Positions 1 through 64,000 of a DNA stretch of 64,000 bases are shown here, piece after piece; positions within the stretch are counted from its first letter, which is position 1, and every line of letters begins with the position of its first letter. The position numbers were made by a program, and so were the translations under genes. Source of the stretch: Candidatus Binatia bacterium (GTDB lineage Bacteria; Desulfobacterota; Binatia; UBA9968; JAJDTQ01). The stretch is taken from assembly GCA_963666515.2 (NCBI GenBank), contig OY762897.2:3040001-3104000 (forward strand), written 5' to 3'. The notes under the pieces were generated by a model. The model did no database searches. It was not told the origin of the DNA and saw only the letters and a list, made by a program, of their open reading frames with translations.

Positions 1-107
1 GCGAGTTCTTCCTGAGAAATCTGTTTCGTCCTTCTGTAGGCACGGATGTTGTCAGCAAGAATCCGGGTCAACTGTCGGCTGGGTTTGTTCAGCTGCTCGT
101 CGGCCAT
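1..107 (-). CDS. XRE-family HTH regulator, probable restriction-modification controller (C) protein; runs off the window edge
   Basis: Manual translation from ATG at 107 gives MADEQLNKPSRQLTRILADNIRAYRRTKQISQEELA..., an XRE/C-protein N-terminus. Not in the ORF track. A C-box pair lies upstream. Confidence 0.75.
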   Translation of the reverse strand, partial: MADEQLNKPSRQLTRILADNIRAYRRTKQISQEEL

Positions 108-147
108 ATGCCCCTCGCACGGAGATCAGGACACCTTCAGTGAACGC

Positions 148-174
148 GACTTTTAAGTCTACAGACTCTGAGTA
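148..174 (-). promoter_or_regulatory. Tandem C-box operator
   Basis: Minus strand reads TACT-cag-AGTC-tgta-GACT-taaa-AGTC, matching the GACT-N3-AGTC-TGTA-GACT-N3-AGTC layout of PvuII-type C-protein operators. Confidence 0.65.
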
Positions 175-295
175 GCACGCGGTTTCCTTCAGGAAGACTT
201 GGCCTGCGTCAGACGCCGTGAACACGTCGCTGCGTTGCGAGACTCTGGCGGGGCCTGCCGCGCACGGCGGCACGTCTTTGGGCGGGCGGGGCGAC

Positions 296-605
296 GCCGG
301 ATTCCTTGCGGCCGGTGCCATGCGCTGGTGACGGTGCTGAGCTACTCGCGATGTTGTGGCTGCGCTTCTACCGCCGGCAGACGATGGCGGTGCTGATAGA
401 AGGGCTGGAGAGCGCCTTCGAGTGGTTCGGCGGGATACCGCAGGAACTGTTGTTCAATCAGATGCGGACGATGGTGCTGTCGGAGGGCCGCGTGGGCGGG
501 GCGAGTTGGTGCTGAACGCGGACTTCCTGCGGTTCGCCGCCGACTGGGGGTTCCAGCCGCCAGGGGTGCCGGCCGTACCTTGCCCGGACCAAGGGCAAGG
601 TGGAG
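296..605 (+). pseudogene. istA: IS21-family transposase (IstA) fragment, frameshifted
   Basis: IstA core pieces spread over several frames: ..VTVLSYSR / MLWLRFYRRQT..GLESAFEWFGGIPQELLFNQMRT / LVLNADFLRFAADWGF / CRPYLARTKGKVE. No istB or IS ends recognised. Confidence 0.8.
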
Positions 606-708
606 TTCAACAGCACCGCGCCCGCCTAGTTGGCGTTCCGGACTGCTCGGAGAACCACAGTCCCTCGACCGCTCACCTATGGGCAGTTCCATGTAGAGAA
701 GTCATAGC

Positions 709-1824
709 TCAGGAAAACCTCTCCCGAAAAACAAATCGACTTGGAAGACGCGTCGCCAGGGTTGCACTTGCAACCTCGAATCCATGCCGACGCAGTCGCG
801 TAAACTCCACTTGCGTTAGGCGCCGCAGAGTGGTGGGGAAGGTGGCGGCCTTCTTCGTTTCCTCCGCACTCAGATGGTCTCCCGATGGCGCGGTACGTTC
901 GACCGCTGAATAGATTTGCTCGACCGTATTCCCCATCCTGAGGTATACCCCTGTGTCCACCGCGCGCACGAGCTCCGCAACAACCGCCCTTGAACGAAGA
1001 CCCCGGATCTGGTCCGTGGCGATATCGATCAGCCTATGTACGCGGTGCCCTGGCTTCTTCATGCGCCTGAGCGTGCGAGGAGAGAACTCCAACGGAGCCG
1101 AGGCGTCGCTCACGACCACCATGTCGAACCCATCACGGAACCCGCCGCTCGGCTTGAACAGGGGCTCTATCCCCAAGTTGTCGTAAACACCCCCATCCCA
1201 AAGCTCATACCGCTTGGCCGGCGTTGTTGTCGGCACCAACTCCCCACCTTCGTACCGATGCCACGCATAACGGCTCGATCGAACCACTAAGGGTCCAATC
1301 AGTCCCGGAACCGCGGCCGACGCTGCGATCGCATCTGTGATCGCCACATCGGGATTCCGGACGTAGCCGGTAAGGTAGTCACCCATACGCGACTGACCGA
1401 AGCGCCAGTTCTTGCCCGTTTCGTAGCAGGTTGCGTTGATAATCCACCGGGGCGTGGCCGGGAGTTGCTGCAACGATCCTTCAATCCCCCATTGCGCTTC
1501 CAACTGCTTGGCCAGGATCCGCGCTCGCCCGCGTGCCAAGCGCCACGGCAGCGCAAGCGACCGCCACACGTACGACCACTGCAAAGTCGTCGTAGTCAGA
1601 CGCTCGGTCACCTGAGGTAAGACTGTGTCGAGGAACTCTTTGCTACCTGGCCATCGATGACCATTGCGGCAAAGTATCAAACCCGTGACAAGACTCCCGC
1701 CAGATACAGTCGACACGAATGTTGTCTGCTCCAATAGTCCATCCAAGGCCAAGCGCTGCAAGACGCCGCAGTGGAAGACCGCGGCGCGCACACCACCTCC
1801 AGAGAGGGCAAGGGCGAGCCTCAT
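709..1824 (-). CDS. Patatin-like phospholipase (putative effector)
   Basis: SGGGVRA oxyanion motif, STVSGGS nucleophile elbow and DGGVYDN catalytic Asp motif. ATG at 1824 overlaps the upstream stop (ATGA). Confidence 0.9.
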   Translation of the reverse strand: MRLALALSGGGVRAAVFHCGVLQRLALDGLLEQTTFVSTVSGGSLVTGLILCRNGHRWPGSKEFLDTVLPQVTERLTTTTLQWSYVWRSLALPWRLARGRARILAKQLEAQWGIEGSLQQLPATPRWIINATCYETGKNWRFGQSRMGDYLTGYVRNPDVAITDAIAASAAVPGLIGPLVVRSSRYAWHRYEGGELVPTTTPAKRYELWDGGVYDNLGIEPLFKPSGGFRDGFDMVVVSDASAPLEFSPRTLRRMKKPGHRVHRLIDIATDQIRGLRSRAVVAELVRAVDTGVYLRMGNTVEQIYSAVERTAPSGDHLSAEETKKAATFPTTLRRLTQVEFTRLRRHGFEVASATLATRLPSRFVFRERFS

Positions 1825-4055
1825 CGATTCCATGCCGCTCGCGTGTAGAACGCGAAATTCCGGTCCGCGCCGACGATCATCACTACCCCGGGCCAGCCGT
1901 CGACACGCACTTCGTTCGCGACCGTTTGAAGCAGTTCTTCATCGTCGCTGCTCATGGCAACACCCGCGTTGTCTGGATGGGAGTGCCACTCGCCGACATA
2001 ACCCACCTGGCCTCCCGTCCGACCTTCGATGGCATCGAGCTGTTTGCGAAGATCCGCATACCCCCGGATAAACGCATCGCGGTGCTCCTCGCTGTCGGCC
2101 GGCGCCGGCAAGACATCCACCAAGTACACGTGGCGGTTCAGAACATCAAAGTAGCCAATCAGTACACCGCCCGTCTCCCTCGGCAGCTTCCCCCGTCGCA
2201 GGGAGACCACGCGGTCGAGGAGACCGCGGTCCAACACGAAGACCCAGCCGTCACATTCCCGACGAATGACTTCAAAAAGGGGAACTTCAACCCGCTGGAC
2301 TGTACCGTCCTGCTCCTGCTGCCAGATCGCGCCCATGGCCGCGTCGTGAGCAGTGCGAACCTGTCGCGCCAGCAGGGCACTCGCAAGGGCCACGTCGTCT
2401 TGGCCGATCCGCGCCGTTACGTCCCTGCAGCCGACGCTGTACCGGACATATCCCTCGCGCCTGATATGCCCTTCGAGCCGGGGATCAGTGAGGACCGCCC
2501 GATAGTATTGGGCCTCAAGCGTATCCAGAGTCCACGACCTCTCGGCATCCTCCATCAGCATGACCGCATCACGGCCGTCGGGACTCAAGAACAGGGTCGT
2601 GCGTCGAGCCGTAACGTCCAGCGTCCGGCCGAGAAAGCGCGCAGCCGCAATGGAGGTCGACACGTCGAGAATCAGGTCCGCATCACGGAAAGTCGAAAGC
2701 ATCCTCTCGTTGCCCTCGACCGACAACACGTCCTCGGCGAAAGCGTGCTCCACGGGATTGTGGGGGGTCGCAAAGCGGCTATAGCGTTCTAACGCAGGTG
2801 CCTTCAGTTGACCGACTGCAAACTCACCGAGACGGTGCCGCACAACGTTGTGTGGTGAGAGAGTGTCTTCATCGACAATTGTCCAATGTCCCCACCCCAT
2901 TCGCGATAAGTGGTCGTGCAACTGGGAGCCAAGCGCGCCTGCGCCGACCAACACAACCTTCGGATCGGCTAGGCCCGGTTCCATTCCGCTGAAGTATTTC
3001 GCGGCCCCGCGGTCGAGGGCTCGTTCCGGGCGCAGGACATCGACGGGCACTGCACGAGCCCGTTCCGGATCGAACTGCGACCCCAAGAGCCAGCCCAATT
3101 GCTCGTGGGGACCAGAGGAAGCAAAGCCACCTGTGGCAATTGCAGCATCTCGGATCGACTGCATGGCGAACGCGCAATACTGCACCTGCTCGATCGGACC
3201 GCGCGACTGGCGCTTCCGAGGTAACTTCGCCAAAACAATGAGACCATCCCCATCCCGTGGAACACGCTCCCCGTCGTACAGTCGCTTCAGTTCTTCCACC
3301 AGCACATCCACGAGGGCAATCCCAGCGTGAGCCAAGAGGCCCACTAGGTCCTTCAGGTTCTACGGACTGTCGTGTATCGCACCGTGTACAGTCGGCTGGC
3401 CCACCACCACCACCACATACATACGGTTCGCTTCCGATGGTTGGTTCTCGTCGGCGGCCTCCAGTTTAAACGTAACGGGTCTGTCTGGCCGTTCAGCGAC
3501 GCCGGTCGCCACGTATAGCCTTGGCGGCGAGTCCTCGGCGAACACGGCCTCCGGAAAGACCACAACGTCCAGACCGCTCAGGAGAAAGGGTTCCAGGGGC
3601 TGGTCAGCGCCGTGCAACTCCCCGACAGCCGTGCGCGAGAGCCACTGTGCAATGTCGCGGAGAAATCCAGCGCCGCTCCAACGAAGGCGAACCTCGGCCC
3701 ACGGGTCTTCGTAGAGGCACAGCCACCTGGGTTCCCCCGTAGGAGTGCTGTACAAGTGCGGCACATGCGGAAAATCGATCCGAAGCGCGAGGACCCTAGG
3801 GCAACGTCGGTCGCCACGCTCGAAACCGAGCGCCAACCGCTCTTGCGAGCGGATATCGTGGACAAGGTCTTGAGGAAGCTCCGGTGCGATTTCGACCACG
3901 AGAACCTCTTCGTACCGATCCCCCGACGCCCACTGCCTTGTTTCGATCAAGCGGGTGCACGGACTCCAAGCCAACGCTTCGCGCACTTCCTGAGCACGGT
4001 CCAGCACAAGTGCCTCCGGTTCCATTGAATCACCGGGGGCTGGGAACCAAGTCAT
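1821..4055 (-). CDS. Prokaryotic E2 - E1/ThiF - JAB triple fusion (744 codons) interrupted by one in-frame TAG at 3360-3362
   Basis: E2: FPHVPHLY..WLCLYEDPW. ThiF: VLVGAGALGS, NVVRH, candidate catalytic Cys in SVGCRDVT. JAB: ETGG..YVGEWHSHP..SSDD. ORFs 3360..4055 and 1821..3344 share a frame and join as HDSP*NLKDLVGLL. Confidence 0.85.
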
Positions 4056-5170
4056 CTCCTGCTGCCAGCCCTGGGGGCGCGGCTACTCGTTACGGCCGAC
4101 ACCCCCACCGCTCCAGCCTGCATGAGAGTCACGCCACGGGCACCGACACTGATTTCGAGAACTTTCGGCCGTTGCGTGCTGAGGTGTTCCATCGTCACCG
4201 CGAATTTCCGGCCCTGATTGTCCACAATAGCCTTCCTGTACGTCGCTGCGGCCTGCCGGTGGGGCGGGTCGTTCGTGTCTTCTCTGGGAATGGGATCCGA
4301 CGAGGACACTGCAATACCGCCCTGCTGGCACTGATTGAGCAGCCACTTCACGTTCGCCACCGGCTTGGTGTAGTCCTTGCCTTTCTCGGGGCCGAGGGCA
4401 AGGTAACTACAGTGGTGCGGCACGTTGTAGAGGTCCCACCGCAGTCGAATGTCGCGGCTCCGGGCACGCGTGATATCAACAATCTCCTCAAGAATCTCCC
4501 ACGAGGAATCGCCCACCATCAGGTACCGCGTCTTGCGACCCGAGACGTCGAAGGTTGCGTGCAGGATGAGGGCGCTCTCGTTCCGTAGCACGGTGCCGCC
4601 GTCGGCGTGCTTCGCGAAGGGCGAATGCACGAAGAACTCGACACCATCACGCTCGCAAGTAAACCCGGGAACGAGCCGGCCCGCATCGGTGATCAAATGA
4701 CGTCGCTGCTCCAACGAAAGACCTTCGGACTCGAGCCAGTCGGCGAGCTTCGACGGTTTCGAGAAGACACGGATTCCCTTGCCCTCCTTGAGTCGGTGCC
4801 GTGCCTCGCTGCGCCACACGGCCGCTTCGCCGGTAAGGCCCTTCTCGAGGATGGCTGCAGCGGGTACCCACAGTTCCCCGATCCGCTTCCGCCACGCGCT
4901 CTGGTACTTCTTCGCGTGTTCCAAGAAGAAAAACTCGGTGCTGTTCGCGATGTGGTCATCGTCGAGGTGCGTGAGCGCGACGACATCGAATCCAGTCCGC
5001 TTCGCGGCTGTGAGCTCATCGCTGAGCGCCTTATGAAGGTCGATCCGCGGATCGTCCTTGTCTTCGGCCTTGCGCCGGTGGCAGTAGTCGAAGAGAAGCC
5101 GCTTCTGGTTCGCCAAAATGATCTGGCTACAGTCGCCGTTTCCAACGGGATAGAACTTGACCTTGACCAT
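4052..5170 (-). CDS. Metallo-beta-lactamase-fold (ComEC-like) hydrolase with a Gly-containing C-terminal tail
   Basis: FYPVGNGDC, THLDDDH, VGDS and VPHHCS motifs; ends SSRAPRAGSRR. GGAGG RBS about 10 nt before ATG 5170. Stop overlaps the E2 start (ATGA). Confidence 0.88.
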   Translation of the reverse strand: MVKVKFYPVGNGDCSQIILANQKRLLFDYCHRRKAEDKDDPRIDLHKALSDELTAAKRTGFDVVALTHLDDDHIANSTEFFFLEHAKKYQSAWRKRIGELWVPAAAILEKGLTGEAAVWRSEARHRLKEGKGIRVFSKPSKLADWLESEGLSLEQRRHLITDAGRLVPGFTCERDGVEFFVHSPFAKHADGGTVLRNESALILHATFDVSGRKTRYLMVGDSSWEILEEIVDITRARSRDIRLRWDLYNVPHHCSYLALGPEKGKDYTKPVANVKWLLNQCQQGGIAVSSSDPIPREDTNDPPHRQAAATYRKAIVDNQGRKFAVTMEHLSTQRPKVLEISVGARGVTLMQAGAVGVSAVTSSRAPRAGSRR

Positions 5171-5254
5171 AGTTTTCAATCCTCCGTTCCGAGTGTTTCA
5201 CTGCGTGCCAGTCTTGACCGACACCGCCGAACCTGACAAACTGCGTCTCACTTC

Positions 5255-5278
5255 TGAAACATAACGCAGGCTGTTTCA
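5255..5278. promoter_or_regulatory. Inverted-repeat operator in the divergent promoter region
   Basis: TGAAACA-N10-TGTTTCA perfect 7-bp inverted repeat, plus an extra TGTTTCA half-site near 5194-5200. Confidence 0.55.
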
Positions 5279-5316
5279 TATGTCAAACACTTCGAATCAC
5301 CGAGGGAGGATCGCCC

Positions 5317-5658
5317 ATGCGGACATCAAATTCGCTCGAATCGCTCGGCTCGCTGGTCTCGGAGAAGCGCGGGAAGGTCGGCGTGAGAGCAACGGCAGCC
5401 GCGATCGGGATCTCGCCGGCCACGCTGTCCCGGGTGGAGAACGGACACCTTCCGGACCTCGCCAATTTTCAGAAGATTTGCCAGTGGCTGCAGATTGATC
5501 CTGCGACCGTCCTGAATGTCGACACCGAATCAATGAACCGACCATTGGTCGCGGTCCACTTCCGCGGATCCAGCACAATGGCCCCTGCGACCAGTTCCGC
5601 ACTCGCGGAGATGATCCAGGCCGCTCACGATGCGCTGATCGCACAAGAAGCCAAGTGA
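5317..5658 (+). CDS. XRE HTH repressor (CapH/ImmR-like)
   Basis: GVRATAAAIGISPATLSRVENGHLPD helix-turn-helix; GGGAGG RBS; immediately followed by a HExxH peptidase. Confidence 0.88.
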   Translation: MRTSNSLESLGSLVSEKRGKVGVRATAAAIGISPATLSRVENGHLPDLANFQKICQWLQIDPATVLNVDTESMNRPLVAVHFRGSSTMAPATSSALAEMIQAAHDALIAQEAK

Positions 5659-5662
5659 TTCA

Positions 5663-6244
5663 ATGCGGCGCGGTTTCAAGTCATGGTGCGAAAACACCGC
5701 TGCCGAGTATAGGTTGCACTTGGGGCTGAGCGGAGACGCCCCGCTTGATCCTCGTGCCCTTGCTGACTACCTCGGGGTCCAGGTCTGGACGCCACGCGAC
5801 GTAACCGGACTCTCGGACGAGAGCATCAAGCAGCTGACGGAAATCGATCCCAGTAGCTGGTCCGCCGTGACGATCGCCTCGAACGGCCAATACCTCGTGA
5901 TCCTCAACTCCGCGCATGCACGTACCCGGCAGCAAAGCAGCCTTGCGCACGAACTCGCCCACCTCATATTGAACCATCGTCCCGCTCGTACCACCGTCTC
6001 TGACGAGGGGTACTTATTCAGTGACCGCTATGACGCGGAGCAGGAAGAGGAGGCCAACTGGCTCGCTGGTGCGCTACTGCTGCCGAGGGAAGGGTTGTTA
6101 GACGTCTATCGACGAACGCGGTCATCAGCGGTGATCGCGAAGGAATTTGGGGTCAGCACCAAGCTGGTCGACTGGCGCCTGCGCATGACGGGCATTCTCA
6201 TGCAGGTTAAACGCGGCGCTCAGTGGCGCCGGCGTACTGGTTGA
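5663..6244 (+). CDS. ImmA/IrrE-family Zn metallopeptidase (CapP-like)
   Basis: RQQSSLAHELAH (HExxH), EEEANWLAGALLLP and a C-terminal HTH-like segment. Confidence 0.9.
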   Translation: MRRGFKSWCENTAAEYRLHLGLSGDAPLDPRALADYLGVQVWTPRDVTGLSDESIKQLTEIDPSSWSAVTIASNGQYLVILNSAHARTRQQSSLAHELAHLILNHRPARTTVSDEGYLFSDRYDAEQEEEANWLAGALLLPREGLLDVYRRTRSSAVIAKEFGVSTKLVDWRLRMTGILMQVKRGAQWRRRTG

Positions 6245-6536
6245 ACATACAGCCCCCGCCTTGCCATCCGTGGTAGTCCAGGATATCGACGTCATCCGCT
6301 CGGCGATACCGCCATTCCTGGTGCCCCCGGCGGATGGCATCCCGGCACGCATCGCTTATCCTCGCTTCGAATTGTCCCCAGGCCAGGACAAAGTATGCTT
6401 GTTCGTTGAGCCTCTGTTGGCGTGCGACGCTGTCGCGATCCTCGGTCTCACTGGCAGCATCGTACCGGTCGCGTAAGCCTTCAAGATAGTTGTCGACCTG
6501 TTGGTACAGGGCTGCGATGGCACCGAGGTCGCTCAT
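6207..6536 (-). CDS. Hypothetical protein, possibly a truncated HEPN-like protein
   Basis: ATG 6536 overlaps the upstream stop (ATGA). Helix AYFVLAWGQFEARI resembles HEPN N-terminal helices. The 3' part overlaps the peptidase gene and looks junctional. Confidence 0.4.
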   Translation of the reverse strand: MSDLGAIAALYQQVDNYLEGLRDRYDAASETEDRDSVARQQRLNEQAYFVLAWGQFEARISDACRDAIRRGHQEWRYRRADDVDILDYHGWQGGGCMFNQYAGATERRV

Positions 6537-6970
6537 CGAAGGACGCGCCTCAACCAGTCTTCGGTGACCGCCTCCCGGTCGCATCGCCGTTCGGCAGGAG
6601 CCACCTGCCAATCCGGCGCTTCGAAATTCTCCGACATGTCGACGATGAGGTAGCGCCGACCGTCCCGCTTCAGATCGATACGGCCATTGCCGCCGATGAT
6701 CCATAGCCCACGCGGCTCCAGTCTGGCCGCGTCGTCTCCCTGCCCAAGCAGCATGAGCGTCGGAATCTCTATTCGTTCAACGCCGAACTTCCGCATGAGC
6801 TCTTCTTGCATGAGTATGGGCTCACCCTCGCAGGTTCGCCAACCGTCCGGCAACCAGCCGCCGATCGTGGCGTAGAGGTCTTTCACGCGCCTCGCCCAGT
6901 CATCCACGCGTCGCTTGATGTGCTCCGCGTCAATTGTTTCGCTTGTAACGTCTTCGAGAACCGTCCCCAT
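6533..6970 (-). CDS. Hypothetical protein
   Basis: 145-aa ORF with globular composition (IIGGNGRIDL), coupled to the downstream ORF. Confidence 0.65.
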   Translation of the reverse strand: MGTVLEDVTSETIDAEHIKRRVDDWARRVKDLYATIGGWLPDGWRTCEGEPILMQEELMRKFGVERIEIPTLMLLGQGDDAARLEPRGLWIIGGNGRIDLKRDGRRYLIVDMSENFEAPDWQVAPAERRCDREAVTEDWLRRVLR

Positions 6971-6995
6971 CGAACCGTTCCCCCTTCCCGTTTGG

Positions 6996-8360
6996 TCAGG
7001 ATGTCTCCGAGCAGTTCAGAACTTCACAAAGTTCCCGAATGCTTTCCAGGCCATCCAGCCCGCCAATGAGGTCGGCGACTTGCCGGCTCCGCTTCAGGTC
7101 CAGCGCCCTGGCGGCGCAGGCATCGAACTTCTCGCGCAGTTCCGCCGGGGTCAGGGGCTTTTCGGGCCGGCCCCGTGAGTGGTCCACCCGTCGGCGCAGT
7201 TCGCCGCCGTCCTTGAGACGGACCGTCACGTCGGCGGGACGGGCGCCGTCCGCGGTTTCCACGAGGCCGGTATCCAGCTCCATGACGATGGTTTCCGCGA
7301 TGCGCCGGACCGCGGGGTCCGCCGCGGCCTCGTCCGTGAACGTATCCAGCACCAGCGCCCCGTCCACGAGCGCCCTCGCCAGGATGTAGGGCATGCTGAA
7401 CTTGGACTCTATGCCGTTGGCCGGCAGCGCGTTCATGATCCGGTCGAAGACCTGCGAGGTCACCCCCACCCGCATGGAATCCACCTGGTCCGGCCGAAGA
7501 CCTTCCTGACGCAGCTCCAGCACGGCGTCCACGGCGGAGTGGGTCAGGCCGCCGCAGGGATACGGCTTGACGCTGACCCCGATGGCCGTCAAGTCGAAGG
7601 TGCTGCCGAGGTCCTCGAACGGCGTCGCGTCGCATTCGAGCCCGCGGCCGAAGCAGTCGAACAGCCCCTTCCCTTCCTCCAGCGCCGCCGGACTGGAAGT
7701 GAAGCCTTGTGCGGCCAGGCGCGCCGCCACCACCCCGTTCTGGGCCGCCAGGCCCGAGTGCAGCGGCTTGGTCATGGTGGCGAAGTTCCACACCATGCCC
7801 GATGCCATCGAAGCGGCGATGCCCAGAGCGTTGCGGGTGGCGCCGGCGTCAAGACCCGCCAGCCGTGCGCAGCAGGCCGCGGCGCCCACCGTTCCGAAGC
7901 TCGATGTCGCGTGCCAGTGGCCATGAGTGGAGAGCTGCGGCATGGAACGGGCCAGCCGGGAAACCACCTCGAAGCCGGCCACGTAGGCGGCGAGGACGTT
8001 CCTGCCGCTTGCGCCTGTCGCTTCTCCCATGGTCAGCACCGCCGGGATCAGGCCGGCGGTGGGTTGACCCATGAGATAGCTGTGATCGAAGTCCAAGGCG
8101 TGGGCCGAGGTGCCGTTGCACAGCGCCGCCAACGTGGTCGAGGTCTTGAATCCCTGTCCGATGACCGTGGCCTCCGCGGCTCGGGATTCCTGCTGCGCCA
8201 GCGCGGCGCAGATCCGTGCGCTGTCCTCGTCCGAGCCCGCCAGCGCGACGCCGACGCAGTCGAGGACCGCCGCCTTGGCGGCCTCGACCACATCCGGCGG
8301 GAGCTTGTCGAAGTCGTTGCCGACGACGAATTCCGAAACCTTCTCTGCAAGCCCTGCCAT
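6996..8360 (-). CDS. MmgE/PrpD family protein
   Basis: NGTSAHALDFD, GHWHATS, TKPLHSG, KPYPCGGLTH and KFSMPY motifs; AAAGGA RBS. Confidence 0.92.
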   Translation of the reverse strand: MAGLAEKVSEFVVGNDFDKLPPDVVEAAKAAVLDCVGVALAGSDEDSARICAALAQQESRAAEATVIGQGFKTSTTLAALCNGTSAHALDFDHSYLMGQPTAGLIPAVLTMGEATGASGRNVLAAYVAGFEVVSRLARSMPQLSTHGHWHATSSFGTVGAAACCARLAGLDAGATRNALGIAASMASGMVWNFATMTKPLHSGLAAQNGVVAARLAAQGFTSSPAALEEGKGLFDCFGRGLECDATPFEDLGSTFDLTAIGVSVKPYPCGGLTHSAVDAVLELRQEGLRPDQVDSMRVGVTSQVFDRIMNALPANGIESKFSMPYILARALVDGALVLDTFTDEAAADPAVRRIAETIVMELDTGLVETADGARPADVTVRLKDGGELRRRVDHSRGRPEKPLTPAELREKFDACAARALDLKRSRQVADLIGGLDGLESIRELCEVLNCSETS

Positions 8361-8410
8361 AGAGTGTTCCTTTCAAAGTGCGGCGGCCGGCAGGTCCGCG
8401 AATGCCGTCG

Positions 8411-8704
8411 TCACAGCCAACCGAGGAACCGGAACAGACCGGGGCGGTCGGCGAACTCGTCGATGGGGAGACGTTCCAGGTAGAGAATCCCATCGGCGGT
8501 TACGGGAGGGACCTGGGATCGCACCGCGTAGGATCCGCCGGCTTCGGTGAGGCGAAAGCCGTCGTTGGCGAGGTCCACCAGCCCATCCGCCGATAGCGCA
8601 TCGAGGATGGCACGGTCCGCCTCATCGAAGCGCATCTCGATGTCCCCTGCCCTGAACGCGCGCACCAAGCCCGCCAGCAATGTCACCGCCTTGGGATCTT
8701 CCAT
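8411..8704 (-). CDS. Small hypothetical protein (possible winged-helix-like fold)
   Basis: 97-aa ORF downstream of the SPFH gene, same strand; L..DGLV....FRLTEAG pattern. Confidence 0.5.
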   Translation of the reverse strand: MEDPKAVTLLAGLVRAFRAGDIEMRFDEADRAILDALSADGLVDLANDGFRLTEAGGSYAVRSQVPPVTADGILYLERLPIDEFADRPGLFRFLGWL

Positions 8705-8737
8705 CGCGGCCCTGGCCTCATGGAGTCACCAGGGCGC

Positions 8738-9697
8738 CTATCCGCTCTGCCCCGGCTCCTGGTTGCCGCGCCTCGCGGTGTGGCCCAGCACCGTGGTGGC
8801 GGCGCCGATCATGGAGGTGAGGTCGCTCAGGTTGGCGGGGACGATGAGGGTGTTGCCTTCCTTGGCGAGGTTGCCGAAGCGCTCCAGGTAGTTCTCGGCG
8901 ACGCGAAGCTGCATGGCCTTGTCACCGCCTTCCGAGTCCAGCGCCTCCGCCACCTTCTTGAGCCCTTCGGCGGTCGCTCCGGCCACCGCGAGAATGGCCG
9001 CGGCCTCGCCTTCGGCCTCGTTGATCTGCCGCTGCTTGGCGGCCTCCGAAGCCTTGATGACCTGCTGCTTCTCGCCTTCGGCCTCGTTGATCTTGGCGTC
9101 GCGTTCGCCCTCGGACGACAGCACGGTGGCGCGCTTCTCCCGCTCCGCCCGCATCTGTTTCTCCATGGCCGACAACACGTCCGACGGCGGATTGATGTTC
9201 TTGATCTCGTAGCGCAGCACCTTGACGCCCCACGGATCGGACGCCTTGTCCAACTCCTCGACGACGCTCTGGTTGATGTGGCCTCGCTCCTCGAAGGTCC
9301 GGTCCAGCTCGATCTTGCCGATCTCGCTGCGCAGCGTGGTCTGGGCGAGCTGGGAGATGGCGAACACGTAGTTGCCGATGCCGTAGGACGCCCTTTCCGG
9401 GTCCACCACCTGGAGGTAAAGCACGCCGTCCACCCCCACCTGGACGTTGTCCGAGGTGATGCAGACCTGTTCCTCGATGTCCATGGCGTGCTCCTTGAGG
9501 CTGTGCCGGTAGGCCACCCGCTCCAGGAACGGCACCAGGATGTTGAATCCCGGCTTGAGCGTGCGCGAGTACTTGCCGAGGTTCTCGATGACGTAGGCGT
9601 TCTGCTGAGGCACCACCACTGCGGTCTTGATGAGAACGATGAGCACGACGAGGGCGATGACGCCCGCGGTGATCAGGAAACCCAGATTCGCATCCAT
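8738..9697 (-). CDS. SPFH/stomatin (QmcA/paraslipin-like) membrane protein
   Basis: N-terminal TM helix; ITSDNVQVGVDG, QLAQTTLRSEIG, WGVKVLRYEIKNI and QMRAEREKRA motifs. Confidence 0.93.
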   Translation of the reverse strand: MDANLGFLITAGVIALVVLIVLIKTAVVVPQQNAYVIENLGKYSRTLKPGFNILVPFLERVAYRHSLKEHAMDIEEQVCITSDNVQVGVDGVLYLQVVDPERASYGIGNYVFAISQLAQTTLRSEIGKIELDRTFEERGHINQSVVEELDKASDPWGVKVLRYEIKNINPPSDVLSAMEKQMRAEREKRATVLSSEGERDAKINEAEGEKQQVIKASEAAKQRQINEAEGEAAAILAVAGATAEGLKKVAEALDSEGGDKAMQLRVAENYLERFGNLAKEGNTLIVPANLSDLTSMIGAATTVLGHTARRGNQEPGQSG

Positions 9698-10165
9698 TTA
9701 CTTGCCCCTTTCGGATTCGTTCACGATGTCGTCCGCCAAGCCCTCAATGGAAAGGTTCACGCTGTCCCGTCCCACCACCCGCGCACGGGCGCCCGCGGTG
9801 ATCGGCGCCGTGCCCACGTTGACCGCGGTCCATTGCGTCCCTTGCAGGATGACCCGGGTCTCTCCGCCGCGCGGCACGTCTTCACCGACCGATACGATCC
9901 GTCCGGCCACCTTGTACTCGAAACCCGGGAGCCCGCCGCGAATCCGGTCGTAGAGCCTCCCCCGGAACAGCACCATGGACGCGACCGCGAGAACCGCGAA
10001 GGCCAACAATTGACCCCACACGGGCAGCTCCACTCCAGCCAGCCCGATGATCCCCACGCAGACCGCGGCGGCGCCGACGAAGATAAGATAGAACGCGGCG
10101 TCGACCGCGGTCAGCTCCAGCCCCATCAAGATGATACCGATGCTCACCCAACCCCACCAAGGCAT
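9698..10165 (-). CDS. NfeD family protein (YbbJ-like)
   Basis: Three hydrophobic helices plus a C-terminal OB-like domain (GTQWTA); adjacent to SPFH, the canonical pair. Confidence 0.9.
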   Translation of the reverse strand: MPWWGWVSIGIILMGLELTAVDAAFYLIFVGAAAVCVGIIGLAGVELPVWGQLLAFAVLAVASMVLFRGRLYDRIRGGLPGFEYKVAGRIVSVGEDVPRGGETRVILQGTQWTAVNVGTAPITAGARARVVGRDSVNLSIEGLADDIVNESERGK

Positions 10166-10315
10166 GCCCCTGCTCCTTCAACTTTGGACCGCCGGCTTCC
10201 TCACCGGTTGCTTCAATGACCCGCCATGACGGTTTCCGCCGGTATTGGTTTACCCGGCCGGTACGAGTATGCTGAATTACACGGGCTGGATCAATCCCGC
10301 CAAGGAGGTGCCGCC

Positions 10316-11086
10316 GTGACCTCGCCGGATCAATTCATCGTCGAACTGTGGGAGTACGCAAACCAGGTGCCAATGGTGGAGCACCCCTGGTTCAAGGGCA
10401 TCGTCGACCACCGCTGGAGCCGGGAACAGATCGTCCTGGGCGAGGTGCAGCACTATCTCCGGGTGCGCACCAACCCCATCTACTTCGGCTACATGGCGGT
10501 CAACGCGGTGGCGAACCGGGAACAGGGGCTGGCGGACGTGGTGCTGGAGAACTTCATGGAAGAGCTGTCGGGCGACCGCAGCCACGTGGACATCATGTAC
10601 CAGTTTCTGGAAGAAGCCGGGATCTCGCGCGAGGATGCGGACAATGCCGAGCCCACGCCCGGCACGCTGGCGGCCATCGAGATGATCATCGGCTGCTGCC
10701 AGCGAAGGTCGGCGCTGGAAGGCGTGGCCATGCTCGCCTTCGTCGAGAGCCAGCACGGCGGGCCCGACGGCGCGGCCGCGCGGGTCTACAAGGAACTGGT
10801 GGGGCACTACGGCTTCTCGGAACGGCAGGTGGAAACGTACCGCATTCACGCGGAACAGGACGTGGGCCACGGCTCCCGGCAGATCGACACCCTCCGCCGG
10901 GCCGCCGCCGATCCCGAAACCCGCGAAAAGATCCGCGGCGCCGTGAAGCTCGGCATCACCGCCTTCACCCTGGAGTGGGACGGCCACGTGCAGGCCATGA
11001 CCGGCCGGCGGGACTTCTGGCCCGGGGTCCGGCCCTTCGACCCGCGTCAGGCCGAGACGAGCCTGCCGGAGACGCGGCAGGCGTAA
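10316..11086 (+). CDS. TenA/PqqC/CADD-like heme-oxygenase-fold di-iron enzyme
   Basis: HPWF, ENFMEE...SH, VESQ and IHAEQDVGH iron-ligand pattern; AAGGAGG RBS before GTG 10316. Confidence 0.8.
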   Translation: MTSPDQFIVELWEYANQVPMVEHPWFKGIVDHRWSREQIVLGEVQHYLRVRTNPIYFGYMAVNAVANREQGLADVVLENFMEELSGDRSHVDIMYQFLEEAGISREDADNAEPTPGTLAAIEMIIGCCQRRSALEGVAMLAFVESQHGGPDGAAARVYKELVGHYGFSERQVETYRIHAEQDVGHGSRQIDTLRRAAADPETREKIRGAVKLGITAFTLEWDGHVQAMTGRRDFWPGVRPFDPRQAETSLPETRQA

Positions 11087-11160
11087 GAAGCCCGCACCCC
11101 GGCGCCGGGGCAACGATGGCGCCCGACGTGACGGTGCGATCGTCCGGCCGGGGGCCGTCT

Positions 11161-11206
11161 GCATACCCGGCAATGAACCCCGCAGGGGCGACCCACGATC
11201 GCCCTA
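11161..11206. repeat. GTAG-family REP-like element (degenerate copy)
   Basis: catacccggcaatgaaccccgcaggggcgacccacgatcgccct closely matches 28518-28563. Confidence 0.7.
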
Positions 11207-11419
11207 GAACGGCCAGTCGTCCGGCAGCGGCGCGCGCAGCTTCTGGTACTCGGGGTCCTCGCCGCAGGTCTCACCGACGCGTTTCAGCGTCGCGACGAGG
11301 TCGTCGAGTTCCATGTCAAGGGTGTTGGAGACCATACCCGCGGTCTCTTCGAAGCCGAGGCCTCAATTGCCGTATCAGCCACCCATGCGCTTGAAGATGT
11401 ACTTCTCCCGTTCGGTCAT
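11204..11419 (-). CDS. Putative 71-aa double-selenocysteine microprotein (U15, U19)
   Basis: Manual read: GGAGGA RBS, then MTEREKYIFKRMGG*YGN*GLGFEETAGMVSNTLDMELDDLVATLKRVGETCGEDPEYQKLRAPLPDDWPF-TAG. Both internal stops are TGA (11375-77, 11363-65). A SECIS-like hairpin follows. Confidence 0.72.
11328..11347 (-). promoter_or_regulatory. Candidate bacterial SECIS hairpin
   Basis: mRNA GAGACC-GCGGGUAU-GGUCUC: a 6-bp stem with a G-initiated loop 21 nt after the second UGA and 33 nt after the first. Confidence 0.6.
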
Positions 11420-11474
11420 GCTTTCCTCCGGGCACTTACCAAGTGCGTTCGAGCGTCATTTTTGACGTCAACCG

Positions 11475-11897
11475 TCAGGCCATCGACGCCTTCTCTCGAC
11501 TTCCGGGCTCTGAGAACCCCACACGCTGAACCGTCACGAGTTCCGTGGTCGCCGCGGGCGACCCGTCCGCCCCGAAACGCACGGTCATGCGCACCAGGAT
11601 CCGCCAATGGATCTTCCGCCATTCGACGGTGGAGATCAAGAAGGTATTCTCCACTACCTCGCCGGCCCGGCCACGGCAGGCAACCACGGCCTCCAGGTCC
11701 GTGCTGGCGGACGGCGCGACTCGGACGTCCGCAAGCTCCCGCAGGCCGCTACGGAACCGCCCGTGCGGGAACCGCGCGTCCAGAAACCGCATGTCGGATG
11801 CGGTGAGGTTGTCGATGCGCCAGGCCACGCGCCAATCCTCGCCGCACCGGACGCAGGATATCTGCGTCGCCCGGACCCGCGGCTCTTCCACTTTCAA
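11475..11897 (-). CDS. Hypothetical protein coupled to UbiD
   Basis: TTG start overlaps the UbiD stop (TTGA) with GGAGG upstream; beta-rich sequence (FPHGRFRS). Confidence 0.65.
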   Translation of the reverse strand: MKVEEPRVRATQISCVRCGEDWRVAWRIDNLTASDMRFLDARFPHGRFRSGLRELADVRVAPSASTDLEAVVACRGRAGEVVENTFLISTVEWRKIHWRILVRMTVRFGADGSPAATTELVTVQRVGFSEPGSREKASMA

Positions 11898-13258
11898 TCC
11901 TCCGCGCGCTTCGGACGGTACTCGGCCGCGGCGATGCGGTCGGGGAACTCGATGTCCTCGTTACGGCAGGCGTCGATGATGAGCTTCGAGCCCCAGTCCT
12001 TGCCCGGATGCACCGGATCCAGACGGCTGCCCTTGACGCGGTCGATGATGGAGATGTCGGTGGCGGCGTCCACCCGGGTGGCAACGGCCCACAGCACCTC
12101 TTCCTCGTCGTACACATCGATGTCGGCGTCCACGACGACGACGTGCTTCAGCAACTCCGAGCCCGTGAACGCGGCCATGGCCGCCAGCTTGGCTTCGCCC
12201 TCGCAACGCTTGTCGATGCTGATGTAGCAGTGGAAACGGCCGGCGCCGCTCAGGGGCAGGCACACCGAACGCACCGTGGGCACCACCGCCTGGACCTTGC
12301 GGTAGATGCTGCCTTCCTTGGGCACGGCGCCCAGCAGGCGGTGGTCCCGGTGGCCCGCCAGGATGTCCATGCACCAGGCGTCGCGGCGGTGGGTGATGGC
12401 GGTGACCTCCACCACCGGCGATTCCCCCGCGGGACCGTACAGACCGGTGAAGTCTCCGAAGGGTCCCTCCACCTCCCGCTGGTGCGGCAGCACCCAGCCC
12501 TCGATGACCATCTCGGCGTCCGCGGGCACCAGCAATTCGTCGCCGAAGGTCTCGGACGGCACCAGCCGCAACGGCTCGCCCATCAACCCGCCGATGCTCT
12601 CGTACTCGTCGTCGGCGATGCCGTTCAGGATGCAGTTGCCGAGGTAGTAGGCCGGATGGTGGCCGACGACGCAGGCCACCGGCAGCGCCTCGCCGCGCTC
12701 CTCCGCGCGCATGAAGTAGTCCCAGAGATGCCGGCGCTCGAAGAACATGACGAGGTGGTTGGGGTCGCGCACGTAGCACCGGTGGAACGAGGAGTTGTAG
12801 ACGCCGGTGTCCGGGTCCCTGGCGCACCAGGTCATGGTCAGGTAGGGGCCGAGATCAGCCACGTGATGGGTCAGCACCGGCAGAAAGTGTAGGTTAGGGT
12901 CCATCCTGACCTGCTTGACCGGCGCGTCCGCGGCGTCCACCACCACGGGTTTTTCCCGCCGCGCCTCCCGGGCCTGGAACTCCAGCATCAGCTCCCGCCC
13001 GGCCTGCTCCGGCGGCAGGTCGAGCGCCACCGCGCAGGCCGCGCGCGACGCGAACACGTTCATCAGCAGAGGGAACTCCGAGGGCTCGCCGCTCAGGTTG
13101 TCGATGTTGGAGAAGAGCACCAGCGGCTCCTGTTTCCGCTTCTCCAGGTCGGCGATCATGGCGCACACTTCCAGGTTGATGTCGTGCTTGTCCGTGACCT
13201 CCAGCAGGCGCTCGGGGGCAAGGCGCCTGACGGACTCGACGTAGCTTCTCAGGTCCAT
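11894..13258 (-). CDS. UbiD-family (prFMN-dependent) decarboxylase
   Basis: MDLRSYVE start; YNSSFHR, VPADAEMVIEG, EGPFGDFTG, KHVVVVDADID and WAVATR motifs. The ORF-track upstream extension is REP-derived. Confidence 0.93.
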   Translation of the reverse strand: MDLRSYVESVRRLAPERLLEVTDKHDINLEVCAMIADLEKRKQEPLVLFSNIDNLSGEPSEFPLLMNVFASRAACAVALDLPPEQAGRELMLEFQAREARREKPVVVDAADAPVKQVRMDPNLHFLPVLTHHVADLGPYLTMTWCARDPDTGVYNSSFHRCYVRDPNHLVMFFERRHLWDYFMRAEERGEALPVACVVGHHPAYYLGNCILNGIADDEYESIGGLMGEPLRLVPSETFGDELLVPADAEMVIEGWVLPHQREVEGPFGDFTGLYGPAGESPVVEVTAITHRRDAWCMDILAGHRDHRLLGAVPKEGSIYRKVQAVVPTVRSVCLPLSGAGRFHCYISIDKRCEGEAKLAAMAAFTGSELLKHVVVVDADIDVYDEEEVLWAVATRVDAATDISIIDRVKGSRLDPVHPGKDWGSKLIIDACRNEDIEFPDRIAAAEYRPKRAED

Positions 13259-13331
13259 CGCCAGAGTGTACGGTCCGGCAACGTGCCCGTCAACGTCGAG
13301 CGGGCGAGGACCGGATTCCGGCGCCCCTTCT

Positions 13332-13415
13332 CTGGACCCCGGATCAAGTCCGGGGTGACGGTGCGGGAGTTCGGGGTGACGCTTTCCGTCATTCCGGGCT
13401 TGACCCGGAATCCAG
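13332..13415. repeat. Pair of CGTC-family REP palindromes in inverted orientation
   Basis: ctggaccccggatcaagtccggggtgacg ... cgtcattccgggcttgacccggaatccag; the same units recur at 27182 and 35451-35519. Confidence 0.85.
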
Positions 13416-13504
13416 GTGGGGCGGTCCGTTGCAATCGCTCCAGGAAAGGAACAGTCTTGAGTTTCGCCCCTCCATCCGACCAGAGGGATTAGAGCTTCGG
13501 CCCC

Positions 13505-14473
13505 ATGAGCACGACCACTAACGATCGGAACCACACGATCCACCTGACCGTCCCGCAAATGCTCCACGGTAAACGGCTGGATGCTACCCTCGCCGCACTG
13601 TTGCCCGACTACTCACGATCGAGGCTCCAGCGGCTGGTCCGGGAGGGGTACGTCCGGATCGACGGCCGTGCGCCGGAGTGCTCCGACAAGGTCGCGGCCG
13701 GAGCCTCTATTGAGCTGGAGTTGCCGGAGCCCGCCGAGGTCTCCTGGAAGGCGCAGCCCATCCCGCTTGAAATCATCCATGAAGACGAAGCCCTGCTGGT
13801 GATCAACAAGCCACCGGGCATGGTGGTCCATCCCGGCGCGGGCAATCCCGAGGGCACGCTGCTGAACGCGGTCATGCACCACGCGCCGGCGCTCGAGGCC
13901 GTCCCCAGGGCCGGCATCGTCCACCGGCTCGACAAGGACACATCGGGCCTGCTGGTGGTGGCCAAGACCGATGTCGTGCGGCTTAGGCTGGTGCGGGAGC
14001 TGCAGGCGCGGCGCATCAAGCGGGAATACCTGGCGCTGGTGCGCGGCGTCCTCCGCGCCGGCGGCTCCGTCACCGCCCCCATCGGACGGCACCCGGTTCA
14101 CCGCACCCGCATGTCGGTGCAACGGCGCGGCAAGGAGGCCACCAGCCACTACAGCGTGAAGGCGGCGTACCGGAACCACACCATGCTGAGGGTCCGGCTG
14201 GAATCCGGACGCACCCACCAGATCCGGGTGCACATGGCGCATATCGGACACCCCGTGGTGGGCGATCCGGTGTACGGCGGCCGGAGCGCCGCCGGCAAGG
14301 GTCAGGGGACAAGGCTCACGGAGTCGTTGCGCGGCTTCCGGCGTCAGGCGCTGCACGCCGAGCGGCTGGGGCTGAGCCACCCCGAGACCGGCGAGTCCAT
14401 GAAATGGACGGCGCCCATGCCTCCGGACATGCGGGCGCTCGTGGAGGCGCTCGCGGAAGACGCGCGTTCATGA
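13505..14473 (+). CDS. rluD: 23S rRNA pseudouridine synthase RluD
   Basis: S4 domain (RLDATLA..YSRSRLQ), NKPPGMVVHPGAG, GIVHRLDKDTSG, GRTHQIRVH and RQALHA motifs. Confidence 0.92.
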   Translation: MSTTTNDRNHTIHLTVPQMLHGKRLDATLAALLPDYSRSRLQRLVREGYVRIDGRAPECSDKVAAGASIELELPEPAEVSWKAQPIPLEIIHEDEALLVINKPPGMVVHPGAGNPEGTLLNAVMHHAPALEAVPRAGIVHRLDKDTSGLLVVAKTDVVRLRLVRELQARRIKREYLALVRGVLRAGGSVTAPIGRHPVHRTRMSVQRRGKEATSHYSVKAAYRNHTMLRVRLESGRTHQIRVHMAHIGHPVVGDPVYGGRSAAGKGQGTRLTESLRGFRRQALHAERLGLSHPETGESMKWTAPMPPDMRALVEALAEDARS

Positions 14474-14614
14474 CGCCGTGGCTTCGGCGACGTCTCGATT
14501 TGGAGACATGACCCGGGTTCCCTTATTCCGTCTTTTGGTAGTAGTTTAGGGGTAGTAGAATCGTGCGACTCGGACGGGCCGCCCGGCAACCCCACAAAGC
14601 AAAGGAGTCCATCA

Positions 14615-15319
14615 ATGGGTCAACCAGTCAGCGCCTACAACTACGAAACCTTCAACCGATCGGAGAGTTCGGCCAAGGCGGGTGAGTTCGCTGCGCGCCT
14701 GCGTGCGGGCGAGGAGGCGCCCGACTTCAGCCTCCCCACCCTTGACGGCGAGACGGTCCGGCTCTCCGGGTTCAAGGGCAGCAAGCACGTGCTGCTGGAG
14801 TTCGGAAGCATCACCTGACCGCCGTTCGTGGGCGAGGTCTCGCCCCTGAACGAGATGTACCGGACCTATCGGGACAAGGGCTTCGAGTTCCTGACCATCT
14901 ACGTGCGCGAGCCCCATCCGGGAGAGCACTACGGCCCGCACAAGGATTTCGAGCAGAAGGTGGAATACGCCCGCCATTGCCGGGACCAGGACGGCATCGA
15001 GAACCCGCTGCTCGTGGACGACCTCGACGGCACCGTGCACCAGCTCTACGGCGTGCTCCCCAACATGGTCTACATCGTCAGCAAGGAAGGCCGCATCGTC
15101 TACAAGGCCATGTGGACCGACCACGACGAGATCCGGGTGGTGCTGGACAACCTGGTCATGGCCGACGAACTGCGCGCCGAGGGCGTGCGCCTGAAGCCGT
15201 CCCTCACCGAGAAGATCAACTTCATCCCCGCCCAGTACGCCGGCGGCGTCCGCGAGAAGGTCTTCGACCGGGCGGGACCGAAGGCCTGGGAGGACTACCG
15301 GAGCACCTTCGGGGAGTAG
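14615..15319 (+). CDS. Deiodinase-like thioredoxin-fold selenoprotein (Sec68)
   Basis: ORFs 14615..14818 and 14828..15319 are in frame across TGA 14816-18, giving LLEFGSIT-U-PPF..IYVREPHP, the iodothyronine-deiodinase-type FGSxTUPPF motif. AAGGAG RBS. Confidence 0.9.
14824..14851 (+). promoter_or_regulatory. Bacterial SECIS element
   Basis: GGGCGA-GGUC-UCGCCC apical hairpin with its loop 17 nt after the UGA, and a lower GUUC/GAAC stem. Confidence 0.8.
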
Positions 15320-15335
15320 CGACCGCATCTACGAC

Positions 15336-16088
15336 ATGACCGATCCGCTGACGGTGGCCGCGGTGTTCGCGGTCTTCCTGGTGGCGGGAGGGATCAAGGG
15401 CTTGGTGGGCTTCGGCCTGCCCACCGTGAGCTTGGCCTTGCTGACCATGACCCTCGACCTGACGACGGCCATGGTCCTGCTGCTGGCGCCTTCCTTCGCC
15501 ACCAACGTCTGGCAGGCGCTGGCGGGCGGCAACGGCCGCGCCATCGTGACTCGAATCTGGCCGTTTCTCGCCACGGCGACGGCCACCGTGTGGCTGGGAG
15601 CGCTGGTGCTCGTGCGGGTGCACGTGGCATGGCTCTCTGGGCTGCTGGGCCTCCTGCTCGTCACCTACTCGGCGCTGAACCTCGGCGGCGTCCGTTTCGC
15701 GCTTTCAGCGCGGCAGGAGGCCTGGGCCGGTCCCGTGCTCGGCGCCGTCAACGGTGTCCTGACCGGCATGACCGGCACCTTCGTGTTTCCCGGCGTCCTG
15801 TTCCTTCAGGCCATCGGCCTGTCGCGCGACATGCTGGTCCAGGCCCTGGGAATGCTCTTCACCCTGTCCACCGCCGCCCTCGCCCTGGCGCTGTACGGCA
15901 ACGGGCTGCTGCACGTCTCCCTCGGCTCCCTGTCGGCCGCCGCTCTGGTTCCGGCGGCCATCGGCATGGGTCTCGGACAACGCATCCGCAAGCGCCTCTC
16001 CGAGGAAAGGTTTCGCCGGATCCTCTTCATCGCTCTGCTGCTGTTGGGCGTGTACATCGTCATCCGCTCGGTGCGGGCCTTGGCGTAG
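15336..16088 (+). CDS. TauE/SafE sulfite exporter family membrane protein
   Basis: AGGIKGLVGFG motif, multiple TM helices, C-terminal RLSEERFRR. Confidence 0.88.
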   Translation: MTDPLTVAAVFAVFLVAGGIKGLVGFGLPTVSLALLTMTLDLTTAMVLLLAPSFATNVWQALAGGNGRAIVTRIWPFLATATATVWLGALVLVRVHVAWLSGLLGLLLVTYSALNLGGVRFALSARQEAWAGPVLGAVNGVLTGMTGTFVFPGVLFLQAIGLSRDMLVQALGMLFTLSTAALALALYGNGLLHVSLGSLSAAALVPAAIGMGLGQRIRKRLSEERFRRILFIALLLLGVYIVIRSVRALA

Positions 16089-16181
16089 TCGGCAGGCGGG
16101 CGGTCCGGGCGTGCCGGCCGCGGTCGCTGATGGACGCAGGTAGAAAAAGGCCCAATCCAAGGAAGGCCTGTTGGACGGCTA

Positions 16182-16199
16182 TTGAGTAAAATTACTCAA
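16182..16199. promoter_or_regulatory. AT-rich palindrome upstream of the AAA ATPase
   Basis: TTGAGTAA-AA-TTACTCAA, a perfect 8-bp inverted repeat ending 17 nt before the ATG. Confidence 0.6.
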
Positions 16200-16216
16200 G
16201 AAGGTAAATTATCTTT

Positions 16217-17482
16217 ATGGGCCTGTTCGAACGCAGACAACTCGCCACTCTGATCGAACGCCTCAACGAGCCTCCGCGCCGTTTGATTTGGCTGACGGGA
16301 CCGCGGCAAGTCGGCAAGACCACCATGATCCGGCAGGCGCGGGACAGGCTCCGCCGCCCCTTTCACCTCGTTCCGGTGGACCAACCCGAGCCGGAGACCT
16401 CGTCGCGCGGCAGGATACTACCGCCTGACGATACCGCCGTAACCACTTTGCGCGAACCGTCCCAACGGGACATCCGATGGCTGGTGCGTGTGTGGGAGCA
16501 AGCCCGGCTGGAGGCGGACCGCTCGGAGCAGGGAAGCGTGCTGGCCCTCGACGAAATCCAGAAAATCCCGAACTGGTCCGAAGCGGTAAAGGGACTGTGG
16601 GACGCGGATCGCCACGAGCGGCGTCGCTTGCATGTGATCCTGTCAGGCTCTGCGCCGCTCCTGATGCAGAGTGGTCTGACCGAAAGCCTCGCCGGGCGCT
16701 TCGAGCCCATTCAACTCAGGCACTGGGCCTTTACGGAAATGTCCGAGGCGTTCGGGTTTGACCTTGGGAAATATGTGTACTTCGGGGGTTATCCGGGTGC
16801 TGCGAAATTCATCGGAGATCACGACCGCTGGCGCGGCTACGTATTGCGCGCGCTGATAGAGCCAAACATCGAGCGCGACATTCTGGCCATGCAAAGGGTC
16901 GACAAGCCCGCCTTGTTGAAGCGGTTGTTCGAGGTCAGTGCCGAGTCTTCCGGGCAGATTCTGGCCTACACCAAGATGCTGGGCCAACTCCAGGACGCGG
17001 GCAACACCACGACCTTGGCCCGATATCTCGACCTGCTGGAGAGGGTCGGGCTGGTGGCCGGGCTTCAGAACTACAGCGGCGGCATCGTGCGCCGCCGGGC
17101 CTCCAAACCGAAACTCAATGTGCTCAACACCGCCTTGATGTCAGCCCAGTCCAGCTATGACTTCAAGGATGCACAGGCAGACCGGACGTTCTGGGGACGT
17201 CTGGTCGAAAGCGCCGCAGGCGCGCATCTGTGGAACACGGCGACCGGGGGAGCCCGCCTGTGGTACTGGCGGCGAAACCCGGACGAGGTGGACTTCGTCC
17301 TGGAACGGGGACCACACTTGGTCGCCTTCGAGGTCAAGAGCCACGAGCGGCAGGCTGACCGCCGTGGGCTCGAAGAGTTCCGCAAGCAATTCCCCCGAGC
17401 GCGGACCGAGCTCGTAGGCGGCGACGGCGTGCCTTTGGCGGAGTTCTTTTCAACTCCGGCAAACGACTGGCTCAAGAACTAA
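16217..17482 (+). CDS. AAA_14/DUF4143-type ATP-binding protein
   Basis: TGPRQVGKTT Walker A, LDEIQK Walker B, ESLAGRFE, GGYPG and a C-terminal EVDFV..FEVKS nuclease-like tail. Confidence 0.9.
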   Translation: MGLFERRQLATLIERLNEPPRRLIWLTGPRQVGKTTMIRQARDRLRRPFHLVPVDQPEPETSSRGRILPPDDTAVTTLREPSQRDIRWLVRVWEQARLEADRSEQGSVLALDEIQKIPNWSEAVKGLWDADRHERRRLHVILSGSAPLLMQSGLTESLAGRFEPIQLRHWAFTEMSEAFGFDLGKYVYFGGYPGAAKFIGDHDRWRGYVLRALIEPNIERDILAMQRVDKPALLKRLFEVSAESSGQILAYTKMLGQLQDAGNTTTLARYLDLLERVGLVAGLQNYSGGIVRRRASKPKLNVLNTALMSAQSSYDFKDAQADRTFWGRLVESAAGAHLWNTATGGARLWYWRRNPDEVDFVLERGPHLVAFEVKSHERQADRRGLEEFRKQFPRARTELVGGDGVPLAEFFSTPANDWLKN

Positions 17483-20400
17483 TGGACAAACCGTTCAAAT
17501 ACGTGGAGCGCACCTGCACCGAAGTTACGGAGAATCCTGGTGGCGCGGACCGAACCGAAGATCGGACCGAATCCAGACCTCTTTCGCACTACCGCGATCA
17601 GGGTGCCTACGTACTGTTGGGAGCGCCCGGTGCCGGCAAGACGGAGGCGTTCAGGCATGAAGCCGGAGAGCGAGGATTCTGTGACGCGCGAGATTTCACG
17701 ACGTTGCGCCACGAGCGCTGGTCGAACGTGACCACCCTCTTCATCGACGGTCTGGACGAAATGCGGGCCGGAACGACCGACGGGCGAACCCCGCTCAACG
17801 CGATTCTATGGAATCTGGACCAGTTGAGGGGTCGCCGATTCCGATTGTCCTGCCGTGAAGCCGATTGGTTCGGCGCGGCTGACCGGAAGCGCCTCAATTC
17901 GGTATCGCCCGACGGCGTTGTCAAAGTCTTACGGCTGGATCCGTTGACCGACGAAGACATCCGAACGATCCTGGACACCTATCCCCAAATTGACGATGCC
18001 GATGAGTTCGTCGCCCAGGCCCATGGCAGAGGTCTGGACAGCCTGCTCAACAACCCTAAATGCCTTGAGATGCTAGTGCGAGCGGTCTCGGCGCAGCACG
18101 ACGGCGCGTGGCCGGATACACGGACCGAGGCATTCGACCTTGCCTGTCGAGCACTCGTTCAGGAACACAACGACGAGCACAATCTCGCGGAACGGGACCA
18201 TCGCGACATCTCCGGTCTGCTCGATACGGCGGGACGGCTATGCGTCGTTCAACTGCTGACCGGCAGCGCAGGATACCACAGGATCGGCAACCAACCAGCA
18301 ACCGACTACATCGCGTTGTATAACCTTCCGAATGCGAACACTCTTCGCGTCGAACTTGGCAGCAAGCTCTTCCGGTCGCCAGCCGATGATCGCGTGGTCC
18401 CGGTCCACAGGCACGTCGCCGAGTTTCTCGCCGGGCGCTACCTTTCCAGACTCATCGACGACGGTCTCCCCGTGCAACGAGTGCTCGCCCTCGTGACTGG
18501 AGAGGACGGCCGCACGGTCTCAGCGCTACGGGGCTTGGCGGCTTGGTTTGCCGCCCACTGCAAGGCCGCCCGCCAGGAGATCGTCGAACGGGATCCACTC
18601 GGCGCTATCCTTTACGGTGACGTCAGGAGTTTCTCCGTGGAGGAGAAAAGCTTCCTGCTGACGTGCCTGGAACAAAGCGCCGCGCGCGACCCGCGGTTGT
18701 TCGGAGCCATGCTTGATCTGGATTCTCGATGGGAGGACCTTGCCACCCCCGACATGGAAAAGACGTTTAGGGATATCTTGACAGCACCGCAAGGAAGCCA
18801 AGGAGAACAGACGGTGGTGTTGGCGGTGCTTCAATCGCTTCAGCGTGGCTCGACTATTTCCCACCTGACGTCCATGTTGCTGGACATCGCCAGAAACGGA
18901 GCGTGCTGGTCCCAAGTGAGAGACACCGCGCTCACAGCCTACATCCGACAATCGGACGACCCGGACAAGCGGGATCGTGAATTGAAAGCACTGTTAACCG
19001 AGGTTCATGAGGGCTCCGTATCCGATCCTGACGACCAACTGCTTGGGTACTTGCTGAGGGAACTCTATCCACGAACAGTGCCGTCGGCAGAAGTGTGCCG
19101 CTACTTGCGGGAACCGAGGATGGAGAGCCTCATAGGATGGTACTCGTTTTTCTGGGAGGAAGATGTTGCGGAACAATCGACGGACCACCAACTGGCCGAG
19201 GTGCTCGACTCTCTCGTGGAAACCTATCGTGAGCGGGGATGGACAGGCGACGCCAGCGGGGCATTGTCTTACTGGTTGCGCACAATCCCGGCTAATCTTC
19301 TGGCCGCTTTCATGGAGCGATCACCTGAGGTTGACAACGAGAGATTGTTTGCCTGGCTCGGCTTGACAGCGCAGTACACCAGTGCAGACCACAGGGTCAA
19401 CAACTGGCTTAGCGATAATCCAGATTCCTGCAAGCAATTGGTCCGTCTAGCTGCGGATCGCTATCCCGACCCATCCCAACTTGATCACGAAATTTTCATC
19501 CGCCTGCTCTACGCCGTTGAGCCGCCAGACTTCGGTGCATGGTGCCTCGCCCAAGCGGCAAAAACGGAAACGAACACGGAGGCGGCGAAGGAGTTTTTCC
19601 TGCGCCAAGTCATCGCCCGGCAAGATCAAGAAGGAATCTCCGACGAAGTCGTGGAACACCGTTTGGCCCATGAACCAAGCCTCGTGGCGCAGCACAAGGA
19701 GCAGCGACAAAACCGCGAACACGAAACGTCCAGGATCACGTCCAAGCGAACTGAACTGGAACAGCGGCGAGAGACCGAAGCAAGACAACGGCGGAGGGAA
19801 TGGCGCGACTTGGTCAAGGTTCACGAATTCGAATTGCAAGAGAACCGGGCAGCCCCTGTGCTCTTGCACCGCTTGGCGTCTGTCTACATCGGACAGTTTG
19901 TCGACGTACAGGGTCCCGCAGGGCAGTCTCGCCTTTACAACCTCTTGGGTGACGACGATCTAGTTGAACTGGTCATCGAGGCGTTTCGTGCCTCTACCAC
20001 GCGAGCGGATTTGCCCGACGCAACCGAGATCTTTCGTCTCGCAGACGATCAGAAACATCATTTCCTGATGTTGCCGTTCCTGGTGGGCCTCAATGAGATA
20101 CCCTCATCTCGTCCCGGCAAGGCTCCGCTGGACGAACAGGGAATGCGCCGCGCGCTGGCGTTTCGCTTCAATGCGCCTGACTTCTGGAACCAGGAACCAG
20201 AGTGGTACCGGGCCGTACTGAAGTCCCGCCCCGAGCTTGTTGCCGACATCCTGGTTCGAGCCGTTCGCGCCGATCTGCGACGGGGTGCGAATTCAGGTCT
20301 CGGTCTTCATGAACTGAGTCACGACAACAACTACTTACCGGTTGCGGAAATTGCAGTGACGCCGCTGCTGGAATCCTTCCCAACCCGTCTCAAGGTCGGG

Positions 20401-21588
20401 CAACTGCACGTATTGAAGGTGTTGCTCCAGGTCGCGTCTCGTCAAATCAACCGCCACGACCTATTGAGGATTGTTGAGAGCAAACTGGCCCTTCGCAGCA
20501 TGGACGTCGCACAGCAAATGTACTGGACTTGTGCGGGTCTGCTCTTGAAACCAGCACTCTTCACTGACCGGTTGCGGAAGAAACTGGCCGGTCGAGGCCA
20601 CGAACGTCGTGTCAGACACATTGCGGAGTTCCTTTACGACCGCAACAACTCCTCCATTGAGGAGCTCAGCGTTCCGGTCGTTCCGTCAATAGAGGCACTT
20701 GACGTCCCCGCGCTGGAACTCCTAATCAAGTCCCTCGGCAACTCTTACTGGCCTTATGGTTGGGCTGACGACAATACTGCGGTGGCACAAACCACGACTC
20801 ACAAGAATACGGACCATACAAGTTTCGTTGTTGACGGGCTCATCAACACCTTGGCTTCAGAGACCTCCCACGACGCTACGAAAGTGCTCGAACGCCTGTC
20901 CGCAGACGCCACGCTACGGCCTTGGCGTTTCACGCTACAGGACGCGTTGAGCCGGCAACGCGAAGTGCGCCGGGAAGCCGACTTCCGCCACCCGACTGTC
21001 GAACAGGTGCAGGAGACCCTCGACAACCGCCGGCCCGCCAATGTCGCGGATCTGGCGGCGCTCGCCATGGATGTTCTGGACGATTTGGCAAGGAACATAC
21101 GCCACGGGAACACTTCGGATTGGCGGCAGTACTGGAACGTGGATTCGTACAATCGTGCGCAGGACCCAAAGCCGGAGGACGCCTGCCGCGATGCGCTACT
21201 TTCTGACCTGAAGGCACGACTCGCTCCCTTAGGCGTCGACGCCCAGCCCGAAGGTACTTACGCCGACGACAAGAGAGCGGACATTCGCGTCTCGTGCGAC
21301 GGATTCAACGTGCCGATCGAGATCAAGAAGAGCACCCACGACGATCTGTGGAGGTCCATCCGCGACCAACTGATCGCCAAGTACACACGCGATCCGGACT
21401 GCGACGGTCACGGCATCTACCTCGTCTTCTGGTTCGACCGCAACCCGTGCAAACGCCCGCCAACCGGGCCGGTGCCGGAGACTCCTGACGCTCTGCGCGG
21501 CCAACTGCTCGCAACGGCTAACTTCTCCACTGAGGAACGCCAGAAGATTTCCATCGTCGTCATCGACGTGTCCAACCCAGAGCGCTAG
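17482..21588 (+). CDS. Large STAND/NACHT-like NTPase with a C-terminal PD-(D/E)xK-like domain
   Basis: LLGAPGAGKT, LFIDGLDE, LSCR, NNPKCL and HRHVAEFLAG motifs; long helical middle region; C-terminal RADIRV..VPIEIKK. TAATG overlap with the upstream gene. Confidence 0.85.
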   Translation: MDKPFKYVERTCTEVTENPGGADRTEDRTESRPLSHYRDQGAYVLLGAPGAGKTEAFRHEAGERGFCDARDFTTLRHERWSNVTTLFIDGLDEMRAGTTDGRTPLNAILWNLDQLRGRRFRLSCREADWFGAADRKRLNSVSPDGVVKVLRLDPLTDEDIRTILDTYPQIDDADEFVAQAHGRGLDSLLNNPKCLEMLVRAVSAQHDGAWPDTRTEAFDLACRALVQEHNDEHNLAERDHRDISGLLDTAGRLCVVQLLTGSAGYHRIGNQPATDYIALYNLPNANTLRVELGSKLFRSPADDRVVPVHRHVAEFLAGRYLSRLIDDGLPVQRVLALVTGEDGRTVSALRGLAAWFAAHCKAARQEIVERDPLGAILYGDVRSFSVEEKSFLLTCLEQSAARDPRLFGAMLDLDSRWEDLATPDMEKTFRDILTAPQGSQGEQTVVLAVLQSLQRGSTISHLTSMLLDIARNGACWSQVRDTALTAYIRQSDDPDKRDRELKALLTEVHEGSVSDPDDQLLGYLLRELYPRTVPSAEVCRYLREPRMESLIGWYSFFWEEDVAEQSTDHQLAEVLDSLVETYRERGWTGDASGALSYWLRTIPANLLAAFMERSPEVDNERLFAWLGLTAQYTSADHRVNNWLSDNPDSCKQLVRLAADRYPDPSQLDHEIFIRLLYAVEPPDFGAWCLAQAAKTETNTEAAKEFFLRQVIARQDQEGISDEVVEHRLAHEPSLVAQHKEQRQNREHETSRITSKRTELEQRRETEARQRRREWRDLVKVHEFELQENRAAPVLLHRLASVYIGQFVDVQGPAGQSRLYNLLGDDDLVELVIEAFRASTTRADLPDATEIFRLADDQKHHFLMLPFLVGLNEIPSSRPGKAPLDEQGMRRALAFRFNAPDFWNQEPEWYRAVLKSRPELVADILVRAVRADLRRGANSGLGLHELSHDNNYLPVAEIAVTPLLESFPTRLKVGQLHVLKVLLQVASRQINRHDLLRIVESKLALRSMDVAQQMYWTCAGLLLKPALFTDRLRKKLAGRGHERRVRHIAEFLYDRNNSSIEELSVPVVPSIEALDVPALELLIKSLGNSYWPYGWADDNTAVAQTTTHKNTDHTSFVVDGLINTLASETSHDATKVLERLSADATLRPWRFTLQDALSRQREVRREADFRHPTVEQVQETLDNRRPANVADLAALAMDVLDDLARNIRHGNTSDWRQYWNVDSYNRAQDPKPEDACRDALLSDLKARLAPLGVDAQPEGTYADDKRADIRVSCDGFNVPIEIKKSTHDDLWRSIRDQLIAKYTRDPDCDGHGIYLVFWFDRNPCKRPPTGPVPETPDALRGQLLATANFSTEERQKISIVVIDVSNPER

Positions 21589-21624
21589 GCTGGCGCCTTG
21601 GCGTCCTATTCGGGAAGACTTAGA

Positions 21625-21653
21625 TTGACAGCATTTAGATAAACTGCTAGCAT
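21625..21653 (+). promoter_or_regulatory. Sigma70 promoter overlapped by FitA-type operator half-sites
   Basis: TTGACA-17 nt-TAGCAT with an extended TG, overlapping TGACAGCA-N11-TGCTAGCA. Confidence 0.7.
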
Positions 21654-21683
21654 TCATGCCGGTCAAGAGGATGGGAGGGGCGC

Positions 21684-21941
21684 ATGGCGAGTTTGAGCAT
21701 ACGTCGCCTGGACGATGAAATCGTGATGCGGCTGAAGATTCGCGCGCAACGTGAGAAGGCGTCGCTGGAGGAGACCGTGCGGCGCATCCTTCGCACGGCG
21801 GTCGTGGACGAAGAGCCGGTGGGTACGATGATTCGCCGGATCGTGGGAAATGACGGCTACGACCTTGAACTGCCCGAACGCGAATTCGACGAAGCCATCG
21901 ACTTCACGTCGGCCGACTACGGCCGTGACGACTCCCAATGA
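21684..21941 (+). CDS. FitA/VapB-like ribbon-helix-helix antitoxin
   Basis: MASLSIRRLDDEIVMRLKIRA...SLEETVRRIL RHH signature; ATGA overlap with the PIN toxin. Confidence 0.9.
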   Translation: MASLSIRRLDDEIVMRLKIRAQREKASLEETVRRILRTAVVDEEPVGTMIRRIVGNDGYDLELPEREFDEAIDFTSADYGRDDSQ

Positions 21942-22348
21942 TTCTGCTGGACACCAATGTCGTATCGGAAAGCATGCGCGTGGAACCGGACAGGCGCATC
22001 ATCCAGTGGTTGGATCGGCAGCCTACATCCGGGTTGTTCATTTCCGCCATCACCGTAGACGAAATCACCTTCGGAATTGCGATACTGCCATCCGGACGAA
22101 GGCGCAGGCGGTTGGCCGATGTGTTCGCACGAATCATGGATGTCTTTGCGGAGCGAACCCTGTCGTTCGACGCCGCGGCGGCTGCCGAAAGCGCGAAGTT
22201 TCGGGCGCAACGGCGCCTGAATGGCAAACCCATGAGCCTTCCCGATTCGCAAATCGCGGGCGTGGCCAAAAGCAACGGTTTTGCCTTGGCGACGCTGGAC
22301 ATCCAGGACTTCCAGGGAATCGACCTCACGGTGCTGGAGCCACGTTGA
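21938..22348 (+). CDS. vapC: VapC/FitB PIN-domain toxin
   Basis: MILLDTNVVSE, EITFG, DSQIAG and LATLDIQDF PIN motifs. Confidence 0.92.
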   Translation: MILLDTNVVSESMRVEPDRRIIQWLDRQPTSGLFISAITVDEITFGIAILPSGRRRRRLADVFARIMDVFAERTLSFDAAAAAESAKFRAQRRLNGKPMSLPDSQIAGVAKSNGFALATLDIQDFQGIDLTVLEPR

Positions 22349-22400
22349 GTCCGCTCATCGACGTGTCGAAGCCTGGGCCGCAATCTGATAGCCTGCTCTC

Positions 22401-24737
22401 ATGACCGAGAAGATCCGCACCTACTGCGCCATGAGCAAGTCCCGGTGCGGGGTGGTGGCGACGGTGGAGGACGGGCGCTTCGTGCGGCTGGAGCCGGACG
22501 CGGACCATCCCAACCGGGGCATCTGCATCAAGGGGCAGGCGGCGCCGGAGCTGGTGTACGACCCGGAGCGGCTGCGTTATCCGTTGCGGCGCACGACTCC
22601 CAAGAGCGACCCTGACCCGCGCTGGGAGAGGGTGGGCTGGGACGAGGCCATGGGGGAGATCGCGGAGCGGCTGGGAGCGCTACGGGACCGCTACGGCGCG
22701 GAGTCGGTGTTCTTCTACCGGGGTGCGTCGGGCGGGAGCGCGTCCGCGGAGTACGAACCGTGGCTGATCCGTTTCGCCAGCCTGTTCGGAAGCCCCAACA
22801 CGGTGTCCACCGGGCACATCTGCAGTTGGCACAAGGACAACGGGTCCCGTTACACGTACGGAACCGGCATTCCGAATCCCGACTTCGAGAACACGGCCTG
22901 CATCCTGCTGTGGGGACACAACCCCAACGCCTCCTGGCCCACCCAGGCCATCCGCATTGCCGCGGCGCGCAAGCGCAGCGCCCGGCTCATCGTCATCGAC
23001 CCGCGGGCGATCCCGCTGGCGCGGAAGGCGGACCTCTGGCTCAAGGTGCGTCCGGGCACCGACGGGCTGCTGGCGTTGAGCTTCCTCAACGTGATGCTCG
23101 CGGAGAAGCTGTACGACGAGGACTTCGTGCGCGACTGGACCAATGCGCGGCTGCTGGTGCGGGAAGGCACGGGAGAGGTGCTGACCCAGGACATGGTGAC
23201 ACGCGGAGGGTCCCCGAAACGGTACGGCTTCCGTAACGCCGATGAAAACGAGGTGGCGTTCCATGACGCCGCGAACCCGCAGCCGGTTTCCCATCCGGCC
23301 CTCGAAGGCGCCTTCGAGATCGCGTTTGCGAACGGAGCGGTCGAGCGGGTCACGCCGGTGTTCGAGCTGCTGAAACGTCACCTGAGCCAGTACACGCCCG
23401 AAGCGACCGCTGCCACCACCGGGATCGATCCGGACCTCGCCCGCCGCGCGGTGCGCCTGTTCTGCGCCACGCCGCCGGCCTGCTACTACAGCTACAACGG
23501 CCTGGAGCAGCACGCCAACGCCATGCAGACCAACCGCGCCGTGTGCCTGTTCTACAGCTTCACCGGCAACCTCGACCGGCCCGGCGGCAACGTCCGGTTC
23601 GCCAAGACCCCGGTCAACGGCATGGATGGACGCAAGTTCCTCTCCGCGGAGCAGGAACGGAAGCGACTCGGCCTGGATGCCCGACCCCTGGGGCCCGTGG
23701 CCACCGGCCGGGTGCAGGCATACGAAGTGTATCGTGCGGTGCTGGAGGGCAAGCCCTACGCGGTCAAGGGCTTCCTCAGCTTCGGCGGCGACATCATCAT
23801 GGCCAACGGCGACACGCTCCAGGGACGGCGCGCGCTCCAGCAGCTCGACCTGTACGTGCAGACCGACTTCTACGAGACCCCGGCCGGTCGTTACGCCGAC
23901 TTCCTCCTGCCCGCGGCGACCTCGTGGGAGGACTGGCACGTGAAGGCATCCTTCGACCAGGGGGCCGCCACCAGCACCTGGCTGCAGCACCGGGCGCCGG
24001 TGGTGGAGCCGCAGTTCGAATGCCGCTCCGACGCCGGCATCCTGTTCGACCTGGCGGGCAGGATGGGCTTCGACGAGCAGTTCTGGCGCGGCGACCGGGA
24101 AGCGGCCCTGGACGACATGCTGGCGCCCTCCGGCGTCACCGTGGCCGAGTTGAAGAAACATCCGGGCGGCTTGTCGATGCCGCGGGAGACGCGCTACCGC
24201 AAGTACCTGGAGAAGGGATTCGATACGCGCACGGGGCTGGTGGAGATCTACTCCGTCCCGTTTCAGGAGCACGGCTACGCGCCCTTGCCGGACTACACTC
24301 CGAGCGAAACCGGGTTCGGCGCCGAGGTGGTGCGGGACTACCCCTTCACCCTGACCACGGCCAAGGCCATCCACTTCTGCCACGGACAGCACCGGTCGCT
24401 GCCGTCGCTCCGGGCGAAGACGCCCGAGCCTCTGGTGGAGATCAACCCCGAGGACGCGGAGAGTCTCGGCATCCCGGCGCAGGCGCCGGTGCGCGTGGAG
24501 ACCAGGGTCGCCGCGGTTACCATGACGGCGCAACTCAATCCCGAGCTTCCCCGCAGGGTCGCCCGTGTCATGCACGGCTGGTGGCAGGGCTGTCCCGACC
24601 TCGACCTCCCCGGCTACGATCCGTTCAGCGCCGACGGCGCCAACGTCAACCTCATCATCGACAACGACGTCATCGACCCCATCACAGGATCGGTGCCGCA
24701 TCGCTCCTACCCCTGCCGGATCGGCCTCGCGGGATAG
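22401..24737 (+). CDS. Molybdopterin (bis-MGD) oxidoreductase, DMSO-reductase superfamily, cytoplasmic
   Basis: N-terminal CAMSKSRC...CIKG Fe-S motif, RLRYPLRR, GHICSW Cys ligand, ADFLLPAA and a C-terminal molydopterin-binding domain. No Tat signal. Confidence 0.92.
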   Translation: MTEKIRTYCAMSKSRCGVVATVEDGRFVRLEPDADHPNRGICIKGQAAPELVYDPERLRYPLRRTTPKSDPDPRWERVGWDEAMGEIAERLGALRDRYGAESVFFYRGASGGSASAEYEPWLIRFASLFGSPNTVSTGHICSWHKDNGSRYTYGTGIPNPDFENTACILLWGHNPNASWPTQAIRIAAARKRSARLIVIDPRAIPLARKADLWLKVRPGTDGLLALSFLNVMLAEKLYDEDFVRDWTNARLLVREGTGEVLTQDMVTRGGSPKRYGFRNADENEVAFHDAANPQPVSHPALEGAFEIAFANGAVERVTPVFELLKRHLSQYTPEATAATTGIDPDLARRAVRLFCATPPACYYSYNGLEQHANAMQTNRAVCLFYSFTGNLDRPGGNVRFAKTPVNGMDGRKFLSAEQERKRLGLDARPLGPVATGRVQAYEVYRAVLEGKPYAVKGFLSFGGDIIMANGDTLQGRRALQQLDLYVQTDFYETPAGRYADFLLPAATSWEDWHVKASFDQGAATSTWLQHRAPVVEPQFECRSDAGILFDLAGRMGFDEQFWRGDREAALDDMLAPSGVTVAELKKHPGGLSMPRETRYRKYLEKGFDTRTGLVEIYSVPFQEHGYAPLPDYTPSETGFGAEVVRDYPFTLTTAKAIHFCHGQHRSLPSLRAKTPEPLVEINPEDAESLGIPAQAPVRVETRVAAVTMTAQLNPELPRRVARVMHGWWQGCPDLDLPGYDPFSADGANVNLIIDNDVIDPITGSVPHRSYPCRIGLAG

Positions 24738-24833
24738 CGGTGGCGCCGGCAGCCATACTTTCACCGCGCGCGAACGCGCGTTAACCTGTTCCCAAGGGCA
24801 GCCTCGCACCCCTTGAAGGAAGGAGGACCTCCA

Positions 24834-25265
24834 ATGACGCCCCGAAAGACTCTGAAGACTGCGGTCGCCGCGGCTGGACTGTTCGCCCTGAGCCTGCTCG
24901 GAACCCAGTTGCTCCCGGATGCGTCCCAAGTCCACGGCCAGGAGGCGGCCAAGAGCCGGCCCGCCGTGAAGTACGTTTTCACGGTGGACTATCCCCTGGA
25001 CGGCAAGGACAAGTATATCGCCTGGGTGAAGAGCGTCGCCAAGGGCCTCACGGCTCCCGCGGAAGTGCGGCGCATCACCTCCTACGACAGCTATTTCGGC
25101 GCATCGCCGCACCGCGTCGTGGAGTTCGAGTTCGACAGCATGGAAGACGCCGGCAAATATTGGGCGAACGAGAAGGTCAAGGCCGTCTTCGAGAACGTAA
25201 CCGAGTACGGCCTCAACGGAAGACTCCAGGTATTGATATTGCGGAGCGACTACTTGCCCAAGTAG
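24834..25265 (+). CDS. Secreted dimeric alpha-beta barrel (DUF1330/EthD-like) protein
   Basis: AGGAGG RBS, signal-peptide-like N-terminus, RVVEFEFDSMEDA motif. Confidence 0.7.
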   Translation: MTPRKTLKTAVAAAGLFALSLLGTQLLPDASQVHGQEAAKSRPAVKYVFTVDYPLDGKDKYIAWVKSVAKGLTAPAEVRRITSYDSYFGASPHRVVEFEFDSMEDAGKYWANEKVKAVFENVTEYGLNGRLQVLILRSDYLPK

Positions 25266-25284
25266 CGCCCCAAATGCCGGCGGA

Positions 25285-25554
25285 TCAGAACGGCAGGCTG
25301 TGCGTCCTGGCGCTGTTGCAGGGCTTGCAACTCGGGACGACGTTGCCCTTGGTGCTCCTGCCGCCGCGTATGATGGGCACGAGATGGTCCATGGTCAACT
25401 CGCGGGCCGGAAACCGCCCGCCGCAGTGAGCGCACACCCCTTTGCCGGTCCGGTTCTTCCACCACTGGCTGTCACGCAGCTCCCGGGCCTTGCGGCGCTC
25501 GCGGCGAATGTCTTCCTCGGATACCGATACGAGGAAAGAGTCGTCCGAGGTCAT
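25285..25554 (-). CDS. Small HNH endonuclease family protein
   Basis: CAHC..TMDHLVPIIRGG..NVVPSCKPCN. Confidence 0.9.
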   Translation of the reverse strand: MTSDDSFLVSVSEEDIRRERRKARELRDSQWWKNRTGKGVCAHCGGRFPARELTMDHLVPIIRGGRSTKGNVVPSCKPCNSARTHSLPF

Positions 25555-25555
25555 G

Positions 25556-25747
25556 CTAGAGGACCTTGTTCCTGAGGGACCGGAAATAGACCGCGAAGCC
25601 CACGGCGACACCGAGGTACAGTACGCTCCGGGCCAGCGCCCAGCCTTCGCCGGCGCCGAAGTAATTCGTCAGCTCCCATCCGCTGAAGAAGATGAAGAAG
25701 GCGATGGACGTCCCGATGAGTATCCTGTGGGCGGTCATCAGTCTCAT
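25556..25747 (-). CDS. Small two-TM membrane protein
   Basis: 63 aa with two hydrophobic helices; abuts the HNH gene. Confidence 0.7.
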   Translation of the reverse strand: MRLMTAHRILIGTSIAFFIFFSGWELTNYFGAGEGWALARSVLYLGVAVGFAVYFRSLRNKVL

Positions 25748-25833
25748 GGCTCATGCCTCCCGGTACAAGTGTACCCTCATCGTCCTGTTTCTAGTAGATT
25801 TCGGGGAATTCCAACAGGCTGCAAGGAGACAAC

Positions 25834-26214
25834 ATGACCATGGAAGTGATTCAAACCAACAAGGCGCCCGCCCCCGTCGGCCCCTACGAGCAGGCCATCA
25901 GGGCCAACGGGTTCGTGTACACCGCGGGGCAGATCGGACTGGAGCCGGAGTCCGGCGAACTGGTTGCCGGCGGCGTCGAGGAACAGGCGCGCCGGGTGCT
26001 GGACAACGTCACCGCGGTCCTGGAGGCGGCCGGCACGTCCTGGGACCGGGTCGTCAAGACGACCATCTACCTGAACGACATGGCGGACTTCGGCGCGGTC
26101 AACGTCATCTACGAGGGCTACCTGGGGTCCCCCAAGCCCGCCCGCACCACGGTGGCGGTTGCCGCGCTGCCGAAAGGAGCGCTGGTGGAGGTGGACGTGG
26201 TGGCGCTGGCGTAG
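25834..26214 (+). CDS. ridA: RidA/YjgF reactive-intermediate deaminase
   Basis: APAPVGPYEQA, AGQIG, VVKTTIYL and PARTTVAVAALPKGALVEVD motifs. Confidence 0.92.
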   Translation: MTMEVIQTNKAPAPVGPYEQAIRANGFVYTAGQIGLEPESGELVAGGVEEQARRVLDNVTAVLEAAGTSWDRVVKTTIYLNDMADFGAVNVIYEGYLGSPKPARTTVAVAALPKGALVEVDVVALA

Positions 26215-26228
26215 CAGCCTGTCCCGGC

Positions 26229-27137
26229 TCATTCTTTGCCGAGCTGCGGGTCGTTCCGGTCGCCGGCGGCGATGCCCTTCTTCGGGGTGCCGTCCGGGTC
26301 GAGGTAGTCCTGCCATACGTGCGCGGCCTCGAACCCCAGCACCCTGGCTGCCTTGGTCACGTCGAGGCCGCCCCAGTGTCCTGAATAGCCCTCCCTGATC
26401 CTGGTGCCGGGGATGTATCGCCGGACCAGGTCGCCGGTGGGCTCCGGATACCGGCTGGTGGCCGCGGCGATGTTGAAGACCTCGTGTCCCGAGAGCGGCG
26501 TTTCGATGGCCAAGCGGCACGCGACCGCGGCGTCCCGGGCATCCACGTAGCTCCAGAACGTGCCCATCTTCGCCCCGGGGTCGGCCCATCGCTCCGGCAG
26601 CGTGGCGTAGGTCGGGTCGAAGTTCACGCCGCTGAACCGAAGGCTGACCACCGTGACATCGCTGTACCGCGTAACCGAGTCGGCAAGCTGCTCGCCGAAC
26701 ACCTTGGACAGCGCGTACGGGTCCTGGGGCCGGCAGGGGTACACCTCGTCCAGGGGCAGGTAGTCGGGCTCCCAAATCGTGGGAGCATAAAGGAACCCGT
26801 AGGCAGCGATGCTGGAAGCGCACACGACGCGCGGAACGCCCAGGTCCACCGCGGCCTTGAGCACGTTGTAGGTGGCGGTGACGTTATTGCCGAAGGTCTC
26901 GCAGTCGGGCGCCAGGTTGGGGGCCTGATACGCGCCGAGATGCACGACGGCGCCCGCGCCCCTGAAGGCCTCGTAGAGGTCGCCCGGGCGGCATAGGTCG
27001 CAGAGCCATGAATCGCACAGCCTGCTTGGCGGCGGCACGATGTCCAGGCTCAGCACCTCGTAACTGTGCTCGAGAAGGTGGCCGATGGCCTGCTGTCCGA
27101 GGAGGCCGCTGCCGCCGGTGACTACGACCTTTGGCAT
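26229..27137 (-). CDS. NAD-dependent epimerase/dehydratase (extended SDR)
   Basis: VVVTGGSGLLG, ASS and YALSK motifs. The ORF-track N-terminal extension is REP-derived. Confidence 0.9.
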   Translation of the reverse strand: MPKVVVTGGSGLLGQQAIGHLLEHSYEVLSLDIVPPPSRLCDSWLCDLCRPGDLYEAFRGAGAVVHLGAYQAPNLAPDCETFGNNVTATYNVLKAAVDLGVPRVVCASSIAAYGFLYAPTIWEPDYLPLDEVYPCRPQDPYALSKVFGEQLADSVTRYSDVTVVSLRFSGVNFDPTYATLPERWADPGAKMGTFWSYVDARDAAVACRLAIETPLSGHEVFNIAAATSRYPEPTGDLVRRYIPGTRIREGYSGHWGGLDVTKAARVLGFEAAHVWQDYLDPDGTPKKGIAAGDRNDPQLGKE

Positions 27138-27181
27138 CTGTGAGGTATCCACATACGAACCCGTCGGACCCCTCTCCCCGC

Positions 27182-27210
27182 CTGGATTCCGGGTCAAGCC
27201 CGGAATGACG
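27182..27210. repeat. CGTC-family REP
   Basis: ctggattccgggtcaagcccggaatgacg, identical to 35491-35519. Confidence 0.85.
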
Positions 27211-27235
27211 GACAGGAGGGAGGACCCGCGTCGCA

Positions 27236-28462
27236 TCACCGGAACGTTTGCAACTCTTTGGGCCTTACTCCGACGAAGGAGTCCAGCTTCACCAATCCTT
27301 CCGCGTTTTCTTCGAGCCGCAACGCCTTGGGCTCACGGCCCGCGGCCACGGCGTCGATGGCGTCGCGGACCATGCGGCGCAGCATGATGACGCCGCGGTC
27401 GGAGGTGCCCAGGCGCTCCTCACGCTCTCCCAGCAGCCGCTGGGTGCCCTGGGTGACGATGTCCTCCTGGCGGATGTTGCCGCGGAACGGCATGAGCGGG
27501 CGCTGGTCGTAGGGCTTCACGTCCCCCTTGGGGGTCTCGCGCTTCCGCATCTTCCCCAGCCGCTCGAAGATGTCCGGGTCCGGGCCGGTGTAGTAGTCCA
27601 CGGTGAACAGCATGAAGTGGTCGTCGTCGTTGGGGGTGAGGAACATGAAGTGCTCGTAGTTGGAGCCCACCTTCTCCAGCACCTCCGGCTCCACCCGCGC
27701 GTGCACGAACTCGGTGTCGCCCACCTGGAGGATGCTCGGCAGCCCCAGGCTCATCTCGTCGACGAACTCGGTGCCTTCCGACGGACCCGGCTTGGACATG
27801 ACCATCTTCATGCCGTAGGGGGTTTCCACGGGCTCGTAGTCCGGCGGGCTCTTGGCGCTGAAGAACTCGCCGCCCCAGGTCTGTTCGCCGTAGGCGCTGC
27901 GGCTGTGGAGGATCCAAACGTGGCAGGGGTCGGCGCTGTTCTCGTAGAAGTTGAACCAGTTGTAGTCGAAGTGCCGCGTGCTCTCCACCAGCCGCTGCCC
28001 GCCGTGGTCCACCAGCGGCGAATAGTTGGGCAGGGGCGGCGGATCATCGGGGTCCGGCCCCATGTAGGCGAAGATCAGTCCGCCCAGCGTCCGCACCGGA
28101 TAGGCCGGATGCTTCACCTTGGCGCAGAAGGCGGTCTCGGGCGGCTCGGAGGGCTGCTCCAGGCAGTGGCCCGCCACGTCGTAGAGCCAGCCGTGGTAGG
28201 GGCAGCGGATGCCGCGCTCCTCGATGTCGCCGTACTCCAGGGACGAGCCGCGGTGGGAGCAGTCCCGGCCGACGAGCCCCAGGCGGCCCCTGAGGTCGCG
28301 GAACAGCACCAGGTCCTCGCCCAGCACCCGCACGGCCCGGGGGACGTCGTGCAGTTCCGCCTCGGTGCCCACCGCGAGCCAGTAGCGCCGCAGCCACTCT
28401 CCGCCCGGCGTGCCCCGCCCCACGCGCGGGATGTCCTTGTTGGTGCTTCTGAACGTGTCCAC
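27236..28462 (-). CDS. Rieske oxygenase alpha subunit (phthalate 4,5-dioxygenase/LigX-like)
   Basis: CSHRG..CPYHGW Rieske motif, ENSADPCHVWILH mononuclear Fe motif, QED..TQG and ERLGTSDRGV. Confidence 0.92.
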   Translation of the reverse strand: MDTFRSTNKDIPRVGRGTPGGEWLRRYWLAVGTEAELHDVPRAVRVLGEDLVLFRDLRGRLGLVGRDCSHRGSSLEYGDIEERGIRCPYHGWLYDVAGHCLEQPSEPPETAFCAKVKHPAYPVRTLGGLIFAYMGPDPDDPPPLPNYSPLVDHGGQRLVESTRHFDYNWFNFYENSADPCHVWILHSRSAYGEQTWGGEFFSAKSPPDYEPVETPYGMKMVMSKPGPSEGTEFVDEMSLGLPSILQVGDTEFVHARVEPEVLEKVGSNYEHFMFLTPNDDDHFMLFTVDYYTGPDPDIFERLGKMRKRETPKGDVKPYDQRPLMPFRGNIRQEDIVTQGTQRLLGEREERLGTSDRGVIMLRRMVRDAIDAVAAGREPKALRLEENAEGLVKLDSFVGVRPKELQTFR

Positions 28463-28493
28463 GAAAAATCCCGGTTGGTTTCCCGTGCGCTCC

Positions 28494-28563
28494 AGGGCGA
28501 CCGCGGGTCGCCCCTACACATACCCAGCGATGAACCCCGTAGGGGCGACCCCGCGGTCGCCCT
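28494..28563. repeat. Inverted doublet of GTAG-family REPs (REPIN-like)
   Basis: agggcgaccgcgggtcgcccctac ... gtaggggcgaccccgcggtcgccct. Confidence 0.85.
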
Positions 28564-28566
28564 GGT

Positions 28567-29457
28567 TCAATCCAAAAAGCCGCCGCGGCTCAACTCCCGG
28601 TGCACCGAGTCCCGCGCCTCCGGCGGCAGCGGCTTGGTCTCCCACTTGGGGAAGCGCTTGATATCGAAGCCGCGCATCCGGTACATCTCGGCCACCACGG
28701 CCCGGCCGTGGCGCTTGATCTGCCCAATGATGACCGCGCTGACGTCGTTGACCCGCCGTTGCAGTTGCACCGCCTCCCCGTAGTCCTCCCGCTCCAGCGC
28801 GCGCCACAGCTCGACGCACAGTTCGGGAAGGCAGCTCGTGGGCGGATTGATCATGCCGGCCACCCCGAACGGCACCAGCCCAAAGATGTCCGCGTTGCCG
28901 GTGAACACCGACACGTCCGGCGGGAACAGCCGCACGTAGTCCAGCATGGCGCCGGCGCCGTAGGCCACCTTGATGCCGCGGATGGTGGGGATCTCCTCCT
29001 TCATGCGCTGGGCGAAGGGCGGCGCGATGGAGATGCCCGAGTACTTGGGGTTCTCGTAGATGAAGATGGGCAGCGGCACGGCGTCCGCCACCGCCCGGAA
29101 ATGGGCCATGATCTCGAACTCCGAGTGGTCGGAGTAGTAGTACGGCGGGATCACGCCGATGCCGTCGGCGCCGTGCTCCGCGGCGTGGCGCGCCAACTCC
29201 ACCGTGGTCTCGGCATCCGCGGTCCCCACGTGCACGATGAGGGGCGCGCGGCCGGCGTTCTGCTCGATGGCGACCTCGGCGGTCCGTTTTCGCTGGGCCA
29301 TGGACATGGCCGGCCCCTGGCCCGAGGAGCCCAGCATGAACAGTCCCTGGACCTCCGCGCCGACATAGAAGTCCACGAGCTTCCGCAGCATCGGCTCGTC
29401 CACCGAGGCGTCGTGCTCGAACGGCGTGATGACGGGAATGACGATGCCCTTGATCAT
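28567..29457 (-). CDS. DHDPS/NAL-family class I aldolase
   Basis: GIVIPVITPF, GSSGQG, PPYYY, IYENP and the Schiff-base Lys in GIKV; distinct from the true dapA. Confidence 0.9.
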   Translation of the reverse strand: MIKGIVIPVITPFEHDASVDEPMLRKLVDFYVGAEVQGLFMLGSSGQGPAMSMAQRKRTAEVAIEQNAGRAPLIVHVGTADAETTVELARHAAEHGADGIGVIPPYYYSDHSEFEIMAHFRAVADAVPLPIFIYENPKYSGISIAPPFAQRMKEEIPTIRGIKVAYGAGAMLDYVRLFPPDVSVFTGNADIFGLVPFGVAGMINPPTSCLPELCVELWRALEREDYGEAVQLQRRVNDVSAVIIGQIKRHGRAVVAEMYRMRGFDIKRFPKWETKPLPPEARDSVHRELSRGGFLD

Positions 29458-29531
29458 GGTCCTGTTCCTCCCGTGGTCATGAGATAGCCCTTGGGTGTTG
29501 GCGGCGTCAAGCCGGAATGCCCCCTCCTCCC

Positions 29532-29559
29532 CTGGATTCCGGCTTTCGCCGGAATGACG
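29532..29559. repeat. CGTC-family REP
   Basis: ctggattccggctttcgccggaatgacg, identical to 52866-52893. Confidence 0.85.
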
Positions 29560-29580
29560 GGATCGGGCATCGACAGGCTC

Positions 29581-30306
29581 TCAGGAGCTTGCCAGCAGGC
29601 GCATGAGCCGCCCGTAGCCGTCGATCTTCTCGCGCATGCTGATGGCCTTGAAGGCCACGTAGAGCTGGGAGGTCATGTTGGCGATGACCGGCAGCCCGAG
29701 GTCGGTCTCGATGTCTTCGATGACGTCCACCACCGGGAAATTGGCGCACGGGATATAGATGGCGTCCGGATTGTCGGCTTCCCGCACCGCCCGCTTGGCT
29801 GCCTGGTAGATGTCCCCTACCGAAACCGCGCTCGAGGTGGTGAAGTCCGTCGTCAGGGAAACCAGCGAGCGCGCCTCGAATCCCCATGCCTTGAGATAGC
29901 TCACCACCTTCTCGTTCAGGTCGGGCGGATACGGGTCGACGACGGCCAGACGAGACACCCCGAGGTCCCGGAAGGCATCCAGGGCGGCAACGATGCTGGT
30001 GGTGCAGGGCGCCCCGGTGATGGACTCGAGCTGTTCGATGAGCTTCGTCTCGAACCCCTTGCCCTGGCTCAGCACCAGGGGCGAGCCGCCGTGGATGATG
30101 TAGTCGCAAGAGCGTCGTTTCAACTCGTGCGCACATGCCTCCACCTGCTTCAGCGCCTCCTTGTAAGCCTCCTCCTTCCAGCCGCCCACCATGCATGCCA
30201 CACCGATGAAGCCCACTCCGTGGGGCACGATGCGGTAGAAGTCATAGGCGTTTAGCTCGATGATCGAGGGTGAGATGTAGCCGATTCTGGCGCGGTACCC
30301 GAACAT
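29581..30306 (-). CDS. Asp/Glu racemase / maleate isomerase / arylmalonate decarboxylase family protein
   Basis: RARIGYISPS, AVVDPY, AIYIPCANF and IETDLGLPVI motifs. Confidence 0.88.
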   Translation of the reverse strand: MFGYRARIGYISPSIIELNAYDFYRIVPHGVGFIGVACMVGGWKEEAYKEALKQVEACAHELKRRSCDYIIHGGSPLVLSQGKGFETKLIEQLESITGAPCTTSIVAALDAFRDLGVSRLAVVDPYPPDLNEKVVSYLKAWGFEARSLVSLTTDFTTSSAVSVGDIYQAAKRAVREADNPDAIYIPCANFPVVDVIEDIETDLGLPVIANMTSQLYVAFKAISMREKIDGYGRLMRLLASS

Positions 30307-30343
30307 GGGCTGCTCCTTTCGTGACCAGGCGAGTCAAGCAACG

Positions 30344-31867
30344 TCAGCCAGCGTCGTTGAACTTGTAGAAAGGTTCCACCGGATGCTCTTCGTGGGATTC
30401 GAGGAAGTCCCGCACTCGTGGGAGAAGGCGGGCCTCCAGGCCGGCGGCGTTTCTTCGGCGCGCCGGCGTAATCTTCTGCCGGATCTCCTTGAGCAGAGCC
30501 TTCTCGTCCAGCCGCACGTGCTTGCCGCGGTGATAGAGGATCTCGCCGTCCACCATCACGGTATCGACAGCCCCGGCGCCGCCGCGATAGACCAGCGCGT
30601 CCACCGGCGTTTGATGCCTTGCGAGATAGGGCTCGACGATGGGGCGCGAGTCCACCAGCACCAGGTCGGCGCGCTTCCCCGGCTCCAAAGTGCCGCAGGT
30701 CGCGCCCCAGCCCAGGATATCCGCCCCGTCCGCCGTGGCCGCCCGGAAGATATCGGCCAGCGGCATGAGACCCGGACCGGCGCCCGGAACGCGCTGGAGG
30801 TTGGCCGCCAGGCGCATCTCCTGCAGCATGTCGGGCCGATCGTTCAGCGGGCTGCTGTCGAGCCCCATGCCCAGGCGCACGCCCGCGGCGTGGAAGTGCA
30901 TCAGCGGAGCGATGCCGCTGCGCAGGCGCAGGTTGGAGCTGGGGTTGTGCACCACCGCGGCTCCGCTGGCCGCCACGGTTCGGATGTCCTCGCGGTTGAG
31001 CCACACGCCGTGAGCGAGGCTCACGTCGGGCGCCAGGAAGTCCAGGCCCGCCAGCCACTGCACCGCGCTCTGGCGGTATTCGCGAAGAAAATACGACCGC
31101 TGATACTTCGTCTCCAGAACGTGTATCTGGATGCCGAGGCCACGCTCGGTGGACTCCCGCCGGATGGCGCGCAGGAGATCCTCGGTGCACCACTGGGGCC
31201 CCGCAGGGGTCAGGAACAGCCGTGCCCGGACGTTGTCACCGTTCATCTGATCCGCGAGCCTGCGGGCGACGCGGAAGTAGTCATCCGGCGCCGCGGTCCG
31301 CGACTCACTGTAGCGTGCCGCCGCCTCTTCCCGGAGCGACGGCGGCAGCGACGCCAGGAATTCCTCATCGCCGTAGACAATGTGGTTCCGGTCGCGGATA
31401 TCCAGTCCGAAGGAGACGCGCATTCCGGCATCGCGGTAGGCCCTTAGCCGTTCGTCGACGTCAGCCTCGTAGGTCTCCGGCGAGAGGCTGGAATTGTAGT
31501 GCAGGCATGTGGTGATGCCCGACTCGATCATGGTCTTGCAGGCGTAGAGGACGTCCAGGTACGGGTCGAGGGCGCCCCGCGGATTGGCCGCGAACCGGGA
31601 GAGCTCGAAGCAGTCGTCCATTCCTCCGAGTTGGAAGTCCGTGAGTCCCTTGCCGTGCTGGTGCGCGTTGACGAAGCCGGGAACCACCCAGTGGCGCGAT
31701 GAGCCCACTACGGTGGCGGTGGGGTACGAGGGCTTGAGGTCGCGGTACCGACCGACCTCGACGATGTCCCGTCCCGACACCACCACGGCGCCGTCGCGGA
31801 TCACATCGGAGGAACCGTCCCGCGCCGCCATGGTGACGACGAATTTACCTCGAACGAGATAGTCCAT
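30344..31867 (-). CDS. Metal-dependent amidohydrolase/deaminase (AtzA/GuaD-like)
   Basis: PGFVNAHQH, IHVLE, LAHGVW, HNPSSN, GLDS and GKRADLVL motifs. Confidence 0.9.
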   Translation of the reverse strand: MDYLVRGKFVVTMAARDGSSDVIRDGAVVVSGRDIVEVGRYRDLKPSYPTATVVGSSRHWVVPGFVNAHQHGKGLTDFQLGGMDDCFELSRFAANPRGALDPYLDVLYACKTMIESGITTCLHYNSSLSPETYEADVDERLRAYRDAGMRVSFGLDIRDRNHIVYGDEEFLASLPPSLREEAAARYSESRTAAPDDYFRVARRLADQMNGDNVRARLFLTPAGPQWCTEDLLRAIRRESTERGLGIQIHVLETKYQRSYFLREYRQSAVQWLAGLDFLAPDVSLAHGVWLNREDIRTVAASGAAVVHNPSSNLRLRSGIAPLMHFHAAGVRLGMGLDSSPLNDRPDMLQEMRLAANLQRVPGAGPGLMPLADIFRAATADGADILGWGATCGTLEPGKRADLVLVDSRPIVEPYLARHQTPVDALVYRGGAGAVDTVMVDGEILYHRGKHVRLDEKALLKEIRQKITPARRRNAAGLEARLLPRVRDFLESHEEHPVEPFYKFNDAG

Positions 31868-31883
31868 CTCAACTCCCTTGTCC

Positions 31884-31980
31884 GGCACACATCCCGTGCG
31901 CCACCGGGAACCGATCAGAGGGCGACCGCGGGTCGCCCCTACATGCAACTGGCACAGCGCGCATCCCGTGCGCGACCGGG
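31884..31980. repeat. GTAG REP flanked by short direct repeats
   Basis: catcccgtgcgc.accggg occurs twice around agggcgaccgcgggtcgcccctac (about 31919-31942). Confidence 0.7.
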
Positions 31981-31993
31981 TACTCTTCGACGC

Positions 31994-33007
31994 TTATCCG
32001 GCGAGCCCCAGGAAACGCAGACAGTTCTCCGAGGCCACCCACTCCCGCTCCTCCTCTGTGAGCCCCAGCTCGTCGAACTCGTCCTCCGGTGACTGGTCCC
32101 GGAACATGAACGGGTAGTCGGAGCCGATGACCACCTGGCTCGCGCCCACGGTGTCGATGAGGTAGCGCACCGTGCGGTTGTCGAAGAAGACGTCGTCGTA
32201 GAAGAACATGCGGGCGTAGTCGGAGGGCTTCCGGGGCATCAGCGCCTGGAAGTTGGGGTTCTTGTGCCAGGCGTTCTCCAGGCGCGGCAGGAGTTGGGTG
32301 AAGGTGCCGCCGCCGTGGCTGAAGCACAGCCTGAGCCCCGGGCAGGCTTCCATGAGTCCGCCGGTGATCATGCTGGCGATGCCCAGCGCGCCTTCCAGCG
32401 GGAACGCGACGATGTTCTCGATGAACCGCGGCCCCGTCACCCGGTCCATGAAGGTGGCGTGCTGGGCGTGCACGAAGATGGGCAGGTCCAGCTCCTCCGC
32501 GGCCTTGAAGAAGGGCAGGAACTCGGGCTCCCCCAGACTCTTGCCGTTGACGTTGCTGAGCACCTCGAGGCCGTGAAGGCCCAGGGACTTGACCCGCTCC
32601 AGTTCCGCCGTCGCGAGGTCCACGTCCTGGAGCGGCACCGAACCCAGCGCGTAGAAGCGGTCCGGCGCTTGGTCCACCATGCGCATCTCGACCTCGTTCA
32701 GGTAGCGCGCCAGGTCGAGCCCGTCCCGGGGCTCCAGCCGGTAGGCGAGCAACTCCGGCATGGGCGACAGCACCTGGCGGTCCACCGCGTAGTCCGGCGC
32801 GGCCATCTCCCGCAGGCGCCGGGGCACCGACCAGCAGCGGTCCAGCACCGTGCGGAAATTCCGGCCCGCGATCATGACGTTGGCGGTGTCCGGTCCGGTG
32901 TGGTCCATGGACGGCCAGCGGTCGCCCGCGGCGCGGTCCCCCACCGGAGGGAAGTGTTCGGGAACGATGTGGGTGTGTGCGTCGATGACCATGAGCGGTG
33001 CTCCCAT
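31994..33007 (-). CDS. Amidohydrolase-2 family (ACMSD-like decarboxylase)
   Basis: [34 protein letters not shown] and GSDYPF motifs. Start uncertain (32992-33025). Confidence 0.9.
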
Positions 33008-33031
33008 ACGGAATTTGCGAGTCAACTCCGG

Positions 33032-34324
33032 TTACACGCTACTCGCCCGGGGCGGGGCCACGATGAACAGGCTCAGGAAACCGGAAATCACGAGCGTCAC
33101 GGCGAAGATAGTGAAAGGAACCGTGTAGCTGCCCGTCCAGTCGAAGAGAAAGCCGAAGAACGGAGGCCCTAGGGCCGCAAAACTGTGGGTCATGAGAATC
33201 CCCAGGCCCCGGATCTTGCCCATCGACAGACGACCGAATATCCGCGCCCACACAACGTCCTGCAACACCATGTTACCACCGAGCCCCACCCCGTAGAAGA
33301 AGAACCCGACATAGACGAGAGTCAGGGAACCGGAGGTGATGGCCACGGTCAGACCGGCGGCCTGAATCAGGAACTTGGCCAGAGTGCTCCAGCGTATGTC
33401 CACGCGGTCCGCGATGAGGCCCCAGACAAGCGGTGAGCCGAGCTGGGTGGAAGCAATGACGCTCAGAGCGCCGACGGCACGCAGATCCGAGTAACCGAGG
33501 TCGGTGACATAGGCGAACACGTGCAGATTGACGCCGGTGACGCCGACCGCGGACACGCCGAAAACCGCGACGATCAACCAGAAGGCCCGGGTCCGCAGAC
33601 CCGCCTTCCGGCTCCAGATGCGGGCCTCGCTTGCCGCGTACGGCTGCGACGGTGGGGCCCTCCCCCCGGTCACGGCCACGGGATTCAAACCGTCCGGATT
33701 GAGCCCCATGTCCTCAGGGGACCGCCGGATGTAGAACAGGGCGGGAGCGACGATCAGCACCAGGGTCAACACACCGAACACGGCCCAGGTATGACGCCAG
33801 CCCAGCCAGGCCAGCAGGGGCACGACCAGGAACGGCATGACGATCTTCGCGAAGCCGATGCCCATGCTGGAGACCGCGATGGCCCGGCCGCGTTTCCGGA
33901 CGAACCACCGGGCGATCATGATGTTGATCACCATGTAACCCAGCAAGGCGTCGCCCATCGTCACGAAAGTCCAGCGCACCAGCACGAACTGCCAGAAGTC
34001 CTCGACTTGGCTGAGGATGAAATAGCCCACGGCCGCCACCAACGCGCCCGCGGTTACGAGCCACCGGCTGCCGTGCCGGTCCACCAGCGGACCCACGAAC
34101 GGCGCCATGAAAGCACCGATGAGCCCCTCTCCCGAGCGCAGCAGCGAGAAGACGCCACGGGACACTCCCAAATCCAGCGTCATCGGTTTGAGGAAAATGC
34201 TCAGGGTGCTGGCAAGAGCGAACGAGGAGGTGACGTTGCCGATGAACCCGACGGCGACGATGTACCAGCCGTAGTAGACCCGGCTCGATGCGTGTGCACG
34301 ATGCGCTGAAACCGGCGTGACCAC
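33032..34324 (-). CDS. MFS transporter
   Basis: YYGWYIV, GPLVDRHGSR motif A, WFVRKRGRAI and about 12 TM helices. Confidence 0.92.
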   Translation of the reverse strand: MVTPVSAHRAHASSRVYYGWYIVAVGFIGNVTSSFALASTLSIFLKPMTLDLGVSRGVFSLLRSGEGLIGAFMAPFVGPLVDRHGSRWLVTAGALVAAVGYFILSQVEDFWQFVLVRWTFVTMGDALLGYMVINIMIARWFVRKRGRAIAVSSMGIGFAKIVMPFLVVPLLAWLGWRHTWAVFGVLTLVLIVAPALFYIRRSPEDMGLNPDGLNPVAVTGGRAPPSQPYAASEARIWSRKAGLRTRAFWLIVAVFGVSAVGVTGVNLHVFAYVTDLGYSDLRAVGALSVIASTQLGSPLVWGLIADRVDIRWSTLAKFLIQAAGLTVAITSGSLTLVYVGFFFYGVGLGGNMVLQDVVWARIFGRLSMGKIRGLGILMTHSFAALGPPFFGFLFDWTGSYTVPFTIFAVTLVISGFLSLFIVAPPRASSV

Positions 34325-34452
34325 CTGTCACGGGTAACAGGGTTCGCGGTGCATGGAAAGCGCGGCACCCGCGACCGTGCACGCGCAAATGGACGGGACG
34401 GCCGGTGTTTTGTTAGTTAGACTGTTGCAAACACGGCGACGACGCCTGCAAC

Positions 34453-34480
34453 CGTCATTCCGGCGGAAGCCGGAATCCAG
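34453..34480. repeat. CGTC-family REP
   Basis: cgtcattccggcggaagccggaatccag. Confidence 0.85.
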
Positions 34481-34502
34481 GCGGCAGGGAAAAGGAGAAA
34501 TC

Positions 34503-35414
34503 ATGCGCGTATTGATCACCGGCGCCGGACTTATCGGCTCCCACGTGGCCGCGGAACTGAGTTCACGCGGGGATGAGGTGACGTTCTTCGACGTGGTGGC
34601 CAAACCGGACTATGTCCGGCACGTCACCGGCAAGGACCTGCCGCTGATCCGCGGCGACATCTGCGACTTGGCGGCCCTGATGGACGCCTTTCTGACGGTG
34701 AGGCCCGATTGCGTCATCCACCTGGCCGCTTCCGTGGGCGAAAACAACATCCCCAACCTCTATACCGGCTTCCAGGTCAACCTGGTGGCTACCCTGAACG
34801 TCGCGGAAGCGGTGCGGCTCGCGGGCGTGCGGCGGCTGGTACACGCCAGCACCCAGGCGGTGTACCAGGACGCCGACCCTGGTGAGCTGCTGCGGGAAGA
34901 CTCGCCCCTGGACGGCCGCGGCCGGGTGTACAACGCCTCGAAGCTGGCCTGCGAGCACGTGCTCAGGACCTTCGCCGCCAGGCAGGCTTTCGAGCTGGTG
35001 ATGCTGCGCTTCGCCGGGGTGTACGGGTATCGGGCCGTGGCCGGCGGCCCGGGGGTGGCGGTGCAGGAGGCGGTCTGGGCCGCCATGGCCGGGGAAGATG
35101 CCGTGCTCAACGCCTACGAGACCGTGGACTTCGTCTATGTCAAGGACCTCGCCGACGGCATCGCCCGGGCCGTGCACACCGCGCCGCTGGCCCACGACAC
35201 CTACAACCTCGGCAGCGGCGCCCTCACCACCGTGGAGGATGTCGAGGCGGCGCTCCACGCCATCTTCCCGGACATCCGCCTGCGCCGGGGCACGCTCACG
35301 CCCAAGCGCCCGCAAATGGACATCACCCGGGCGCGGAACGAACTGGGATATGCGCCGGAGTACAAGCTGGAAGCGGGACTGCGCGACTACATCGCCGAAC
35401 TGAACCGCGAGTGA
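34503..35414 (+). CDS. NAD-dependent epimerase/dehydratase
   Basis: AAAGGAG RBS; [14 protein letters not shown] and YNASK motifs. Confidence 0.9.
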
Positions 35415-35450
35415 TGAGATAGCACCTGCACCCCGTCGGGACCGGCACCC

Positions 35451-35543
35451 CGTCACCCCGGACTTGATCCGGGGTCCAGAGTGGAGCCGCCTGGATTCCG
35501 GGTCAAGCCCGGAATGACGGAAAGCGTCACCCCGGACTTGGGG
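35451..35543. repeat. Cluster of CGTC-family REPs between convergent genes
   Basis: Two full units (35451-35479, 35491-35519) and one partial unit. Confidence 0.85.
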
Positions 35544-35565
35544 AGTACGGGGGACTGGGGGCGTG

Positions 35566-37245
35566 CTACGCCACACGCCTTGAGGCCGCGGCCTCCGTCA
35601 GCGTGGTGGTCGGCGACACGTACTCCAGGTCCGTCAGCACCTCGATGAGCGCGGGGCCGGGGGCGGCAAGGGCCTGCTCCAGCGCCGGCAGGAACTCGTC
35701 GTCGCGGGTGACCTTGAGCCCCAGGGCGCCGTAGCCGTTTCCCAGGGCGGCGAAGTCGGGATTGACCAGGTCGGTGCCGTAGTTCCTGCCGGGGTACTGG
35801 GCCTCCTGGTCCATGCGGATGGTGCCGTAGGAGCCGTTGGCGTACACCATCACGATGATCTTCACCCCGTACTGGCGCGCGGTGGCGATTTCCTGTCCGG
35901 TCATCAGGAAGCCGCCGTCGCCCACGTGGGCGATGACGGTCCGTTCCGGATGGGCCAGCCTGGCGGCCACCGCGCCGGGCACCCCCGTGCCCATGCTGCC
36001 CAGGTTGGGGACGATGTAGGAATCGGCGTGGTCGAATTCGAGGTAGCGCTGCACCCAGCCCCCGAAGCTCCCGGCGTCGTGGGTGTGGATGGTGTCCGGC
36101 GGTACGGTGGCCTTGATGTCCGCCATCACCCGCTCCATGGACACCGCGCCGGTGGGGCGCTCCGGTGGGGTGGCGTAGGCCCGTTGCCGGGCGTGATAGT
36201 CGGCGATCCAGGCGGCGCGAGCCTCGTTGGGGCCGGCGCCGTCGCGTTCCAGCGCCGCGGCCAGGGCCTTGCGCGGGTCGGCCAGCACGGCCATGTCCGG
36301 GCTGAAGTTCTGGCCGATGTTGCCGGCGTCGGCGTCGATCTGAATCGTCGCCAGTCCCGGATGGGGCAGCGTGTAGTTGCCGGACACCTGCTGGTTGAAC
36401 CGGCACCCGACGATCAGCAACAGGTCGGCGTCGTCGCGCACGATCTGCTTGGCGTGGTTGTTGCGGCTGCCGAGGTTGCCGACGTAGTGGGGATGGGTGT
36501 TGGGGAACACGTCCTGGCGCTTGAAGGCGCTCAGCACCGGCATCTGGAACTTCTCGGCAAAGGCCACCAACTCGTCCCGGGCGCGCGCGTATTGAGTGCC
36601 TGAGCCCGCCAGCAGCACCGGCCTTTCCGCCCGGTTCACGCGCTCCACCATTTCGCGGATCAGTTGCGGATCCGGACCCGGCCGGACCGCAGGATAAGGA
36701 CCCACCATGGCGATGTCCGCCTCTTCCTCCAGCATGTCCCGGGGCAGGGACACCACCACCGGACCCGGCCGTCCCGAGCGCGCCACATGGAACGCCCGCG
36801 CCATGATGCGGGGCGCCTCGCGCGGGTCGTTGATCTCGATGACCCACTTGGCGATGCTGCCGAAGAAATGGGTGTAGTCGATCTCCTGGCCGGCCTCCCG
36901 GCCGCGGTGCGACCGCGCCACTTGGCCGATGAGCAGGATCAACGGAGTCGAGTCGTACCTGGCAAGGTGCACCCCGATGCTGGCGTTGGTGGCGCCGGGA
37001 CCGCGCGTGACCATGCACACGCCCGGCGTGCGGGTGGTCTTGCCGTAGGCCTCAGCCATGAGGCAGGCGCTGCCCTCGTGGCGGTTGGTGATGAGGGTGA
37101 TCTCCGGGACGTCCCGCAACCCGTCCAGCAGGGCGATGTAGCTCTCCCCCGGCACGGAGAAGGCGTGACGCACCCCTTCGTTGCGCAGCGACCGCGCCAC
37201 CGCGTGGCCTCCCGACATCCTGCGGCTCTGCTGATCGACGCTCAC
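35566..37245 (-). CDS. Thiamine-diphosphate-dependent enzyme (acetolactate synthase-like)
   Basis: VPGESY, RHEG, TRGPGATN and GDGGFLM..N ThDP motif. Confidence 0.92.
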   Translation of the reverse strand: MSVDQQSRRMSGGHAVARSLRNEGVRHAFSVPGESYIALLDGLRDVPEITLITNRHEGSACLMAEAYGKTTRTPGVCMVTRGPGATNASIGVHLARYDSTPLILLIGQVARSHRGREAGQEIDYTHFFGSIAKWVIEINDPREAPRIMARAFHVARSGRPGPVVVSLPRDMLEEEADIAMVGPYPAVRPGPDPQLIREMVERVNRAERPVLLAGSGTQYARARDELVAFAEKFQMPVLSAFKRQDVFPNTHPHYVGNLGSRNNHAKQIVRDDADLLLIVGCRFNQQVSGNYTLPHPGLATIQIDADAGNIGQNFSPDMAVLADPRKALAAALERDGAGPNEARAAWIADYHARQRAYATPPERPTGAVSMERVMADIKATVPPDTIHTHDAGSFGGWVQRYLEFDHADSYIVPNLGSMGTGVPGAVAARLAHPERTVIAHVGDGGFLMTGQEIATARQYGVKIIVMVYANGSYGTIRMDQEAQYPGRNYGTDLVNPDFAALGNGYGALGLKVTRDDEFLPALEQALAAPGPALIEVLTDLEYVSPTTTLTEAAASRRVA

Positions 37246-37427
37246 CGGTTCACCCCCGACCCTTCGCAGAGTTCATGGCCGTCCTCCTTGTCGTGTCGTC
37301 ACGCGTTGAATCCCCTAACGCATTTGTTGTCATGGGGCAAGGCGGGGTGGCTGAGACGGGCTTCCGTTGACTGTGGCGGTGTTTTCCAATATCAACAATC
37401 AAGTCCGTCCATATCAATTCGAACCCT

Positions 37428-39716
37428 ATGAACTCCGCCTTTCTGGACCGCTACATCGAGTTCACGTTGCGCCGGCGATGGCTGGTCCTGGCGTCGTCGG
37501 TGGCGGTGATGCTGGTCCTGACGGCCGGCCTCCAGTTCCTCGACATCTCCAACGACTGGCGCGACATGCTCGACGAGGACAATCCTCAACTCGTCGCATA
37601 CGACGCCCTGGAGGACACCTACACGGCCACCAATGCGGCGGTGATCGCGGTGGCGCCCAAGGGCGGGTCGGTATTCACCCGCGAGGCCCTCGGAGCCATC
37701 GAGGAGCTGACGGAGGCCGCGTGGGAGGTGCCCTTTTCCAGCCGGGTCGACTCCCTTGTCAACTACAACCACAGTGAGGCGGTCGAGGACGACCTGAACG
37801 TCGAACGGCTCGTGGACGACGCCGCATCGCTCAGCGATGAAGACCTCGCGCGGATCAAGAAGATCGCGTTGGGCGAGCCCAGCGTCGCCGGCCGTCTCGT
37901 CTCCCACGACGGGCGCGTTGCCGGACTGGTGATCAACTTTACCTTGCCCGAGCATTCGGACGCCGCGGAGATCGAGACCTACCACTATCTCCGCGGCCTC
38001 CTGGACAAGGCCCGGGCCGCCCACCCGGATATCGACTATCACGTGACCGGCAACGTCTTCGTGAACCAAGTCCTGACGGAGGCGGCCCAGGACGACATGG
38101 GAATTCTAGCGCCCGCCGCCTTCCTGGTCATCATCCTGGTCGGCGCCTTCCTGCTGCGCTCCCTGTCCGGCACACTGTGCATCGTCATTCTGCTCATCTT
38201 CGTGGTCGCGTCCACCATGGGCGTCATCGGCTGGGCCGGATTGCTGCTCAACGCCGCCAACTCCGGCATTCCCCTCATCATCATGACCCTGGCCATCTGC
38301 GACTCGGTCCACATCATCGGGACCATCAACTCCGGCATGGGCCGGGGTCTGGACCGGGACGCGGCGATTGCCGAATCGCTGCGGGACAACGCATGGCCCA
38401 TCTTCCTCACGACGGCCACGACGATGATCGGGTTCCTCAGCATGAACGCTTCGGACTCGCCGCCCTTTCGGATCCTCGGCAACCTGGTGGCGGTCGGCAT
38501 GCTGTTCGCCTACGTGTATTCCATGACGCTTCTGCCCGCGCTGCTGGCGGTGCTGCCGTTGCGCGGGCGCGCCGCGCGCGCCGGGGGTTCCGCCTTCTTC
38601 GACCGCCTCGGCGCCTTCGTGGTGGCGCGCCGCACGCTCCTGCTCTGGTCCGTGGCCGCAGTGGCGGTCGCCCTGGTGGCCGGCGTGCCCCGCGTCGAGC
38701 TGACGGACAACTGGACCACCCATCTGGACAAGCGTTACGAGTTCCGGCGCGACACCGACTTCGTCATCGAGAACCTGACCGGCGTGGAAACGCTGGAGTA
38801 CAGCCTGGACGCCGGGCGCGACGGCGGCATCACCGATCCCGACTATCTGCGCAAGGTCGACGCTTTCGCCGAATGGTACCGCGCCCAGCCGGAAGTGGCG
38901 CACGTCCAGGTGTTCTCGGACATCATGAAGCGCCTCAACAAGAACATGCACGGCGACGATCCGGCCTTCTACCGGGTGCCCGAAGACTCCCGGCTCGCCG
39001 CGCAGTACCTGCTGCTCTACGAGCTTTCGGTCCCCTTCGGCATGGACCTCAACAACCGCATCAACGTCGCCAAGTCGGCGACGCGCATGACCGTCACGCT
39101 CGCGAGGCTTAAGTCCGAGGAGCTGCGCGCGCTCGAAGTGCGCGGTCAGGACTGGCTCCGCGCCAACGCGCCCGACCTGGCGCGCGAGGCTTCGGGCTAC
39201 AGCCTCGTCTTCGCCCACCTGGCCATACGGAACACCCTGAGCATGTTGTGGGGCACGGTGACCGGCATGATCGTCATCTCGCTCATCCTCATCGGGATCT
39301 TCAGAAGCGTGCGCTTCGGCCTCATGAGCCTCGTGCCCAACCTCATCCCCTCGGCCATGGCCTTCGGCGTCTGGGGCTATCTGTACAGCGAGGTTGGGCC
39401 GGCCGGTTCCCTCGTCACCGCCATCGCCTTCGGCACCGTCGTCGACGACACGATCCACATCATGGCCAAGTACCTGAAGGCGCGTCGCGACGGCCTTCCC
39501 TCGCCCGAAGCGGTGCGCTACAGCTTCAATTCCGTAGGGGGCGCGTGCTTCACCACGACCATGATGCTGGTGCTGGGCTTCCTGGTATTCGCTACTTCGG
39601 GATTCGCCATCAGTTGGATGCTCGGCCTCCTGGTCGCGCTCACGCTCGGCTTCGCGCTGTTCCTCGATCTTCTGCTCCTGCCGCCCTTGCTGATGGCCAT
39701 CGACCGGAAGACCTGA
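37428..39716 (+). CDS. MMPL/RND (HAE3-like) lipid transporter
   Basis: Two MMPL repeats (ICDSVH; GTVVDDTIH), large periplasmic loops, AQYLLLYELS. Confidence 0.9.
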   Translation: MNSAFLDRYIEFTLRRRWLVLASSVAVMLVLTAGLQFLDISNDWRDMLDEDNPQLVAYDALEDTYTATNAAVIAVAPKGGSVFTREALGAIEELTEAAWEVPFSSRVDSLVNYNHSEAVEDDLNVERLVDDAASLSDEDLARIKKIALGEPSVAGRLVSHDGRVAGLVINFTLPEHSDAAEIETYHYLRGLLDKARAAHPDIDYHVTGNVFVNQVLTEAAQDDMGILAPAAFLVIILVGAFLLRSLSGTLCIVILLIFVVASTMGVIGWAGLLLNAANSGIPLIIMTLAICDSVHIIGTINSGMGRGLDRDAAIAESLRDNAWPIFLTTATTMIGFLSMNASDSPPFRILGNLVAVGMLFAYVYSMTLLPALLAVLPLRGRAARAGGSAFFDRLGAFVVARRTLLLWSVAAVAVALVAGVPRVELTDNWTTHLDKRYEFRRDTDFVIENLTGVETLEYSLDAGRDGGITDPDYLRKVDAFAEWYRAQPEVAHVQVFSDIMKRLNKNMHGDDPAFYRVPEDSRLAAQYLLLYELSVPFGMDLNNRINVAKSATRMTVTLARLKSEELRALEVRGQDWLRANAPDLAREASGYSLVFAHLAIRNTLSMLWGTVTGMIVISLILIGIFRSVRFGLMSLVPNLIPSAMAFGVWGYLYSEVGPAGSLVTAIAFGTVVDDTIHIMAKYLKARRDGLPSPEAVRYSFNSVGGACFTTTMMLVLGFLVFATSGFAISWMLGLLVALTLGFALFLDLLLLPPLLMAIDRKT

Positions 39717-39808
39717 CTTCCCTTTCCCGACCCGTTGAAATGCAGTAGTCTTTAGGTAGTCGGCCCGAGTAGCCCCAAGCTACTTGCATGACGTACGGAG
39801 GTGAGGCT

Positions 39809-41840
39809 GATGGCCCAATCGATGGCGCCCATGGCAAGTCCGCCGACGCTGACTTTGTCCGAAGAACTCATCCTGATGCTCCTGGACGAAGAGACCGGCT
39901 ACTTTCGCCAGGTGCCCGGGTGGAATCTGAACTGCGTGGTCGTCGGCGCCGTGCTTGCGGAACTCTCGCTCCGGTCCCGCATCGACACGGATCTGGAGTC
40001 CCTGACTCTTGAGGACCGGACGGAAACGGGGGACCCTGTCCTGGATTCCGTCCTGAAGGAAATCGCCGGCGAGCCGGAACGACGGAACGCGCGGTACTGG
40101 ATAGAACGGCTCGCTTCCCGCGCGGACGACATCATTGACCAACGTCTGGATCAACTGGTTGATCTGAAGATCCTCGTCCATCACCCCGGCGACTTCTGGA
40201 CGGTGTCTCCCACTGCCTGGCACGTGGGAGCGGACACCGGCTCCGGCGAAAGCACCGTCGTCGAGTACGTCAAGACGCGTATCAGCAGGATCATCTTCAG
40301 CAATGAGATCCCCGAGCCCTGGGACATCATCATCATCTGCCTGCTCGAGACCTGCGACATCACGCGCTTCATATTCCAACTGGATGACGAAACAGAGAAG
40401 CGTATCGAACTGATCTGCAAGATGGACCTGATCGGCCGGTCCATCGCCGATGCGGTCGCCGACAACATGGCCGGCCCGATGCTTCAGCGTCCCGCATTGA
40501 CCAAGACCATTCCGACCGTCCCCCTGCGTCACGTCATCTTCAGCCGTCACCTTCGCAGCGGCAACCTTCCGGCTCTCTTTGCCGAACTCGCAGAGAAGCA
40601 TGGTCCCGTATTCCGGATTCGCCCGCCGTTTGCGGAGCCCATGATCTTTCTGGCCGGACCACGGACAAATCGCTGGGCGCATCGGCACGGACGCATGTAC
40701 CTGAGAGCGAGGGACTACCTGGAGGACTTCGAGAAAGTCTACGGCGCTTCCGGAATACTGCCTGCGCTGGATGGCACGGATCATTTCCGATTTCGGAAAT
40801 CCATGCACCAGGCCTACTCTCGCGGGCGGCTGGCAGGGCGGCTGGATGATCTCTTCAGACACGGCCGAGCCCATATGGCAGGTTGGAAGGTGGGAGACTC
40901 ACTCCCCGCGGTGAAAATGACCCGGCGGTTGAGCAACGCTTCCATCTCTCCGCTCTTCAACAGTGTCGATTCGCAGGATCTTGTCGACGGCATGATCGAG
41001 TACAAGGAACGGGCGCTCTGCACTCACCTCATAAAAGTCCTGCCCAAGTTCATGCTTCATACCCCGGGGATGAAGCGCCGGGCGACCAACATCCAGGAGG
41101 TGCTGGACCGGGTCCAACGCATACATACACCCGCCCAGCGGGCCGGATGTCCTCGGGATTTCGCGGATGACCTGTTGAGCCTGCACAAGAGCGATCCGCA
41201 GTTTCTCCCGGAGTCGAATCTGCGTTTCGCCCTTTCGGCGCCGCTGATTGCCAGCATGTACGTGGGCGACATGCTTGGCTTCGCGTTCTACGCCATGGCG
41301 ACTCAGCCCGGGATGTACGAGAGAATCCGAAGCGAAGCCGATGCCGTCTTCGACAACGGCGACCCGGACAGCGACGCGTTCGACCCCTCCGTGATCGACG
41401 TCACCCGCCGATTCGTGATGGAGGTTGCGCGTCTTTACCCCATCGTCCCGGTGTCGGTTCGAACCGTGATGAATTCGTGCGTTGTCGAGGGCTACGAACT
41501 GCCGGAGGGATCACGGACCTTTATTGCCCAGTCGGCCGCGCACTACATGAGCGACGTCTTCCCCGAACCCTTTTCGTTCGACATCGACCGCTATCTTCCT
41601 TCGCGCAAGGAGCATGTCAATCCCGGATACGCCCCGTTCGGGGTGGGCACGCACACGTGCCTCGGACAAGCGTGGGTAGAACTGTTCATGGCTGCCCACG
41701 TGCTGCTTCTCGCGCATCACTTCACGATCAAGGTGCTTCCCGAGAACCACAGGCTCAAGATCGCCCCGTTCCCCTCGCTGTCTCTGAGCAAGAAGTTCAA
41801 GTTCCACGTCACCGAAAAGAGGCGCGAGATACCTGTCTGA
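39809..41840 (+). CDS. GPP34 (GOLPH3-like) domain - cytochrome P450 fusion
   Basis: N-terminal LTLSEELILMLLD..GAVLAELSLRSRID..TGDPVLD (GPP34 pattern). C-terminal EVAR (ExxR), FDIDRY and FGVGTHTCLG heme-thiolate motif. Exact start uncertain. Confidence 0.85.
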
Positions 41841-41845
41841 CGGTT

Positions 41846-42880
41846 CTAAAGTGGCTTGCGAGCCAGGAAGCAGTAGAGCGGCGTGAAGATGCCGGCTCGA
41901 CCGCCCGCGACGTAGGCGTCAGCGGTCCGATCCAGCAGCCGGACGACTTCCGTGGAGCCCTTGGGAAACAGCCGCAGCAATTCGGCCAGCTTCAGGCCCG
42001 CGATGAACGCCTTGCGACCCCAAGGAGTTCTGAGCAAGGTGTTGGCCAATTTCCCGTGCCGGCTCTCCATGGGCTGGTACCACGGCGTGGACGGCCCCTC
42101 CTTGACCTCCCTGTCCAACCCCTCGACGACGTGGAATCCCGCCGCTTCGAGGGCCTGATTCGTCGCCCTCATGGAACTGATGTCTTGCAGCGCAATGCCA
42201 CGCATGAGATCCCGCTTGATGGCCTGGTGCCGGCTGTCGTTCGGATCGAACTTGTCCGTCAGACACATGTCCTGCCCCCAGAACAGGGCTCCGGGTTTCA
42301 GGACGCGGAATATCTCCGCGAACGCACGTTGCTTGTCCGGTGCATGGCACGTTGACTCGATGGCATAGCCTCTGTCGAACGTGTCGTCTTCAATCACCGC
42401 CATGTCCATGAAACTGCAACGCACGTAGTCTACCTTGTGTTCAAGCCCTGCTTCGGCGTTCAGCGCTTTGGCCTTCTCCAACTGGATGGCACTGTTGTTG
42501 ATCCCCACAACCCGGACGCCGGACTCACGGACGACCCGGCGCATCGGGCCGCCGATCCCGCAGCCGACATCGATCACCGTCATGCTCTCCCGCAACTCCA
42601 GCTTGTCGATCATCAATCGCTGGTGCCGGACGATGGAATCCTCCACACTCTCCTGAGGCGTAAGGGGCGCGAAGTGCAAAGATTCGTTCCAACCCCACAC
42701 CATGAAATCGCTGCAAAGGTCGTAGTAGCCTCTTACCGTTTCGGTGTGATCGTACCCGCCAGCGCCGCCGTCCTTCGCCGTCGCCCGGTCGATCCAGCCG
42801 TCGAAGTCTCTCACGCGACGAGGGACGTCGGCCCCCCGGTACGCGTTCTTCAGCGCGTTCGATAATCTGGCGAGTTGCAT
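41846..42880 (-). CDS. Sterol 24-C-methyltransferase-like (ERG6/SMT family) SAM methyltransferase
   Basis: YYDLCSDF..WGWNESLHFA, IDVGCGIGGP, YAIESTCHAP, IFRVLKPG and C-terminal GIFTPLYCFLARKP. Confidence 0.85.
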   Translation of the reverse strand: MQLARLSNALKNAYRGADVPRRVRDFDGWIDRATAKDGGAGGYDHTETVRGYYDLCSDFMVWGWNESLHFAPLTPQESVEDSIVRHQRLMIDKLELRESMTVIDVGCGIGGPMRRVVRESGVRVVGINNSAIQLEKAKALNAEAGLEHKVDYVRCSFMDMAVIEDDTFDRGYAIESTCHAPDKQRAFAEIFRVLKPGALFWGQDMCLTDKFDPNDSRHQAIKRDLMRGIALQDISSMRATNQALEAAGFHVVEGLDREVKEGPSTPWYQPMESRHGKLANTLLRTPWGRKAFIAGLKLAELLRLFPKGSTEVVRLLDRTADAYVAGGRAGIFTPLYCFLARKPL

Positions 42881-42984
42881 GACGTGCTTGAACCCCCTAA
42901 CGCGTTTGTCGTCGCGGGACAAAGAGCCCGGCTGCCTGATCCGATGGTTCAACCATTGCGGGAGCATCCTGTACGGCCGGCGAT

Positions 42985-44034
42985 TCAGGAGGGCGTAGCG
43001 CCGCCGGTGTCGCACGGATCGGCATAGAACTGGGCGCAGTAGTGCCTGAAGGGCATGATCCTGCCGTCGGAAGCGCACAGGCGCGGGCGCGATCTATATT
43101 GCTTGCGGCTCCAGATGACCACGTCCTGCATGACGTCGCGCCGTTGCTGAGACGCCATGAACTTGTTCAACAGGGGGGCGCGCCATCGCACCGGCAGGAA
43201 CCCCAGGCCTGCGATCTTCCGCCGCGGCTTGCGTATCTCCCGTATCTGCGAGACCAGTGACAGGTCGATCAGCGTGCCGTCCACCGGGGTCGCCAGCACC
43301 CACAGGCGCGCGTCCATGCCGATGGAGTGCTCACGGATTTCCACGAACGAGTAGCCGAGCCCGAAGACGTGGGCGATGACCGACGTGTCGAAGCTGAGGG
43401 TTGTGACCCTGGCGATGGTTCGCTTCGTCTTGAAGTCGAAACGACTCTCGAGGAAGGGACCGTCCACGGACACTTCCCTGACGGGATTCACGTCATGGTA
43501 GCCGTGGACGTGGCGCAGGTGAGCGAAATCGACCGAATTCTCGGTCGTCTCCTGGGGATGGCCGGGAAAGCGCAGGGTCGTGATCTCGAAGCCGCTCCAA
43601 CCGGCCTGATCCGGCAGCTCCGGGGGCAGGCTCCATTGCGGCTCCCGCCCCCGGAGCCCCCACCAGGCGAAGATCAGGCCGAGAACTTCCCGCGTCGCGA
43701 AGACTCGTAATCTGGCGCTCTTGGGGGGAGGGGCAAAGGGCGTGGCGACGCACTGGCCGGTGGCGTCGAATTCGTAGCCATGGAAAGGGCAGATCAGCCG
43801 GCCGTCGCGGATGCGCCCACCGGCGGATGGCCCAAGATCGGAACCCAGGTGAGGGCAAACCGATTCGGCGACGCAGACGCGCCCGTCCCCGTCACACCAG
43901 ACGACGACGTTCTCGCCCATCCACGTCTTTTGGATGAGTCCGGCCTTTTTCAGCACGGCCTGGCGGGTTGCGACGAAGTACCACCCCTCGGGAAATGGGG
44001 AAGGCAAGGGGGCGTTCGTGGCCGACGTCCTCAT
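42985..44034 (-). CDS. Rieske sterol oxygenase/desaturase (Neverland/DAF-36 or KshA-like)
   Basis: FPEGWY, CPHLG..CPFHG, ENSVDFAHLRHVH and QDVVIWSRK..P.L...DG.I..FR....QFY. Confidence 0.85.
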   Translation of the reverse strand: MRTSATNAPLPSPFPEGWYFVATRQAVLKKAGLIQKTWMGENVVVWCDGDGRVCVAESVCPHLGSDLGPSAGGRIRDGRLICPFHGYEFDATGQCVATPFAPPPKSARLRVFATREVLGLIFAWWGLRGREPQWSLPPELPDQAGWSGFEITTLRFPGHPQETTENSVDFAHLRHVHGYHDVNPVREVSVDGPFLESRFDFKTKRTIARVTTLSFDTSVIAHVFGLGYSFVEIREHSIGMDARLWVLATPVDGTLIDLSLVSQIREIRKPRRKIAGLGFLPVRWRAPLLNKFMASQQRRDVMQDVVIWSRKQYRSRPRLCASDGRIMPFRHYCAQFYADPCDTGGATPS

Positions 44035-44123
44035 TTGAGTCAATTTGTACCACTGTCGCGCCCGCTGTGCTAGATTGATAGCAAGATTGATAACGAAAGT
44101 TCGCCTGATCGAAGGGAAGGAAC

Positions 44124-44807
44124 ATGCCCGACGGAGTCGAACAGCTCAACGAGGACATCATCGCGGCGGCCAGGATTCTGAGCCGTGAGGGACTAGTGCA
44201 GGGTTTCGGCCACGTGAGCGCGCGGATCCCGGACTCGGACCTGTTCGTGATCACGCCGCGGGTCGCCCTGGAGCTGGTGGAGCCCGGGCAGTTGGTGGTG
44301 ATGAACCTGCAGGGTCAGGTGCTGGAAGCGCCGGCGCCGCCATCCTTCGAGACCGCGCTGCACACGGCCATCTTCAACGCCCGGCGGGACGTGAACGCCA
44401 TCACGCGGATCCACGCCAGGACCGCCAACATCTTCTCGGTGACGGACACGTCCCTGGACGCGGTGCACAACCACGGCAGCTTCTTCAGCGGCGGGGTGCC
44501 GGTCTTCAGGACCATCGACCTCATTTCCACCCGGGAACTGGGCGAGGGCGCGGCCGCGGCGCTGGGCGATGCGGCCGCGGTGCTGTTGCAGGGAAACGGT
44601 CAGGTAACGGTGGGGAGGACCATACCGGAAGCGGTGATGATGGCCATCTACCTGGAGGAAGCGGCGCAGGTGCTCTATGGCGCCATGCAGGTGGGCACGC
44701 CGCGCTTCCTTCCCCCGGAAGCGGCAGGCTCCCGGCAGAAGGAGGCCCTTCCGCCTCCGGACATGGAACGCGCCTGGAACTTCTTCAAGAGCCGGGTGGG
44801 GATGTGA
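44124..44807 (+). CDS. Class II aldolase/adducin family protein
   Basis: GFGHVSAR, ETALHTAIF and VLLQGNG; the usual Zn-binding His residues are partly substituted. Confidence 0.85.
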   Translation: MPDGVEQLNEDIIAAARILSREGLVQGFGHVSARIPDSDLFVITPRVALELVEPGQLVVMNLQGQVLEAPAPPSFETALHTAIFNARRDVNAITRIHARTANIFSVTDTSLDAVHNHGSFFSGGVPVFRTIDLISTRELGEGAAAALGDAAAVLLQGNGQVTVGRTIPEAVMMAIYLEEAAQVLYGAMQVGTPRFLPPEAAGSRQKEALPPPDMERAWNFFKSRVGM

Positions 44808-44811
44808 AGGA

Positions 44812-45519
44812 TCAGCCCGCGAACTCGACGTCGAGCTTGGCGGTCTCCCCGGCCTTGACCTCCACTTCCTTGGTCTGCGTGCCGAGCTTCTCGTGCCAGA
44901 TCTGGACGTTGTACTTGCCGGCGGGCAGGTCGGTGAGGCTGAAGGCGCCGTCCTCGCCGGTGATGCTGTAGTAGGGGTTGCCGGCCACGAAGATCCAGCC
45001 GCCCATCCAGCCGTGGACGTCGCACTTGACTTCCATGATCTCGGGCTTGTCGAACTTCACCTTCAGCTTCTTCTTGAACTTGGGCTGCGCCCGGTTCATG
45101 GGCTTGTTGATCTTGCTGTAGGTGTGGATGTTGTGCAGCACCTTGTCCGGGTTGAGGATGGTGAGGTCGGCGCCGGCCGGAACCGCCAGGACGTGCGGGG
45201 CATACCGGCAACCGTTCTGGTCGAGGGTGACCCCCTTCTTCTCCAGCTTCTTGCCGCCCTTGACCTCGGCGATGTACACGATCACGTTCGCCAGCTTGCC
45301 GTCCTTGACCACCAGCGACTCGTCGTACTTGGGCGACTGGTCACAGCGTTTCTTGTCCTTGGTGACCTTGAGCTTCTTCGGTTTCGGGGCGGTGCCCTTG
45401 AAGAGCGCGACGCCGGAGATGCCTCCGCCCGCGGCGATCGCGGGCTGGTAAGCGCCGGCGGTCAGAGCAACAGTCACGAAAAGCGCCAGAACGGCGAGCA
45501 ACGGAAACCTGCGGTTCAT
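44812..45519 (-). CDS. Periplasmic carboxypeptidase-regulatory-like/cupredoxin-like protein
   Basis: Signal peptide; LDQNGCRYAPHV, LHNIH, KCDVHGWM and WHEKLG motifs. Confidence 0.8.
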   Translation of the reverse strand: MNRRFPLLAVLALFVTVALTAGAYQPAIAAGGGISGVALFKGTAPKPKKLKVTKDKKRCDQSPKYDESLVVKDGKLANVIVYIAEVKGGKKLEKKGVTLDQNGCRYAPHVLAVPAGADLTILNPDKVLHNIHTYSKINKPMNRAQPKFKKKLKVKFDKPEIMEVKCDVHGWMGGWIFVAGNPYYSITGEDGAFSLTDLPAGKYNVQIWHEKLGTQTKEVEVKAGETAKLDVEFAG

Positions 45520-45557
45520 ATCATTCTCTCCTGTTCCGAATATTTTCTTGTTCCAGG

Positions 45558-48287
45558 TTAGCCCTGTTTGTCGGCTTCCTCAACACCTGTTCCGCCCGAT
45601 TCCGTCGCCGTCTCGCCTCCTGCCTTGGCCGTGGCCGCGGGCTTCAATCCAAGCGTCATGATGTAGTCGGTCAGCGCCTCGATCTGCTTCTTTTCGTCCC
45701 CGCCCAGGATGTCCTCGGGTCCACCGGGGTAGAATGACGGCATCTTGGTTCCCGGCTGGAGCGTCTGGGGGTCGAGTATCCACTTCTCGATCCAGTCCGG
45801 ATTGAGGCGCTGGCGGGCGAGGTTCAGATCCGGCGCCCAATCTTCCACCGGCCCTTCGGGCTTCTTGTCGCCCCGCACGTGGCAACTGCCGCACTCGAAG
45901 TAGTCGTCGGAGAACAACGTCCGACCGGCCTCCAGGTAGCCCGCTGGCACCTGTCCTTCGTCAACATGGACATAGGGGATCTCGATCCCGGAAAGGCCCG
46001 CGAAGTAATTCACGAAGGTATCCGCGTGGGGCCCGTCGAAGCCGAAGGTGGGCATGCGGATCTTGAGCCAGGGCCGGATGGCGTTTTCGGGGTTCTGCAG
46101 GAAGCCGAACAGCCAGTTGGCCTGGACCTTCTCGCCCTGGCCGTTGAGCGGCGGCGGCGCCAGGGTCGGGTTTTTCTCGTAGTACTTGCGGACGTACCCG
46201 CCCGTCCCGTCAATCTCGTGACAACCGACGCAGTTGTACTCCTGCACCTTGCGGCGTCCCGCGGAGATCTGCCGCGCCCGCTTGGAGTGATCGGCCTTGA
46301 AGGCCTCGGGCACCTTCCGCTCCACGAAACCGTGCAGCAGCACCCGTAGCGCCTTGATGTCTTCCTCGGGCAGGTCGAAGTGAGGCATCAACTGCTCCAC
46401 CCGCTCGGTGGCGTACACCCTCGGGCTGTGTATCTTGTTGAAGGTCCAGTCCTTCCAGGTGTGCTTGATGCTGGTGTCGTTGCCGAAGAACAGTTCCTCC
46501 AGGGGCTTCGAGCCGAAGGTGGTCAACTCGACGCCGATGCGGGACTCCTTCTCCATCCCCGGGATGTCGTGGCAGCCGGCGCAGCCGTACTTGCGCACCA
46601 GCTTCTCGCCCCTGGCGACGTTGGCGGGCTCCTCCAGGCGGGCCACCACATCGGCGTCGGGCTCGGGCTTCGTGCCCAGCGTCATCAGGTAGGCGGTCAG
46701 CGCCCGCGCCTCGTCCTCGGACAGCCGCAGGCTCGGCATGCGGGTGCCGGGATTGTAGCTCTTGGGATCCAGCAGCCAGTTGTAGGTCCAGCGGGGGTTC
46801 ACCTTGGCGGCGATGTCCTTCAGGTTCGGCACCAGGTCCTTGCCGGCGATGCGGGTGGTGAACTCGTCCTCGGCGAAGCCGTGGCAGCCCAGGCAACCTA
46901 CCGATCGGGCCAGCTCCTCGCCCTTCTTCACCATGGCCGTGTCGCCCGACCGGTACCCCTCCGGCGCGGGATGTTGCTTGAGCCAGGCATCGGCTTCCTT
47001 CCTGGAGACCGACCACAGGTACGCCGCCGCGGCCAGCGCCTCGTCTTCCTTGAAATAGAAGTGCGGCATGCGGGTATTGGGCCTGAACTCCCGCGGGTCC
47101 TCGATCCATTTCACCATCCACGCGGGGTCCAGCTTGGCCTGGACCTTGCGCAGGCTCGGCCCGACCTTGGGGATGTCGCCGTAGCCTTCCACCAGGTGAC
47201 AGCCGGTGCACCCCACCTGCTCGAAGATCTGCTGCCCCCGCGCCACCACCTGGGCGCCTTCGAGGCCGGCCACGTTGAGATGGCAGGTGACACAGTTGGC
47301 CTGCACGTCGTTGTCCTCCAGCAACGGGTGCTCCCAGAACTTCACGTTGCCGTGGGCCTGGGCCAGGCTGTTGACCGCCTCTCCCTGTCCTTCGTGACAA
47401 ACGGTGCAGCCGAAAACGCGCGGCGGATGGGCGGTGTCGCTCAAAAACGTCAGGCGTTTGGGATGGGTGGTAAGGGGCTGCGGCAGGTCGTCGAAGCCGG
47501 CGCGGTTGATGGCGATATGGCACGACTGGCAGCGGTCCACCCGTTCCACCTGCTGGTCGAAGTTGTTGCGGTCGAAGTCCTTGAGCACCACCTGCTGGAT
47601 GCTGGGGATCTTGTAGAGGGTGAACTGCGGGAAGCCGTCCGGGCCTACCGTGACGGTGGCGTTGTCCATCTGCCGCTGCCACTTGCGCTTGTCGCCCTCC
47701 AGCGCATAGAGCTGATCGTCGATCTTCTTGACGCCGCCCTGGACCTCCCTGATCTCCGCCTTGACGTCGGCGCGCTTCTTGCGCGCGGCGTCCAGGGCCG
47801 GCTCGAGGGCGCGTTGCTGGGCCTGCAGCTCTTGGATGTGCCTGCGGTAAGGGCCCGCGTCCTCGCCCAACTGGACCGCGTGGTCGAACTCGTACCAGGC
47901 CTCGTCCAGCTCGCTCTTGACGAACTTGACCTCCTGGTCCGCGTCGAAGTACTCGACCTCGACCCGCTGCTGAAGCTCCCTGAGTTCCGCGAGCCGTGCG
48001 CCCTTCTCGCCGCTCTCGAGGCTCTCCACCTCCGCGGCCCGTTGCTTTACCAGTTCCGCGTACTTCGGGTCCGCGTTCAGGCGCTCCTGCTCCTTGGCCA
48101 ACGCAGCCGCGGCGCGCTCGTAGTCCGTGCGGACGAACTCCGACTGGTGCACCTTCCACACCCGCCTGGTGATGTTGTCGTCGAACACCGCCCACAGGGA
48201 CACCACCACCAGCAGGATGGAGCCTACGAAAAAGACCGTCCCGTAGGACTTCTTCTCTTCATTGGGATCTACGCCGCGAACCGCCAT
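45558..48287 (-). CDS. Membrane-anchored 8-heme c-type cytochrome of the bc complex
   Basis: N-terminal TM plus coiled coil; eight CxxCH (CQSCH, CTVCH, CVTCH, CTGCH, CLGCH, CAGCH, CVGCH, CGSCH) and repeated P..RMP Met ligands. Confidence 0.92.
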   Translation of the reverse strand: MAVRGVDPNEEKKSYGTVFFVGSILLVVVSLWAVFDDNITRRVWKVHQSEFVRTDYERAAAALAKEQERLNADPKYAELVKQRAAEVESLESGEKGARLAELRELQQRVEVEYFDADQEVKFVKSELDEAWYEFDHAVQLGEDAGPYRRHIQELQAQQRALEPALDAARKKRADVKAEIREVQGGVKKIDDQLYALEGDKRKWQRQMDNATVTVGPDGFPQFTLYKIPSIQQVVLKDFDRNNFDQQVERVDRCQSCHIAINRAGFDDLPQPLTTHPKRLTFLSDTAHPPRVFGCTVCHEGQGEAVNSLAQAHGNVKFWEHPLLEDNDVQANCVTCHLNVAGLEGAQVVARGQQIFEQVGCTGCHLVEGYGDIPKVGPSLRKVQAKLDPAWMVKWIEDPREFRPNTRMPHFYFKEDEALAAAAYLWSVSRKEADAWLKQHPAPEGYRSGDTAMVKKGEELARSVGCLGCHGFAEDEFTTRIAGKDLVPNLKDIAAKVNPRWTYNWLLDPKSYNPGTRMPSLRLSEDEARALTAYLMTLGTKPEPDADVVARLEEPANVARGEKLVRKYGCAGCHDIPGMEKESRIGVELTTFGSKPLEELFFGNDTSIKHTWKDWTFNKIHSPRVYATERVEQLMPHFDLPEEDIKALRVLLHGFVERKVPEAFKADHSKRARQISAGRRKVQEYNCVGCHEIDGTGGYVRKYYEKNPTLAPPPLNGQGEKVQANWLFGFLQNPENAIRPWLKIRMPTFGFDGPHADTFVNYFAGLSGIEIPYVHVDEGQVPAGYLEAGRTLFSDDYFECGSCHVRGDKKPEGPVEDWAPDLNLARQRLNPDWIEKWILDPQTLQPGTKMPSFYPGGPEDILGGDEKKQIEALTDYIMTLGLKPAATAKAGGETATESGGTGVEEADKQG

Positions 48288-48331
48288 TCACTCTCCCTGA
48301 AGCACGCAGAGAATCTATCCGTATCTCGGCG

Positions 48332-48499
48332 TCAAGCCGCCTTGCTCTCCAACACGCGCCCAAGCCAGAACACCGTCACGCCGATGAGGGTCATGATGAT
48401 CTCTTCGGCCATGGCGATGCCCTGAAAGATGCCCACGAACAACGTGAAACCCACACCGGCAAGGCCCAGGGCCTGGACAAGCTTTGCTACATAGAACAT
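48332..48499 (-). CDS. 55-aa two-TM membrane protein in the bc operon (not in the ORF track)
   Basis: MFYVAKLVQALGLAGVGFTLFVGIFQGIAMAEEIIMTLIGVTVFWLGRVLESKAA; TGATG overlap with the upstream gene. Confidence 0.75.
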   Translation of the reverse strand: MFYVAKLVQALGLAGVGFTLFVGIFQGIAMAEEIIMTLIGVTVFWLGRVLESKAA

Positions 48500-49269
48500 C
48501 AGATATTAAGCCAGGGGGTGACCATGATGTACTTGATGTTGAACACCAGCCGCAGGAACATCTTGACCGGAAGCCCCATCATGGTGATGAACAGAAAGGA
48601 GGTGATGGCGAAGCGGACGGCGCCCCACCGGATCATGAACTCCTTGCCCTTGATCCATACGACCCACTTGTAGAACAGCCACGTCGAGAGCACGTAGTAG
48701 ACCAGCACCAGGAACAGGCCGAAGCCCGCCTGGACCCAATAGTCCCGCAGACCCACGATGTAAGGCAGGTCCACGTTGGTCAGGGCCACCACCTTGTGCG
48801 GGTCCCACCGCTGCCAGGGCCAGAACAGGTTCCACCCCGGCCCGCGGAAGAACGTCCCGATGATGATCGTGACCACCCAGAGGACGTGGAAGCCGATGAA
48901 GAAGGTCAGGATCTCCCACTTGCGTTCCTTGAACGTGTAGTAGCCATTGCCCTTGACGTTGATGTCGATGAAGGGGATCACCATCAGGCCGATGATGATG
49001 AAGGTCGGCAGCACCACCCCGGCGTACCAGGGGTCGAAGTACACCAGCATCTCCTGCAGTCCGAGGAAATACCACGGCGCCTTGGAGGGGTTGGGAGTCC
49101 GGGCCGGGTTGGCGGGCTCCTCCAGCGGCGCGTCCACCAGCAGCGACCACAGCGTCATGGCCACCATCACGAAGATGGTCACCAGGAACTCGCCGCGCAC
49201 CAAGTGCGGCCACGTGTGAATCTTGTCGTCGATGACGATCTGCCGGCTTCTTTCCTCGGCCTGAGCCAT
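48499..49269 (-). CDS. Cytochrome b C-terminal part / subunit IV (PetD-like)
   Basis: WPHLV..E and APLEEPANPARTPNPSKAPWYFLGLQEM (PEWY-equivalent). Confidence 0.88.
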   Translation of the reverse strand: MAQAEERSRQIVIDDKIHTWPHLVRGEFLVTIFVMVAMTLWSLLVDAPLEEPANPARTPNPSKAPWYFLGLQEMLVYFDPWYAGVVLPTFIIIGLMVIPFIDINVKGNGYYTFKERKWEILTFFIGFHVLWVVTIIIGTFFRGPGWNLFWPWQRWDPHKVVALTNVDLPYIVGLRDYWVQAGFGLFLVLVYYVLSTWLFYKWVVWIKGKEFMIRWGAVRFAITSFLFITMMGLPVKMFLRLVFNIKYIMVTPWLNI

Positions 49270-49315
49270 GCGATGGCACCCTTTCCCTTAGCGATGAACC
49301 CGTGCGCCGATGAAC

Positions 49316-50086
49316 CTAGAGCGGAGGGCCGGAGAAGCCGTCCCGGCGGATGCGCCAGAAGTGCACGGCCATGAGCAGGCTGGCCACCAGCGGGATGAAG
49401 ATGCAGTGGAGGATGTAGAACCGCAGCAGCGTGTGCGGACCGATGTCGCCGCCGCCGAACAGGAACGCCCGCGCGTCGTAGATCGGGTTGGCGCCCACGA
49501 ACTCCGCGAAGGGTCCCTCGTGCCCCAGCAGGGGCGTGGCCCGGGCCATGTTGGCGCCCACGGTGACGGCCCAGATGGCGAGCTGGTCCCACGGCAGCAG
49601 GTAGCCGGTAAAGCTCAGCAGCAGGGTCAGCACCAGCAGCAGCACGCCGACGATCCAGTTGAATTCCCGCGGCGGCTTGTAGGAGCCGGTGAGGAACACC
49701 CGGAACATGTGCAGCCACACGAAGATGACCATGGCGTGGGCCGCCCAGCGGTGCATGTTGCGCATCAACATGCCGAAGGGCATGTCGAACTCCAGGTACT
49801 TCATGTCCGCGTAGGCGTACTGCGGCACCGGCCGGTAGTAGAACATCAGGTAGATGCCGGTCACCACCGTGAGCAGGAACATGAGGAAGGTGAGCCCCCC
49901 CATGCACCAAGTGAAGCGCATGCGCACGGCGTGCCTGCGGACCTTGGCGGGATGCAGGTGCATCCACACGTTGCCCGTGACCATCAGCACGCGGTTCCGC
50001 GGCGTGTCCTCGTAGCCGTGCCGGAAGATCGACTTCCAGACCTGGCTCTCGACGACGTCCTTCTTGATCTGTTCCAGGTTGATCAT
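49316..50086 (-). CDS. Cytochrome b6-type N-terminal subunit (PetB/QcrB)
   Basis: FTWCMGG, TGIYLMFYY, RNMHRWAAH, YKPPREFNW, GYLLPWDQ and RFYILH motifs. Confidence 0.93.
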   Translation of the reverse strand: MINLEQIKKDVVESQVWKSIFRHGYEDTPRNRVLMVTGNVWMHLHPAKVRRHAVRMRFTWCMGGLTFLMFLLTVVTGIYLMFYYRPVPQYAYADMKYLEFDMPFGMLMRNMHRWAAHAMVIFVWLHMFRVFLTGSYKPPREFNWIVGVLLLVLTLLLSFTGYLLPWDQLAIWAVTVGANMARATPLLGHEGPFAEFVGANPIYDARAFLFGGGDIGPHTLLRFYILHCIFIPLVASLLMAVHFWRIRRDGFSGPPL

Positions 50087-50094
50087 GGTCCGTC

Positions 50095-50619
50095 TCAAAC
50101 CTTGAGGATGCTGTTGGGATGCTGCTCGTCCGGTTCCCCGCCCGGCGCCATGCGGAACTTCCTGGCCTTGTCCACCACGAGTTGGCCGTCTTCCGCCACC
50201 GCGATCTCGAAGCGGTCCAGCGGCCGAGGCGCCGGCCCCTCGAAGTTCAGGCCCGACTTGAAGAAGCCGCTGCCGTGACAGGGGCACTTGAACTTGCTCT
50301 CAGCGGAGAGCCAGCGCGGCGTGCAGCCGAGGTGCGTGCACTCGGAGGAGACCGCGTAGAAGCCCGCCTCCTCGCGCACGATCCACACGCGGAAGTCCTT
50401 CTTGAACTTCTCGCTCACCTCGCCGATGGCGTAGTCGGACGGGAAGCCGGCCTTGAACGTGGAAGGCGGCTTGAAGAGCACCCGCGGAAACGCCGACCGC
50501 ATGAAGCCGAAGAGGGAAAGCAGGGAAAACACCCCGAACCCCAGCCAGCCAAGGCGGCCGAAGAAGTCCCGGCGGCTCCAGATGCCTCGCTCGATTTTCC
50601 GTTTCTCGTTCGTAGCCAT
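50095..50619 (-). CDS. Rieske iron-sulfur subunit (PetC/QcrA)
   Basis: Tat-like SRRDFF, CTHLGC, CPCHGS and GPAPRPL motifs. Confidence 0.93.
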   Translation of the reverse strand: MATNEKRKIERGIWSRRDFFGRLGWLGFGVFSLLSLFGFMRSAFPRVLFKPPSTFKAGFPSDYAIGEVSEKFKKDFRVWIVREEAGFYAVSSECTHLGCTPRWLSAESKFKCPCHGSGFFKSGLNFEGPAPRPLDRFEIAVAEDGQLVVDKARKFRMAPGGEPDEQHPNSILKV

Positions 50620-50638
50620 CGCCTACTCCATCGCGTCC

Positions 50639-50989
50639 CTACTTCTTCTTGAACCAGCTTATCACGGCCCCCCAGACGATGAAGAACAGGCCGCCGGCCA
50701 TCAACGCCAGACCGACGGGCCCGAAGACGAATGAAAGGCCGAACCCCAACACGAGAAAAAGCACGCCGGCGCCCAGGGGATTCATCGGCGCCGGTGTGGA
50801 CCCGGTCGCTGCCTGTTGTGGTTCCTCGCCCCGGATCAGCTCCTCGCGCACCAGCGAGAAGGCGAGTTCCTTCAGATCCTCCCGCTTCTCCGGCTCGACG
50901 GAACGGATCAACCGGCCGATATGCTCGGCCAGCCGTTCGACTTCCGCTTCCGTCGACTCAGGGTCGGATTTTGGAGGTTCTGAAGCCAC
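50639..50989 (-). CDS. Hypothetical membrane protein
   Basis: Helical N-terminal domain plus two C-terminal TM helices; start uncertain. Confidence 0.6.
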   Translation of the reverse strand: MASEPPKSDPESTEAEVERLAEHIGRLIRSVEPEKREDLKELAFSLVREELIRGEEPQQAATGSTPAPMNPLGAGVLFLVLGFGLSFVFGPVGLALMAGGLFFIVWGAVISWFKKK

Positions 50990-51078
50990 GGAGAATAGAA
51001 AACGTGAATAATATAAGCGACTACGGATGTCAACAGAGTCGTGTAAAACGACCTGCACACGCGCCGGATCCCCCAGAG

Positions 51079-51888
51079 CTAGGTCACCAGTCCCAGCACG
51101 TCCTTCATGCCGTAAAGGCCGTTCTCCTTGTCCGCGACCCACTGCGCCGCCCTAATGGCGCCGCGGCCGAAAGCGTCCCTGCTGTGGGCCCGGTGGACCA
51201 GCTCGATCCTTTCTCCGATGCCGCCGAACATGACGGTGTGCTCGCCTGCGATATCGCCGGCCCGGACGGAAAGGAGACCGATGTCGGTCTTCTTCCGCTC
51301 GCCGAACCCGCTACGGCCCTCCACGCCCACCCGTTCCAGCTTGCGCCCCAGGGCGTCGCCCGCGGCCCGGGCCAAGGCCAACGCAGTGCCGCTGGGGGCG
51401 TCTTTCTTGAACCGGTGGTGCGCCTCCACGATCTCCACGTCGTAGGCGTCGCCGAGGCTGCGGGCCACCTGACCCACCAAGCCGAGCAGCAGGTTCACCC
51501 CGAGGCTCATGTTGGGAGCGAGGACGGTGGGAGTCCGGGCCGCCAGGGTTCGGATCTGCCGGAGTTGCTTGGCGTTGAAGCCGGTGGTGCCGATGACGAT
51601 GGGAGTGGCGGTCTTGGCCGCGGCCTTCATGTGGGCGACGGAGGCGTCGGGGGTCGTCAAATCGACGATGACACGCTTTTCTCCAGCCGACGGCTCGATG
51701 CGGTCGATGATCTCGACGCCCAGATGACCGGCGCCGGCCACCTCTCCGGCGTCCTGACCCAACCTGGCGCTGCCGGGCCGGTCCACGGCCCCGGCGAGGG
51801 TGACGCCCGGAGTATCCTGGATCAGGCGGACCAGCGCGCTGCCCATCCTCCCGCCCGGCCCGCAAACGATCAGACCCAGCGTGCTCAT
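51079..51888 (-). CDS. dapB: 4-hydroxy-tetrahydrodipicolinate reductase
   Basis: GPGGRMG, IGTTG, APNMSLGV and EAHHRFKKDAPSGTA motifs. Confidence 0.96.
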   Translation of the reverse strand: MSTLGLIVCGPGGRMGSALVRLIQDTPGVTLAGAVDRPGSARLGQDAGEVAGAGHLGVEIIDRIEPSAGEKRVIVDLTTPDASVAHMKAAAKTATPIVIGTTGFNAKQLRQIRTLAARTPTVLAPNMSLGVNLLLGLVGQVARSLGDAYDVEIVEAHHRFKKDAPSGTALALARAAGDALGRKLERVGVEGRSGFGERKKTDIGLLSVRAGDIAGEHTVMFGGIGERIELVHRAHSRDAFGRGAIRAAQWVADKENGLYGMKDVLGLVT

Positions 51889-51932
51889 GCCCGTGTCCTT
51901 TCTCGCGTAGAGATGCGCAGGACCGTTCGGGG

Positions 51933-52817
51933 TCAGGAAGGACGCTCGATCAATCCGTAGTCCGCCATGGCGCCGTTCAGCCGCTTCAGGTTGGACTCGC
52001 CCATTGGAGTCAGCGGCAGCCGCAACTCGGGGCCGCACTTGCCCATGAGGGACAGGGCGGTCTTGACGGGGATGGGATTTGTTTCGCTGAAAAGGCAACG
52101 GATCAGCGGCATCAGCTCGAACTGGATGCGACGGCCGGTGGCCCAATCGTCCCGCAGGCACGCTTCCGTCAGGTCAGCCATGGCACGGGGGGCGACGTTG
52201 CCGGTGGTGGTGATGACACCCTTGCCACCCAAAGTCATGAGCGAATAGACCAGCGAGTCCTCGCCGGAATACACCGCCAGGGAGTCGCCGCACAGCCGGA
52301 TGACGTCGATGGCCTGGTCCACCGATCCCGTTGCCTCCTTCACCCCGGCGACGTTGCCGATTTCCGCCAGCCGCGCCAGCGTTTCCGGCTCCATCTTCGA
52401 GGCCGTACGGCCCGGAATGTTGTAGACGATGAGGGGGATGCCCACGTGCTCGGCCACCGCCCGGTAATGGCGGTAGATGCCCTCCTGGGTGGGCTTGTTG
52501 TAGTAGGGCGAGATCAGCAGCGCGCCGTCGGCGCCGGAGTCCTCCGCGGCCCGGGTGAGGTCCATGGCTTCGCGGGTGGAGTTGGAGCCGGTGCCGGCGA
52601 TGACCGGGACCCGCTTCCCTGCCGCGCGCACCACCGCGTCGATGACCGCGTGGTGCTCCTCGTGGTCCAGGGTGGCCGACTCTCCGGTGGAGCCGCACGG
52701 CACCAGCGCGTGCGTTCCCTGCTCGATCTGGAACTCAACCAGCACCTCCAGCGCGGCGTAGTCCACCTCGCCATCCTTGAACGGCGTGACCATGGCCGTC
52801 ATCGATCCGGTAAACAT
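51933..52817 (-). CDS. dapA: 4-hydroxy-tetrahydrodipicolinate synthase
   Basis: GSTGESATL, PYYNKPTQEG, YNIPGRT and ETNPIPVK motifs. Confidence 0.96.
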   Translation of the reverse strand: MFTGSMTAMVTPFKDGEVDYAALEVLVEFQIEQGTHALVPCGSTGESATLDHEEHHAVIDAVVRAAGKRVPVIAGTGSNSTREAMDLTRAAEDSGADGALLISPYYNKPTQEGIYRHYRAVAEHVGIPLIVYNIPGRTASKMEPETLARLAEIGNVAGVKEATGSVDQAIDVIRLCGDSLAVYSGEDSLVYSLMTLGGKGVITTTGNVAPRAMADLTEACLRDDWATGRRIQFELMPLIRCLFSETNPIPVKTALSLMGKCGPELRLPLTPMGESNLKRLNGAMADYGLIERPS

Positions 52818-52865
52818 GTCGTCCCCCCTTGGCCCTTGCGTTATTTCCTTCCCCGCCCGACCCCC

Positions 52866-52893
52866 CTGGATTCCGGCTTTCGCCGGAATGACG
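52866..52893. repeat. CGTC-family REP
   Basis: ctggattccggctttcgccggaatgacg. Confidence 0.85.
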
Positions 52894-52935
52894 GGTTGCG
52901 GGACATCGCCGGCCACTCCCTATACCGATACCACC

Positions 52936-53757
52936 TCAAACGCGGATGCTGCCCTGGAAAACTTCCTGGGCGGGGCCGGTCATGTAGACCCGGTCGTCGT
53001 CGGCCCAGTGTATCTCCAGGTCCCCGCCGATGAGGTGTACCGTTATCTTCTTCCCGGTCCTGTTGGTCAAGGCTCCGGCCACGCCCACGGCGCTGGCGCC
53101 GGTGCCGCAGGCCCAGGTCTCGCCGGCGCCGCGTTCCCAGACGCGCATGCGCACCTCGTCCGGTGCGAGCACCTGGACGAATTCGGTGTTGACCCGGTTG
53201 GGGAAGAAGGCGTGGTGCTCGAAGCGGGGTCCCAGCCGGGGCAGGTCCAGCGCATCCACGTCATCGACGTAGAGGACGCAATGGGGATTGCCCATGGACA
53301 CGCAGGTGACCGCGTACTCGACGCCGTCGACGGTGAGCGGATGGTTGAGGATGCTGCCGTCGGCGTCTACGGGGATGTCCCGGCCGTCCAGCACGGGCCG
53401 GCCCATGTCCACCTCCACCCGGTCGCCCTTGAGCCGCGGCCGGATGATGCCCGCAAGCGTATCCACCGCGATCTCCTGCTTCTCGGTCAGGCCGTGCTCG
53501 TAGACGTACCTGGCAAAGCAGCGGATGCCGTTGCCGCACATCTCCACCTCGCTGCCGTCGGCGTTGTAGATCTCCATCGTGAAGTCCGCCGAGTCCGACG
53601 GCTTGACGGTGAGCAACTGGTCCGCACCTACGCCGAAGCGGCGGTGGCACAGGTTCTTCGCAATGTCCGCCAGGCCCGTCGGCTGCGCCTCCATGCAGTC
53701 CAGCACCACGAAATCGTTGCCGCAGCCGTGCATCTTGGTAAACGTGATCTCGGTCAT
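52936..53757 (-). CDS. dapF: Diaminopimelate epimerase
   Basis: FTKMHGCGNDF, EMCGNG, SMGNPH and ERGAGETWACGTG motifs. Confidence 0.96.
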   Translation of the reverse strand: MTEITFTKMHGCGNDFVVLDCMEAQPTGLADIAKNLCHRRFGVGADQLLTVKPSDSADFTMEIYNADGSEVEMCGNGIRCFARYVYEHGLTEKQEIAVDTLAGIIRPRLKGDRVEVDMGRPVLDGRDIPVDADGSILNHPLTVDGVEYAVTCVSMGNPHCVLYVDDVDALDLPRLGPRFEHHAFFPNRVNTEFVQVLAPDEVRMRVWERGAGETWACGTGASAVGVAGALTNRTGKKITVHLIGGDLEIHWADDDRVYMTGPAQEVFQGSIRV

Positions 53758-53770
53758 GGGCTCCTCCGCT

Positions 53771-55023
<1,253 letters not shown>

Positions 55024-55036
<13 letters not shown>

Positions 55037-55518
55037 TCGATGCTGACCTCGTTGGACGGCCCGCTGAGGGAACCGTCGGACAAACGGACCCGGACCCGAT
55101 ACCGGTACACCCTGCCGGACTGAAGCTCCGTATCCGTGAACACGTAGTCGGACCGCTTGAAGAAGCGGCCTTCGTCTTCCACGTTGATGACCGCCCGCTC
55201 GCTGTAGGCCGCGCGGCAGTCCGGACAATCCGCGGCCGTGCTCTTGCGGAACACCACGAACGCCGCGAGGTCCGTGAGCGGCCGGCCGTCCAAGGCCTTG
55301 CGGGGATGCGACCAGCCCAGGCGGATGCTGCGGTCCTGCAGCCTGAGCGTCAGGTCGGTGATGGCCACGGGCATCAGCAGCTCGGGCGCCCGGGGCGCTC
55401 CCTTCCTGCCGCAGCCGACGGCCAGCAACGCGGGCAGCAGGAGCATGCACAACAAACCTGCACCGTTCACTCGAAGGAGTCTGGTGCCGGCACTTCCTCC
55501 AATGCCCGAAACCGTCAT
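55024..55518 (-). CDS. Lipoprotein with an LptM/LppL-like CGxKG motif and an Fn3-like domain
   Basis: Lipobox LAVGC-GRKGAPRAP; YRYRVR..G..SGPSNEV Fn3-like end; located between argH and lysA. Confidence 0.75.
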
Positions 55519-56891
55519 CACACCCCCAGCTTCCTCAACCGGCGGCGGACGTTGGCGGAGGCGGTGCCGCCGGGCGCGCGACGGCGCTCGACGACGGCGC
55601 GGAGCGTCAGGACCTCGTAGACGTCCGGGCCGATGGCCGGGCAGTAGCCCTGAAGCTCCTCCAGCGACAGGTCCTGCAGCTTGCGTTGCGTGTCGATGCA
55701 GTGGCGCACGGCGCCGCCCACCACGTCGTGGGCGGCGCGGAAGCTGAGGCCCCGGCCCACGAGGTAGTCCGCCAGGTCCGTGGCGTTCATGAAGCCGTCC
55801 TCGGCCGCGGCCAGCATCCGCTCGCCTCGCACCTCCAGGCCGTTGAAGAGCTCCCGCGCCATCAGCAGGCACGCGGTGACCGTGTCCACGGTGTCGAACA
55901 GGGGTTCCTTGTCCTCCTGGAGGTCGCGGTTGTAGGCCAGCGGCAGCCCTTTCATGATGGTCAGGAGCGTGTTGAGGTTGCCGTACACCCGCCCGGTCTT
56001 GCCGCGGATCAGCTCGGCTACGTCGGGGTTCTTCTTCTGCGGCATCATCGAGCTGCCGGTGCAGTAGGCATCCGGCAACTCGACGAAGCCGAACTCCTCG
56101 CTGGACCACAGGATCAGCTCGTCGGCCATGCGGCTCAGGTGGACGAACAGGATGGCGGACGCCGACAGGAACTCCAGCACGAAGTCCCGGTCGCTGACCG
56201 CGTCGATGCTGTTCTCGGAGAGGCGCGGGAAGTTCAGCAGTTTCGCCACGTAGGCGCGGTCGATGGGAAAGCTCGTGCCGGCCAACGCGCCGGAGCCCAG
56301 GGGCATGACGTCGGTCTCCGTCCGGCAGTGGCGGTAGCGGCTCTTGTCCCGCTCGAACATCTCCACGTAGGCCAGCAGGTGGTGCGCGAACAGCACGGGC
56401 TGGGCCCGCTGGAGGTGGGTGTAGCCGGGCATGAGCACGCCCTCGTTCCGTCGCGCCGCGCCCGCCAGCGCCTGCTGCAGCGCGTCGAGGGCTCCCAGGA
56501 TGCCGTCGAGGGCCTCCCTCAGGTAGAGGCGCATGTCCAGGCTCACTTGGTCGTTGCGGCTCCGGGCGGTGTGGAGCTTCTCACCGACGGCGCCGATCTT
56601 CTCGGTGAGTCGCCGCTCGATGTTCATGTGGATGTCTTCATCGGCGACGCTGTAGGGGAACGCTCCGCTCTCGATCTCCTTCTGCACCGCGCGCAGTCCG
56701 GCGACGATCTTGCGGGCGTCGCCCGCGGGGATGATGCGCTGCTTGCCTAACATGCGCGCATGGGCCGTGCTGCCGGCGATGTCGTGCCGGTAGAGGCGCC
56801 GGTCCACGTCCACGGACGCGGTGAAGGCCACCACGGAGTCCGCGGTGGAACCAGCGAACCGGCCTCCCCAGAGCTGTTTCTTCTTCGCCAT
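55518..56891 (-). CDS. argH: Argininosuccinate lyase
   Basis: LWGGRF, ARSRNDQV, GYTHLQRAQP and GSSMMPQKKNPD motifs. Confidence 0.97.
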   Translation of the reverse strand: MAKKKQLWGGRFAGSTADSVVAFTASVDVDRRLYRHDIAGSTAHARMLGKQRIIPAGDARKIVAGLRAVQKEIESGAFPYSVADEDIHMNIERRLTEKIGAVGEKLHTARSRNDQVSLDMRLYLREALDGILGALDALQQALAGAARRNEGVLMPGYTHLQRAQPVLFAHHLLAYVEMFERDKSRYRHCRTETDVMPLGSGALAGTSFPIDRAYVAKLLNFPRLSENSIDAVSDRDFVLEFLSASAILFVHLSRMADELILWSSEEFGFVELPDAYCTGSSMMPQKKNPDVAELIRGKTGRVYGNLNTLLTIMKGLPLAYNRDLQEDKEPLFDTVDTVTACLLMARELFNGLEVRGERMLAAAEDGFMNATDLADYLVGRGLSFRAAHDVVGGAVRHCIDTQRKLQDLSLEELQGYCPAIGPDVYEVLTLRAVVERRRAPGGTASANVRRRLRKLGV

Positions 56892-56967
56892 GCTGGTTAT
56901 GTGCCCGCGACGTCCAGCCGGAAGTTCGCGTGCACGATGAGCCGGTGTTGTTTCTTCGCCATGCCGG

Positions 56968-56983
<16 letters not shown>
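56876..56983 (-). repeat. Degenerate 71-bp-period duplication of the argG/argH junction, creating a 21-codon mini-ORF (56897-56962)
   Basis: tttcttcgccatgc(t/c)ggttatg(t/c)gcc appears twice, 71 bp apart; mini-ORF MAKKQHRLIVHANFRLDVAGT. Confidence 0.7.
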
Positions 56984-58188
<1,205 letters not shown>

Positions 58189-58224
58189 CCGGATTCCAGG
58201 AGCCTGTCCGAGTAGTCGAATTTC

Positions 58225-58250
58225 AGGGGGCGACCGCGGGTCGCCCCTAC
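58225..58250. repeat. GTAG-family REP supplying the argF stop codon
   Basis: Minus strand GTAGGGGCGACCCGCGGTCGCCCCCT; its TAG (58247-49) terminates argF. Confidence 0.8.
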
Positions 58251-59167
58251 GCGGCTACGCCCAGGCACCACACCATCAGCGCCTTCTGGGCGTGCAGGCG
58301 GTTCTCGGCCTGGTCGAACACCACGGAATGGCGGCCTTCGATGACCTCGTCGGTGATCTCCTCGTCGCGGTGGGCGGGCAGGCAGTGCATCACCGCCACG
58401 TCGTCCTTCGCCCGAGACACCAGTTCCCGGTTGACCTGGAAGGCGACGAAGGCCCGTTTCCGATCGCCGGCTTGCCCCTCCTGGCCCATGCTCGCCCACA
58501 CGTCGGTGTAGATGGCGTCGGCGCCACCCACGGCCTCGGCCGGATCGTGCGTGACCGCCACGTCCGCGCCCGCGGCCGCCGCCGAGTCGAAGACCTCCCG
58601 GTCGGGCTCGAAACCCTCGGGACAGGCCAGCGTGAACCGGAACGGCAGCTTTTCCGCGGCCAGCAGCCAGGAGTGCGCCACGTTGTTGCCGTCGCCCACG
58701 AACGCCACCTTGAGCCCTTCCAACCGCCCCTTGCACTCCTGCAGGGTGAGCAGGTCCGCCAGCACCTGGCAGGGGTGGTAGAGGTCGGACAGCGCGTTGA
58801 TCACCGGCACGGAGCCGAAGGCCGCCATCTCCGTCAGGATGCCCTGGGCGAAGGTGCGTACCGCGATGATGTCCACCAGGCGGCTCAACACCCGGACGCA
58901 GTCGGCCGGCGTCTCGCGCTCGCCCAGTTGCACCTCGTCGGGCCCCAGGAACAGCGTGGCGCCTCCCAGCTCGGTCATGCCGATATCGAAGGTGGCCCGG
59001 GTCCTAAGGCTGGGCTTCTGGAACAGCAGCGCCAGCTTCTTTCCCGCCAGCAACGGCCGCAGGCGTCCGTCCCCGCGTTCCCGCTTGAGGGTCGCGGCCA
59101 GGGAGAGGACCTCGTCCAGGTCCACCCGGGTGAGGTCCCGCAACGTCAGTACGTCCCGCTTCTTCAT
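58247..59167 (-). CDS. argF: Ornithine carbamoyltransferase
   Basis: [22 protein letters not shown] and HCLPAHR motifs. Confidence 0.96.
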
Positions 59168-59172
59168 GCCCG

Positions 59173-60360
59173 TCACACCCGCGCCAGCACCCGCTCCAGG
59201 ATCCCCAGCGCCTCGTCCACGTCGGCCTGCTCGATGGTCAGCGGCGGCACCATGCGGAGCACGTTGGGTCCCGCCAGCACCACGAGCAACCCTTCCTTCA
59301 TGCATTCCTGGACCATGGGGCCGCACTCGCGGTCCATCTCCATACCCAGGAGCAATCCCTTGCCGCGCACCTCGCGGATGAAGCCGAAGCGCTGCGCCAG
59401 CGCCTCCAGTCCCTGCCGCAGCGCGCCGCCGACCTCCTCGCAGTGCTCCACCAGGCCGGCTTCCAGGATGGTCTCCATCACCGCCAGCCCCGCCCGGCAT
59501 ACCACCGGGTTGCCGCCGAAGGTGGAGGCATGGGATCCCGGCGGAAAGCTCTTGGCGACCTCTTCCCGCGCCAGCATGGCGCCCAGAGGAAGGCCGCCGC
59601 CCAGGGCCTTGGCCAGGGTCATGACGTCGGGCGCGACGCCGAAGTGCTCGTAGCCGAACAGCCGGCCGGTGCGCCCCATGCCCACCTGCACCTCGTCGAA
59701 TATCAGCAGCAGTCCCTTGTCGTCGCAGAGCTGACGCAGCCCGCGCATGTAGGACACGTCCGGCACCACCACGCCGCCCTCGCCCTGGATGGGCTCCACC
59801 AGGATGGCCGCGGTGCGTTCGTCCACGGCGTCCTCCGCGGCGTCCAGGTCGTTGAACGGCACGTGGCGGAAACCCGGCGGCAGCGGATCGAAGCCGAGGC
59901 GGATCTTCTCCTGGCCGGTGGCCGTCAGGGTGGCCAGGGTGCGCCCGTGGAACGAGTTGAGGGCGGTGATGACCTCGGTCCTGCCTCCGGCCTGCTCCGA
60001 GCCGTAGCGCCGCGCCAGCTTGAGGGCGGCCTCGTTGGCCTCGGCGCCGCTGTTGCAGAAGAACACCCGGTCGGCGAAGGAATGGTCGCAGAGCGCCTTG
60101 GCCAGCCGGGCCTGGGGCTCGATGTGATACAGGTTCGAGACGTGGATCAGGGATCGCACCTGCTCCGACACCGCCTTGGCCACCGCCGGATGGCAGTGGC
60201 CGAGGCTGTTGACGGCGATGCCGGCCACGAAGTCCAGGTACTCCTTGCCGTCCGCGTCCCACACCCGCGCCCCTTCCCCCCTCACCAGCGCGATGGGGAA
60301 ACGCGCGTAGGTGTTCATCACGTGCGCTTCGGTCAACTGTTGTGCTTCAAGGTTTGACAT
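59173..60360 (-). CDS. argD: Acetylornithine aminotransferase
   Basis: NSGAEANE, SFHGRT, EPIQGEGG, DEVQVGMGRTG and LAKALGGG motifs. Confidence 0.95.
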   Translation of the reverse strand: MSNLEAQQLTEAHVMNTYARFPIALVRGEGARVWDADGKEYLDFVAGIAVNSLGHCHPAVAKAVSEQVRSLIHVSNLYHIEPQARLAKALCDHSFADRVFFCNSGAEANEAALKLARRYGSEQAGGRTEVITALNSFHGRTLATLTATGQEKIRLGFDPLPPGFRHVPFNDLDAAEDAVDERTAAILVEPIQGEGGVVVPDVSYMRGLRQLCDDKGLLLIFDEVQVGMGRTGRLFGYEHFGVAPDVMTLAKALGGGLPLGAMLAREEVAKSFPPGSHASTFGGNPVVCRAGLAVMETILEAGLVEHCEEVGGALRQGLEALAQRFGFIREVRGKGLLLGMEMDRECGPMVQECMKEGLLVVLAGPNVLRMVPPLTIEQADVDEALGILERVLARV

Positions 60361-60366
60361 GGCGCC

Positions 60367-61248
60367 TCAGTCTCGAATCACCTCGGTTCCCACGCCCTGC
60401 TTGGTGAATATCTCCAGCAGGACGGCGTGCCGGTCGCGGCCGTCGATGATGTGGGTCTTGGTCACGCCGCCGTTCAGGGCGTCGACGCAGCACTCCACCT
60501 TGGGGATCATCCCCGACGAGATCACGTCCCGCTCGATGAGGTCGGCCGACTGGGAGATGGTGAGGGTGCTGATCAGTTCCCCCTCGCGGTCCCGCACGCC
60601 TTCCACGTCGGTGAGCAGGATGAGCTTCTCCGCGCCGAGGGCCGCGGCCACCCTCCCCGCCACCAAGTCCGCGTTGATGTTGTAGGTCTCGCCCTTCTCG
60701 CCCACGCCTACCGGCGCGATCACCGGGATGAAGCGGTTGCCGTCCAGGGAACGGATCACCGTGGGGTCCACCCGGACGATCTCCCCCACCATGCCGATGT
60801 CGATGATCTCGGTGCTCTCGCCGTCGCCCGGCACGGTCACGTTCATCTTGCGCGCCAGCACGAGCTGGCCGTCCTTGCCGCTGAGACCCACCGCGGCGCC
60901 GCCGTGCTGGTTGACGAGCGCGACGATCTCCTTGTTGACCTTGCCCACCAGCACCATCTCGATGATGTCGATGGTCTCCGAGTCGGTGACCCGCATGCCG
61001 CGCACGTAGCGGCTCTCGATGCCCATCTTCCCCAGCGTCTCGTTGATCTGGGGTCCGCCGCCGTGCACCACCACCACGTTGATGCCCACGTACTTGAGCA
61101 GCACGACATCCTGGGCGAAGCTCTGCTTGAGCGCCTCGTCCACCATGGCGGCGCCGCCGTACTTGACCACGAAGGTCTTGCCGAAAAAGCGCTTGATGAA
61201 CGGAAGCGCTTCCAGCAGGACTTCCGCCTTGCCTATGAAATCATCCAC
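60367..61248 (-). CDS. argB: Acetylglutamate kinase
   Basis: [21 protein letters not shown] and GMIPKV motifs. Confidence 0.97.
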
Positions 61249-61273
61249 GTTATGCGACTCCGGTCCGGGGGAA

Positions 61274-62677
61274 CTACAGGATGTACCGGGACAGGTCCTC
61301 GTTCTTGAGAATGGCGTCCAGGCGCTCGCTGACGTACCCGGCGTCGATGCGGACCTCCCGTCCGGGCATCTCCGGCGCGGTGAAGGAGACTTCGTCCAGG
61401 AGCTTCTCGAGGATCGTATGCAGCCGGCGGGCGCCGATGTTCTCCATCTTCTCGTTGGCCTCGGCGCTGATGCGGGCGATCTCCTCGATGGCGTCCTCCT
61501 GGAAGAGCAGCCGGATATTCTCGGTCTCCAGCAACGCCATGTACTGGCGGATCAGCGCGTTCCTGGGCTCGGTCAGGATGCGCACGAAGTCGTTCTTGTC
61601 CAGCGAGCTAAGCTCGACGCGAATGGGGAACCGGCCCTGGAACTCCGGGATCAGGTCCGACGGCTTGGAGTTGTGGAAGGCGCCGGAGGCGATGAAGAGG
61701 ATGTGGTCGGTCCTCACCAGCCCGTACTTCGAGCTGACGGTCGAGCCTTCGACGATGGGCAGGAGATCCCGCTGGACCCCTTCCCGCGAGACGTCGGGGC
61801 CGTGCAGGGATTCCCGCCCGGCGATCTTGTCGATCTCGTCGATGAACACGATCCCGGATTGTTCCACCCGCCTGGTGGACTCGCCCACCACCGTGTCCAT
61901 GTCCACCAGCCGGGCCGCTTCCTCCTGGGTCAGCAGCTTCATGGCCTCGGGTATCTTCACGGTCTTCCGCTTGGACTGCTTGGGAAGCAGGTTGGAGAAC
62001 ATCTCCTTGATGTTCGACTCCATCTCCTCCATTCCCTGCGGGGTCAGCACCTCGATCATCGGCGTCATGCTCTGGGTCAGCTCGACGTCCACGTCGCGAT
62101 CGTCCAGCTTCCCCGCCCGGAGCATCCGGCGGAGCTTTTCCCGCGTGCCGGGCGACGGCCGCTCCGCCACTTGGTCGCCGTCCCTGTCGCCGTTGTCCGG
62201 GGCCTGGGGCTCCGGCAACAGCAGGTCCAGCACCCGCTCTTCCGCCAGATCCCTCGCCTTGATCTGGACCTTCTCCTGCTCCTCCTCCCGCACCATCTTG
62301 ACCGCCAGGTCCATGAGGTCGCGGATGATGGATTCCACGTCCCTGCCGACGTAGCCCACCTCCGTGAACTTCGAGGCCTCCACCTTGATGAACGGCGCCT
62401 GGGCCAGCTTGGCCAGCCTGCGGGAGATCTCGGTCTTGCCCACTCCGGTAGGCCCGATCATGATGATGTTCTTGGGGGCGATCTCGTCCCGCAGCTCCTC
62501 GGGCACGAGCTGGCGCCGCCAGCGGTTGCGCACCGCCACGGCCACGGCCCGCTTGGCGTCGCGCTGGCCCACGATGTAGCGGTCCAGCTCGGAGACGATC
62601 TCGCGGGGCGTCATGACGGGCGTCAACGACTGTCCGTCCGCCGTGCGGACGCTCATCTGTTGGCTTTCATCCTTCAT
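61274..62677 (-). CDS. hslU: HslU ATPase subunit
   Basis: [30 protein letters not shown] and DLSRYIL motifs; start uncertain. Confidence 0.97.
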
Positions 62678-62749
62678 AGGTCCGTCTTGGGGAAACTCCC
62701 GGAAAACCGTTGGCCCGCGCCGGCCGGGCAGGCCACGCATCACCCGGAA

Positions 62750-63280
62750 TCAGGGCAACTCCTCGATGGTCAGCTTGTCGTTCGTGTAGACGCAGATCGC
62801 CGCGGCCACCTTCATGGACTCCTCGGCGATGGCGCGGGCGTCGAGCGGGCTATGATGAACCAGCGCGCGCGCCGCCGCAAGCGCATAGTTGCCGCCCGAG
62901 CCGATGGCGATGACACCGTCGTCGGGCTCCACCACGTCGCCGTTGCCCGATACCACCAGGGAAGCCTCGACATCGGCGACGATCATCAGCGCTTCCAGCC
63001 GCCGGAGCACGCGGTCGGTGCGCCACTCCTTGGCCAGTTCCACCGCCGCGCGCCGGAACACGCCGCCGTGCTGTTCCAGCTTGCCCTCGAACTTCTCGAA
63101 CAGCGTGAACGCGTCCGCGGTGGCGCCCGCGAAGCCCGCGATCACGCGGTCGCTGTAGAGCTTCCGCACCTTGCGGGCCGTGTGCTTCAGCGCCGTGTCG
63201 CCGAGGCTGACCTGGCCGTCGCCGGCGACCACGATCCGGCCGCCGTGCCGCACCGCGAGGATGGTGGTTCCGTGAAACAT
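62750..63280 (-). CDS. hslV: HslV protease subunit
   Basis: HGTTI N-terminal Thr; [14 protein letters not shown] and GSGG motifs. Confidence 0.97.
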
Positions 63281-63458
63281 CTTCAGTGAAATATCGTCAA
63301 TGAAGTCGGTCCGCGAGGGCCGCCGGTCTGAATCGCCGGTACAGGACCCGTGGCGTTCCGATCAAACCGACCACTCTAACATGAAACCGCGGACTTCGCA
63401 GGCCCTCACGTCTCGGGAACGGCGCCAGGAGCGTGTCTCCGGGCAGGCGGCCGGGCGC

Positions 63459-64000
63459 TCAGGCTCGTGGATGGGCGCGGTCGTAGACCGCGGTGAGCTG
63501 GTCGAGATTCACGTGGGTGTAGCGCTGGGTGGTGGAGAGGCTGACGTGGCCCAGCAGCTCCTGGATCGAGCGCAGGTCGGCACCGGCGTTCAGCAGGTGG
63601 GTGGCGAAGGTGTGGCGCAGGCCGTGGGGGCCCATGCGCACGGGAATGCCGGCCAGCCGCAGGTACTTGTCGACGATCCGGGCGACGCTGCGGGTGGTGA
63701 TCCGGGCGCCCATGCGGTTCAGGAACACCGGCTCCTCGCCCCGGGCCGCGCGGCCCCACCGGCCCCGCTGGTGCTCGGCGTAGTCCCGCAGCGCGGCCAG
63801 CGCCACCTCCCCGACCGGGACGATGCGCTCCTTGGAGCCCTTGCCGAAGACCCTGAGGACGCCCAGCGAGAAGTCCACGTCCCGCCAGTCCAGGCCCACC
63901 AGCTCGCTGACCCGGACCCCGGACGAATACAGCACCTCCATGACCGCGCGGTCGCGGGCAGGCAGAATGCCTTCCTCGGGCAGGCAGCCCAGCACTCGGA
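63459..64000 (-). CDS. xerC: Tyrosine recombinase XerC (5' part outside the window)
   Basis: [28 protein letters not shown] and LGH..LSTTQRY motifs; upstream of hslVU. Confidence 0.88.

Follow-up and report, generated by a model that had tools for sequence, protein, structure and literature searches.

A horizontally moved five-gene 6A-MBL cassette with a patatin third gene in a Candidatus Binatia genome

Operons that pair an MBL-fold protein with an E2-E1-JAB polypeptide appear as operon type 6a in Table 1 of Iyer, Burroughs & Aravind (2006), which describes them as "usually two genes." The pair is cited as the anti-phage system 6A-MBL, its activity being credited by the citing papers to van den Berg et al. 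(2024). We found 123 plasmid records that match 6A-MBL, one of the few bacterial defence pathways of the ubiquitin-like kind that still await a mechanism. To our knowledge no second messenger is known for it, unlike CBASS. The MBL parts of LmuA, Avs1a and DRT proteins, for their part, are predicted effectors. Neither of NCBIfam's two 6A-MBL models matched the patatin described here, and no NCBIfam model for a third component came up; in the accessible parts of the 6A-MBL literature we found no mention of a patatin or of an HTH/M78 pair, and van den Berg et al. (2024) or its supplements may describe a third gene.

Here we describe a relative of these operons at one end of a 64,000-nucleotide stretch of DNA (the window). 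Its features are as follows.

604–6242, no strand assigned: mobile cassette, a single block with 92.3% identity to one same-genus genome (blastn against locus L001) and unrelated flanks
709–1833, minus strand: patatin-like phospholipase, 374 aa, third gene of the operon (Pfam Patatin, E = 1.4e-19)
1821–4055, minus strand: cap2_3 gene, E2-E1-JAB fusion, 744 codons with one in-frame TAG at codon 232
3360–4055, minus strand: E2 piece, 231 aa, terminating at the TAG (3362–3360)
3360–3362, minus strand: in-frame nonsense codon TAG; CAG-to-TAG transition when compared with the intact congener copy of 92% identity
GTG at 3344 to 1821, minus strand: E1/JAB piece, 507 aa, in the same frame as the E2 piece
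4052–5179, minus strand: MBL-fold enzyme of the 6A-MBL system, 375 aa (NF058524, AF2 model, Foldseek)
5180–5316, no strand assigned: divergent control region (consensus matches only)
5317–5658, plus strand: 113-aa HTH protein of the XRE type, its gene diverging from that of the MBL (Pfam HTH_3, E = 3.6e-7)
5663–6244, plus strand: M78 (ImmA/IrrE-type) zinc peptidase, 193 aa, with the motif HELAH (Pfam Peptidase_M78, E = 5.4e-21)

Identity and mobility of the cassette

An earlier note on this DNA had placed within 709–6244 genes for an MBL, an E2/ThiF/JAB fusion and a patatin, with genes for an HTH protein and an HExxH peptidase diverging from them, and our analysis recovered the same content, the first three genes on the minus strand. 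The ATGA coupling that it described is also present: the MBL stop overlaps the E2 start at 4052–4055, and the TGA of the fusion overlaps the second ATG of the patatin gene (the overlap is 13 nt if the first ATG is used). The cassette is likewise lower in GC (0.57–0.64 over 501–6500 vs 0.64–0.70 over 7001–14000), in keeping with the claim of a composition unlike that of the core genes. What had to be given up was the proposal of a new cyclase-free CBASS-like system, which we rejected, since the locus belongs to 6A-MBL, a system already described and curated (NF058524, NF058523; type 6a of Iyer et al., 2006). As judged by their sequences, the MBL-fold protein and the fusion are members of that system, because both pass NCBIfam equivalogs: the former matches NF058524.1 over model positions 1–346 of 346 (387.4 bits vs a cut-off of 220, E = 6e-116), and the latter, read through the single TAG inside it, reaches 584.4 bits on NF058523.1 vs a cut-off of 320. 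Scored as separate pieces, E1/JAB passes the same model with 430 bits, while E2 (130.3 bits) falls under the cut-off. In agreement with the note, which had taken the system to lack a cyclase, no CD-NTase was detected: the SMODS cyclase model PF18144 matched nothing in the entire genome (98.35% complete), and none of the five cassette proteins had a SMODS match.

The five genes travel together: one congener carries the same 5.6-kb block at 92% identity, set between unrelated flanks. Two of the 24 other same-genus genomes searched had a cassette match, and in only one was it full-length; genome G024 aligns across bases 1–5639 of the 5639 bases of the block, at 92%. No match was found in the 16 same-order genomes searched. 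The locus is a five-gene 6A-MBL cassette, horizontally moved, of a three-gene subtype. The IS21 remnant of the earlier description was not confirmed: none of the five ORFs in 1–913 matches Pfam at E ≤ 0.01, and bases 1–603 occur only once in the genome. An 85-aa HTH_3 ORF that crosses the left edge of the window may be what the note called an "R-M controller"; we identified no restriction or methylase gene next to it.

The MBL tail, the fusion and its TAG codon

The MBL-fold protein had zero matches in a Pfam search. Its AF2 model displayed an MBL fold (pLDDT 91.6) with a disordered tail at residues 353–375, and its top Foldseek match was the MBL domain of ComEC (9ic4, E = 1.6e-14). The residues H71, D73, D75, H255 and H256, which are invariant, are all kept, and we regard the protein as a predicted ComEC-like metallo-phosphodiesterase. 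It was also matched by PADLOC MBL models, namely LmuA (1.8e-13), RTasMBL (9.2e-10) and Avs1a (3e-6). An AGS-C domain was fused to four of the ten long MBL representatives scanned; this sensor domain is also carried by cyclases and SMODS enzymes.

Of 80 related loci, 79 have an MBL gene immediately upstream of the fusion in the same orientation; the one exception begins at a contig edge. In the window the disordered tail ends in PRAG-SRR. The Gly of this (P/x)RAG motif was the exact C-terminus in 43 of 68 related MBLs and was followed by 1–12 residues in another 24, with the motif absent in one; all 14 metagenome copies carried the PRAG tail, which was found in none of the neighbouring MBL-like proteins (0/10 in family c6 and 0/11 in family c4). 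With the conserved PRAG in its disordered tail, and so many relatives stopping exactly at the Gly, the MBL-fold protein looks like a Cap2-type conjugation substrate.

Along the fusion, Pfam identified Prok-E2_A (E = 3.5e-19), ThiF (E = 4.2e-13) and Prok-JAB (E = 3.6e-10) domains, and PADLOC an E1-E2 match (PDLC00835, E = 1.1e-26) and a JAB match (PDLC00890, E = 2.6e-20); the Cap3 equivalog NF050170 matched under its cut-off (E = 3.3e-7). The invariant residues H100, C113, G371/G373/G376, C543, E627, H691, H693 and D705 are kept. Among solved structures the nearest relatives are those of Cap2 (7to3 and 7tsq, the top PDB sequence matches), which supports the Cap2/Cap3-like character that the note had assigned to the fusion and, together with the PRAG tail, its suggestion that the MBL is the conjugated substrate.

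The TAG at codon 232 is a genuine feature of the population: it was found with 0 differences in Logan contigs from four runs of three samples, all of one study and perhaps including the source of the window itself. TAG ends 21 of the 59 in-window ORFs of at least 300 aa, and a search of the genome found neither PylS nor any TAG-decoding system. In the model of a 90%-identical homologue, the codon maps to where a helix begins, in the region separating the E2 and E1 folds, and not to a long disordered linker. Given the TAG in the contigs of three samples and the CAG in the congener, conjugation is probably disabled here, the step being most likely either lost or badly impaired in this genome. 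A GTG preceded by AAGGA sits five codons past the TAG, and the E1/JAB piece could restart there.

The third-gene slot and the regulators

The patatin-like protein (71.5 bits on Pfam Patatin vs a cut-off of 27.7) carries a GGGxR oxyanion motif, Ser44 and Asp213-Gly-Gly, and G12–G14, R16, S44 and D213–G215 are invariant in all 21 aligned sequences, the window's included. Among solved structures it is closest to PlpD, ExoU, VipD and cPLA2. It had 0 matches among PADLOC and NCBIfam models, and the lack of any PADLOC match suggests some distance from the known CBASS effectors.

In 22 of the 80 related loci, from many phyla, the next gene after the fusion is a patatin in the same orientation, and a patatin is the annotated third gene on two of three plasmids inspected (Gluconobacter pGOX1 and a Sphaerotilus plasmid). 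The patatin is a recurrent operon partner, as had been proposed; that it is a core component was not upheld, since it shares the third-gene position with several alternatives and its relatives also stand alone. In metagenomes, many of whose contigs were short, only 20 of 80 patatin loci also had 6A-MBL genes, which weighs against the patatin as part of the unit. Within 4 kb of the core, a patatin was present in 26 of 80 loci, a four-TM protein (family c2) in 28 and a small TM protein (family c13) in four, giving a union of 57 loci, with all three absent in 23. Patatin and c2 co-occurred in 0 loci, compared with 9.1 expected (Fisher p = 7e-7, for loci that are not independent). A variable slot lies behind the fusion, occupied by a patatin or by a multi-pass membrane protein and never by both. 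Mapped on a tree of the fusion, the patatin label changes at least 14 times (shuffle mean 19.9; 0 of 500 shuffles that low), and such frequent swaps are as would be expected of an exchangeable membrane-effector slot.

On the other side of the control region, the XRE-type HTH protein is the probable repressor of the operon and the M78 peptidase the probable anti-repressor. The HTH gene lies inside the block common to the congener (96% protein identity). By consensus matching we identified a candidate sigma-70-like operon promoter, TTGACA-17-TATGTT, on the minus strand (5286–5258), overlapped by an inverted repeat, TGAAACA/TGTTTCA. Regulators of a similar kind adjoin 18 of the 80 related loci, and in 11 related loci the HTH and peptidase are fused as a single RmrA-like protein. 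The earlier note had called this a CapH/CapP-like switch. CapP, as outlined in the preprint of Lau et al. [quoted passage not shown] The divergent HTH and HExxH peptidase genes fit the label in outline, but the HTH protein had no match to the PADLOC capH model at E ≤ 0.01, the capP match of the peptidase (E = 1.2e-11) covers only profile positions 19–142 of 242, and Pfam found no GAF domain in its 193 aa. "ImmR/ImmA-like or CapH/CapP-like" is the safer label.

Mechanism, rival readings and comparison with known systems

In the mechanism that we propose, the HTH protein would repress the operon from the promoter palindrome until a stress signal leads the M78 peptidase to cleave it, on the model of ImmR/ImmA or CapH/CapP. 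The JAB domain would trim the three residues past Gly372 of the MBL, and this Gly would be adenylated by E1, loaded on Cys543 and passed to Cys113 of E2, from which the MBL would be conjugated to a target. Conjugation would prime the MBL, as Cap2 primes CD-NTases, and the primed enzyme, a ComEC-like phosphodiesterase, would act upstream of the patatin, whose Ser44/Asp213 site would then break down membrane lipid and halt the infected cell. Signalling from MBL to patatin is a step that we infer, and we give the whole chain, from regulator switch through MBL conjugation to membrane attack by the patatin, about an even chance of being correct.

The MBL may instead act alone as the effector, in the form of a nuclease that is primed when its C-terminus is conjugated, with two genes sufficing and the patatin or TM protein an optional second effector or helper outside its control; we consider this possible, if somewhat improbable. 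The ComEC nuclease domain is its nearest relative in both fold and sequence, and the PADLOC matches to the MBL parts of LmuA, RTasMBL and Avs1a point the same way, as do the 23 of 80 loci without a recognised third gene, the phrase "usually with two genes" of Iyer et al. (2006) and the two NCBIfam models, neither of which matches the patatin. Six of these 23 "empty" loci (L006, L015, L047, L060, L069 and L078), however, have an unclustered downstream ORF with two to four predicted membrane segments, and the strict exclusion of patatin and four-TM protein, together with a membrane-type partner in 57 loci, would be unexpected for a dispensable add-on. Moreover, the conjugated protein in related Cap2 systems is the upstream enzyme and not the effector.

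Other readings concern the patatin and the state of this copy. Patatins paired with a c6 MBL-like gene, which occur with and without 6A-MBL (L030, L033, L111, L113 and pGOX1), could be members of a separate PDC-M48-like module; PDC-M48A/B genes lie directly 3′ of the fusion in L010 and L014, and patatin relatives of 45–48% identity adjoin housekeeping genes (sulfatase, RlmL, DNA methylase) with no 6A-MBL nearby. That the patatin of this cassette is likewise a separate module, either half of a PDC-M48-kind pair or a stand-alone lipase sharing a defence island with 6A-MBL, is nevertheless highly doubtful: the 5.6-kb block of the window and L001 holds no second MBL gene, the patatin start overlaps the fusion stop, its directly adjacent same-strand position recurs in 22 loci, and in one database ORF (P0007) fusion and patatin share a single reading frame, which may be a sequencing error. 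We also think it unlikely that the cassette is a decaying remnant without present function, in which the TAG marks a dead, passively carried system. The fixation of the codon in the contigs of three samples, its place at a helix start between the E2 and E1 folds and the lack of any TAG-decoding system found in the genome all favour such decay; yet there is a single lesion, the catalytic residues are all intact, the MBL, patatin and regulators are whole, and the E1/JAB piece could restart at its GTG. For all five genes dN/dS against the congener was 0.10–0.24, in the range of purifying selection, this being a pairwise value that cannot date the lesion. More probably, the cassette is a known system in a copy that was damaged not long ago, and for this genome that, along with its mobility, is the more modest meaning of the locus.

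Returning to the chain from conjugated MBL to patatin, the conserved C-terminal Gly, the mostly membrane-acting third gene and the AGS-C fusions suggest that the MBL stands at the position of the CBASS cyclase. Taken further, 6A-MBL would parallel CBASS and Pycsar without using a cyclase: an MBL hydrolase, in place of a nucleotide cyclase, would sense, signal and control an exchangeable membrane-killing effector; we put this forward tentatively and with considerable doubt. Here the MBL may bear either the PRAG conjugation tail or, in some relatives, the AGS-C sensor domain, and the effector (patatin, four-TM or small TM protein) may be controlled via a small molecule derived from hydrolysis or via MBL-effector conjugation. 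Pairs of a PDC-M48-like MBL with a TM protein or patatin may then be a "type I" form without the conjugation enzyme. If this were true, a death signal would be started by a hydrolase instead of a nucleotide synthase, and the product of the MBL reaction could be sought with the patatin as read-out.

Among described systems, PDC-M48, a PADLOC candidate system of a small TM and an MBL-fold protein, resembles the locus in joining a LmuA/RTasMBL-like MBL to a membrane protein; it differs in that PDC-M48B-like MBLs (c6 and c4) lack the PRAG tail (0/21) and need no E2-E1-JAB. With CapH/CapP, ImmR/ImmA and DdrO/IrrE the locus shares an XRE HTH gene with an HExxH M78 gene behind it, both transcribed away from a defence operon, and a promoter palindrome, the distance from CapH/CapP lying in the short, GAF-less peptidase and the HTH protein without a capH match. 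Type II CBASS with CapV is similar in its Cap2-like E2-E1, its JAB peptidase, a substrate enzyme whose flexible tail ends in Gly, an effector slot, putative here, exchangeable between patatin and TM proteins and an optional HTH/peptidase regulator, whereas here no CD-NTase was found in operon or genome, an MBL-fold hydrolase taking that position, and Cap2 and Cap3 are fused. The closest match remains 6A-MBL itself: in both, an MBL-fold protein lies directly upstream of an E2-E1-JAB fusion, which in the window is a single polypeptide only when read through, and the window's copy is patchy and mobile like the others, which are often plasmid-borne. To that pair it adds an overlap-coupled patatin and a divergent HTH and M78 pair, and its fusion is broken by the TAG.

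Gene content and mobility of the cassette

The features of the cassette are listed below in window coordinates.

Features of the cassette in the window
709-1833, minus strand: patatin gene, 374 aa (Pfam Patatin)
1821-4055, minus strand: E2/ThiF/JAB fusion gene (cap2_3), a single frame of 744 codons interrupted by one TAG
3362-3360, minus strand: nonsense codon TAG, the single stop in the 744-codon fusion frame
4052-5179, minus strand: MBL-fold protein gene, 375 aa
5317-5658, divergent from the operon: HTH gene (Pfam HTH_3)
5663-6244, divergent from the operon: M78 peptidase gene, 193 aa (Pfam Peptidase_M78; HELAH)

Using Pfam, curated models and ORF calls, we found the gene content described in the earlier note to be sound: genes for an MBL-fold protein (MBL), an E2/ThiF/JAB fusion and a patatin are tightly packed on the minus strand of window 709-5179, and an HTH gene and a HExxH peptidase gene diverge from them. 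Prok-E2_A was detected in the first piece of the fusion, and ThiF and Prok-JAB in the second. The coupling of the genes through ATGA overlaps was also seen, between the MBL stop and the E2 start and between the fusion stop and the second ATG of the patatin, as was the lower GC of the block relative to the genes to its right. The IS21 remnant said to lie alongside was not recovered, as none of the five ORFs in 1-913 had a Pfam match and both flanks are single-copy save for one 34-base match.

By blastn, window 604-6242 formed a single block 92.3% identical to the congener copy (L001), with no similarity beyond it. Among the 40 relatives searched, the full block was present in one same-genus genome (G024) and a 360-base fragment in another, so that any match was confined to 2 of 24 same-genus genomes and 0 of 16 same-order genomes. 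Because the block is this similar while its flanks are unrelated, the regulators, MBL, fusion and patatin travel together and land at different sites. Between the window and congener copies, dN/dS was 0.10-0.24 for all five genes. Separately, two sequencing runs (X2 and X3) gave short-read contigs over the cassette (window ~512-6420) of no more than 5.9 and 6.6 kb, starting 88 bases ahead of 600 and so a little outside the cassette; close to the cassette borders the assembly graph appears to be interrupted, for which strain variation or repeats could be the cause.

Two small regions adjoin the cassette. An 85-aa HTH_3 ORF crosses the left edge of the window, and a fetched locus that spans window 1-107 and the bases immediately to its left (L165:314-1607) shows, after this gene, a 351-aa ORF that matched nothing in Pfam or NCBIfam; the two are possibly a small defence or toxin-antitoxin module. 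On the other side, between the cassette and an MmgE/PrpD gene (window 6207-6970, minus strand), lie ORFs of 165 and 145 aa, neither with a Pfam match, the latter having a weak PADLOC match to SduA (DUF4263; E 0.0059).

We next consider the divergent pair, which had been described as a CapH/CapP-like switch. For the operon, the promoter region contains a good sigma-70-like match; an inverted repeat, TGAAACA/TGTTTCA, overlaps this match and is a plausible operator. The divergent HTH_3 and HELAH M78 genes agree with the description; a strict CapH/CapP assignment is not supported. The M78 peptidase aligned to positions 19-142 only of the 242 in the capP profile, and a GAF domain, which lies at the C-terminus of CapP as described by Lau et al., was not detected in it. 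Since the alignment is partial and the GAF domain undetected, we call the pair ImmR/ImmA-like or CapH/CapP-like rather than CapH/CapP. For comparison we used 80 loci encoding fusion relatives, limited to one genome per species and taken as the best 80 of 550 confirmed stretches. HTH and/or M78 regulators lay beside 18 of the 80, and in 11 they were fused as one RmrA-like protein. Nine of the 80 loci (L004:504-2010, L027, L063, L068, L070, L071, L073, L079 and L080) have, immediately 5′ of the MBL gene and on the same strand, a protein of ~306 aa with a weak HATPase_c match and a winged-HTH protein of ~195 aa (CasR/Csa3-like), which may be an alternative regulator.

A 6A-MBL core with a conserved tail and a nonsense codon

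The NCBI curated models settled the identity of the operon core. The MBL scored 387.4 bits on NF058524, "anti-phage 6A-MBL system MBL-fold protein" (cut-off 220), and the E1/JAB piece scored 430 bits on NF058523, "6A-MBL system cap2_3 protein" (cut-off 320), rising to 584.4 bits when the gene was read through, with one TAG inside. The core is thus a member of the known 6A-MBL system, which later papers, crediting van den Berg et al. (2024), cite as anti-phage and which one citing paper includes in a list of jumbo-phage defences. It is a rare system: in a sample of 401 genomes from the window's phylum, 5 (among them the window's own) passed the NF058523 cut-off, and the MBL profile gave 298 clusters (E ≤ 1e-30) out of 1.84 billion representatives. 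No match to the MBL was found by tblastn in 50,697 phage records. In a further genome of the same phylum (G393:C1:2519869-2523200), the cap2_3 model was split over two ORFs ~1.3 kb apart, covering model positions 1-261 and 276-665.

The MBL gene was directly 5′ of the fusion in 79 of the 80 loci, and the eightieth locus begins at a contig edge. In 43 of 68 full-length MBLs the glycine of a (P/x)RAG motif was the exact C-terminus, in 24 the motif was followed by 1 to 12 residues, and in one it was missing; the window MBL ends in PRAG followed by SRR. The PRAG tail was likewise present in all 14 MBL copies from metagenome loci and in none of 21 other MBL-like proteins of the same neighbourhoods. 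In the AlphaFold model of the window MBL, which is confident (pLDDT 91.6), residues 353-375 are disordered. The catalytic residues of the fusion are invariant and are kept in the window: E2 His100 and Cys113, the E1 glycine loop and Cys543, and JAB Glu627, His691, His693 and Asp705. The earlier proposal that the MBL is the conjugated substrate fits this conserved, glycine-ended and apparently flexible tail, which would be the site of conjugation.

We then examined the TAG in the fusion, at which the congener has CAG, in an alignment column that is variable among homologues. In Logan contigs from four runs, which represent three samples of a single study (dated 2023-2025), the site was covered at word depths of 2 to 43 and showed no difference. 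The TAG is hence no isolated assembly error, with the limit that contigs from a single study may include the window's own source. Decoding of TAG as an amino acid was rejected, as PylS was not found in the genome and TAG serves as a normal stop codon in the window, ending 21 of 59 long ORFs. Short E1/JAB-only homologues (P0072-P0079) were considered as natural split forms and rejected; their internal Met starts fall at varied positions, with no recurrent split. In a model of a 90%-identical intact homologue, the site comes after a lower-confidence loop and immediately before a helix (235-243), where the chain between E2 and E1 is folded. We take the conjugation step to be probably lost or crippled in this copy, with restart possible at a GTG that is preceded by AAGGA and lies five codons after the TAG. 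That the copy is wholly inert we consider unlikely.

The third gene of the operon

A patatin recurs beside homologous MBL/fusion loci: in 22 of the 80 it is the next gene 3′ of the fusion, in the same orientation. These 22 are from Thermodesulfobacteriota, Gamma- and Alphaproteobacteria, Nitrospinae, Chloroflexota, Planctomycetota, Bacteroidota, Latescibacterota and others. Three RefSeq-annotated plasmids were also inspected: the third gene is annotated as a patatin in the operon of pGOX1 of Gluconobacter oxydans, a species named by Iyer (2006) for row 6a, and on a Sphaerotilus plasmid, and on a Polaromonas plasmid its place is held by an MBL-like gene of cluster c4. Clustering of neighbour proteins gave further recurrent occupants, namely c2, a protein of ~250 aa predicted to have three to four membrane segments; c13, a small TM protein matching PDC-M48A of the PADLOC candidate system PDC-M48; and the MBL-like c6 and c4, matching PDC-M48B. 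Within 4 kb of the core, 57 of the 80 loci have at least one of patatin (26 loci), c2 (28) and c13 (4), and in 6 of the other 23 an unclustered ORF immediately downstream is predicted to have two to four membrane segments. The third gene is variable and of membrane type. Patatin and c2 co-occurred in no locus, against 9.1 expected (Fisher p 7e-7; loci related).

On a phylogeny of 77 fusion proteins (FastTree), at least 14 changes were required to explain which loci have a patatin (shuffle mean 19.9; 0 of 500 shuffles as low); patatin loci are therefore more clustered than under shuffled labels, yet far from a single origin. Close sisters on the tree have different third genes, the pattern expected of an exchangeable effector slot. 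The catalytic Ser44 and Asp213, and the GGGxR motif, were invariant in 21 of 21 patatins; the closest solved relatives are PlpD, ExoU, VipD and cPLA2. We also ran the reverse comparison, fetching 80 metagenome loci starting from the patatin. A 6A-type MBL and/or fusion lay beside it in 20; in a twenty-first (L117) the match was a separate ThiF gene on the other strand, and at least 24 loci with at least 3 kb of upstream flank had neither (manual count). Some patatins without 6A-MBL, 45-48% identical to that of the window, adjoin a sulfatase, RlmL or DNA methylase gene, and others adjoin c4 or c6 genes, so the family is not exclusive to 6A-MBL and has a broader link to MBL-fold proteins.

Other arrangements were observed around these genes. 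PDC-M48 (small TM protein and MBL) directly follows the fusion in L010:10300-11892 and L014:10228-11877, and pairs of patatin and c6 MBL recur with and without 6A-MBL (L030, L033, L111, L113 and L168, the last being pGOX1). A separate, E2-less trio of ThiF (~280-325 aa), JAB (~304-322 aa) and a small c6 MBL (~277-284 aa, with no PRAG tail) adjoins 6A-MBL or lies near a patatin in L002:4018-5906, L003:4141-6751, L045:2547-5223 and L117:176-2824. In a single case, P0007 (953 aa), one database ORF runs from fusion into patatin, changing frame ~eight codons ahead of the normal stop; the join is either natural or due to a sequencing error.

Proposed mechanism and relation to type II CBASS

We propose that the fusion would trim and then conjugate the MBL, that the MBL would act upstream of the patatin, and that the HTH/M78 pair would gate expression of the operon; this chain, taken whole, has in our judgement about an even chance of being right. 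One clue to the position of the MBL came from 10 unusually long MBL representatives, 4 of which (P0137, P0140, P0167 and P0184) carry AGS_C (PF18134), the "adenylyl/guanylyl and SMODS C-terminal sensor domain" of Pfam, after the 6A-type MBL domain and in place of the PRAG tail; such fusions point to the MBL as a possible upstream enzyme. No plasmid record covered at least 80% of P0140, and no full-length MBL-AGS-C match was found in two samples of 401 genomes each (phyla of the L030 and L075 genomes), where the AGS-C-bearing ORFs gave no match to the window MBL profile and were rejected as MBLs.

A simpler view, which we hold to be rather doubtful, is that the MBL is itself a nuclease effector and the patatin an add-on. 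The MBL body is most like the ComEC nuclease domain (Foldseek E 1.6e-14; also by profile search) and keeps its metal-binding residues; set beside this are the AGS-C fusions and the recurrence of membrane-type third genes. The patatin might also belong to a separate module, as its occurrence outside 6A-MBL would allow, and this seems to us quite improbable given its place directly after the fusion in so many phyla. A predicted complex of MBL and patatin scored 0.00 against a mark of 0.32, which gave no answer and is evidence in neither direction. Our search, which covered literature outside the primary 2024 paper and supplements, found no published description of a patatin linked to the MBL and E2/E1/JAB operon. 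Provisionally, the following appear to be undescribed: a patatin subtype with three genes, the mutual exclusion of patatin and TM proteins in the slot, the statistics on the PRAG tail, and the AGS-C fusions.

The operon had been read as a new cyclase-free CBASS, a reading that is unsound because the core belongs to the known 6A-MBL system. The defining CBASS test also failed, because no CD-NTase was present among the five cassette proteins (Pfam) and PF18144 had no match in the whole 98.35%-complete genome, although the closest solved relatives of the fusion are Cap2 structures. As for type II CBASS, the tail of the MBL is like what Cap2 and Cap3 act on there, a flexible tail that ends in glycine and at times bears a short extension removable by JAB.

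What the first reader, a model, noticed from the sequence alone, without database searches (positions are those of the whole stretch)
11204..11419. Hidden 71-aa microprotein with two in-frame UGA codons (GG-U-YGN-U-G) and a SECIS-like hairpin
Seen: this apparently intergenic stretch holds, on the minus strand, a GGAGGA RBS, an ATG and 71 GC3-rich codons ending in TAG. Its only interruptions are TGAs at codons 15 and 19, in a Gly-rich U-x3-U arrangement. A GAGACC-GCGGGUAU-GGUCUC hairpin has its G-initiated loop 21 and 33 nt after the two UGAs. Established: bacterial SECIS elements lie in the CDS just 3' of the UGA with a G at the start of the apical loop. The deiodinase-like gene at 14615 indicates this genome decodes Sec. 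Inference: a small selenoprotein from a family I do not recognise, with a diselenide or metal-binding UxxxU motif, possibly with one SECIS serving two UGAs. Standard gene callers would miss it.
Basis: partly seen in the sequence, partly recalled or inferred. Interest (0 to 1): 0.92.

Follow-up and report, generated by a model that had tools for sequence, protein, structure and literature searches.

The report
Hidden two-selenocysteine microprotein gene
An unannotated 71-codon gene that reads two UGA stop codons as selenocysteine is conserved across a whole bacterial order, has cysteine-bearing relatives in archaea, and always sits beside an iron-oxidase-like enzyme gene of unknown role.

Summary
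Window 11419..11204 (-) encodes a 71-aa protein with TGA at codons 15 and 19.

- **Conservation:** The same frame, start, stop and both TGAs recur in 100 of 123 genomes of the order and in 80 of 80 metagenome loci examined. Identity falls as low as 43%.
- **Cys homologues:** Full-length homologues, mostly archaeal, carry Cys at exactly both positions (CxxxC).
- **Sec machinery:** The genome has selA, selB, selD and tRNA-Sec.
- **RNA element:** In the Sec forms only, synonymous sites of codons 20-31 are frozen (pS 0.14 against 0.55-0.59 elsewhere). They are not frozen in 56 archaeal Cys forms (0.65). The frozen stretch folds into two adjacent hairpins. The first holds UGA-2 in its stem and has a variable stable tetraloop. 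The second has a conserved CGGGNA loop and is the likely SECIS.
- **Annotation:** Gene callers report only the C-terminal 43 aa. Pfam and NCBIfam have no model for it.
- **Structure:** The predicted fold is a confident four-helix domain (pLDDT 94). The two Sec lie one helical turn apart.
- **Context:** The gene co-occurs with a heme-oxygenase-like (TENA/PQQC/CADD-like) enzyme gene in both bacteria and archaea.

Its biochemical function is only inferred: a redox or soft-metal partner of that enzyme. This is a new selenoprotein family, not a new kind of system.

The parts
11204..11419 (-). Coding sequence of the 71-aa two-Sec selenoprotein (ATG 11419-11417, TAG 11206-11204)
   Evidence: Frame, start and stop are conserved in 49 of 50 genome loci and in the metagenome loci.
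11375..11377 (-). UGA-1, codon 15, read as Sec
   Evidence: TGA in 47 of 47 distinct genome loci and 80 of 80 metagenome loci. It aligns with an invariant Cys in the Cys forms.
11363..11365 (-). UGA-2, codon 19, read as Sec; also the first three bases of hairpin A
   Evidence: Same counts as UGA-1.
11350..11365 (-). Hairpin A: 6-bp stem UGAGGC/GCUUCG with a variable tetraloop (CUCG, GUCG, GCAA, GGAA, GGCA, CUAG and others). It starts 9 nt after UGA-1.
   Evidence: RNAalifold. All 558 cells (6 pairs in 93 sequences) are paired, with one-sided compatible changes GC>GU 2, GU>AU 5 and GU>GC 1.
11328..11347 (-). Hairpin B: 7-bp stem GAGACCR/UGGUCUC with conserved loop CGGGNA. It starts 15 nt after UGA-2 and 27 nt after UGA-1. 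Likely SelB-binding SECIS.
   Evidence: Paired third-codon positions are invariant and unpaired ones vary. Other SECIS hairpins of the same genome also carry GGU in the loop.
11424..11429 (-). GGAGGA ribosome-binding site, 4 nt before the ATG
   Evidence: Similar purine-rich motifs occur in relatives of the same genus.
11204..11335 (-). The 43-aa ORF (from Met29) that gene callers report in place of the full gene
   Evidence: 24 of 25 database homologues are this piece. Met29 is internal and invariant in the Cys forms.
11475..11897 (-). orf140: conserved upstream gene on the same strand, 55 nt before the selenoprotein ATG. Predicted beta-sandwich with no known family.
   Evidence: Present upstream in all 21 12-kb regions, the window's included, and in 73 of 74 metagenome loci with room. 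No Pfam or NCBIfam hit. AF2 pLDDT 92, all-beta. Best fold match ApaG, Z 9.7.
10226..11086 (+). Convergent neighbour: heme-oxygenase-like dimetal enzyme (PF14518, PF03070; weak CADD-family match). The true start is probably near residue 31.
   Evidence: Adjacent in 20 of 21 12-kb regions and in 63 of 66 metagenome loci with room. Archaeal Cys forms have it directly downstream in 63 of 65 loci.

Best explanation
Window 11419..11204 (-) is a real gene for a 71-residue, four-helix selenoprotein. Both in-frame UGAs (codons 15 and 19) are decoded as selenocysteine. This is shown by comparison.

Decoding is directed by an RNA element inside the coding sequence. It has two parts:

- **Hairpin A:** a 6-bp stem with a stable but sequence-variable tetraloop. 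It starts 9 nt after UGA-1 and contains UGA-2 in its 5' arm.
- **Hairpin B:** 2 nt further on, a 7-bp stem with a conserved CGGGNA loop.

The structure and its selective constraint are shown. That hairpin B is the SelB-binding SECIS for both UGAs is inferred. So is the idea that hairpin A acts as a collapsible spacer: folded when the ribosome sits on UGA-1, so that hairpin B is about 11 nt away, and melted at UGA-2, so that hairpin B is 15 nt away.

The two Sec lie one helical turn apart at the end of helix 1. Inferred, at odds of about 0.4-0.45: they form a redox-active selenol/diselenide pair or a soft-metal site that works with the neighbouring heme-oxygenase-like (TENA/PQQC/CADD-like) dimetal enzyme. 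They might, for instance, act as its reductant or metal donor.

Odds that it is a real two-Sec selenoprotein: about 0.9.
For: **1. Conservation of the TGAs and the frame**
- 100 of 123 genomes of the order have a match.
- 102 of 104 match rows hold exactly two in-frame TGAs. The other two rows are partial matches that do not reach codons 15 and 19. Identity goes down to 43%.
- TGA/TGA occurs in 47 of 47 distinct loci and in 80 of 80 metagenome loci.

**2. Sec/Cys pairs**
- The profile search over 1.84 billion proteins gave full-length 71-73-aa homologues with Cys at both positions.
- In alignment A2 the invariant columns are C15, C19, F23, T26, M29, L45, R63, P67 and P71.

**3. TGA is not reassigned**
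- 21 of 47 family members use TGA as this gene's own terminator.

**4. The region before the UGAs is coding**
- A start codon lies 14 or 16 codons upstream in 49 of 50 loci.
- pN/pS is 0.475 before the UGAs against 0.495 after them.

**5. Sec machinery in the genome**
- selA 517 bits, selB 371 bits, selD 381 bits (selD itself with one TGA), and tRNA-Sec.

**6. RNA constraint specific to Sec forms**
- pS is 0.136 in codons +5..+16 against 0.55-0.59 elsewhere.
- The same zone in 56 distinct archaeal Cys genes has pS 0.652 against 0.59-0.70 elsewhere.
- 99.9% of 1209 pair cells are paired, against 28-53% when the partners are slid.
- Third-codon positions in paired columns 24, 30, 39, 42 and 54 are invariant. 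Column 33 varies only compatibly. Unpaired columns 36, 48 and 57 vary.
- Other SECIS hairpins of this genome, in selD and the deiodinase-like gene, have GGUC loops 18 to about 33 nt after their UGA.

**7. Fold**
- AF2 gives pLDDT 94.1, pTM 0.79 and four helices. U15 and U19 lie in helix 3-19.

**8. Link to the enzyme**
- It is adjacent in 20 of 21 12-kb regions and in 63 of 66 metagenome loci with room.
- In archaea it lies directly downstream on the same strand in 63 of 65 loci.
- Across the order: both genes present in 96 genomes, small gene only 4, enzyme only 3, neither 20 (my cross-tabulation).
- Four genomes of the same genus lack both. Three of them are 98-99% complete (G018, G023, G031) and one is 76% complete (G012).

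**9. Transcription (weak)**
- Contigs from RNA libraries of four studies cover the whole 71-codon frame of close relatives.
- One contig of 415 nt runs on into orf140.
Against: - There is no direct evidence of selenium in the protein or of read-through. Nothing here is experimental.
- No compensatory (two-sided) base-pair change exists in either hairpin. The stems are almost invariant, so covariation cannot be scored and the shuffle control is uninformative.
- The single-sequence fold is not unusually stable (z = -1.55).
- No Rfam family matches.
- Loop position 5 of hairpin B varies, so a strict G-U dinucleotide is not conserved.
- The functional link to the enzyme rests on gene neighbourhood and co-occurrence among related genomes, which are not independent.
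- In the bacteria the two genes are convergent, so they are not one operon.
- The RNA-library contigs do not prove transcription. The tool notes that DNA can be present in such libraries.
- pN/pS near 0.5 is only moderate constraint.
Confidence: 0.8

Rival explanations
1. It is a real two-Sec selenoprotein, but it works as a small helix-turn-helix DNA-binding regulator. Its Sec/Cys pair senses redox state or a metal and controls the neighbouring enzyme gene.
For: - The best fold matches are DNA-binding HTH domains. Foldseek finds LuxR/GerE-type domains (VpsT, NarL, GerE, DosR) and MntR with probabilities of 0.57-0.97 for those rows. VIA-align ranks MntR first at Z 6.5, followed by DesR, sigma region 4 and IdeR.
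- Weak sub-threshold NCBIfam hits to sigma factors and a Sta1 regulator appear for two Cys forms.
- In archaea it is the first gene of the operon.
Against: - No Foldseek hit has E <= 0.001, and all Z scores are below 8. By the tool's own note, that is within background for small helical proteins.
- No HTH family in Pfam or NCBIfam reaches threshold.
- By my count from the sequence, the window's protein is acidic, with 14 D/E against 8 K/R.
- The invariant residues cluster at the helix 1 / helix 2 junction, not in the presumed recognition helix.
Confidence: 0.12
2. It is a real selenoprotein, but it is the substrate of the neighbouring oxidase rather than its helper. Its Sec/Cys or neighbouring residues would be modified or excised, RiPP-like or sacrificial as in PqqA/PqqC or CADD.
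For: - The neighbour belongs to the TENA/THI-4/PQQC and 'iron-containing redox enzyme' families. It has a weak CADD-family match of 58.5 bits.
- The small gene is tightly linked to it in two domains of life.
- A Sec-containing RiPP precursor family ('selenobacteriocin', 2 Sec) is listed in the review PMC13188914 (passage seen).
Against: - The protein is conserved along its whole length and is predicted to be a compact fold at pLDDT 94. That is unlike a leader-plus-core peptide.
- Neither PqqC (14.7 bits against a cut-off of 240, archaeal enzyme only) nor CADD (cut-off 200) membership is met.
- No radical-SAM, PqqB/D/E-like or peptidase gene is among the conserved neighbours.
Confidence: 0.12
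3. Mechanism rival: each hairpin is a separate SECIS. Hairpin A would serve UGA-1 and hairpin B would serve UGA-2, rather than one SelB site serving both.
For: - Both hairpins are conserved.
- Hairpin A's loop lies 15 nt after UGA-1 and hairpin B's loop lies 22 nt after UGA-2. Both distances are close to the 18 nt seen for the deiodinase-like gene of this genome.
Against: - Hairpin A's loop sequence is not conserved. It switches between CUCG-like and GNRA-like tetraloops, including CUCG, GUCG, GCAA, GGAA, GGCA and CUAG. That points to selection for stability, not for sequence-specific recognition.
- Most of these loops lack the GGU shared by hairpin B and the genome's other SECIS loops.
Confidence: 0.2
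4. The UGAs are real stops. Only the 43-aa ORF from Met29 (and perhaps a 14-aa leader peptide) is made, and the conserved hairpins are a regulatory RNA. Alternatively the locus is a pseudogene.
For: - Gene callers predict the 43-aa ORF.
- ATG-29 is invariant.
- No experimental proof of read-through exists.
Against: - Cys forms are single 71-73-aa polypeptides in which Met29 is internal.
- The 14-16 codons before UGA-1 and the three codons between the UGAs keep the frame and show coding-type substitution.
- Both TGAs persist in more than 120 distinct sequences down to 43% identity. A pseudogene would not hold that pattern.
- Synonymous freezing is absent from the Cys forms.
Confidence: 0.03

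Closest known systems
Bacterial selenoprotein genes with an in-frame SECIS hairpin, e.g. fdhF (recalled) and, in this genome, selD and the deiodinase-like gene at 14816
   Same: An in-frame UGA is followed within the coding sequence by a G+C-rich hairpin whose loop holds GGU. Cys-bearing homologues exist. The genome has selA, selB, selD and tRNA-Sec.
   Different: There are two UGAs only 12 nt apart. The second lies inside the stem of an extra conserved hairpin that precedes the SECIS-like one.
Small bacterial selenoproteins with two close Sec listed in the 2026 review PMC13188914: FmdB-family UxxU, 'metal-binding protein' NF041115 UxxU, and selenobacteriocin TIGR04081 (passages seen)
   Same: They are small proteins with two Sec a few residues apart, so one downstream element presumably serves both. 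A redox or metal-binding role is proposed for them.
   Different: The spacing here is U-x3-U, on a helix. The NCBIfam scan, which holds those models, found no match. In my term search of the review, 'xxxU' occurs only as UxxxxU (TsoB).
The unnamed archaeal CxxxC microprotein family (Thermoplasmata, Nitrososphaerales and Micrarchaeota MAGs) found here
   Same: They are homologous over the full length, at 30-41% identity in alignment A4. They share the invariant residues and the same partner enzyme family.
   Different: They have Cys instead of Sec and no frozen synonymous sites. The enzyme gene lies directly downstream on the same strand and carries an N-terminal zf-C2H2_9 domain. The third gene is Ta0938 (PF11494) instead of orf140.
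Tetra-helical HTH domains (LuxR/GerE type, sigma-70 region 4, MntR/DtxR N-terminal domain)
   Same: They show a similar arrangement of four short helices, with Z 5.0-6.5 and Foldseek TM about 0.55-0.6.
   Different: There is no significant sequence or profile match, and the scores lie within background. The conserved residues are the Cys/Sec pair and the helix 1-2 junction.
CxxxC metal sites such as Sco proteins and the CuA centre (recalled, not tested)
   Same: They have two Cys four residues apart plus a nearby Met or His. Here C/U15, C/U19 and an invariant M29 are present, and many Cys forms have His20.
   Different: This is a lead only.

Membership tests
Bacterial selenoprotein (Sec-decoded gene) | In-frame UGA conserved among orthologues | tested here: met
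   Two TGAs in 102 of 104 match rows, in 47 of 47 distinct loci and in 80 of 80 metagenome loci.
Bacterial selenoprotein (Sec-decoded gene) | Homologues with Cys aligned to the UGA | tested here: met
   Both positions are Cys in the full-length homologues. C15 and C19 are invariant columns.
Bacterial selenoprotein (Sec-decoded gene) | Protein-level conservation on both sides of the UGA | tested here: met
   pN/pS is 0.475 upstream and 0.495 downstream. The start codon is conserved in 49 of 50 loci.
Bacterial selenoprotein (Sec-decoded gene) | SECIS-type hairpin a short distance 3' of the UGA | tested here: met
   Hairpin B starts 15 and 27 nt after the two UGAs. 99.8% of its cells are paired. 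Synonymous sites are frozen only in the Sec forms. No two-sided covariation is available, and SelB binding was not tested.
Bacterial selenoprotein (Sec-decoded gene) | selA, selB, selC and selD present in the genome | tested here: met
   Searches are all above the curated cut-offs. tRNA-SeC(tca) was found by ARAGORN.
Bacterial selenoprotein (Sec-decoded gene) | Selenium demonstrated in the polypeptide | not testable with these tools
   Needs 75Se labelling or mass spectrometry.
Known two-Sec small families (FmdB TIGR02605, selenobacteriocin TIGR04081, NF041115) | Match to the family's NCBIfam model | tested here: not met
   0 NCBIfam families at E <= 10 for the window protein. None of these models is among the hits for ten Cys forms at E <= 1.
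HTH DNA-binding domain (LuxR/GerE, sigma region 4, DtxR/MntR) | Significant profile or fold match to an HTH family | tested here: inconclusive
   No Pfam or NCBIfam hit above cut-off. Best Foldseek E is 0.53. Best VIA Z is 6.5, below the tool's background mark.
PQQ biosynthesis (PqqA peptide plus PqqC) | Neighbouring enzyme is a PqqC equivalog | tested here: not met
   TIGR02111 scores 14.7 bits against a cut-off of 240 for the archaeal enzyme. It is not listed for the window's enzyme. JGI's name 'PQQ biosynthesis protein C' is an automatic label.
CADD family (TIGR04305) for the neighbouring enzyme | Score above the family cut-off | tested here: not met
   58.5 bits for the window's enzyme and 27.8 bits for the archaeal one, against a cut-off of 200. 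The enzyme works like an HDO: Glu/Asp/His residues are invariant between the bacterial and archaeal forms.
RiPP precursor peptide | Leader/core organisation with a variable core and an adjacent maturase | tested here: inconclusive
   The whole length is conserved and the protein is confidently folded. An oxidase is adjacent, but no known RiPP maturase family is among the conserved neighbours.

The most novel reading that the evidence does not exclude
A single SelB-binding hairpin decodes two UGA codons by means of a collapsible spacer hairpin that contains the second UGA. The resulting helix-borne Sec-x3-Sec pair is the dedicated redox or metal partner of a heme-oxygenase-like dimetal oxidase. 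That would be the first selenoprotein assigned to this enzyme superfamily, in a module shared with Cys-using archaea.
Probability: 0.3. Interest if true: 0.78.

Novelty: new member of a known kind. Interest (0 to 1): 0.62.

Why it matters
- **A missing family.** This adds a well-supported, widespread selenoprotein family that current annotation truncates to a 43-aa 'hypothetical protein'. Neither Pfam nor NCBIfam models it.
- **A handle on an unknown enzyme.** The heme-oxygenase-like enzyme beside it is highly conserved: 1246 proteins at E <= 1e-10, with the 120 best listed at 70-89% identity. Its reaction and physiological partner are unknown. A dedicated small Cys/Sec partner conserved in bacteria and archaea gives a concrete way to study it.
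- **A compact RNA test case.** The two-hairpin element is short and mutable. It allows a direct test of how bacterial SelB/SECIS geometry copes with two UGAs 12 nt apart.
- **A clean way to find RNA structure in a coding sequence.** Sec forms have frozen synonymous sites and Cys forms have free ones, and that contrast exposes the overlapping structure.

Tried and rejected
**Checks that gave nothing**
- Rfam, E-value mode, window 11000-11700: three chance-level hits and no SECIS family.
- Promoter/terminator scan, 10900-13800: no terminator-like site, and one promoter-like site inside the UbiD gene.
- Single-sequence fold: z = -1.55, not significant.
- Covariation: 0 two-sided changes, and the shuffle control is uninformative because the columns are invariant.
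- Complex prediction of the window's enzyme with a Cys-form stand-in (P0027): score 0.00, verdict 'no answer'. This is neither for nor against binding.
- Fold searches of the small protein: no Foldseek hit at E <= 0.001 and best Z 6.5. I do not file it as an HTH.
- PDB sequence profile search: nothing below E 0.2. The weak rows (CapW, IpaD and others) are chance.
- ESM Atlas for P0088: best scores 0.76, below the lead threshold.
- orf140 against Ta0938 by hhalign: probability 0.4%, so they are not related.
- orf140 fold: a generic beta-sandwich (ApaG Z 9.7, TRAP subunit Z 9.5). This assigns no function.
- The UbiD gene upstream (11894..13567) is a neighbour only within the genus. It is not part of the module.
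- The 'CVRCG' motif of the window's orf140 is not conserved.
- Phylum sample of 401 genomes: only the own genome matched, plus one E = 0.004 hit. The family was not found outside the order in those searched.

**Literature**
- 'selenoprotein' + 'Binatia': 0 papers.
- 'selenoprotein' + 'heme oxygenase-like' + 'diiron': 0 papers.
- 'selenocysteine' + 'PqqC': 4 unrelated papers, search listing only.
- HDO partner search: nothing relevant, search listing only.
- 'Ta0938': 1 phylogenomics paper, search listing only.
- Of the review PMC13188914 and the preprint 10.1101/2022.07.06.499078 I saw only the passages returned by term searches.

**RNA-library contigs**
- They show presence in RNA libraries of relatives. 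They do not show a start, an end, a strand or a level.
- Parts without cover are not interpreted.
- Small word shares are not used for habitat.
Full report
**What is in the window.** On the minus strand, GGAGGA (11429-11424) is followed 4 nt later by ATG (11419-11417). Then come 71 sense codons and TAG (11206-11204). The only interruptions are TGA at codon 15 (11377-11375) and codon 19 (11365-11363). The product is MTEREKYIFKRMGGUYGNUGLGFEETAGMVSNTLDMELDDLVATLKRVGETCGEDPEYQKLRAPLPDDWPF.

Under the standard code only the last 43 codons, from Met29, form an ORF. On its own this is not remarkable. With TGA read through, this GC-rich stretch yields many long frames, including one of 1742 aa with 21 TGAs. 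The local RNA fold is no more stable than 18 of 200 shuffles (z = -1.55). The case rests on comparison with other sequences.

**Conservation of the frame and of both TGAs.**
- A six-frame search of the 123 genomes held for the order found the protein in 100 of them. That is 48 of 58 high-quality genomes and 22 of 27 genera.
- 102 of the 104 match rows contain exactly two in-frame TGAs, at identities from 97% down to 43%. The other two rows are partial matches that do not reach codons 15 and 19. These tallies include four unpublished genomes, G051, G054, G073 and G093. No sequence of theirs is shown.
- I examined 50 fetched loci, 47 of them distinct. TGA/TGA is present in 47 of 47.
- ATG or GTG lies 14 or 16 codons before the first TGA in 49 of 50 loci. 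L006 has none.
- The frame always ends one residue after D/E-W-P, except in the frameshifted L048. The stop is TGA in 21, TAG in 15 and TAA in 10. TGA therefore still serves as this gene's own terminator, so the code is not reassigned.
In the best 80 loci both positions are TGA in 80 of 80.
- Gene callers miss the gene. 24 of 25 database homologues are the 43-aa piece that starts at MVSN, and one is 51 aa.

**Cys homologues.** A profile of 22 members was searched against 1.84 billion representative proteins. It gave 125 hits. Most are the 43-aa truncations, but about two dozen cover the full 71-73-aa length or lack only its N-terminal helix. All of them carry Cys at both positions. In the joint alignment the invariant columns are C15, C19, F23, T26, M29, L45, R63, P67 and P71.

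One Cys form, P0027, is 52% identical to the window protein and shares its DWP ending. The others are more distant. Of these, 68 loci in species-representative genomes are all archaeal MAGs. Most are Thermoplasmata, with some Nitrososphaerales/Thaumarchaeota, Micrarchaeota and one Bathyarchaeota. Neither the Sec form nor ten Cys forms match any Pfam or NCBIfam model.

**Sec machinery.** The window's genome encodes three proteins side by side on contig 1, plus tRNA-SeC(tca):

| Gene | Score | Note |
|---|---|---|
| selA | 517 bits | |
| selB | 371 bits | |
| selD | 381 bits | itself holds one in-frame TGA |

It has the motif GSITUPPF and its UGA lies at 14816-14818.

**The RNA element.** Codon by codon, the stretch from the codon after UGA-2 to twelve codons on is frozen at the nucleotide level. 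This includes synonymous sites: GGC 46 of 47, CTC 39, GGC 44, TTC 46, GAG 47, ACC 47, RCG 47 and GTC 46. Flanking conserved residues use several codons.

Nei-Gojobori proportions over 990 pairs of Sec-form genes and over 56 distinct archaeal Cys-form genes are:

| Segment | pS, Sec forms | pS, archaeal Cys forms |
|---|---|---|
| N-terminal part | 0.59 | 0.69 |
| Between the two positions | 0.55 | 0.59 |
| Hairpin zone (codons +5..+16) | 0.136 | 0.652 |
| C-terminal part | 0.57 | 0.70 |

The constraint therefore goes with UGA decoding and not with the protein.

RNAalifold folds the zone into two adjacent hairpins:
- **Hairpin A** is UGAGGC-NNNN-GCUUCG. Its first three bases are UGA-2, and it starts 9 nt after UGA-1.
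- **Hairpin B** follows after 2 nt. It is GAGACCR-CGGGNA-UGGUCUC and starts 15 nt after UGA-2.

I counted pairs on 93 distinct 75-nt segments from 130 loci:
- 99.9% of 1209 pair cells form standard pairs, against 28-53% when the partners are slid by 1-3 columns.
- There are no two-sided compensatory changes. The stems hardly vary, so classical covariation is unavailable.
- Every change but one is compatible: GC>GU in 2, GU>AU in 5, GU>GC in 1 and AU>GU in 18. The single exception is one unpaired cell.

The third codon positions are informative. Those in paired columns 24, 30, 39, 42 and 54 are invariant. Column 33 changes only C>U opposite G. Those in unpaired columns 36, 48 and 57 vary freely.

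Hairpin A's loop changes both sequence and encoded residue (Leu, Val, Ala, Gly, Met, Arg, Gln). It stays a tetraloop of the CUYG-like or GNRA-like kind. Hairpin B's loop is conserved except at its fifth base. The SECIS hairpins of selD and the deiodinase-like gene in this genome have GGUC loops that start about 33 nt and 18 nt after their UGAs. Hairpin B's GGG starts 24 nt after UGA-2 and 36 nt after UGA-1.

My reading, which is inference: hairpin B is the SelB site for both codons, and hairpin A is a spacer. Folded, it brings hairpin B to about 11 nt from UGA-1. It must be melted once the ribosome reaches UGA-2. The alternative is that A and B are two separate SECIS elements. The unconserved loop of hairpin A makes that less likely but does not exclude it.

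**The protein.** AlphaFold2 with 41 aligned homologues gives pLDDT 94.1 and pTM 0.79. The model has four helices at residues 3-19, 23-33, 38-52 and 56-62. U15 and U19 are one turn apart at the end of helix 1. By helical periodicity they should face T26 and M29 of helix 2, the other invariant residues. This is inference, since no coordinates were available to me.

The best structural matches are small HTH DNA-binding domains (LuxR/GerE type, MntR, sigma region 4). Foldseek E is 0.5 or worse and Z is 6.5 or lower, which the tool says is within background for small helical proteins. A PDB sequence search and the ESM Atlas gave nothing usable.

**Context**
- *Bacteria, 12-kb regions.* Across 21 12-kb regions (20 loci from other genomes of the order plus the window itself), only two neighbours are conserved. 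One is a 140-aa gene directly upstream on the same strand (21 of 21). The other is a convergent downstream gene of the 'iron-containing redox enzyme' / TENA-THI4-PQQC families (20 of 21).
- *Bacteria, metagenome loci.* Among loci with room, the upstream gene is present in 73 of 74 and the enzyme gene in 63 of 66.
- *Archaea.* The small CxxxC gene is followed on the same strand by the homologous enzyme gene in 63 of 65 loci, here with an N-terminal zf-C2H2_9 domain. A Ta0938-family (PF11494) gene follows in 55 of 65 loci.
- *The enzyme.* Bacterial and archaeal enzymes are 21-24% identical but share invariant Glu, Asp and His residues of the kind that bind the dimetal site in this superfamily (the ligand rule is recalled). 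The enzyme fails the CADD and PqqC model cut-offs. It is highly conserved: 1246 proteins at E <= 1e-10, with the 120 best listed at 70-89% identity. Source labels read 'iron-containing redox enzyme family protein' or, automatically, 'PQQ biosynthesis protein C'.
- *Co-occurrence across the order* (my cross-tabulation). The seven discordant genomes are fragmented (260-850 contigs). Four genomes of the same genus lack both genes. Three are 98-99% complete (G018, G023, G031) and one is 76% complete (G012). Related genomes are not independent, so this is supportive and not a statistical test.

| Genes present | Genomes |
|---|---|
| Both | 96 |
| Small gene only | 4 |
| Enzyme only | 3 |
| Neither | 20 |

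- *orf140.* It is a confidently predicted beta-sandwich (pLDDT 92) with only generic fold matches (ApaG Z 9.7). It is unrelated to Ta0938.

**Expression.** Contigs assembled from RNA libraries of four studies lie on the locus at 85-99% identity.
- X13: a 278-nt contig at depth 92.6 covers 11206-11418.
- X7: a contig covers 11210-11439.
- X1: a 415-nt contig covers 11210-11624 and runs on into orf140.
- X5: a 228-nt contig covers 11319-11547 across both TGAs.

These show that relatives' copies are present in RNA libraries over the whole 71-codon frame. They cannot show strand, ends or translation.

**Function.** The data show a conserved Cys/Sec pair on a small folded domain that is genetically tied, in two domains of life, to a heme-oxygenase-like dimetal enzyme. 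Beside it sits a metal-binding-type (TRASH-like Ta0938) or beta-sandwich protein. I commit to this reading at about 0.4-0.45: the pair is a redox-active or soft-metal-binding centre that serves that enzyme as reductant or metal donor.

The rivals are a redox- or metal-sensing HTH regulator (about 0.12) and a substrate of the oxidase (about 0.12). A complex prediction with a Cys-form stand-in gave no answer, so I mention it only under Tried and rejected.

**Novelty.**
- The family is in neither Pfam nor NCBIfam release 20.
- My term searches of the 2026 review of prokaryotic selenoproteins found no U-x3-U family. Supplements were not visible.
- Two-Sec small bacterial selenoproteins with UxxU motifs are already known. 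Two close UGAs are therefore not unprecedented.
- This is a new selenoprotein family with an unusually tidy two-hairpin decoding element and a new enzyme association. It is not a new kind of system.

Noticed in passing
window 14816-14818 (+), ORF ending at 15319: A thioredoxin-fold 'deiodinase-like' selenoprotein gene has the motif GSITUPPF and an in-frame UGA. A hairpin GGGCGA-GGUC-UCGCCC starts 11 nt after the UGA. The stretch upstream in the same frame looks like a pseudouridine-synthase-type gene that ends at another TGA.
   Followed up: partly
own genome, contig C1:4043412-4047477 (outside the window; L001, L122, L130): selD, selB and selA lie side by side. selD itself holds an in-frame TGA (…KAAGUAAKLG…) followed by a GGUGCAGGUCCUGCACC hairpin about 26 nt downstream.
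   Followed up: partly
L054-L121 (archaeal MAG loci), around 6000-7500: A conserved three-gene archaeal operon: the 71-aa CxxxC protein, then a 297-aa zf-C2H2_9 + TENA/PQQC enzyme, then a roughly 100-aa Ta0938-family (TRASH-like) protein. No function is assigned to any of them.
   Followed up: partly
window 11894-13567 (-): A UbiD-family decarboxylase gene overlaps the start of orf140 by 4 nt. It neighbours the module only within the window's genus. The listed ORF has a roughly 100-aa N-terminal extension that is probably not translated.
   Followed up: partly
L006 (G029), L048 (G120), G056:C559: Three possibly damaged copies. L006 has no start codon, and AT-rich sequence replaces its upstream region. 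L048 is frameshifted near the C-terminus. G056 matches only residues 20-70, with a TAG inside. These may be assembly errors or decay.
   Followed up: no
L046 and L047 (G048, two contigs): One genome holds two near-identical copies of the whole trio (orf140, selenoprotein, enzyme) on different contigs. In both, the enzyme ORF extends to 423 aa.
   Followed up: no
window 8738-10165 (-): An SPFH/Band-7 gene and an NfeD-like gene form a pair next to the module. They are conserved as neighbours within the genus only.
   Followed up: no
one search hit list: Close homologues (72-76% identical) of the enzyme carry source labels from several phyla: Chloroflexi/Chloroflexota, Deltaproteobacteria, Candidatus Binatia and Acidoferrales. 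Either MAG labels are inconsistent or the module reaches beyond the order. I could not test this.
   Followed up: no

What the first reader, a model, noticed from the sequence alone, without database searches (positions are those of the whole stretch)
37428..44034. Candidate bacterial sterol-tailoring cassette: MMPL + GPP34-P450 facing an ERG6-like methyltransferase + Neverland/KshA-like Rieske enzyme
Seen: four adjacent lipid/sterol-type genes in two convergent pairs (stops at 41840 and 41846), with no sterol ring-degradation or oxidosqualene cyclase genes in the window. Established: ERG6/SMT alkylates sterol C-24, Neverland/DAF-36 Rieske proteins are cholesterol 7-desaturases, KshA is a 3-ketosteroid 9-alpha-hydroxylase, and MMPL/RND proteins move sterols and hopanoids. 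SMT homologs occur in some uncultured bacteria, including sponge symbionts. Inference: a module that takes up host or dietary sterols and remodels them (C-7 desaturation, C-24 alkylation, P450 side-chain oxidation or desaturation), possibly toward ergosterol-like or sponge-type biomarker sterols.
Basis: partly seen in the sequence, partly recalled or inferred. Interest (0 to 1): 0.82.

Follow-up and report, generated by a model that had tools for sequence, protein, structure and literature searches.

The report
Sponge-symbiont sterol-type lipid tailoring cassette
These four genes are one copy of a gene module that sponge-dwelling bacteria of many phyla share; it probably modifies and moves sterol-like lipids the bacterium cannot make itself, but its exact chemistry is unknown.

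Summary
Four intact genes lie at the stated coordinates in two convergent pairs: an MMPL/RND transporter, a GPP34-P450 fusion, a sterol-methyltransferase-like enzyme (SMT) and a KshA_C-type Rieske oxygenase.

They are a unit. Of 80 SMT-centred loci from at least 10 phyla, 71 hold the GPP34-P450, 62 the Rieske gene and 57 an RND pump. Nine loci lie within 10 kb of de novo sterol genes; none lies near squalene-synthesis genes.

The window's genome (98% complete) has no triterpene cyclase. Neither do 43 of the 80 other genomes, and 62 of 80 lack an oxidosqualene cyclase (OSC) orthologue. A host-derived sterol is therefore the likeliest substrate (about 0.55).

- The SMT belongs to a divergent clade with a changed sterol-binding Region I (S78, N86, L89).
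- The Rieske protein is not a KshA orthologue. Its relation to Neverland was not tested.
- RND pumps of this type usually export.
- The genome makes squalene (HpnCDE), which leaves a non-sterol substrate possible.

New for this window: the module sits in a rearranging slot shared within the genus, and its P450 is probably a foreign replacement.

The parts are published (Brown 2023, Ferreira 2025). I found no paper that links them. This scan found the same module before on other DNA.

The parts
37428..39716 (+). MMPL/RND transporter (HAE3-like) with a sterol-sensing-domain-like region, 762 aa
   Evidence: Pfam MMPL 114.3 bits, Patched 32.5, Sterol-sensing 30.3. NCBIfam HAE3 142 bits (cut-off 352) and HpnN 69 bits (cut-off 752), both below cut-off. 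92-96% identical to the congeners' copies. A 62% paralogue lies beside HpnCDE elsewhere in the genome.
39801..41840 (+). GPP34-P450 fusion ('GPP34_L'), 679 aa: GPP34 domain at about aa 19-220, complete P450 at about aa 245-679
   Evidence: Pfam GPP34 100.5 bits and p450 121.1 bits. The heme Cys loop (G614, G616, H618, C620, L621, G622) and ExxR (E541, R544) are invariant in 27 aligned family members. AlphaFold model: mean pLDDT 79.8, pTM 0.79. The fold is a standard class II-like P450; best matches are CYP184A1, CYP2D6, BM3 and CYP51. GC3 is 0.765 against 0.88-0.93 in the flanks.
41841..41845 (.). 5-nt spacer between the convergent stop codons
   Evidence: Read directly. No terminator-like site lies here.
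41846..42880 (-). Divergent sterol-methyltransferase-like enzyme, 344 aa (the longest ORF runs to 43078)
   Evidence: Sterol_MT_C 63.2 bits. Region II is DVGCGIGGP. Region I reads GWNESLHF with S78, M81, V82 and W83 in yeast numbering. 70-82% identical to homologues in at least 10 phyla. About 40% identical to canonical SMT paralogues.
42985..44043 (-). Rieske non-heme iron oxygenase with a KshA_C-type catalytic domain, 352 aa (first ATG at 44034)
   Evidence: Pfam Rieske 59.9 bits and KshA_C 84.2 bits. The CPH...CPFH cluster ligands and an E-x3-D-x2-H-x4-H iron motif were read. Best solved relative is KshA 2zyl, 78.9 bits. 82-85% identical to congeners and 55-76% to other phyla.

Best explanation
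The four genes are one copy of a horizontally shared module of sponge-associated bacteria. Its core is a divergent SMT-like methyltransferase, a GPP34-P450 fusion and a KshA_C-type Rieske oxygenase. An RND-type lipid pump nearly always lies beside them, and an amine-oxidase-like flavoprotein often does (missing in this window).

Inferred mechanism:
1. A sterol-type lipid is the substrate. This bacterium cannot cyclise squalene, so it must obtain the lipid from the sponge or its food.
2. The lipid reaches the cytoplasmic membrane.
3. The P450 oxidises it. The GPP34 domain stands where eukaryote-like P450s carry a membrane anchor, and I propose that it holds the enzyme at the membrane.
4. The Rieske oxygenase hydroxylates or desaturates it.
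5. The SMT-like enzyme adds a SAM methyl group to a double bond. This is probably not the standard delta-24 substrate.
6. The MMPL pump moves the product outward, as HpnN does for hopanoids and BstA probably does for sterols.

What is shown: gene content, domain integrity, conservation of the module across phyla, its adjacency to sterol genes, and the absence of a cyclase. What is inferred: the substrate class, the order of steps, the direction of transport and the role of GPP34.
For: 1. The module is real. Of 80 SMT loci, 71 hold GPP34-P450 (55 within 500 bp of the SMT), 62 hold the Rieske gene, 58 hold both and 57 hold an RND pump.
2. It is linked to sterol genes. In Nitrospira locus L006 the order is sdmB, sdmA, ERG24, CYP51, SQMO-OSC fusion, canonical SMT, divergent SMT, GPP34-P450. 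De novo sterol genes lie within 10 kb in 9 of 80 loci, and a canonical SMT lies in 5 more. HpnC, HpnD and HpnE lie in 0 of 80 loci.
3. The substrate is exogenous in most hosts. The own genome has no cyclase. Of the 80 other genomes, 18 have an OSC orthologue, 19 have only SHC-like hits and 43 have no hit. Sixteen genomes lack both a cyclase and HpnD.
4. Congeners G087 and G104 (97-98% complete, no PF13243 hit) carry an SMT with an intact canonical Region I in the same slot.
5. All catalytic motifs are intact.
6. The MMPL family includes HpnN and the sterol transporter BstA (PMC10942540, passages).
7. Ferreira et al. report GPP34 fused to P450 in 656 of 663 long forms and to a Rieske domain in two genomes, all from sponge symbionts (PMC11706023, section 18).
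Against: - No enzyme of this module has a demonstrated activity.
- The SMT deviates at 3 of the 13 residues I could map (T78S, G86N, F89L) among the 25 conserved in all functional SMTs. The authors say such changes may mark SMTs that are inactive on desmosterol and 24-methylenecholesterol.
- Earlier scan notes say tested members of this branch were inactive. I could not confirm this from the held text.
- The genome encodes HpnC, HpnD and HpnE above the NCBIfam cut-offs. HpnD-like genes occur in 59 of 80 module genomes. Endogenous squalene is therefore an available alternative substrate.
- RND pumps normally export, so entry of a host sterol is unexplained.
- No reductase or ferredoxin partner lies in the cassette.
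- The canonical I-helix acid-alcohol pair is not evident in the P450.
- PDB and fold matches of the P450 are generic.
Confidence: 0.55

Rival explanations
1. The module tailors a non-sterol isoprenoid. The leading candidate is squalene made by the bacterium's own HpnCDE, methylated and oxidised into an acyclic triterpenoid membrane lipid and exported by the MMPL.
For: The own genome has HpnC (271 bits, cut-off 250), HpnD (315, cut-off 279) and HpnE (398, cut-off 283) beside a 62% MMPL paralogue and a LolA-like gene, but no cyclase. Of the 43 cyclase-less module genomes, 25 (plus 2 ambiguous) have HpnD. The SMT's Region I is rebuilt. Recalled, not tested here: SMT-family enzymes of Botryococcus methylate squalene.
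Against: HpnCDE is never within 10 kb of the module (0 of 80 loci), whereas sterol genes or a canonical SMT are in 14 of 80. Sixteen module genomes have neither a cyclase nor HpnD. Cyclase-less congeners keep a canonical-motif SMT in the same slot.
Confidence: 0.2
2. The GPP34-P450 is a host-directed effector that binds PI4P and helps the symbiont escape phagosome maturation (Ferreira et al. 2025). Its neighbours would then be functionally unrelated.
For: GPP34 is a PI4P-binding family in eukaryotes, and the fusion is reported only from sponge symbionts (PMC11706023, abstract and sections 18 and 25).
Against: The fusion lies within 500 bp of the SMT in 55 of 80 loci across phyla. It is a complete P450 with invariant heme ligands, so it needs heme and a redox partner. 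I saw no N-terminal signal-like stretch in the sequence (by eye). Similarity to Vps74 and GOLPH3 is weak (E 0.003-0.03) and covers only the first ~100 residues.
Confidence: 0.07
3. In cyclase-less genomes the module is a leftover of a de novo sterol pathway and has no current substrate.
For: It abuts de novo clusters in Nitrospirales. Seven of the 18 OSC matches carry an in-frame stop. An earlier scan note describes a decayed copy elsewhere.
Against: All four ORFs are intact here. Full-length SMTs at 70-82% identity persist in 62 genomes without an OSC orthologue. The slot is being remodelled with intact genes rather than decaying.
Confidence: 0.1
4. The genes belong to steroid catabolism, with KshA-like ring opening and P450 side-chain oxidation.
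For: KshA is the best solved relative of the Rieske protein.
Against: The match is remote: 79 bits, against 162-457 bits for the best 150 cluster representatives. A methyltransferase is not a catabolic step. No KshB, KstD or Hsa-type neighbour appears in the Pfam annotation of the window. A genome-wide search for steroid catabolism genes was not done.
Confidence: 0.03

Closest known systems
Bacterial sterol gene clusters with SMTs in sponge symbionts (Brown et al. 2023, Nat Commun, PMC10070321)
   Same: Both have a Sterol_MT_C methyltransferase in sponge-symbiont genomes. In the Nitrospira and A. aerophoba clusters a second SMT, about 35% identical to ERG6, sits two genes from the canonical one (Supplementary Data 1). 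L006 shows the same layout, with the window's SMT clade in that position.
   Different: The window's genome has no OSC, SQMO, CYP51 or SdmAB orthologue. The window holds only the divergent SMT. In the paper's main text, 'P450', 'Rieske', 'operon' and 'gene neighborhood' each occur 0 times.
GPP34_L (GPP34 + cytochrome P450) proteins of sponge symbionts (Ferreira et al. 2025, Microbiome, PMC11706023)
   Same: Identical two-domain architecture and the same spread over many phyla.
   Different: The paper proposes PI4P binding and phagosome evasion. 'Sterol', 'methyltransferase' and 'MMPL' each occur 0 times in its main text. Here the gene sits in a sterol-type enzyme and pump cassette.
KshA, 3-ketosteroid 9-alpha-hydroxylase oxygenase (PDB 2zyl, 4qdc)
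   Same: Rieske domain plus KshA_C catalytic domain, and both metal motifs.
   Different: Only 79 bits to KshA, aligned over residues 12-180 and 301-345. The protein is 352 aa against 386-394 aa. No KshB lies nearby. Hundreds of unnamed clusters are closer.
HpnN and BstA, MMPL-family RND transporters for hopanoids and bacterial sterols
   Same: PF03176 with an SSD-like region, encoded beside lipid-tailoring genes.
   Different: Far below the NCBIfam HpnN cut-offs: 69 bits against 752, and 27 against 1100. No BstB, BstC or LolA-like partner lies in the cassette. No sequence comparison with BstA was possible.

Membership tests
Sterol C-24 methyltransferase (ERG6/SMT) | Sterol_MT_C domain (PF08498) after a class I SAM methyltransferase domain | tested here: met
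   63.2 bits against a cut-off of 21.7; Methyltransf_11 63.1 bits.
Sterol C-24 methyltransferase (ERG6/SMT) | Region II SAM-binding motif DxGxGxxGP | tested here: met
   DVGCGIGGP in the translation. Motif taken from the Brown & Welander preprint, section 9.
Sterol C-24 methyltransferase (ERG6/SMT) | Region I residues conserved in all functional SMTs: Y74, T78 and 84-GWGxxFHF-91 | tested here: not met
   The window has Y74, S78 and GWNESLHF. L89 occurs in 81 of 82 clade rows; N86 occurs in only 2 of 82. All 13 canonical paralogues keep T78, E82, G86 and F89.
Sterol C-24 methyltransferase (ERG6/SMT) | Methylation of a delta-24 sterol in vitro | not testable with these tools
   The tables and figures of Brown 2023 and of the 2025 preprint that name the inactive SMTs are images or PDFs not held here.
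KshA (3-ketosteroid 9-alpha-hydroxylase) | Rieske CxH...CxxH ligands, mononuclear iron motif and KshA_C domain | tested here: met
KshA (3-ketosteroid 9-alpha-hydroxylase) | Close sequence relation to characterised KshA | tested here: not met
   78.9 bits to 2zyl. The best 150 of 355 cluster representatives with E <= 1e-30 score 162-457 bits.
KshA (3-ketosteroid 9-alpha-hydroxylase) | KshB-type reductase partner nearby | tested here: not met
   None among the ORFs annotated between 22 and 64 kb. The rest of the genome was not searched.
Neverland/DAF-36 cholesterol 7-desaturase | Grouping with animal Neverland proteins in a tree | not tested
   No Neverland sequence could be obtained through the tools. 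The only lead is an automatically named 'cholesterol 7-desaturase family' Myxococcota cluster at rank 22.
GPP34_L (Ferreira et al. 2025) | N-terminal GPP34 and C-terminal P450 in one protein | tested here: met
   The fusion is conserved in 27 aligned homologues.
HpnN/BstA-type lipid RND transporter | MMPL family with an SSD-like region | tested here: met
   PF03176 114 bits; PF12349 30.3 bits.
HpnN/BstA-type lipid RND transporter | Score above the NCBIfam HpnN equivalog cut-off | tested here: not met
   TIGR03480 69.1 bits against 751.85; NF052374 26.9 against 1100.
De novo bacterial sterol biosynthesis cluster | OSC, SQMO, CYP51 and SdmA/SdmB present in the genome | tested here: not met
   No PF13243 hit in the 98.35%-complete genome. 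A tblastn search with the L006 proteins gives only weak paralogue-level hits.

The most novel reading that the evidence does not exclude
Sponge symbionts without a cyclase use this module to convert host sterols into unconventional sponge sterols. The divergent SMT would methylate a side-chain double bond other than delta-24, for example after the P450 or Rieske step. If so, part of the 'sponge' sterol and sterane signature is made by bacteria from many phyla, and GPP34-P450 is a sterol enzyme rather than a host-manipulation effector.
Probability: 0.15. Interest if true: 0.85.

Novelty: new variant of a known kind. Interest (0 to 1): 0.55.

Why it matters
Side-chain-alkylated steranes are used as evidence for early animals, so it matters who makes or remodels such sterols. 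This module would give bacteria that cannot make sterols a way to alter them.

It also offers a testable alternative to the published role of GPP34-P450, a hallmark protein of sponge symbionts. The variable slot in this genus provides natural gene-content variants for comparison: with or without the Rieske gene, the flavoprotein or a canonical SMT.

Tried and rejected
- Expression: no RNA holder was listed for the 6.6-kb stretch, and read laying was not run.
- Promoter and terminator scans gave counts at chance level.
- The upstream Rieske and epimerase pair (26229-28462) as SdmA/SdmB: rejected. It scores 56.6 bits against a cut-off of 600 and has at least 10 paralogues in the genome.
- The idea that the window's SMT came from Nitrospirales: rejected. 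It sits unresolved at the base of the clade, next to the congeners.
- GC3 as evidence of transfer: my genome-wide control was contaminated by non-coding frames. I use only the local contrast.
- Names for Rieske relatives: 10 clusters carried only generic names.
- P0169, a 645-aa Rieske protein, as a GPP34-Rieske fusion: its N-terminal 300 residues have no Pfam hit.
- PDB search with the SMT: only generic methyltransferases.
- Fold search with the P450 model: generic P450s, no substrate clue.
- Which of Brown's SMTs were inactive: not stated in the held text of either version or of the xlsx files.
Full report
**Observation.** Pfam confirms each domain call:
- an MMPL/RND transporter with Patched and sterol-sensing-like hits;
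- a single ORF joining GPP34 (100.5 bits) to a P450 (121 bits);
- a methyltransferase with the Sterol_MT_C domain (63.2 bits);
- a Rieske protein with a KshA_C catalytic domain (84.2 bits).

NCBIfam places none of them in a curated equivalog. The convergent stops are 5 nt apart. The SMT most likely starts at 42880, because homologues are 342-344 aa. The other annotated ORFs of the window are ordinary metabolic genes with no cyclase or steroid-degradation signature.

**The genes are a unit.** A scan of one genome per prokaryotic species found 298 relatives of the SMT. The best 80 loci, at 70-82% identity, come from these groups as their record titles name them:

| Group | Loci |
|---|---|
| Chloroflexota | 24 |
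| Gemmatimonadota | 12 |
| Nitrospirota | 11 |
| Latescibacterota | 10 |
| Thermodesulfobacteriota | 5 |
| Bacteroidota/Rhodothermales | 4 |
| Nitrospinota | 3 |
| Gammaproteobacteria | 2 |
| Acidobacteriota | 2 |
| Actinomycetota | 1 |
| Unclassified | 6 |

I ran tblastn with fixed identity and coverage thresholds over all 80 loci:

| Neighbour of the SMT | All 80 loci | 67 loci with ≥5 kb on both sides |
|---|---|---|
| GPP34-P450 | 71 (55 within 500 bp) | 62 |
| KshA_C Rieske | 62 (52 within 3 kb) | 55 |
| Both | 58 | 52 |
| Any RND pump | 57 | 55 |
| Amine-oxidase-like flavoprotein | 34 | 30 |

The pumps fall into three types: 13 of the window's MMPL type, 19 of a Chloroflexota SSD-MMPL type and 25 of AcrB type. 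The flavoprotein is 76-92% identical across phyla. It is absent from the window and from the whole own genome.

Many bin names follow the style of published sponge-microbiome bins. Ferreira et al. assign an 'SB0661' bin to Ircinia ramosa. The hosts of most other records were not checked.

**Link to sterols.** In Nitrospira locus L006 the gene order is sdmB, sdmA, ERG24, CYP51, an SQMO-OSC fusion, a canonical SMT, the divergent SMT, then GPP34-P450. This matches the A. aerophoba and Nitrospira clusters in Supplementary Data 1 of Brown et al. 2023. There, one SMT about 35% identical to ERG6 lies near another that is 39-42% identical.
- De novo sterol genes lie within 10 kb of the module in 9 of 80 loci.
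- A canonical SMT paralogue lies there in 5 more.
- Squalene-synthesis genes lie there in 0 of 80.

**Most carriers cannot make sterols.** The window's genome (4.67 Mb, 2 contigs, 98.35% complete) has no SQHop_cyclase_C hit. It also has no orthologue of OSC, SQMO, CYP51, SdmA or SdmB. I searched the 80 other genomes with the L006 OSC domain:

| Result | Genomes |
|---|---|
| OSC orthologue (73-100% identity) | 18 (7 of these matches hold one in-frame stop) |
| Only SHC-like hits (27-36% identity) | 19 |
| No hit | 43 |

Many of these genomes are MAGs, so a missing hit is weaker evidence than in the closed genomes. Within the window's genus, 11 of 24 other species have an SMT match. Eight of those matches are full-length and of the divergent type. 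None of 16 genomes from other families of the order has a match.

Congeners G087 and G104 have no cyclase. Yet beside the divergent SMT they carry a second SMT whose Region I is the textbook motif. A working-type SMT in a bacterium without a cyclase points to an external sterol source.

**What the enzymes are not.**

*The SMT.* It belongs to a clade separated from canonical paralogues by a fully supported long branch (quick tree). The Brown & Welander preprint (2025; section 9 and passages read) lists 25 residues conserved in all functional SMTs. I could map 13 of them by motif.
- The window keeps 10 and differs at T78S, G86N and F89L.
- Position 81 is Met and position 83 is Trp, where canonical enzymes have Tyr or Phe.
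- L89 and M81 are clade-wide, each in 81 of 82 rows.
- N86 is nearly private to the window, in 2 of 82 rows.

[quoted passage not shown] The held texts say only that 2 of 10 symbiont SMTs (2023) and 11 in total (2025) were inactive. They do not name this clade, and the relevant figures, tables and PDFs were not readable. C-24 methylation is therefore doubtful but not excluded.

*The Rieske protein.* It has both metal motifs, and KshA is its best solved relative at only 78.9 bits. In a library of 50%-identity clusters, 355 representatives reach E ≤ 1e-30. The best 150 score 162-457 bits. The ten clusters I looked up have only generic names. It is a member of a large uncharacterised KshA_C family, not a KshA orthologue. 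I could not compare it with Neverland.

*The P450.*
- It is complete, with invariant heme and ExxR residues.
- It models as a normal class II-like P450.
- Its closest solved sequences are taxadiene hydroxylase, CYP51 and CYP120.
- None of this identifies a substrate.
- The usual acid-alcohol pair of the I-helix is not evident in the alignment.

**An alternative substrate.** About 385 kb from the window, the genome encodes HpnC, HpnD and HpnE above their equivalog cut-offs. IspH, an unknown 417-aa protein, a LolA-like protein and a 62% paralogue of the window's MMPL follow them. The bacterium therefore makes squalene without a cyclase. HpnD-like genes occur in 59 of 80 module genomes. Among the 43 cyclase-less genomes, 25 have one, 2 are ambiguous and 16 have none. 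This keeps a squalene-type substrate open. The physical clustering favours sterols.

**New for this window.** The slot between the aldolase and the TPP-enzyme genes is shared by seven congeners, but its content is shuffled:

| Genome or locus | Order between aldolase and TPP enzyme |
|---|---|
| Window | Rieske, SMT, P450, MMPL |
| L043 | P450, Rieske, flavoprotein, MMPL, SMT |
| L084 | P450, SMT, MMPL |
| L085 | P450, Rieske, SMT, flavoprotein, MMPL, canonical SMT |
| L086 and L087 | P450, Rieske, MMPL, SMT, canonical SMT |

Protein identities show which genes diverge:

| Protein | Among the seven congeners | Window to congeners |
|---|---|---|
| MMPL | 92-96% | 93-95% |
| Rieske | 85-96% | 82-85% |
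| SMT | three allele groups, 68-80% apart | 72-82% |
| GPP34-P450 | 83-93% | 64-66% |

In the tree, the congeners' P450s form a fully supported clade inside a 45-row clade that excludes the window's copy. Forcing all eight together costs 51 log-likelihood units (AU p = 0.03). I named that group after seeing the tree, and the window's branch is long. The window's P450 and SMT also have lower GC3 (0.77 and 0.80) than the flanking genes (0.88-0.93). The simplest reading is that a foreign P450 replaced the resident one during a rearrangement that also removed the flavoprotein. Rapid divergence in place is not excluded.

**Comparison with print.** Brown et al. 2023 describe the SMTs and the de novo clusters. 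In the main text, 'P450', 'Rieske', 'operon' and 'gene neighborhood' each occur 0 times. Ferreira et al. 2025 describe the GPP34-P450 fusion as exclusive to sponge symbionts and propose PI4P-mediated phagosome evasion. 'Sterol', 'methyltransferase' and 'MMPL' each occur 0 times in their main text. Three full-text searches found no paper that describes this module:
- GPP34 + P450 + bacteria;
- sponge + symbionts + sterol + Rieske + methyltransferase;
- GPP34 + sterol + sponge.

The link appears to be unpublished in the held library. This scan has noted the same module repeatedly on other genomes.

**Verdict.** The cassette is a new variant of a known kind, bacterial sterol-type tailoring clusters of sponge symbionts. 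Its chemistry is unknown.

**Papers and how much of each I saw.**
- PMC10070321: outline, sections 6 and 7, passages, one xlsx file read in full, term searches over three xlsx files.
- bioRxiv 2022.05.16.491679: one term search only.
- PMC11706023: abstract, sections 9 and 18, passages.
- 10.64898/2025.12.19.695621: section 9 and passages.
- PMC4064121 and PMC10942540: passages.

The supplementary PDFs of Brown 2023 and the supplements of the preprints were not available. They may settle whether SMTs of this clade were tested.

Noticed in passing
own genome G000:C1:3464500-3473030 (locus L083:7502-16030), outside the window: HpnC, HpnD and HpnE score above their equivalog cut-offs. IspH, an unknown 417-aa gene, a LolA-like gene and an MMPL 62% identical to the window's follow them. 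The genome has no squalene or oxidosqualene cyclase, so the fate of its squalene is unexplained.
   Followed up: partly
window 26229-28462 (-): A Rieske oxygenase (408 aa) and an SDR/epimerase pair look like SdmA/SdmB at first glance. They score only 56.6 bits against the SdmA cut-off of 600, and the Rieske gene has at least 10 paralogues across the genome.
   Followed up: partly
window 16217-21588 (+): A lower-GC block (0.59-0.62) holds a DUF4143 AAA ATPase followed directly by a 1368-aa ORF with no Pfam hit. It may be a mobile or defence island.
   Followed up: partly
L001:5335-6723 and 33 other loci; absent from the window: An amine-oxidase-like flavoprotein (PF01593; not HpnE by NCBIfam) is 76-92% identical across phyla. 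It is a fifth recurrent member of the module, and its role is unknown.
   Followed up: partly
L001:11142-11864; also L003 and L004: In some Nitrospirales a FA_hydroxylase (ERG3/ERG25-type) gene lies between the divergent SMT and the GPP34-P450.
   Followed up: no
genomes G002, G028, G039, G045, G069, G078, G079: Seven of the 18 OSC orthologue matches contain one in-frame stop. These could be pseudogenes, recoding or assembly errors.
   Followed up: no
L008 (unclassified MAG): One 21-kb locus holds three MMPL copies and two canonical-type SMT paralogues besides the divergent SMT.
   Followed up: no
window 36275-36358 (+): ARAGORN calls a tRNA-Phe inside the TPP-enzyme gene, on the opposite strand. 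This is probably a false positive.
   Followed up: no
protein P0008 (477 aa): A database protein joins a C-terminal KshA_C fragment to a full divergent SMT. It is either a read-through gene call or a real Rieske-SMT fusion.
   Followed up: no
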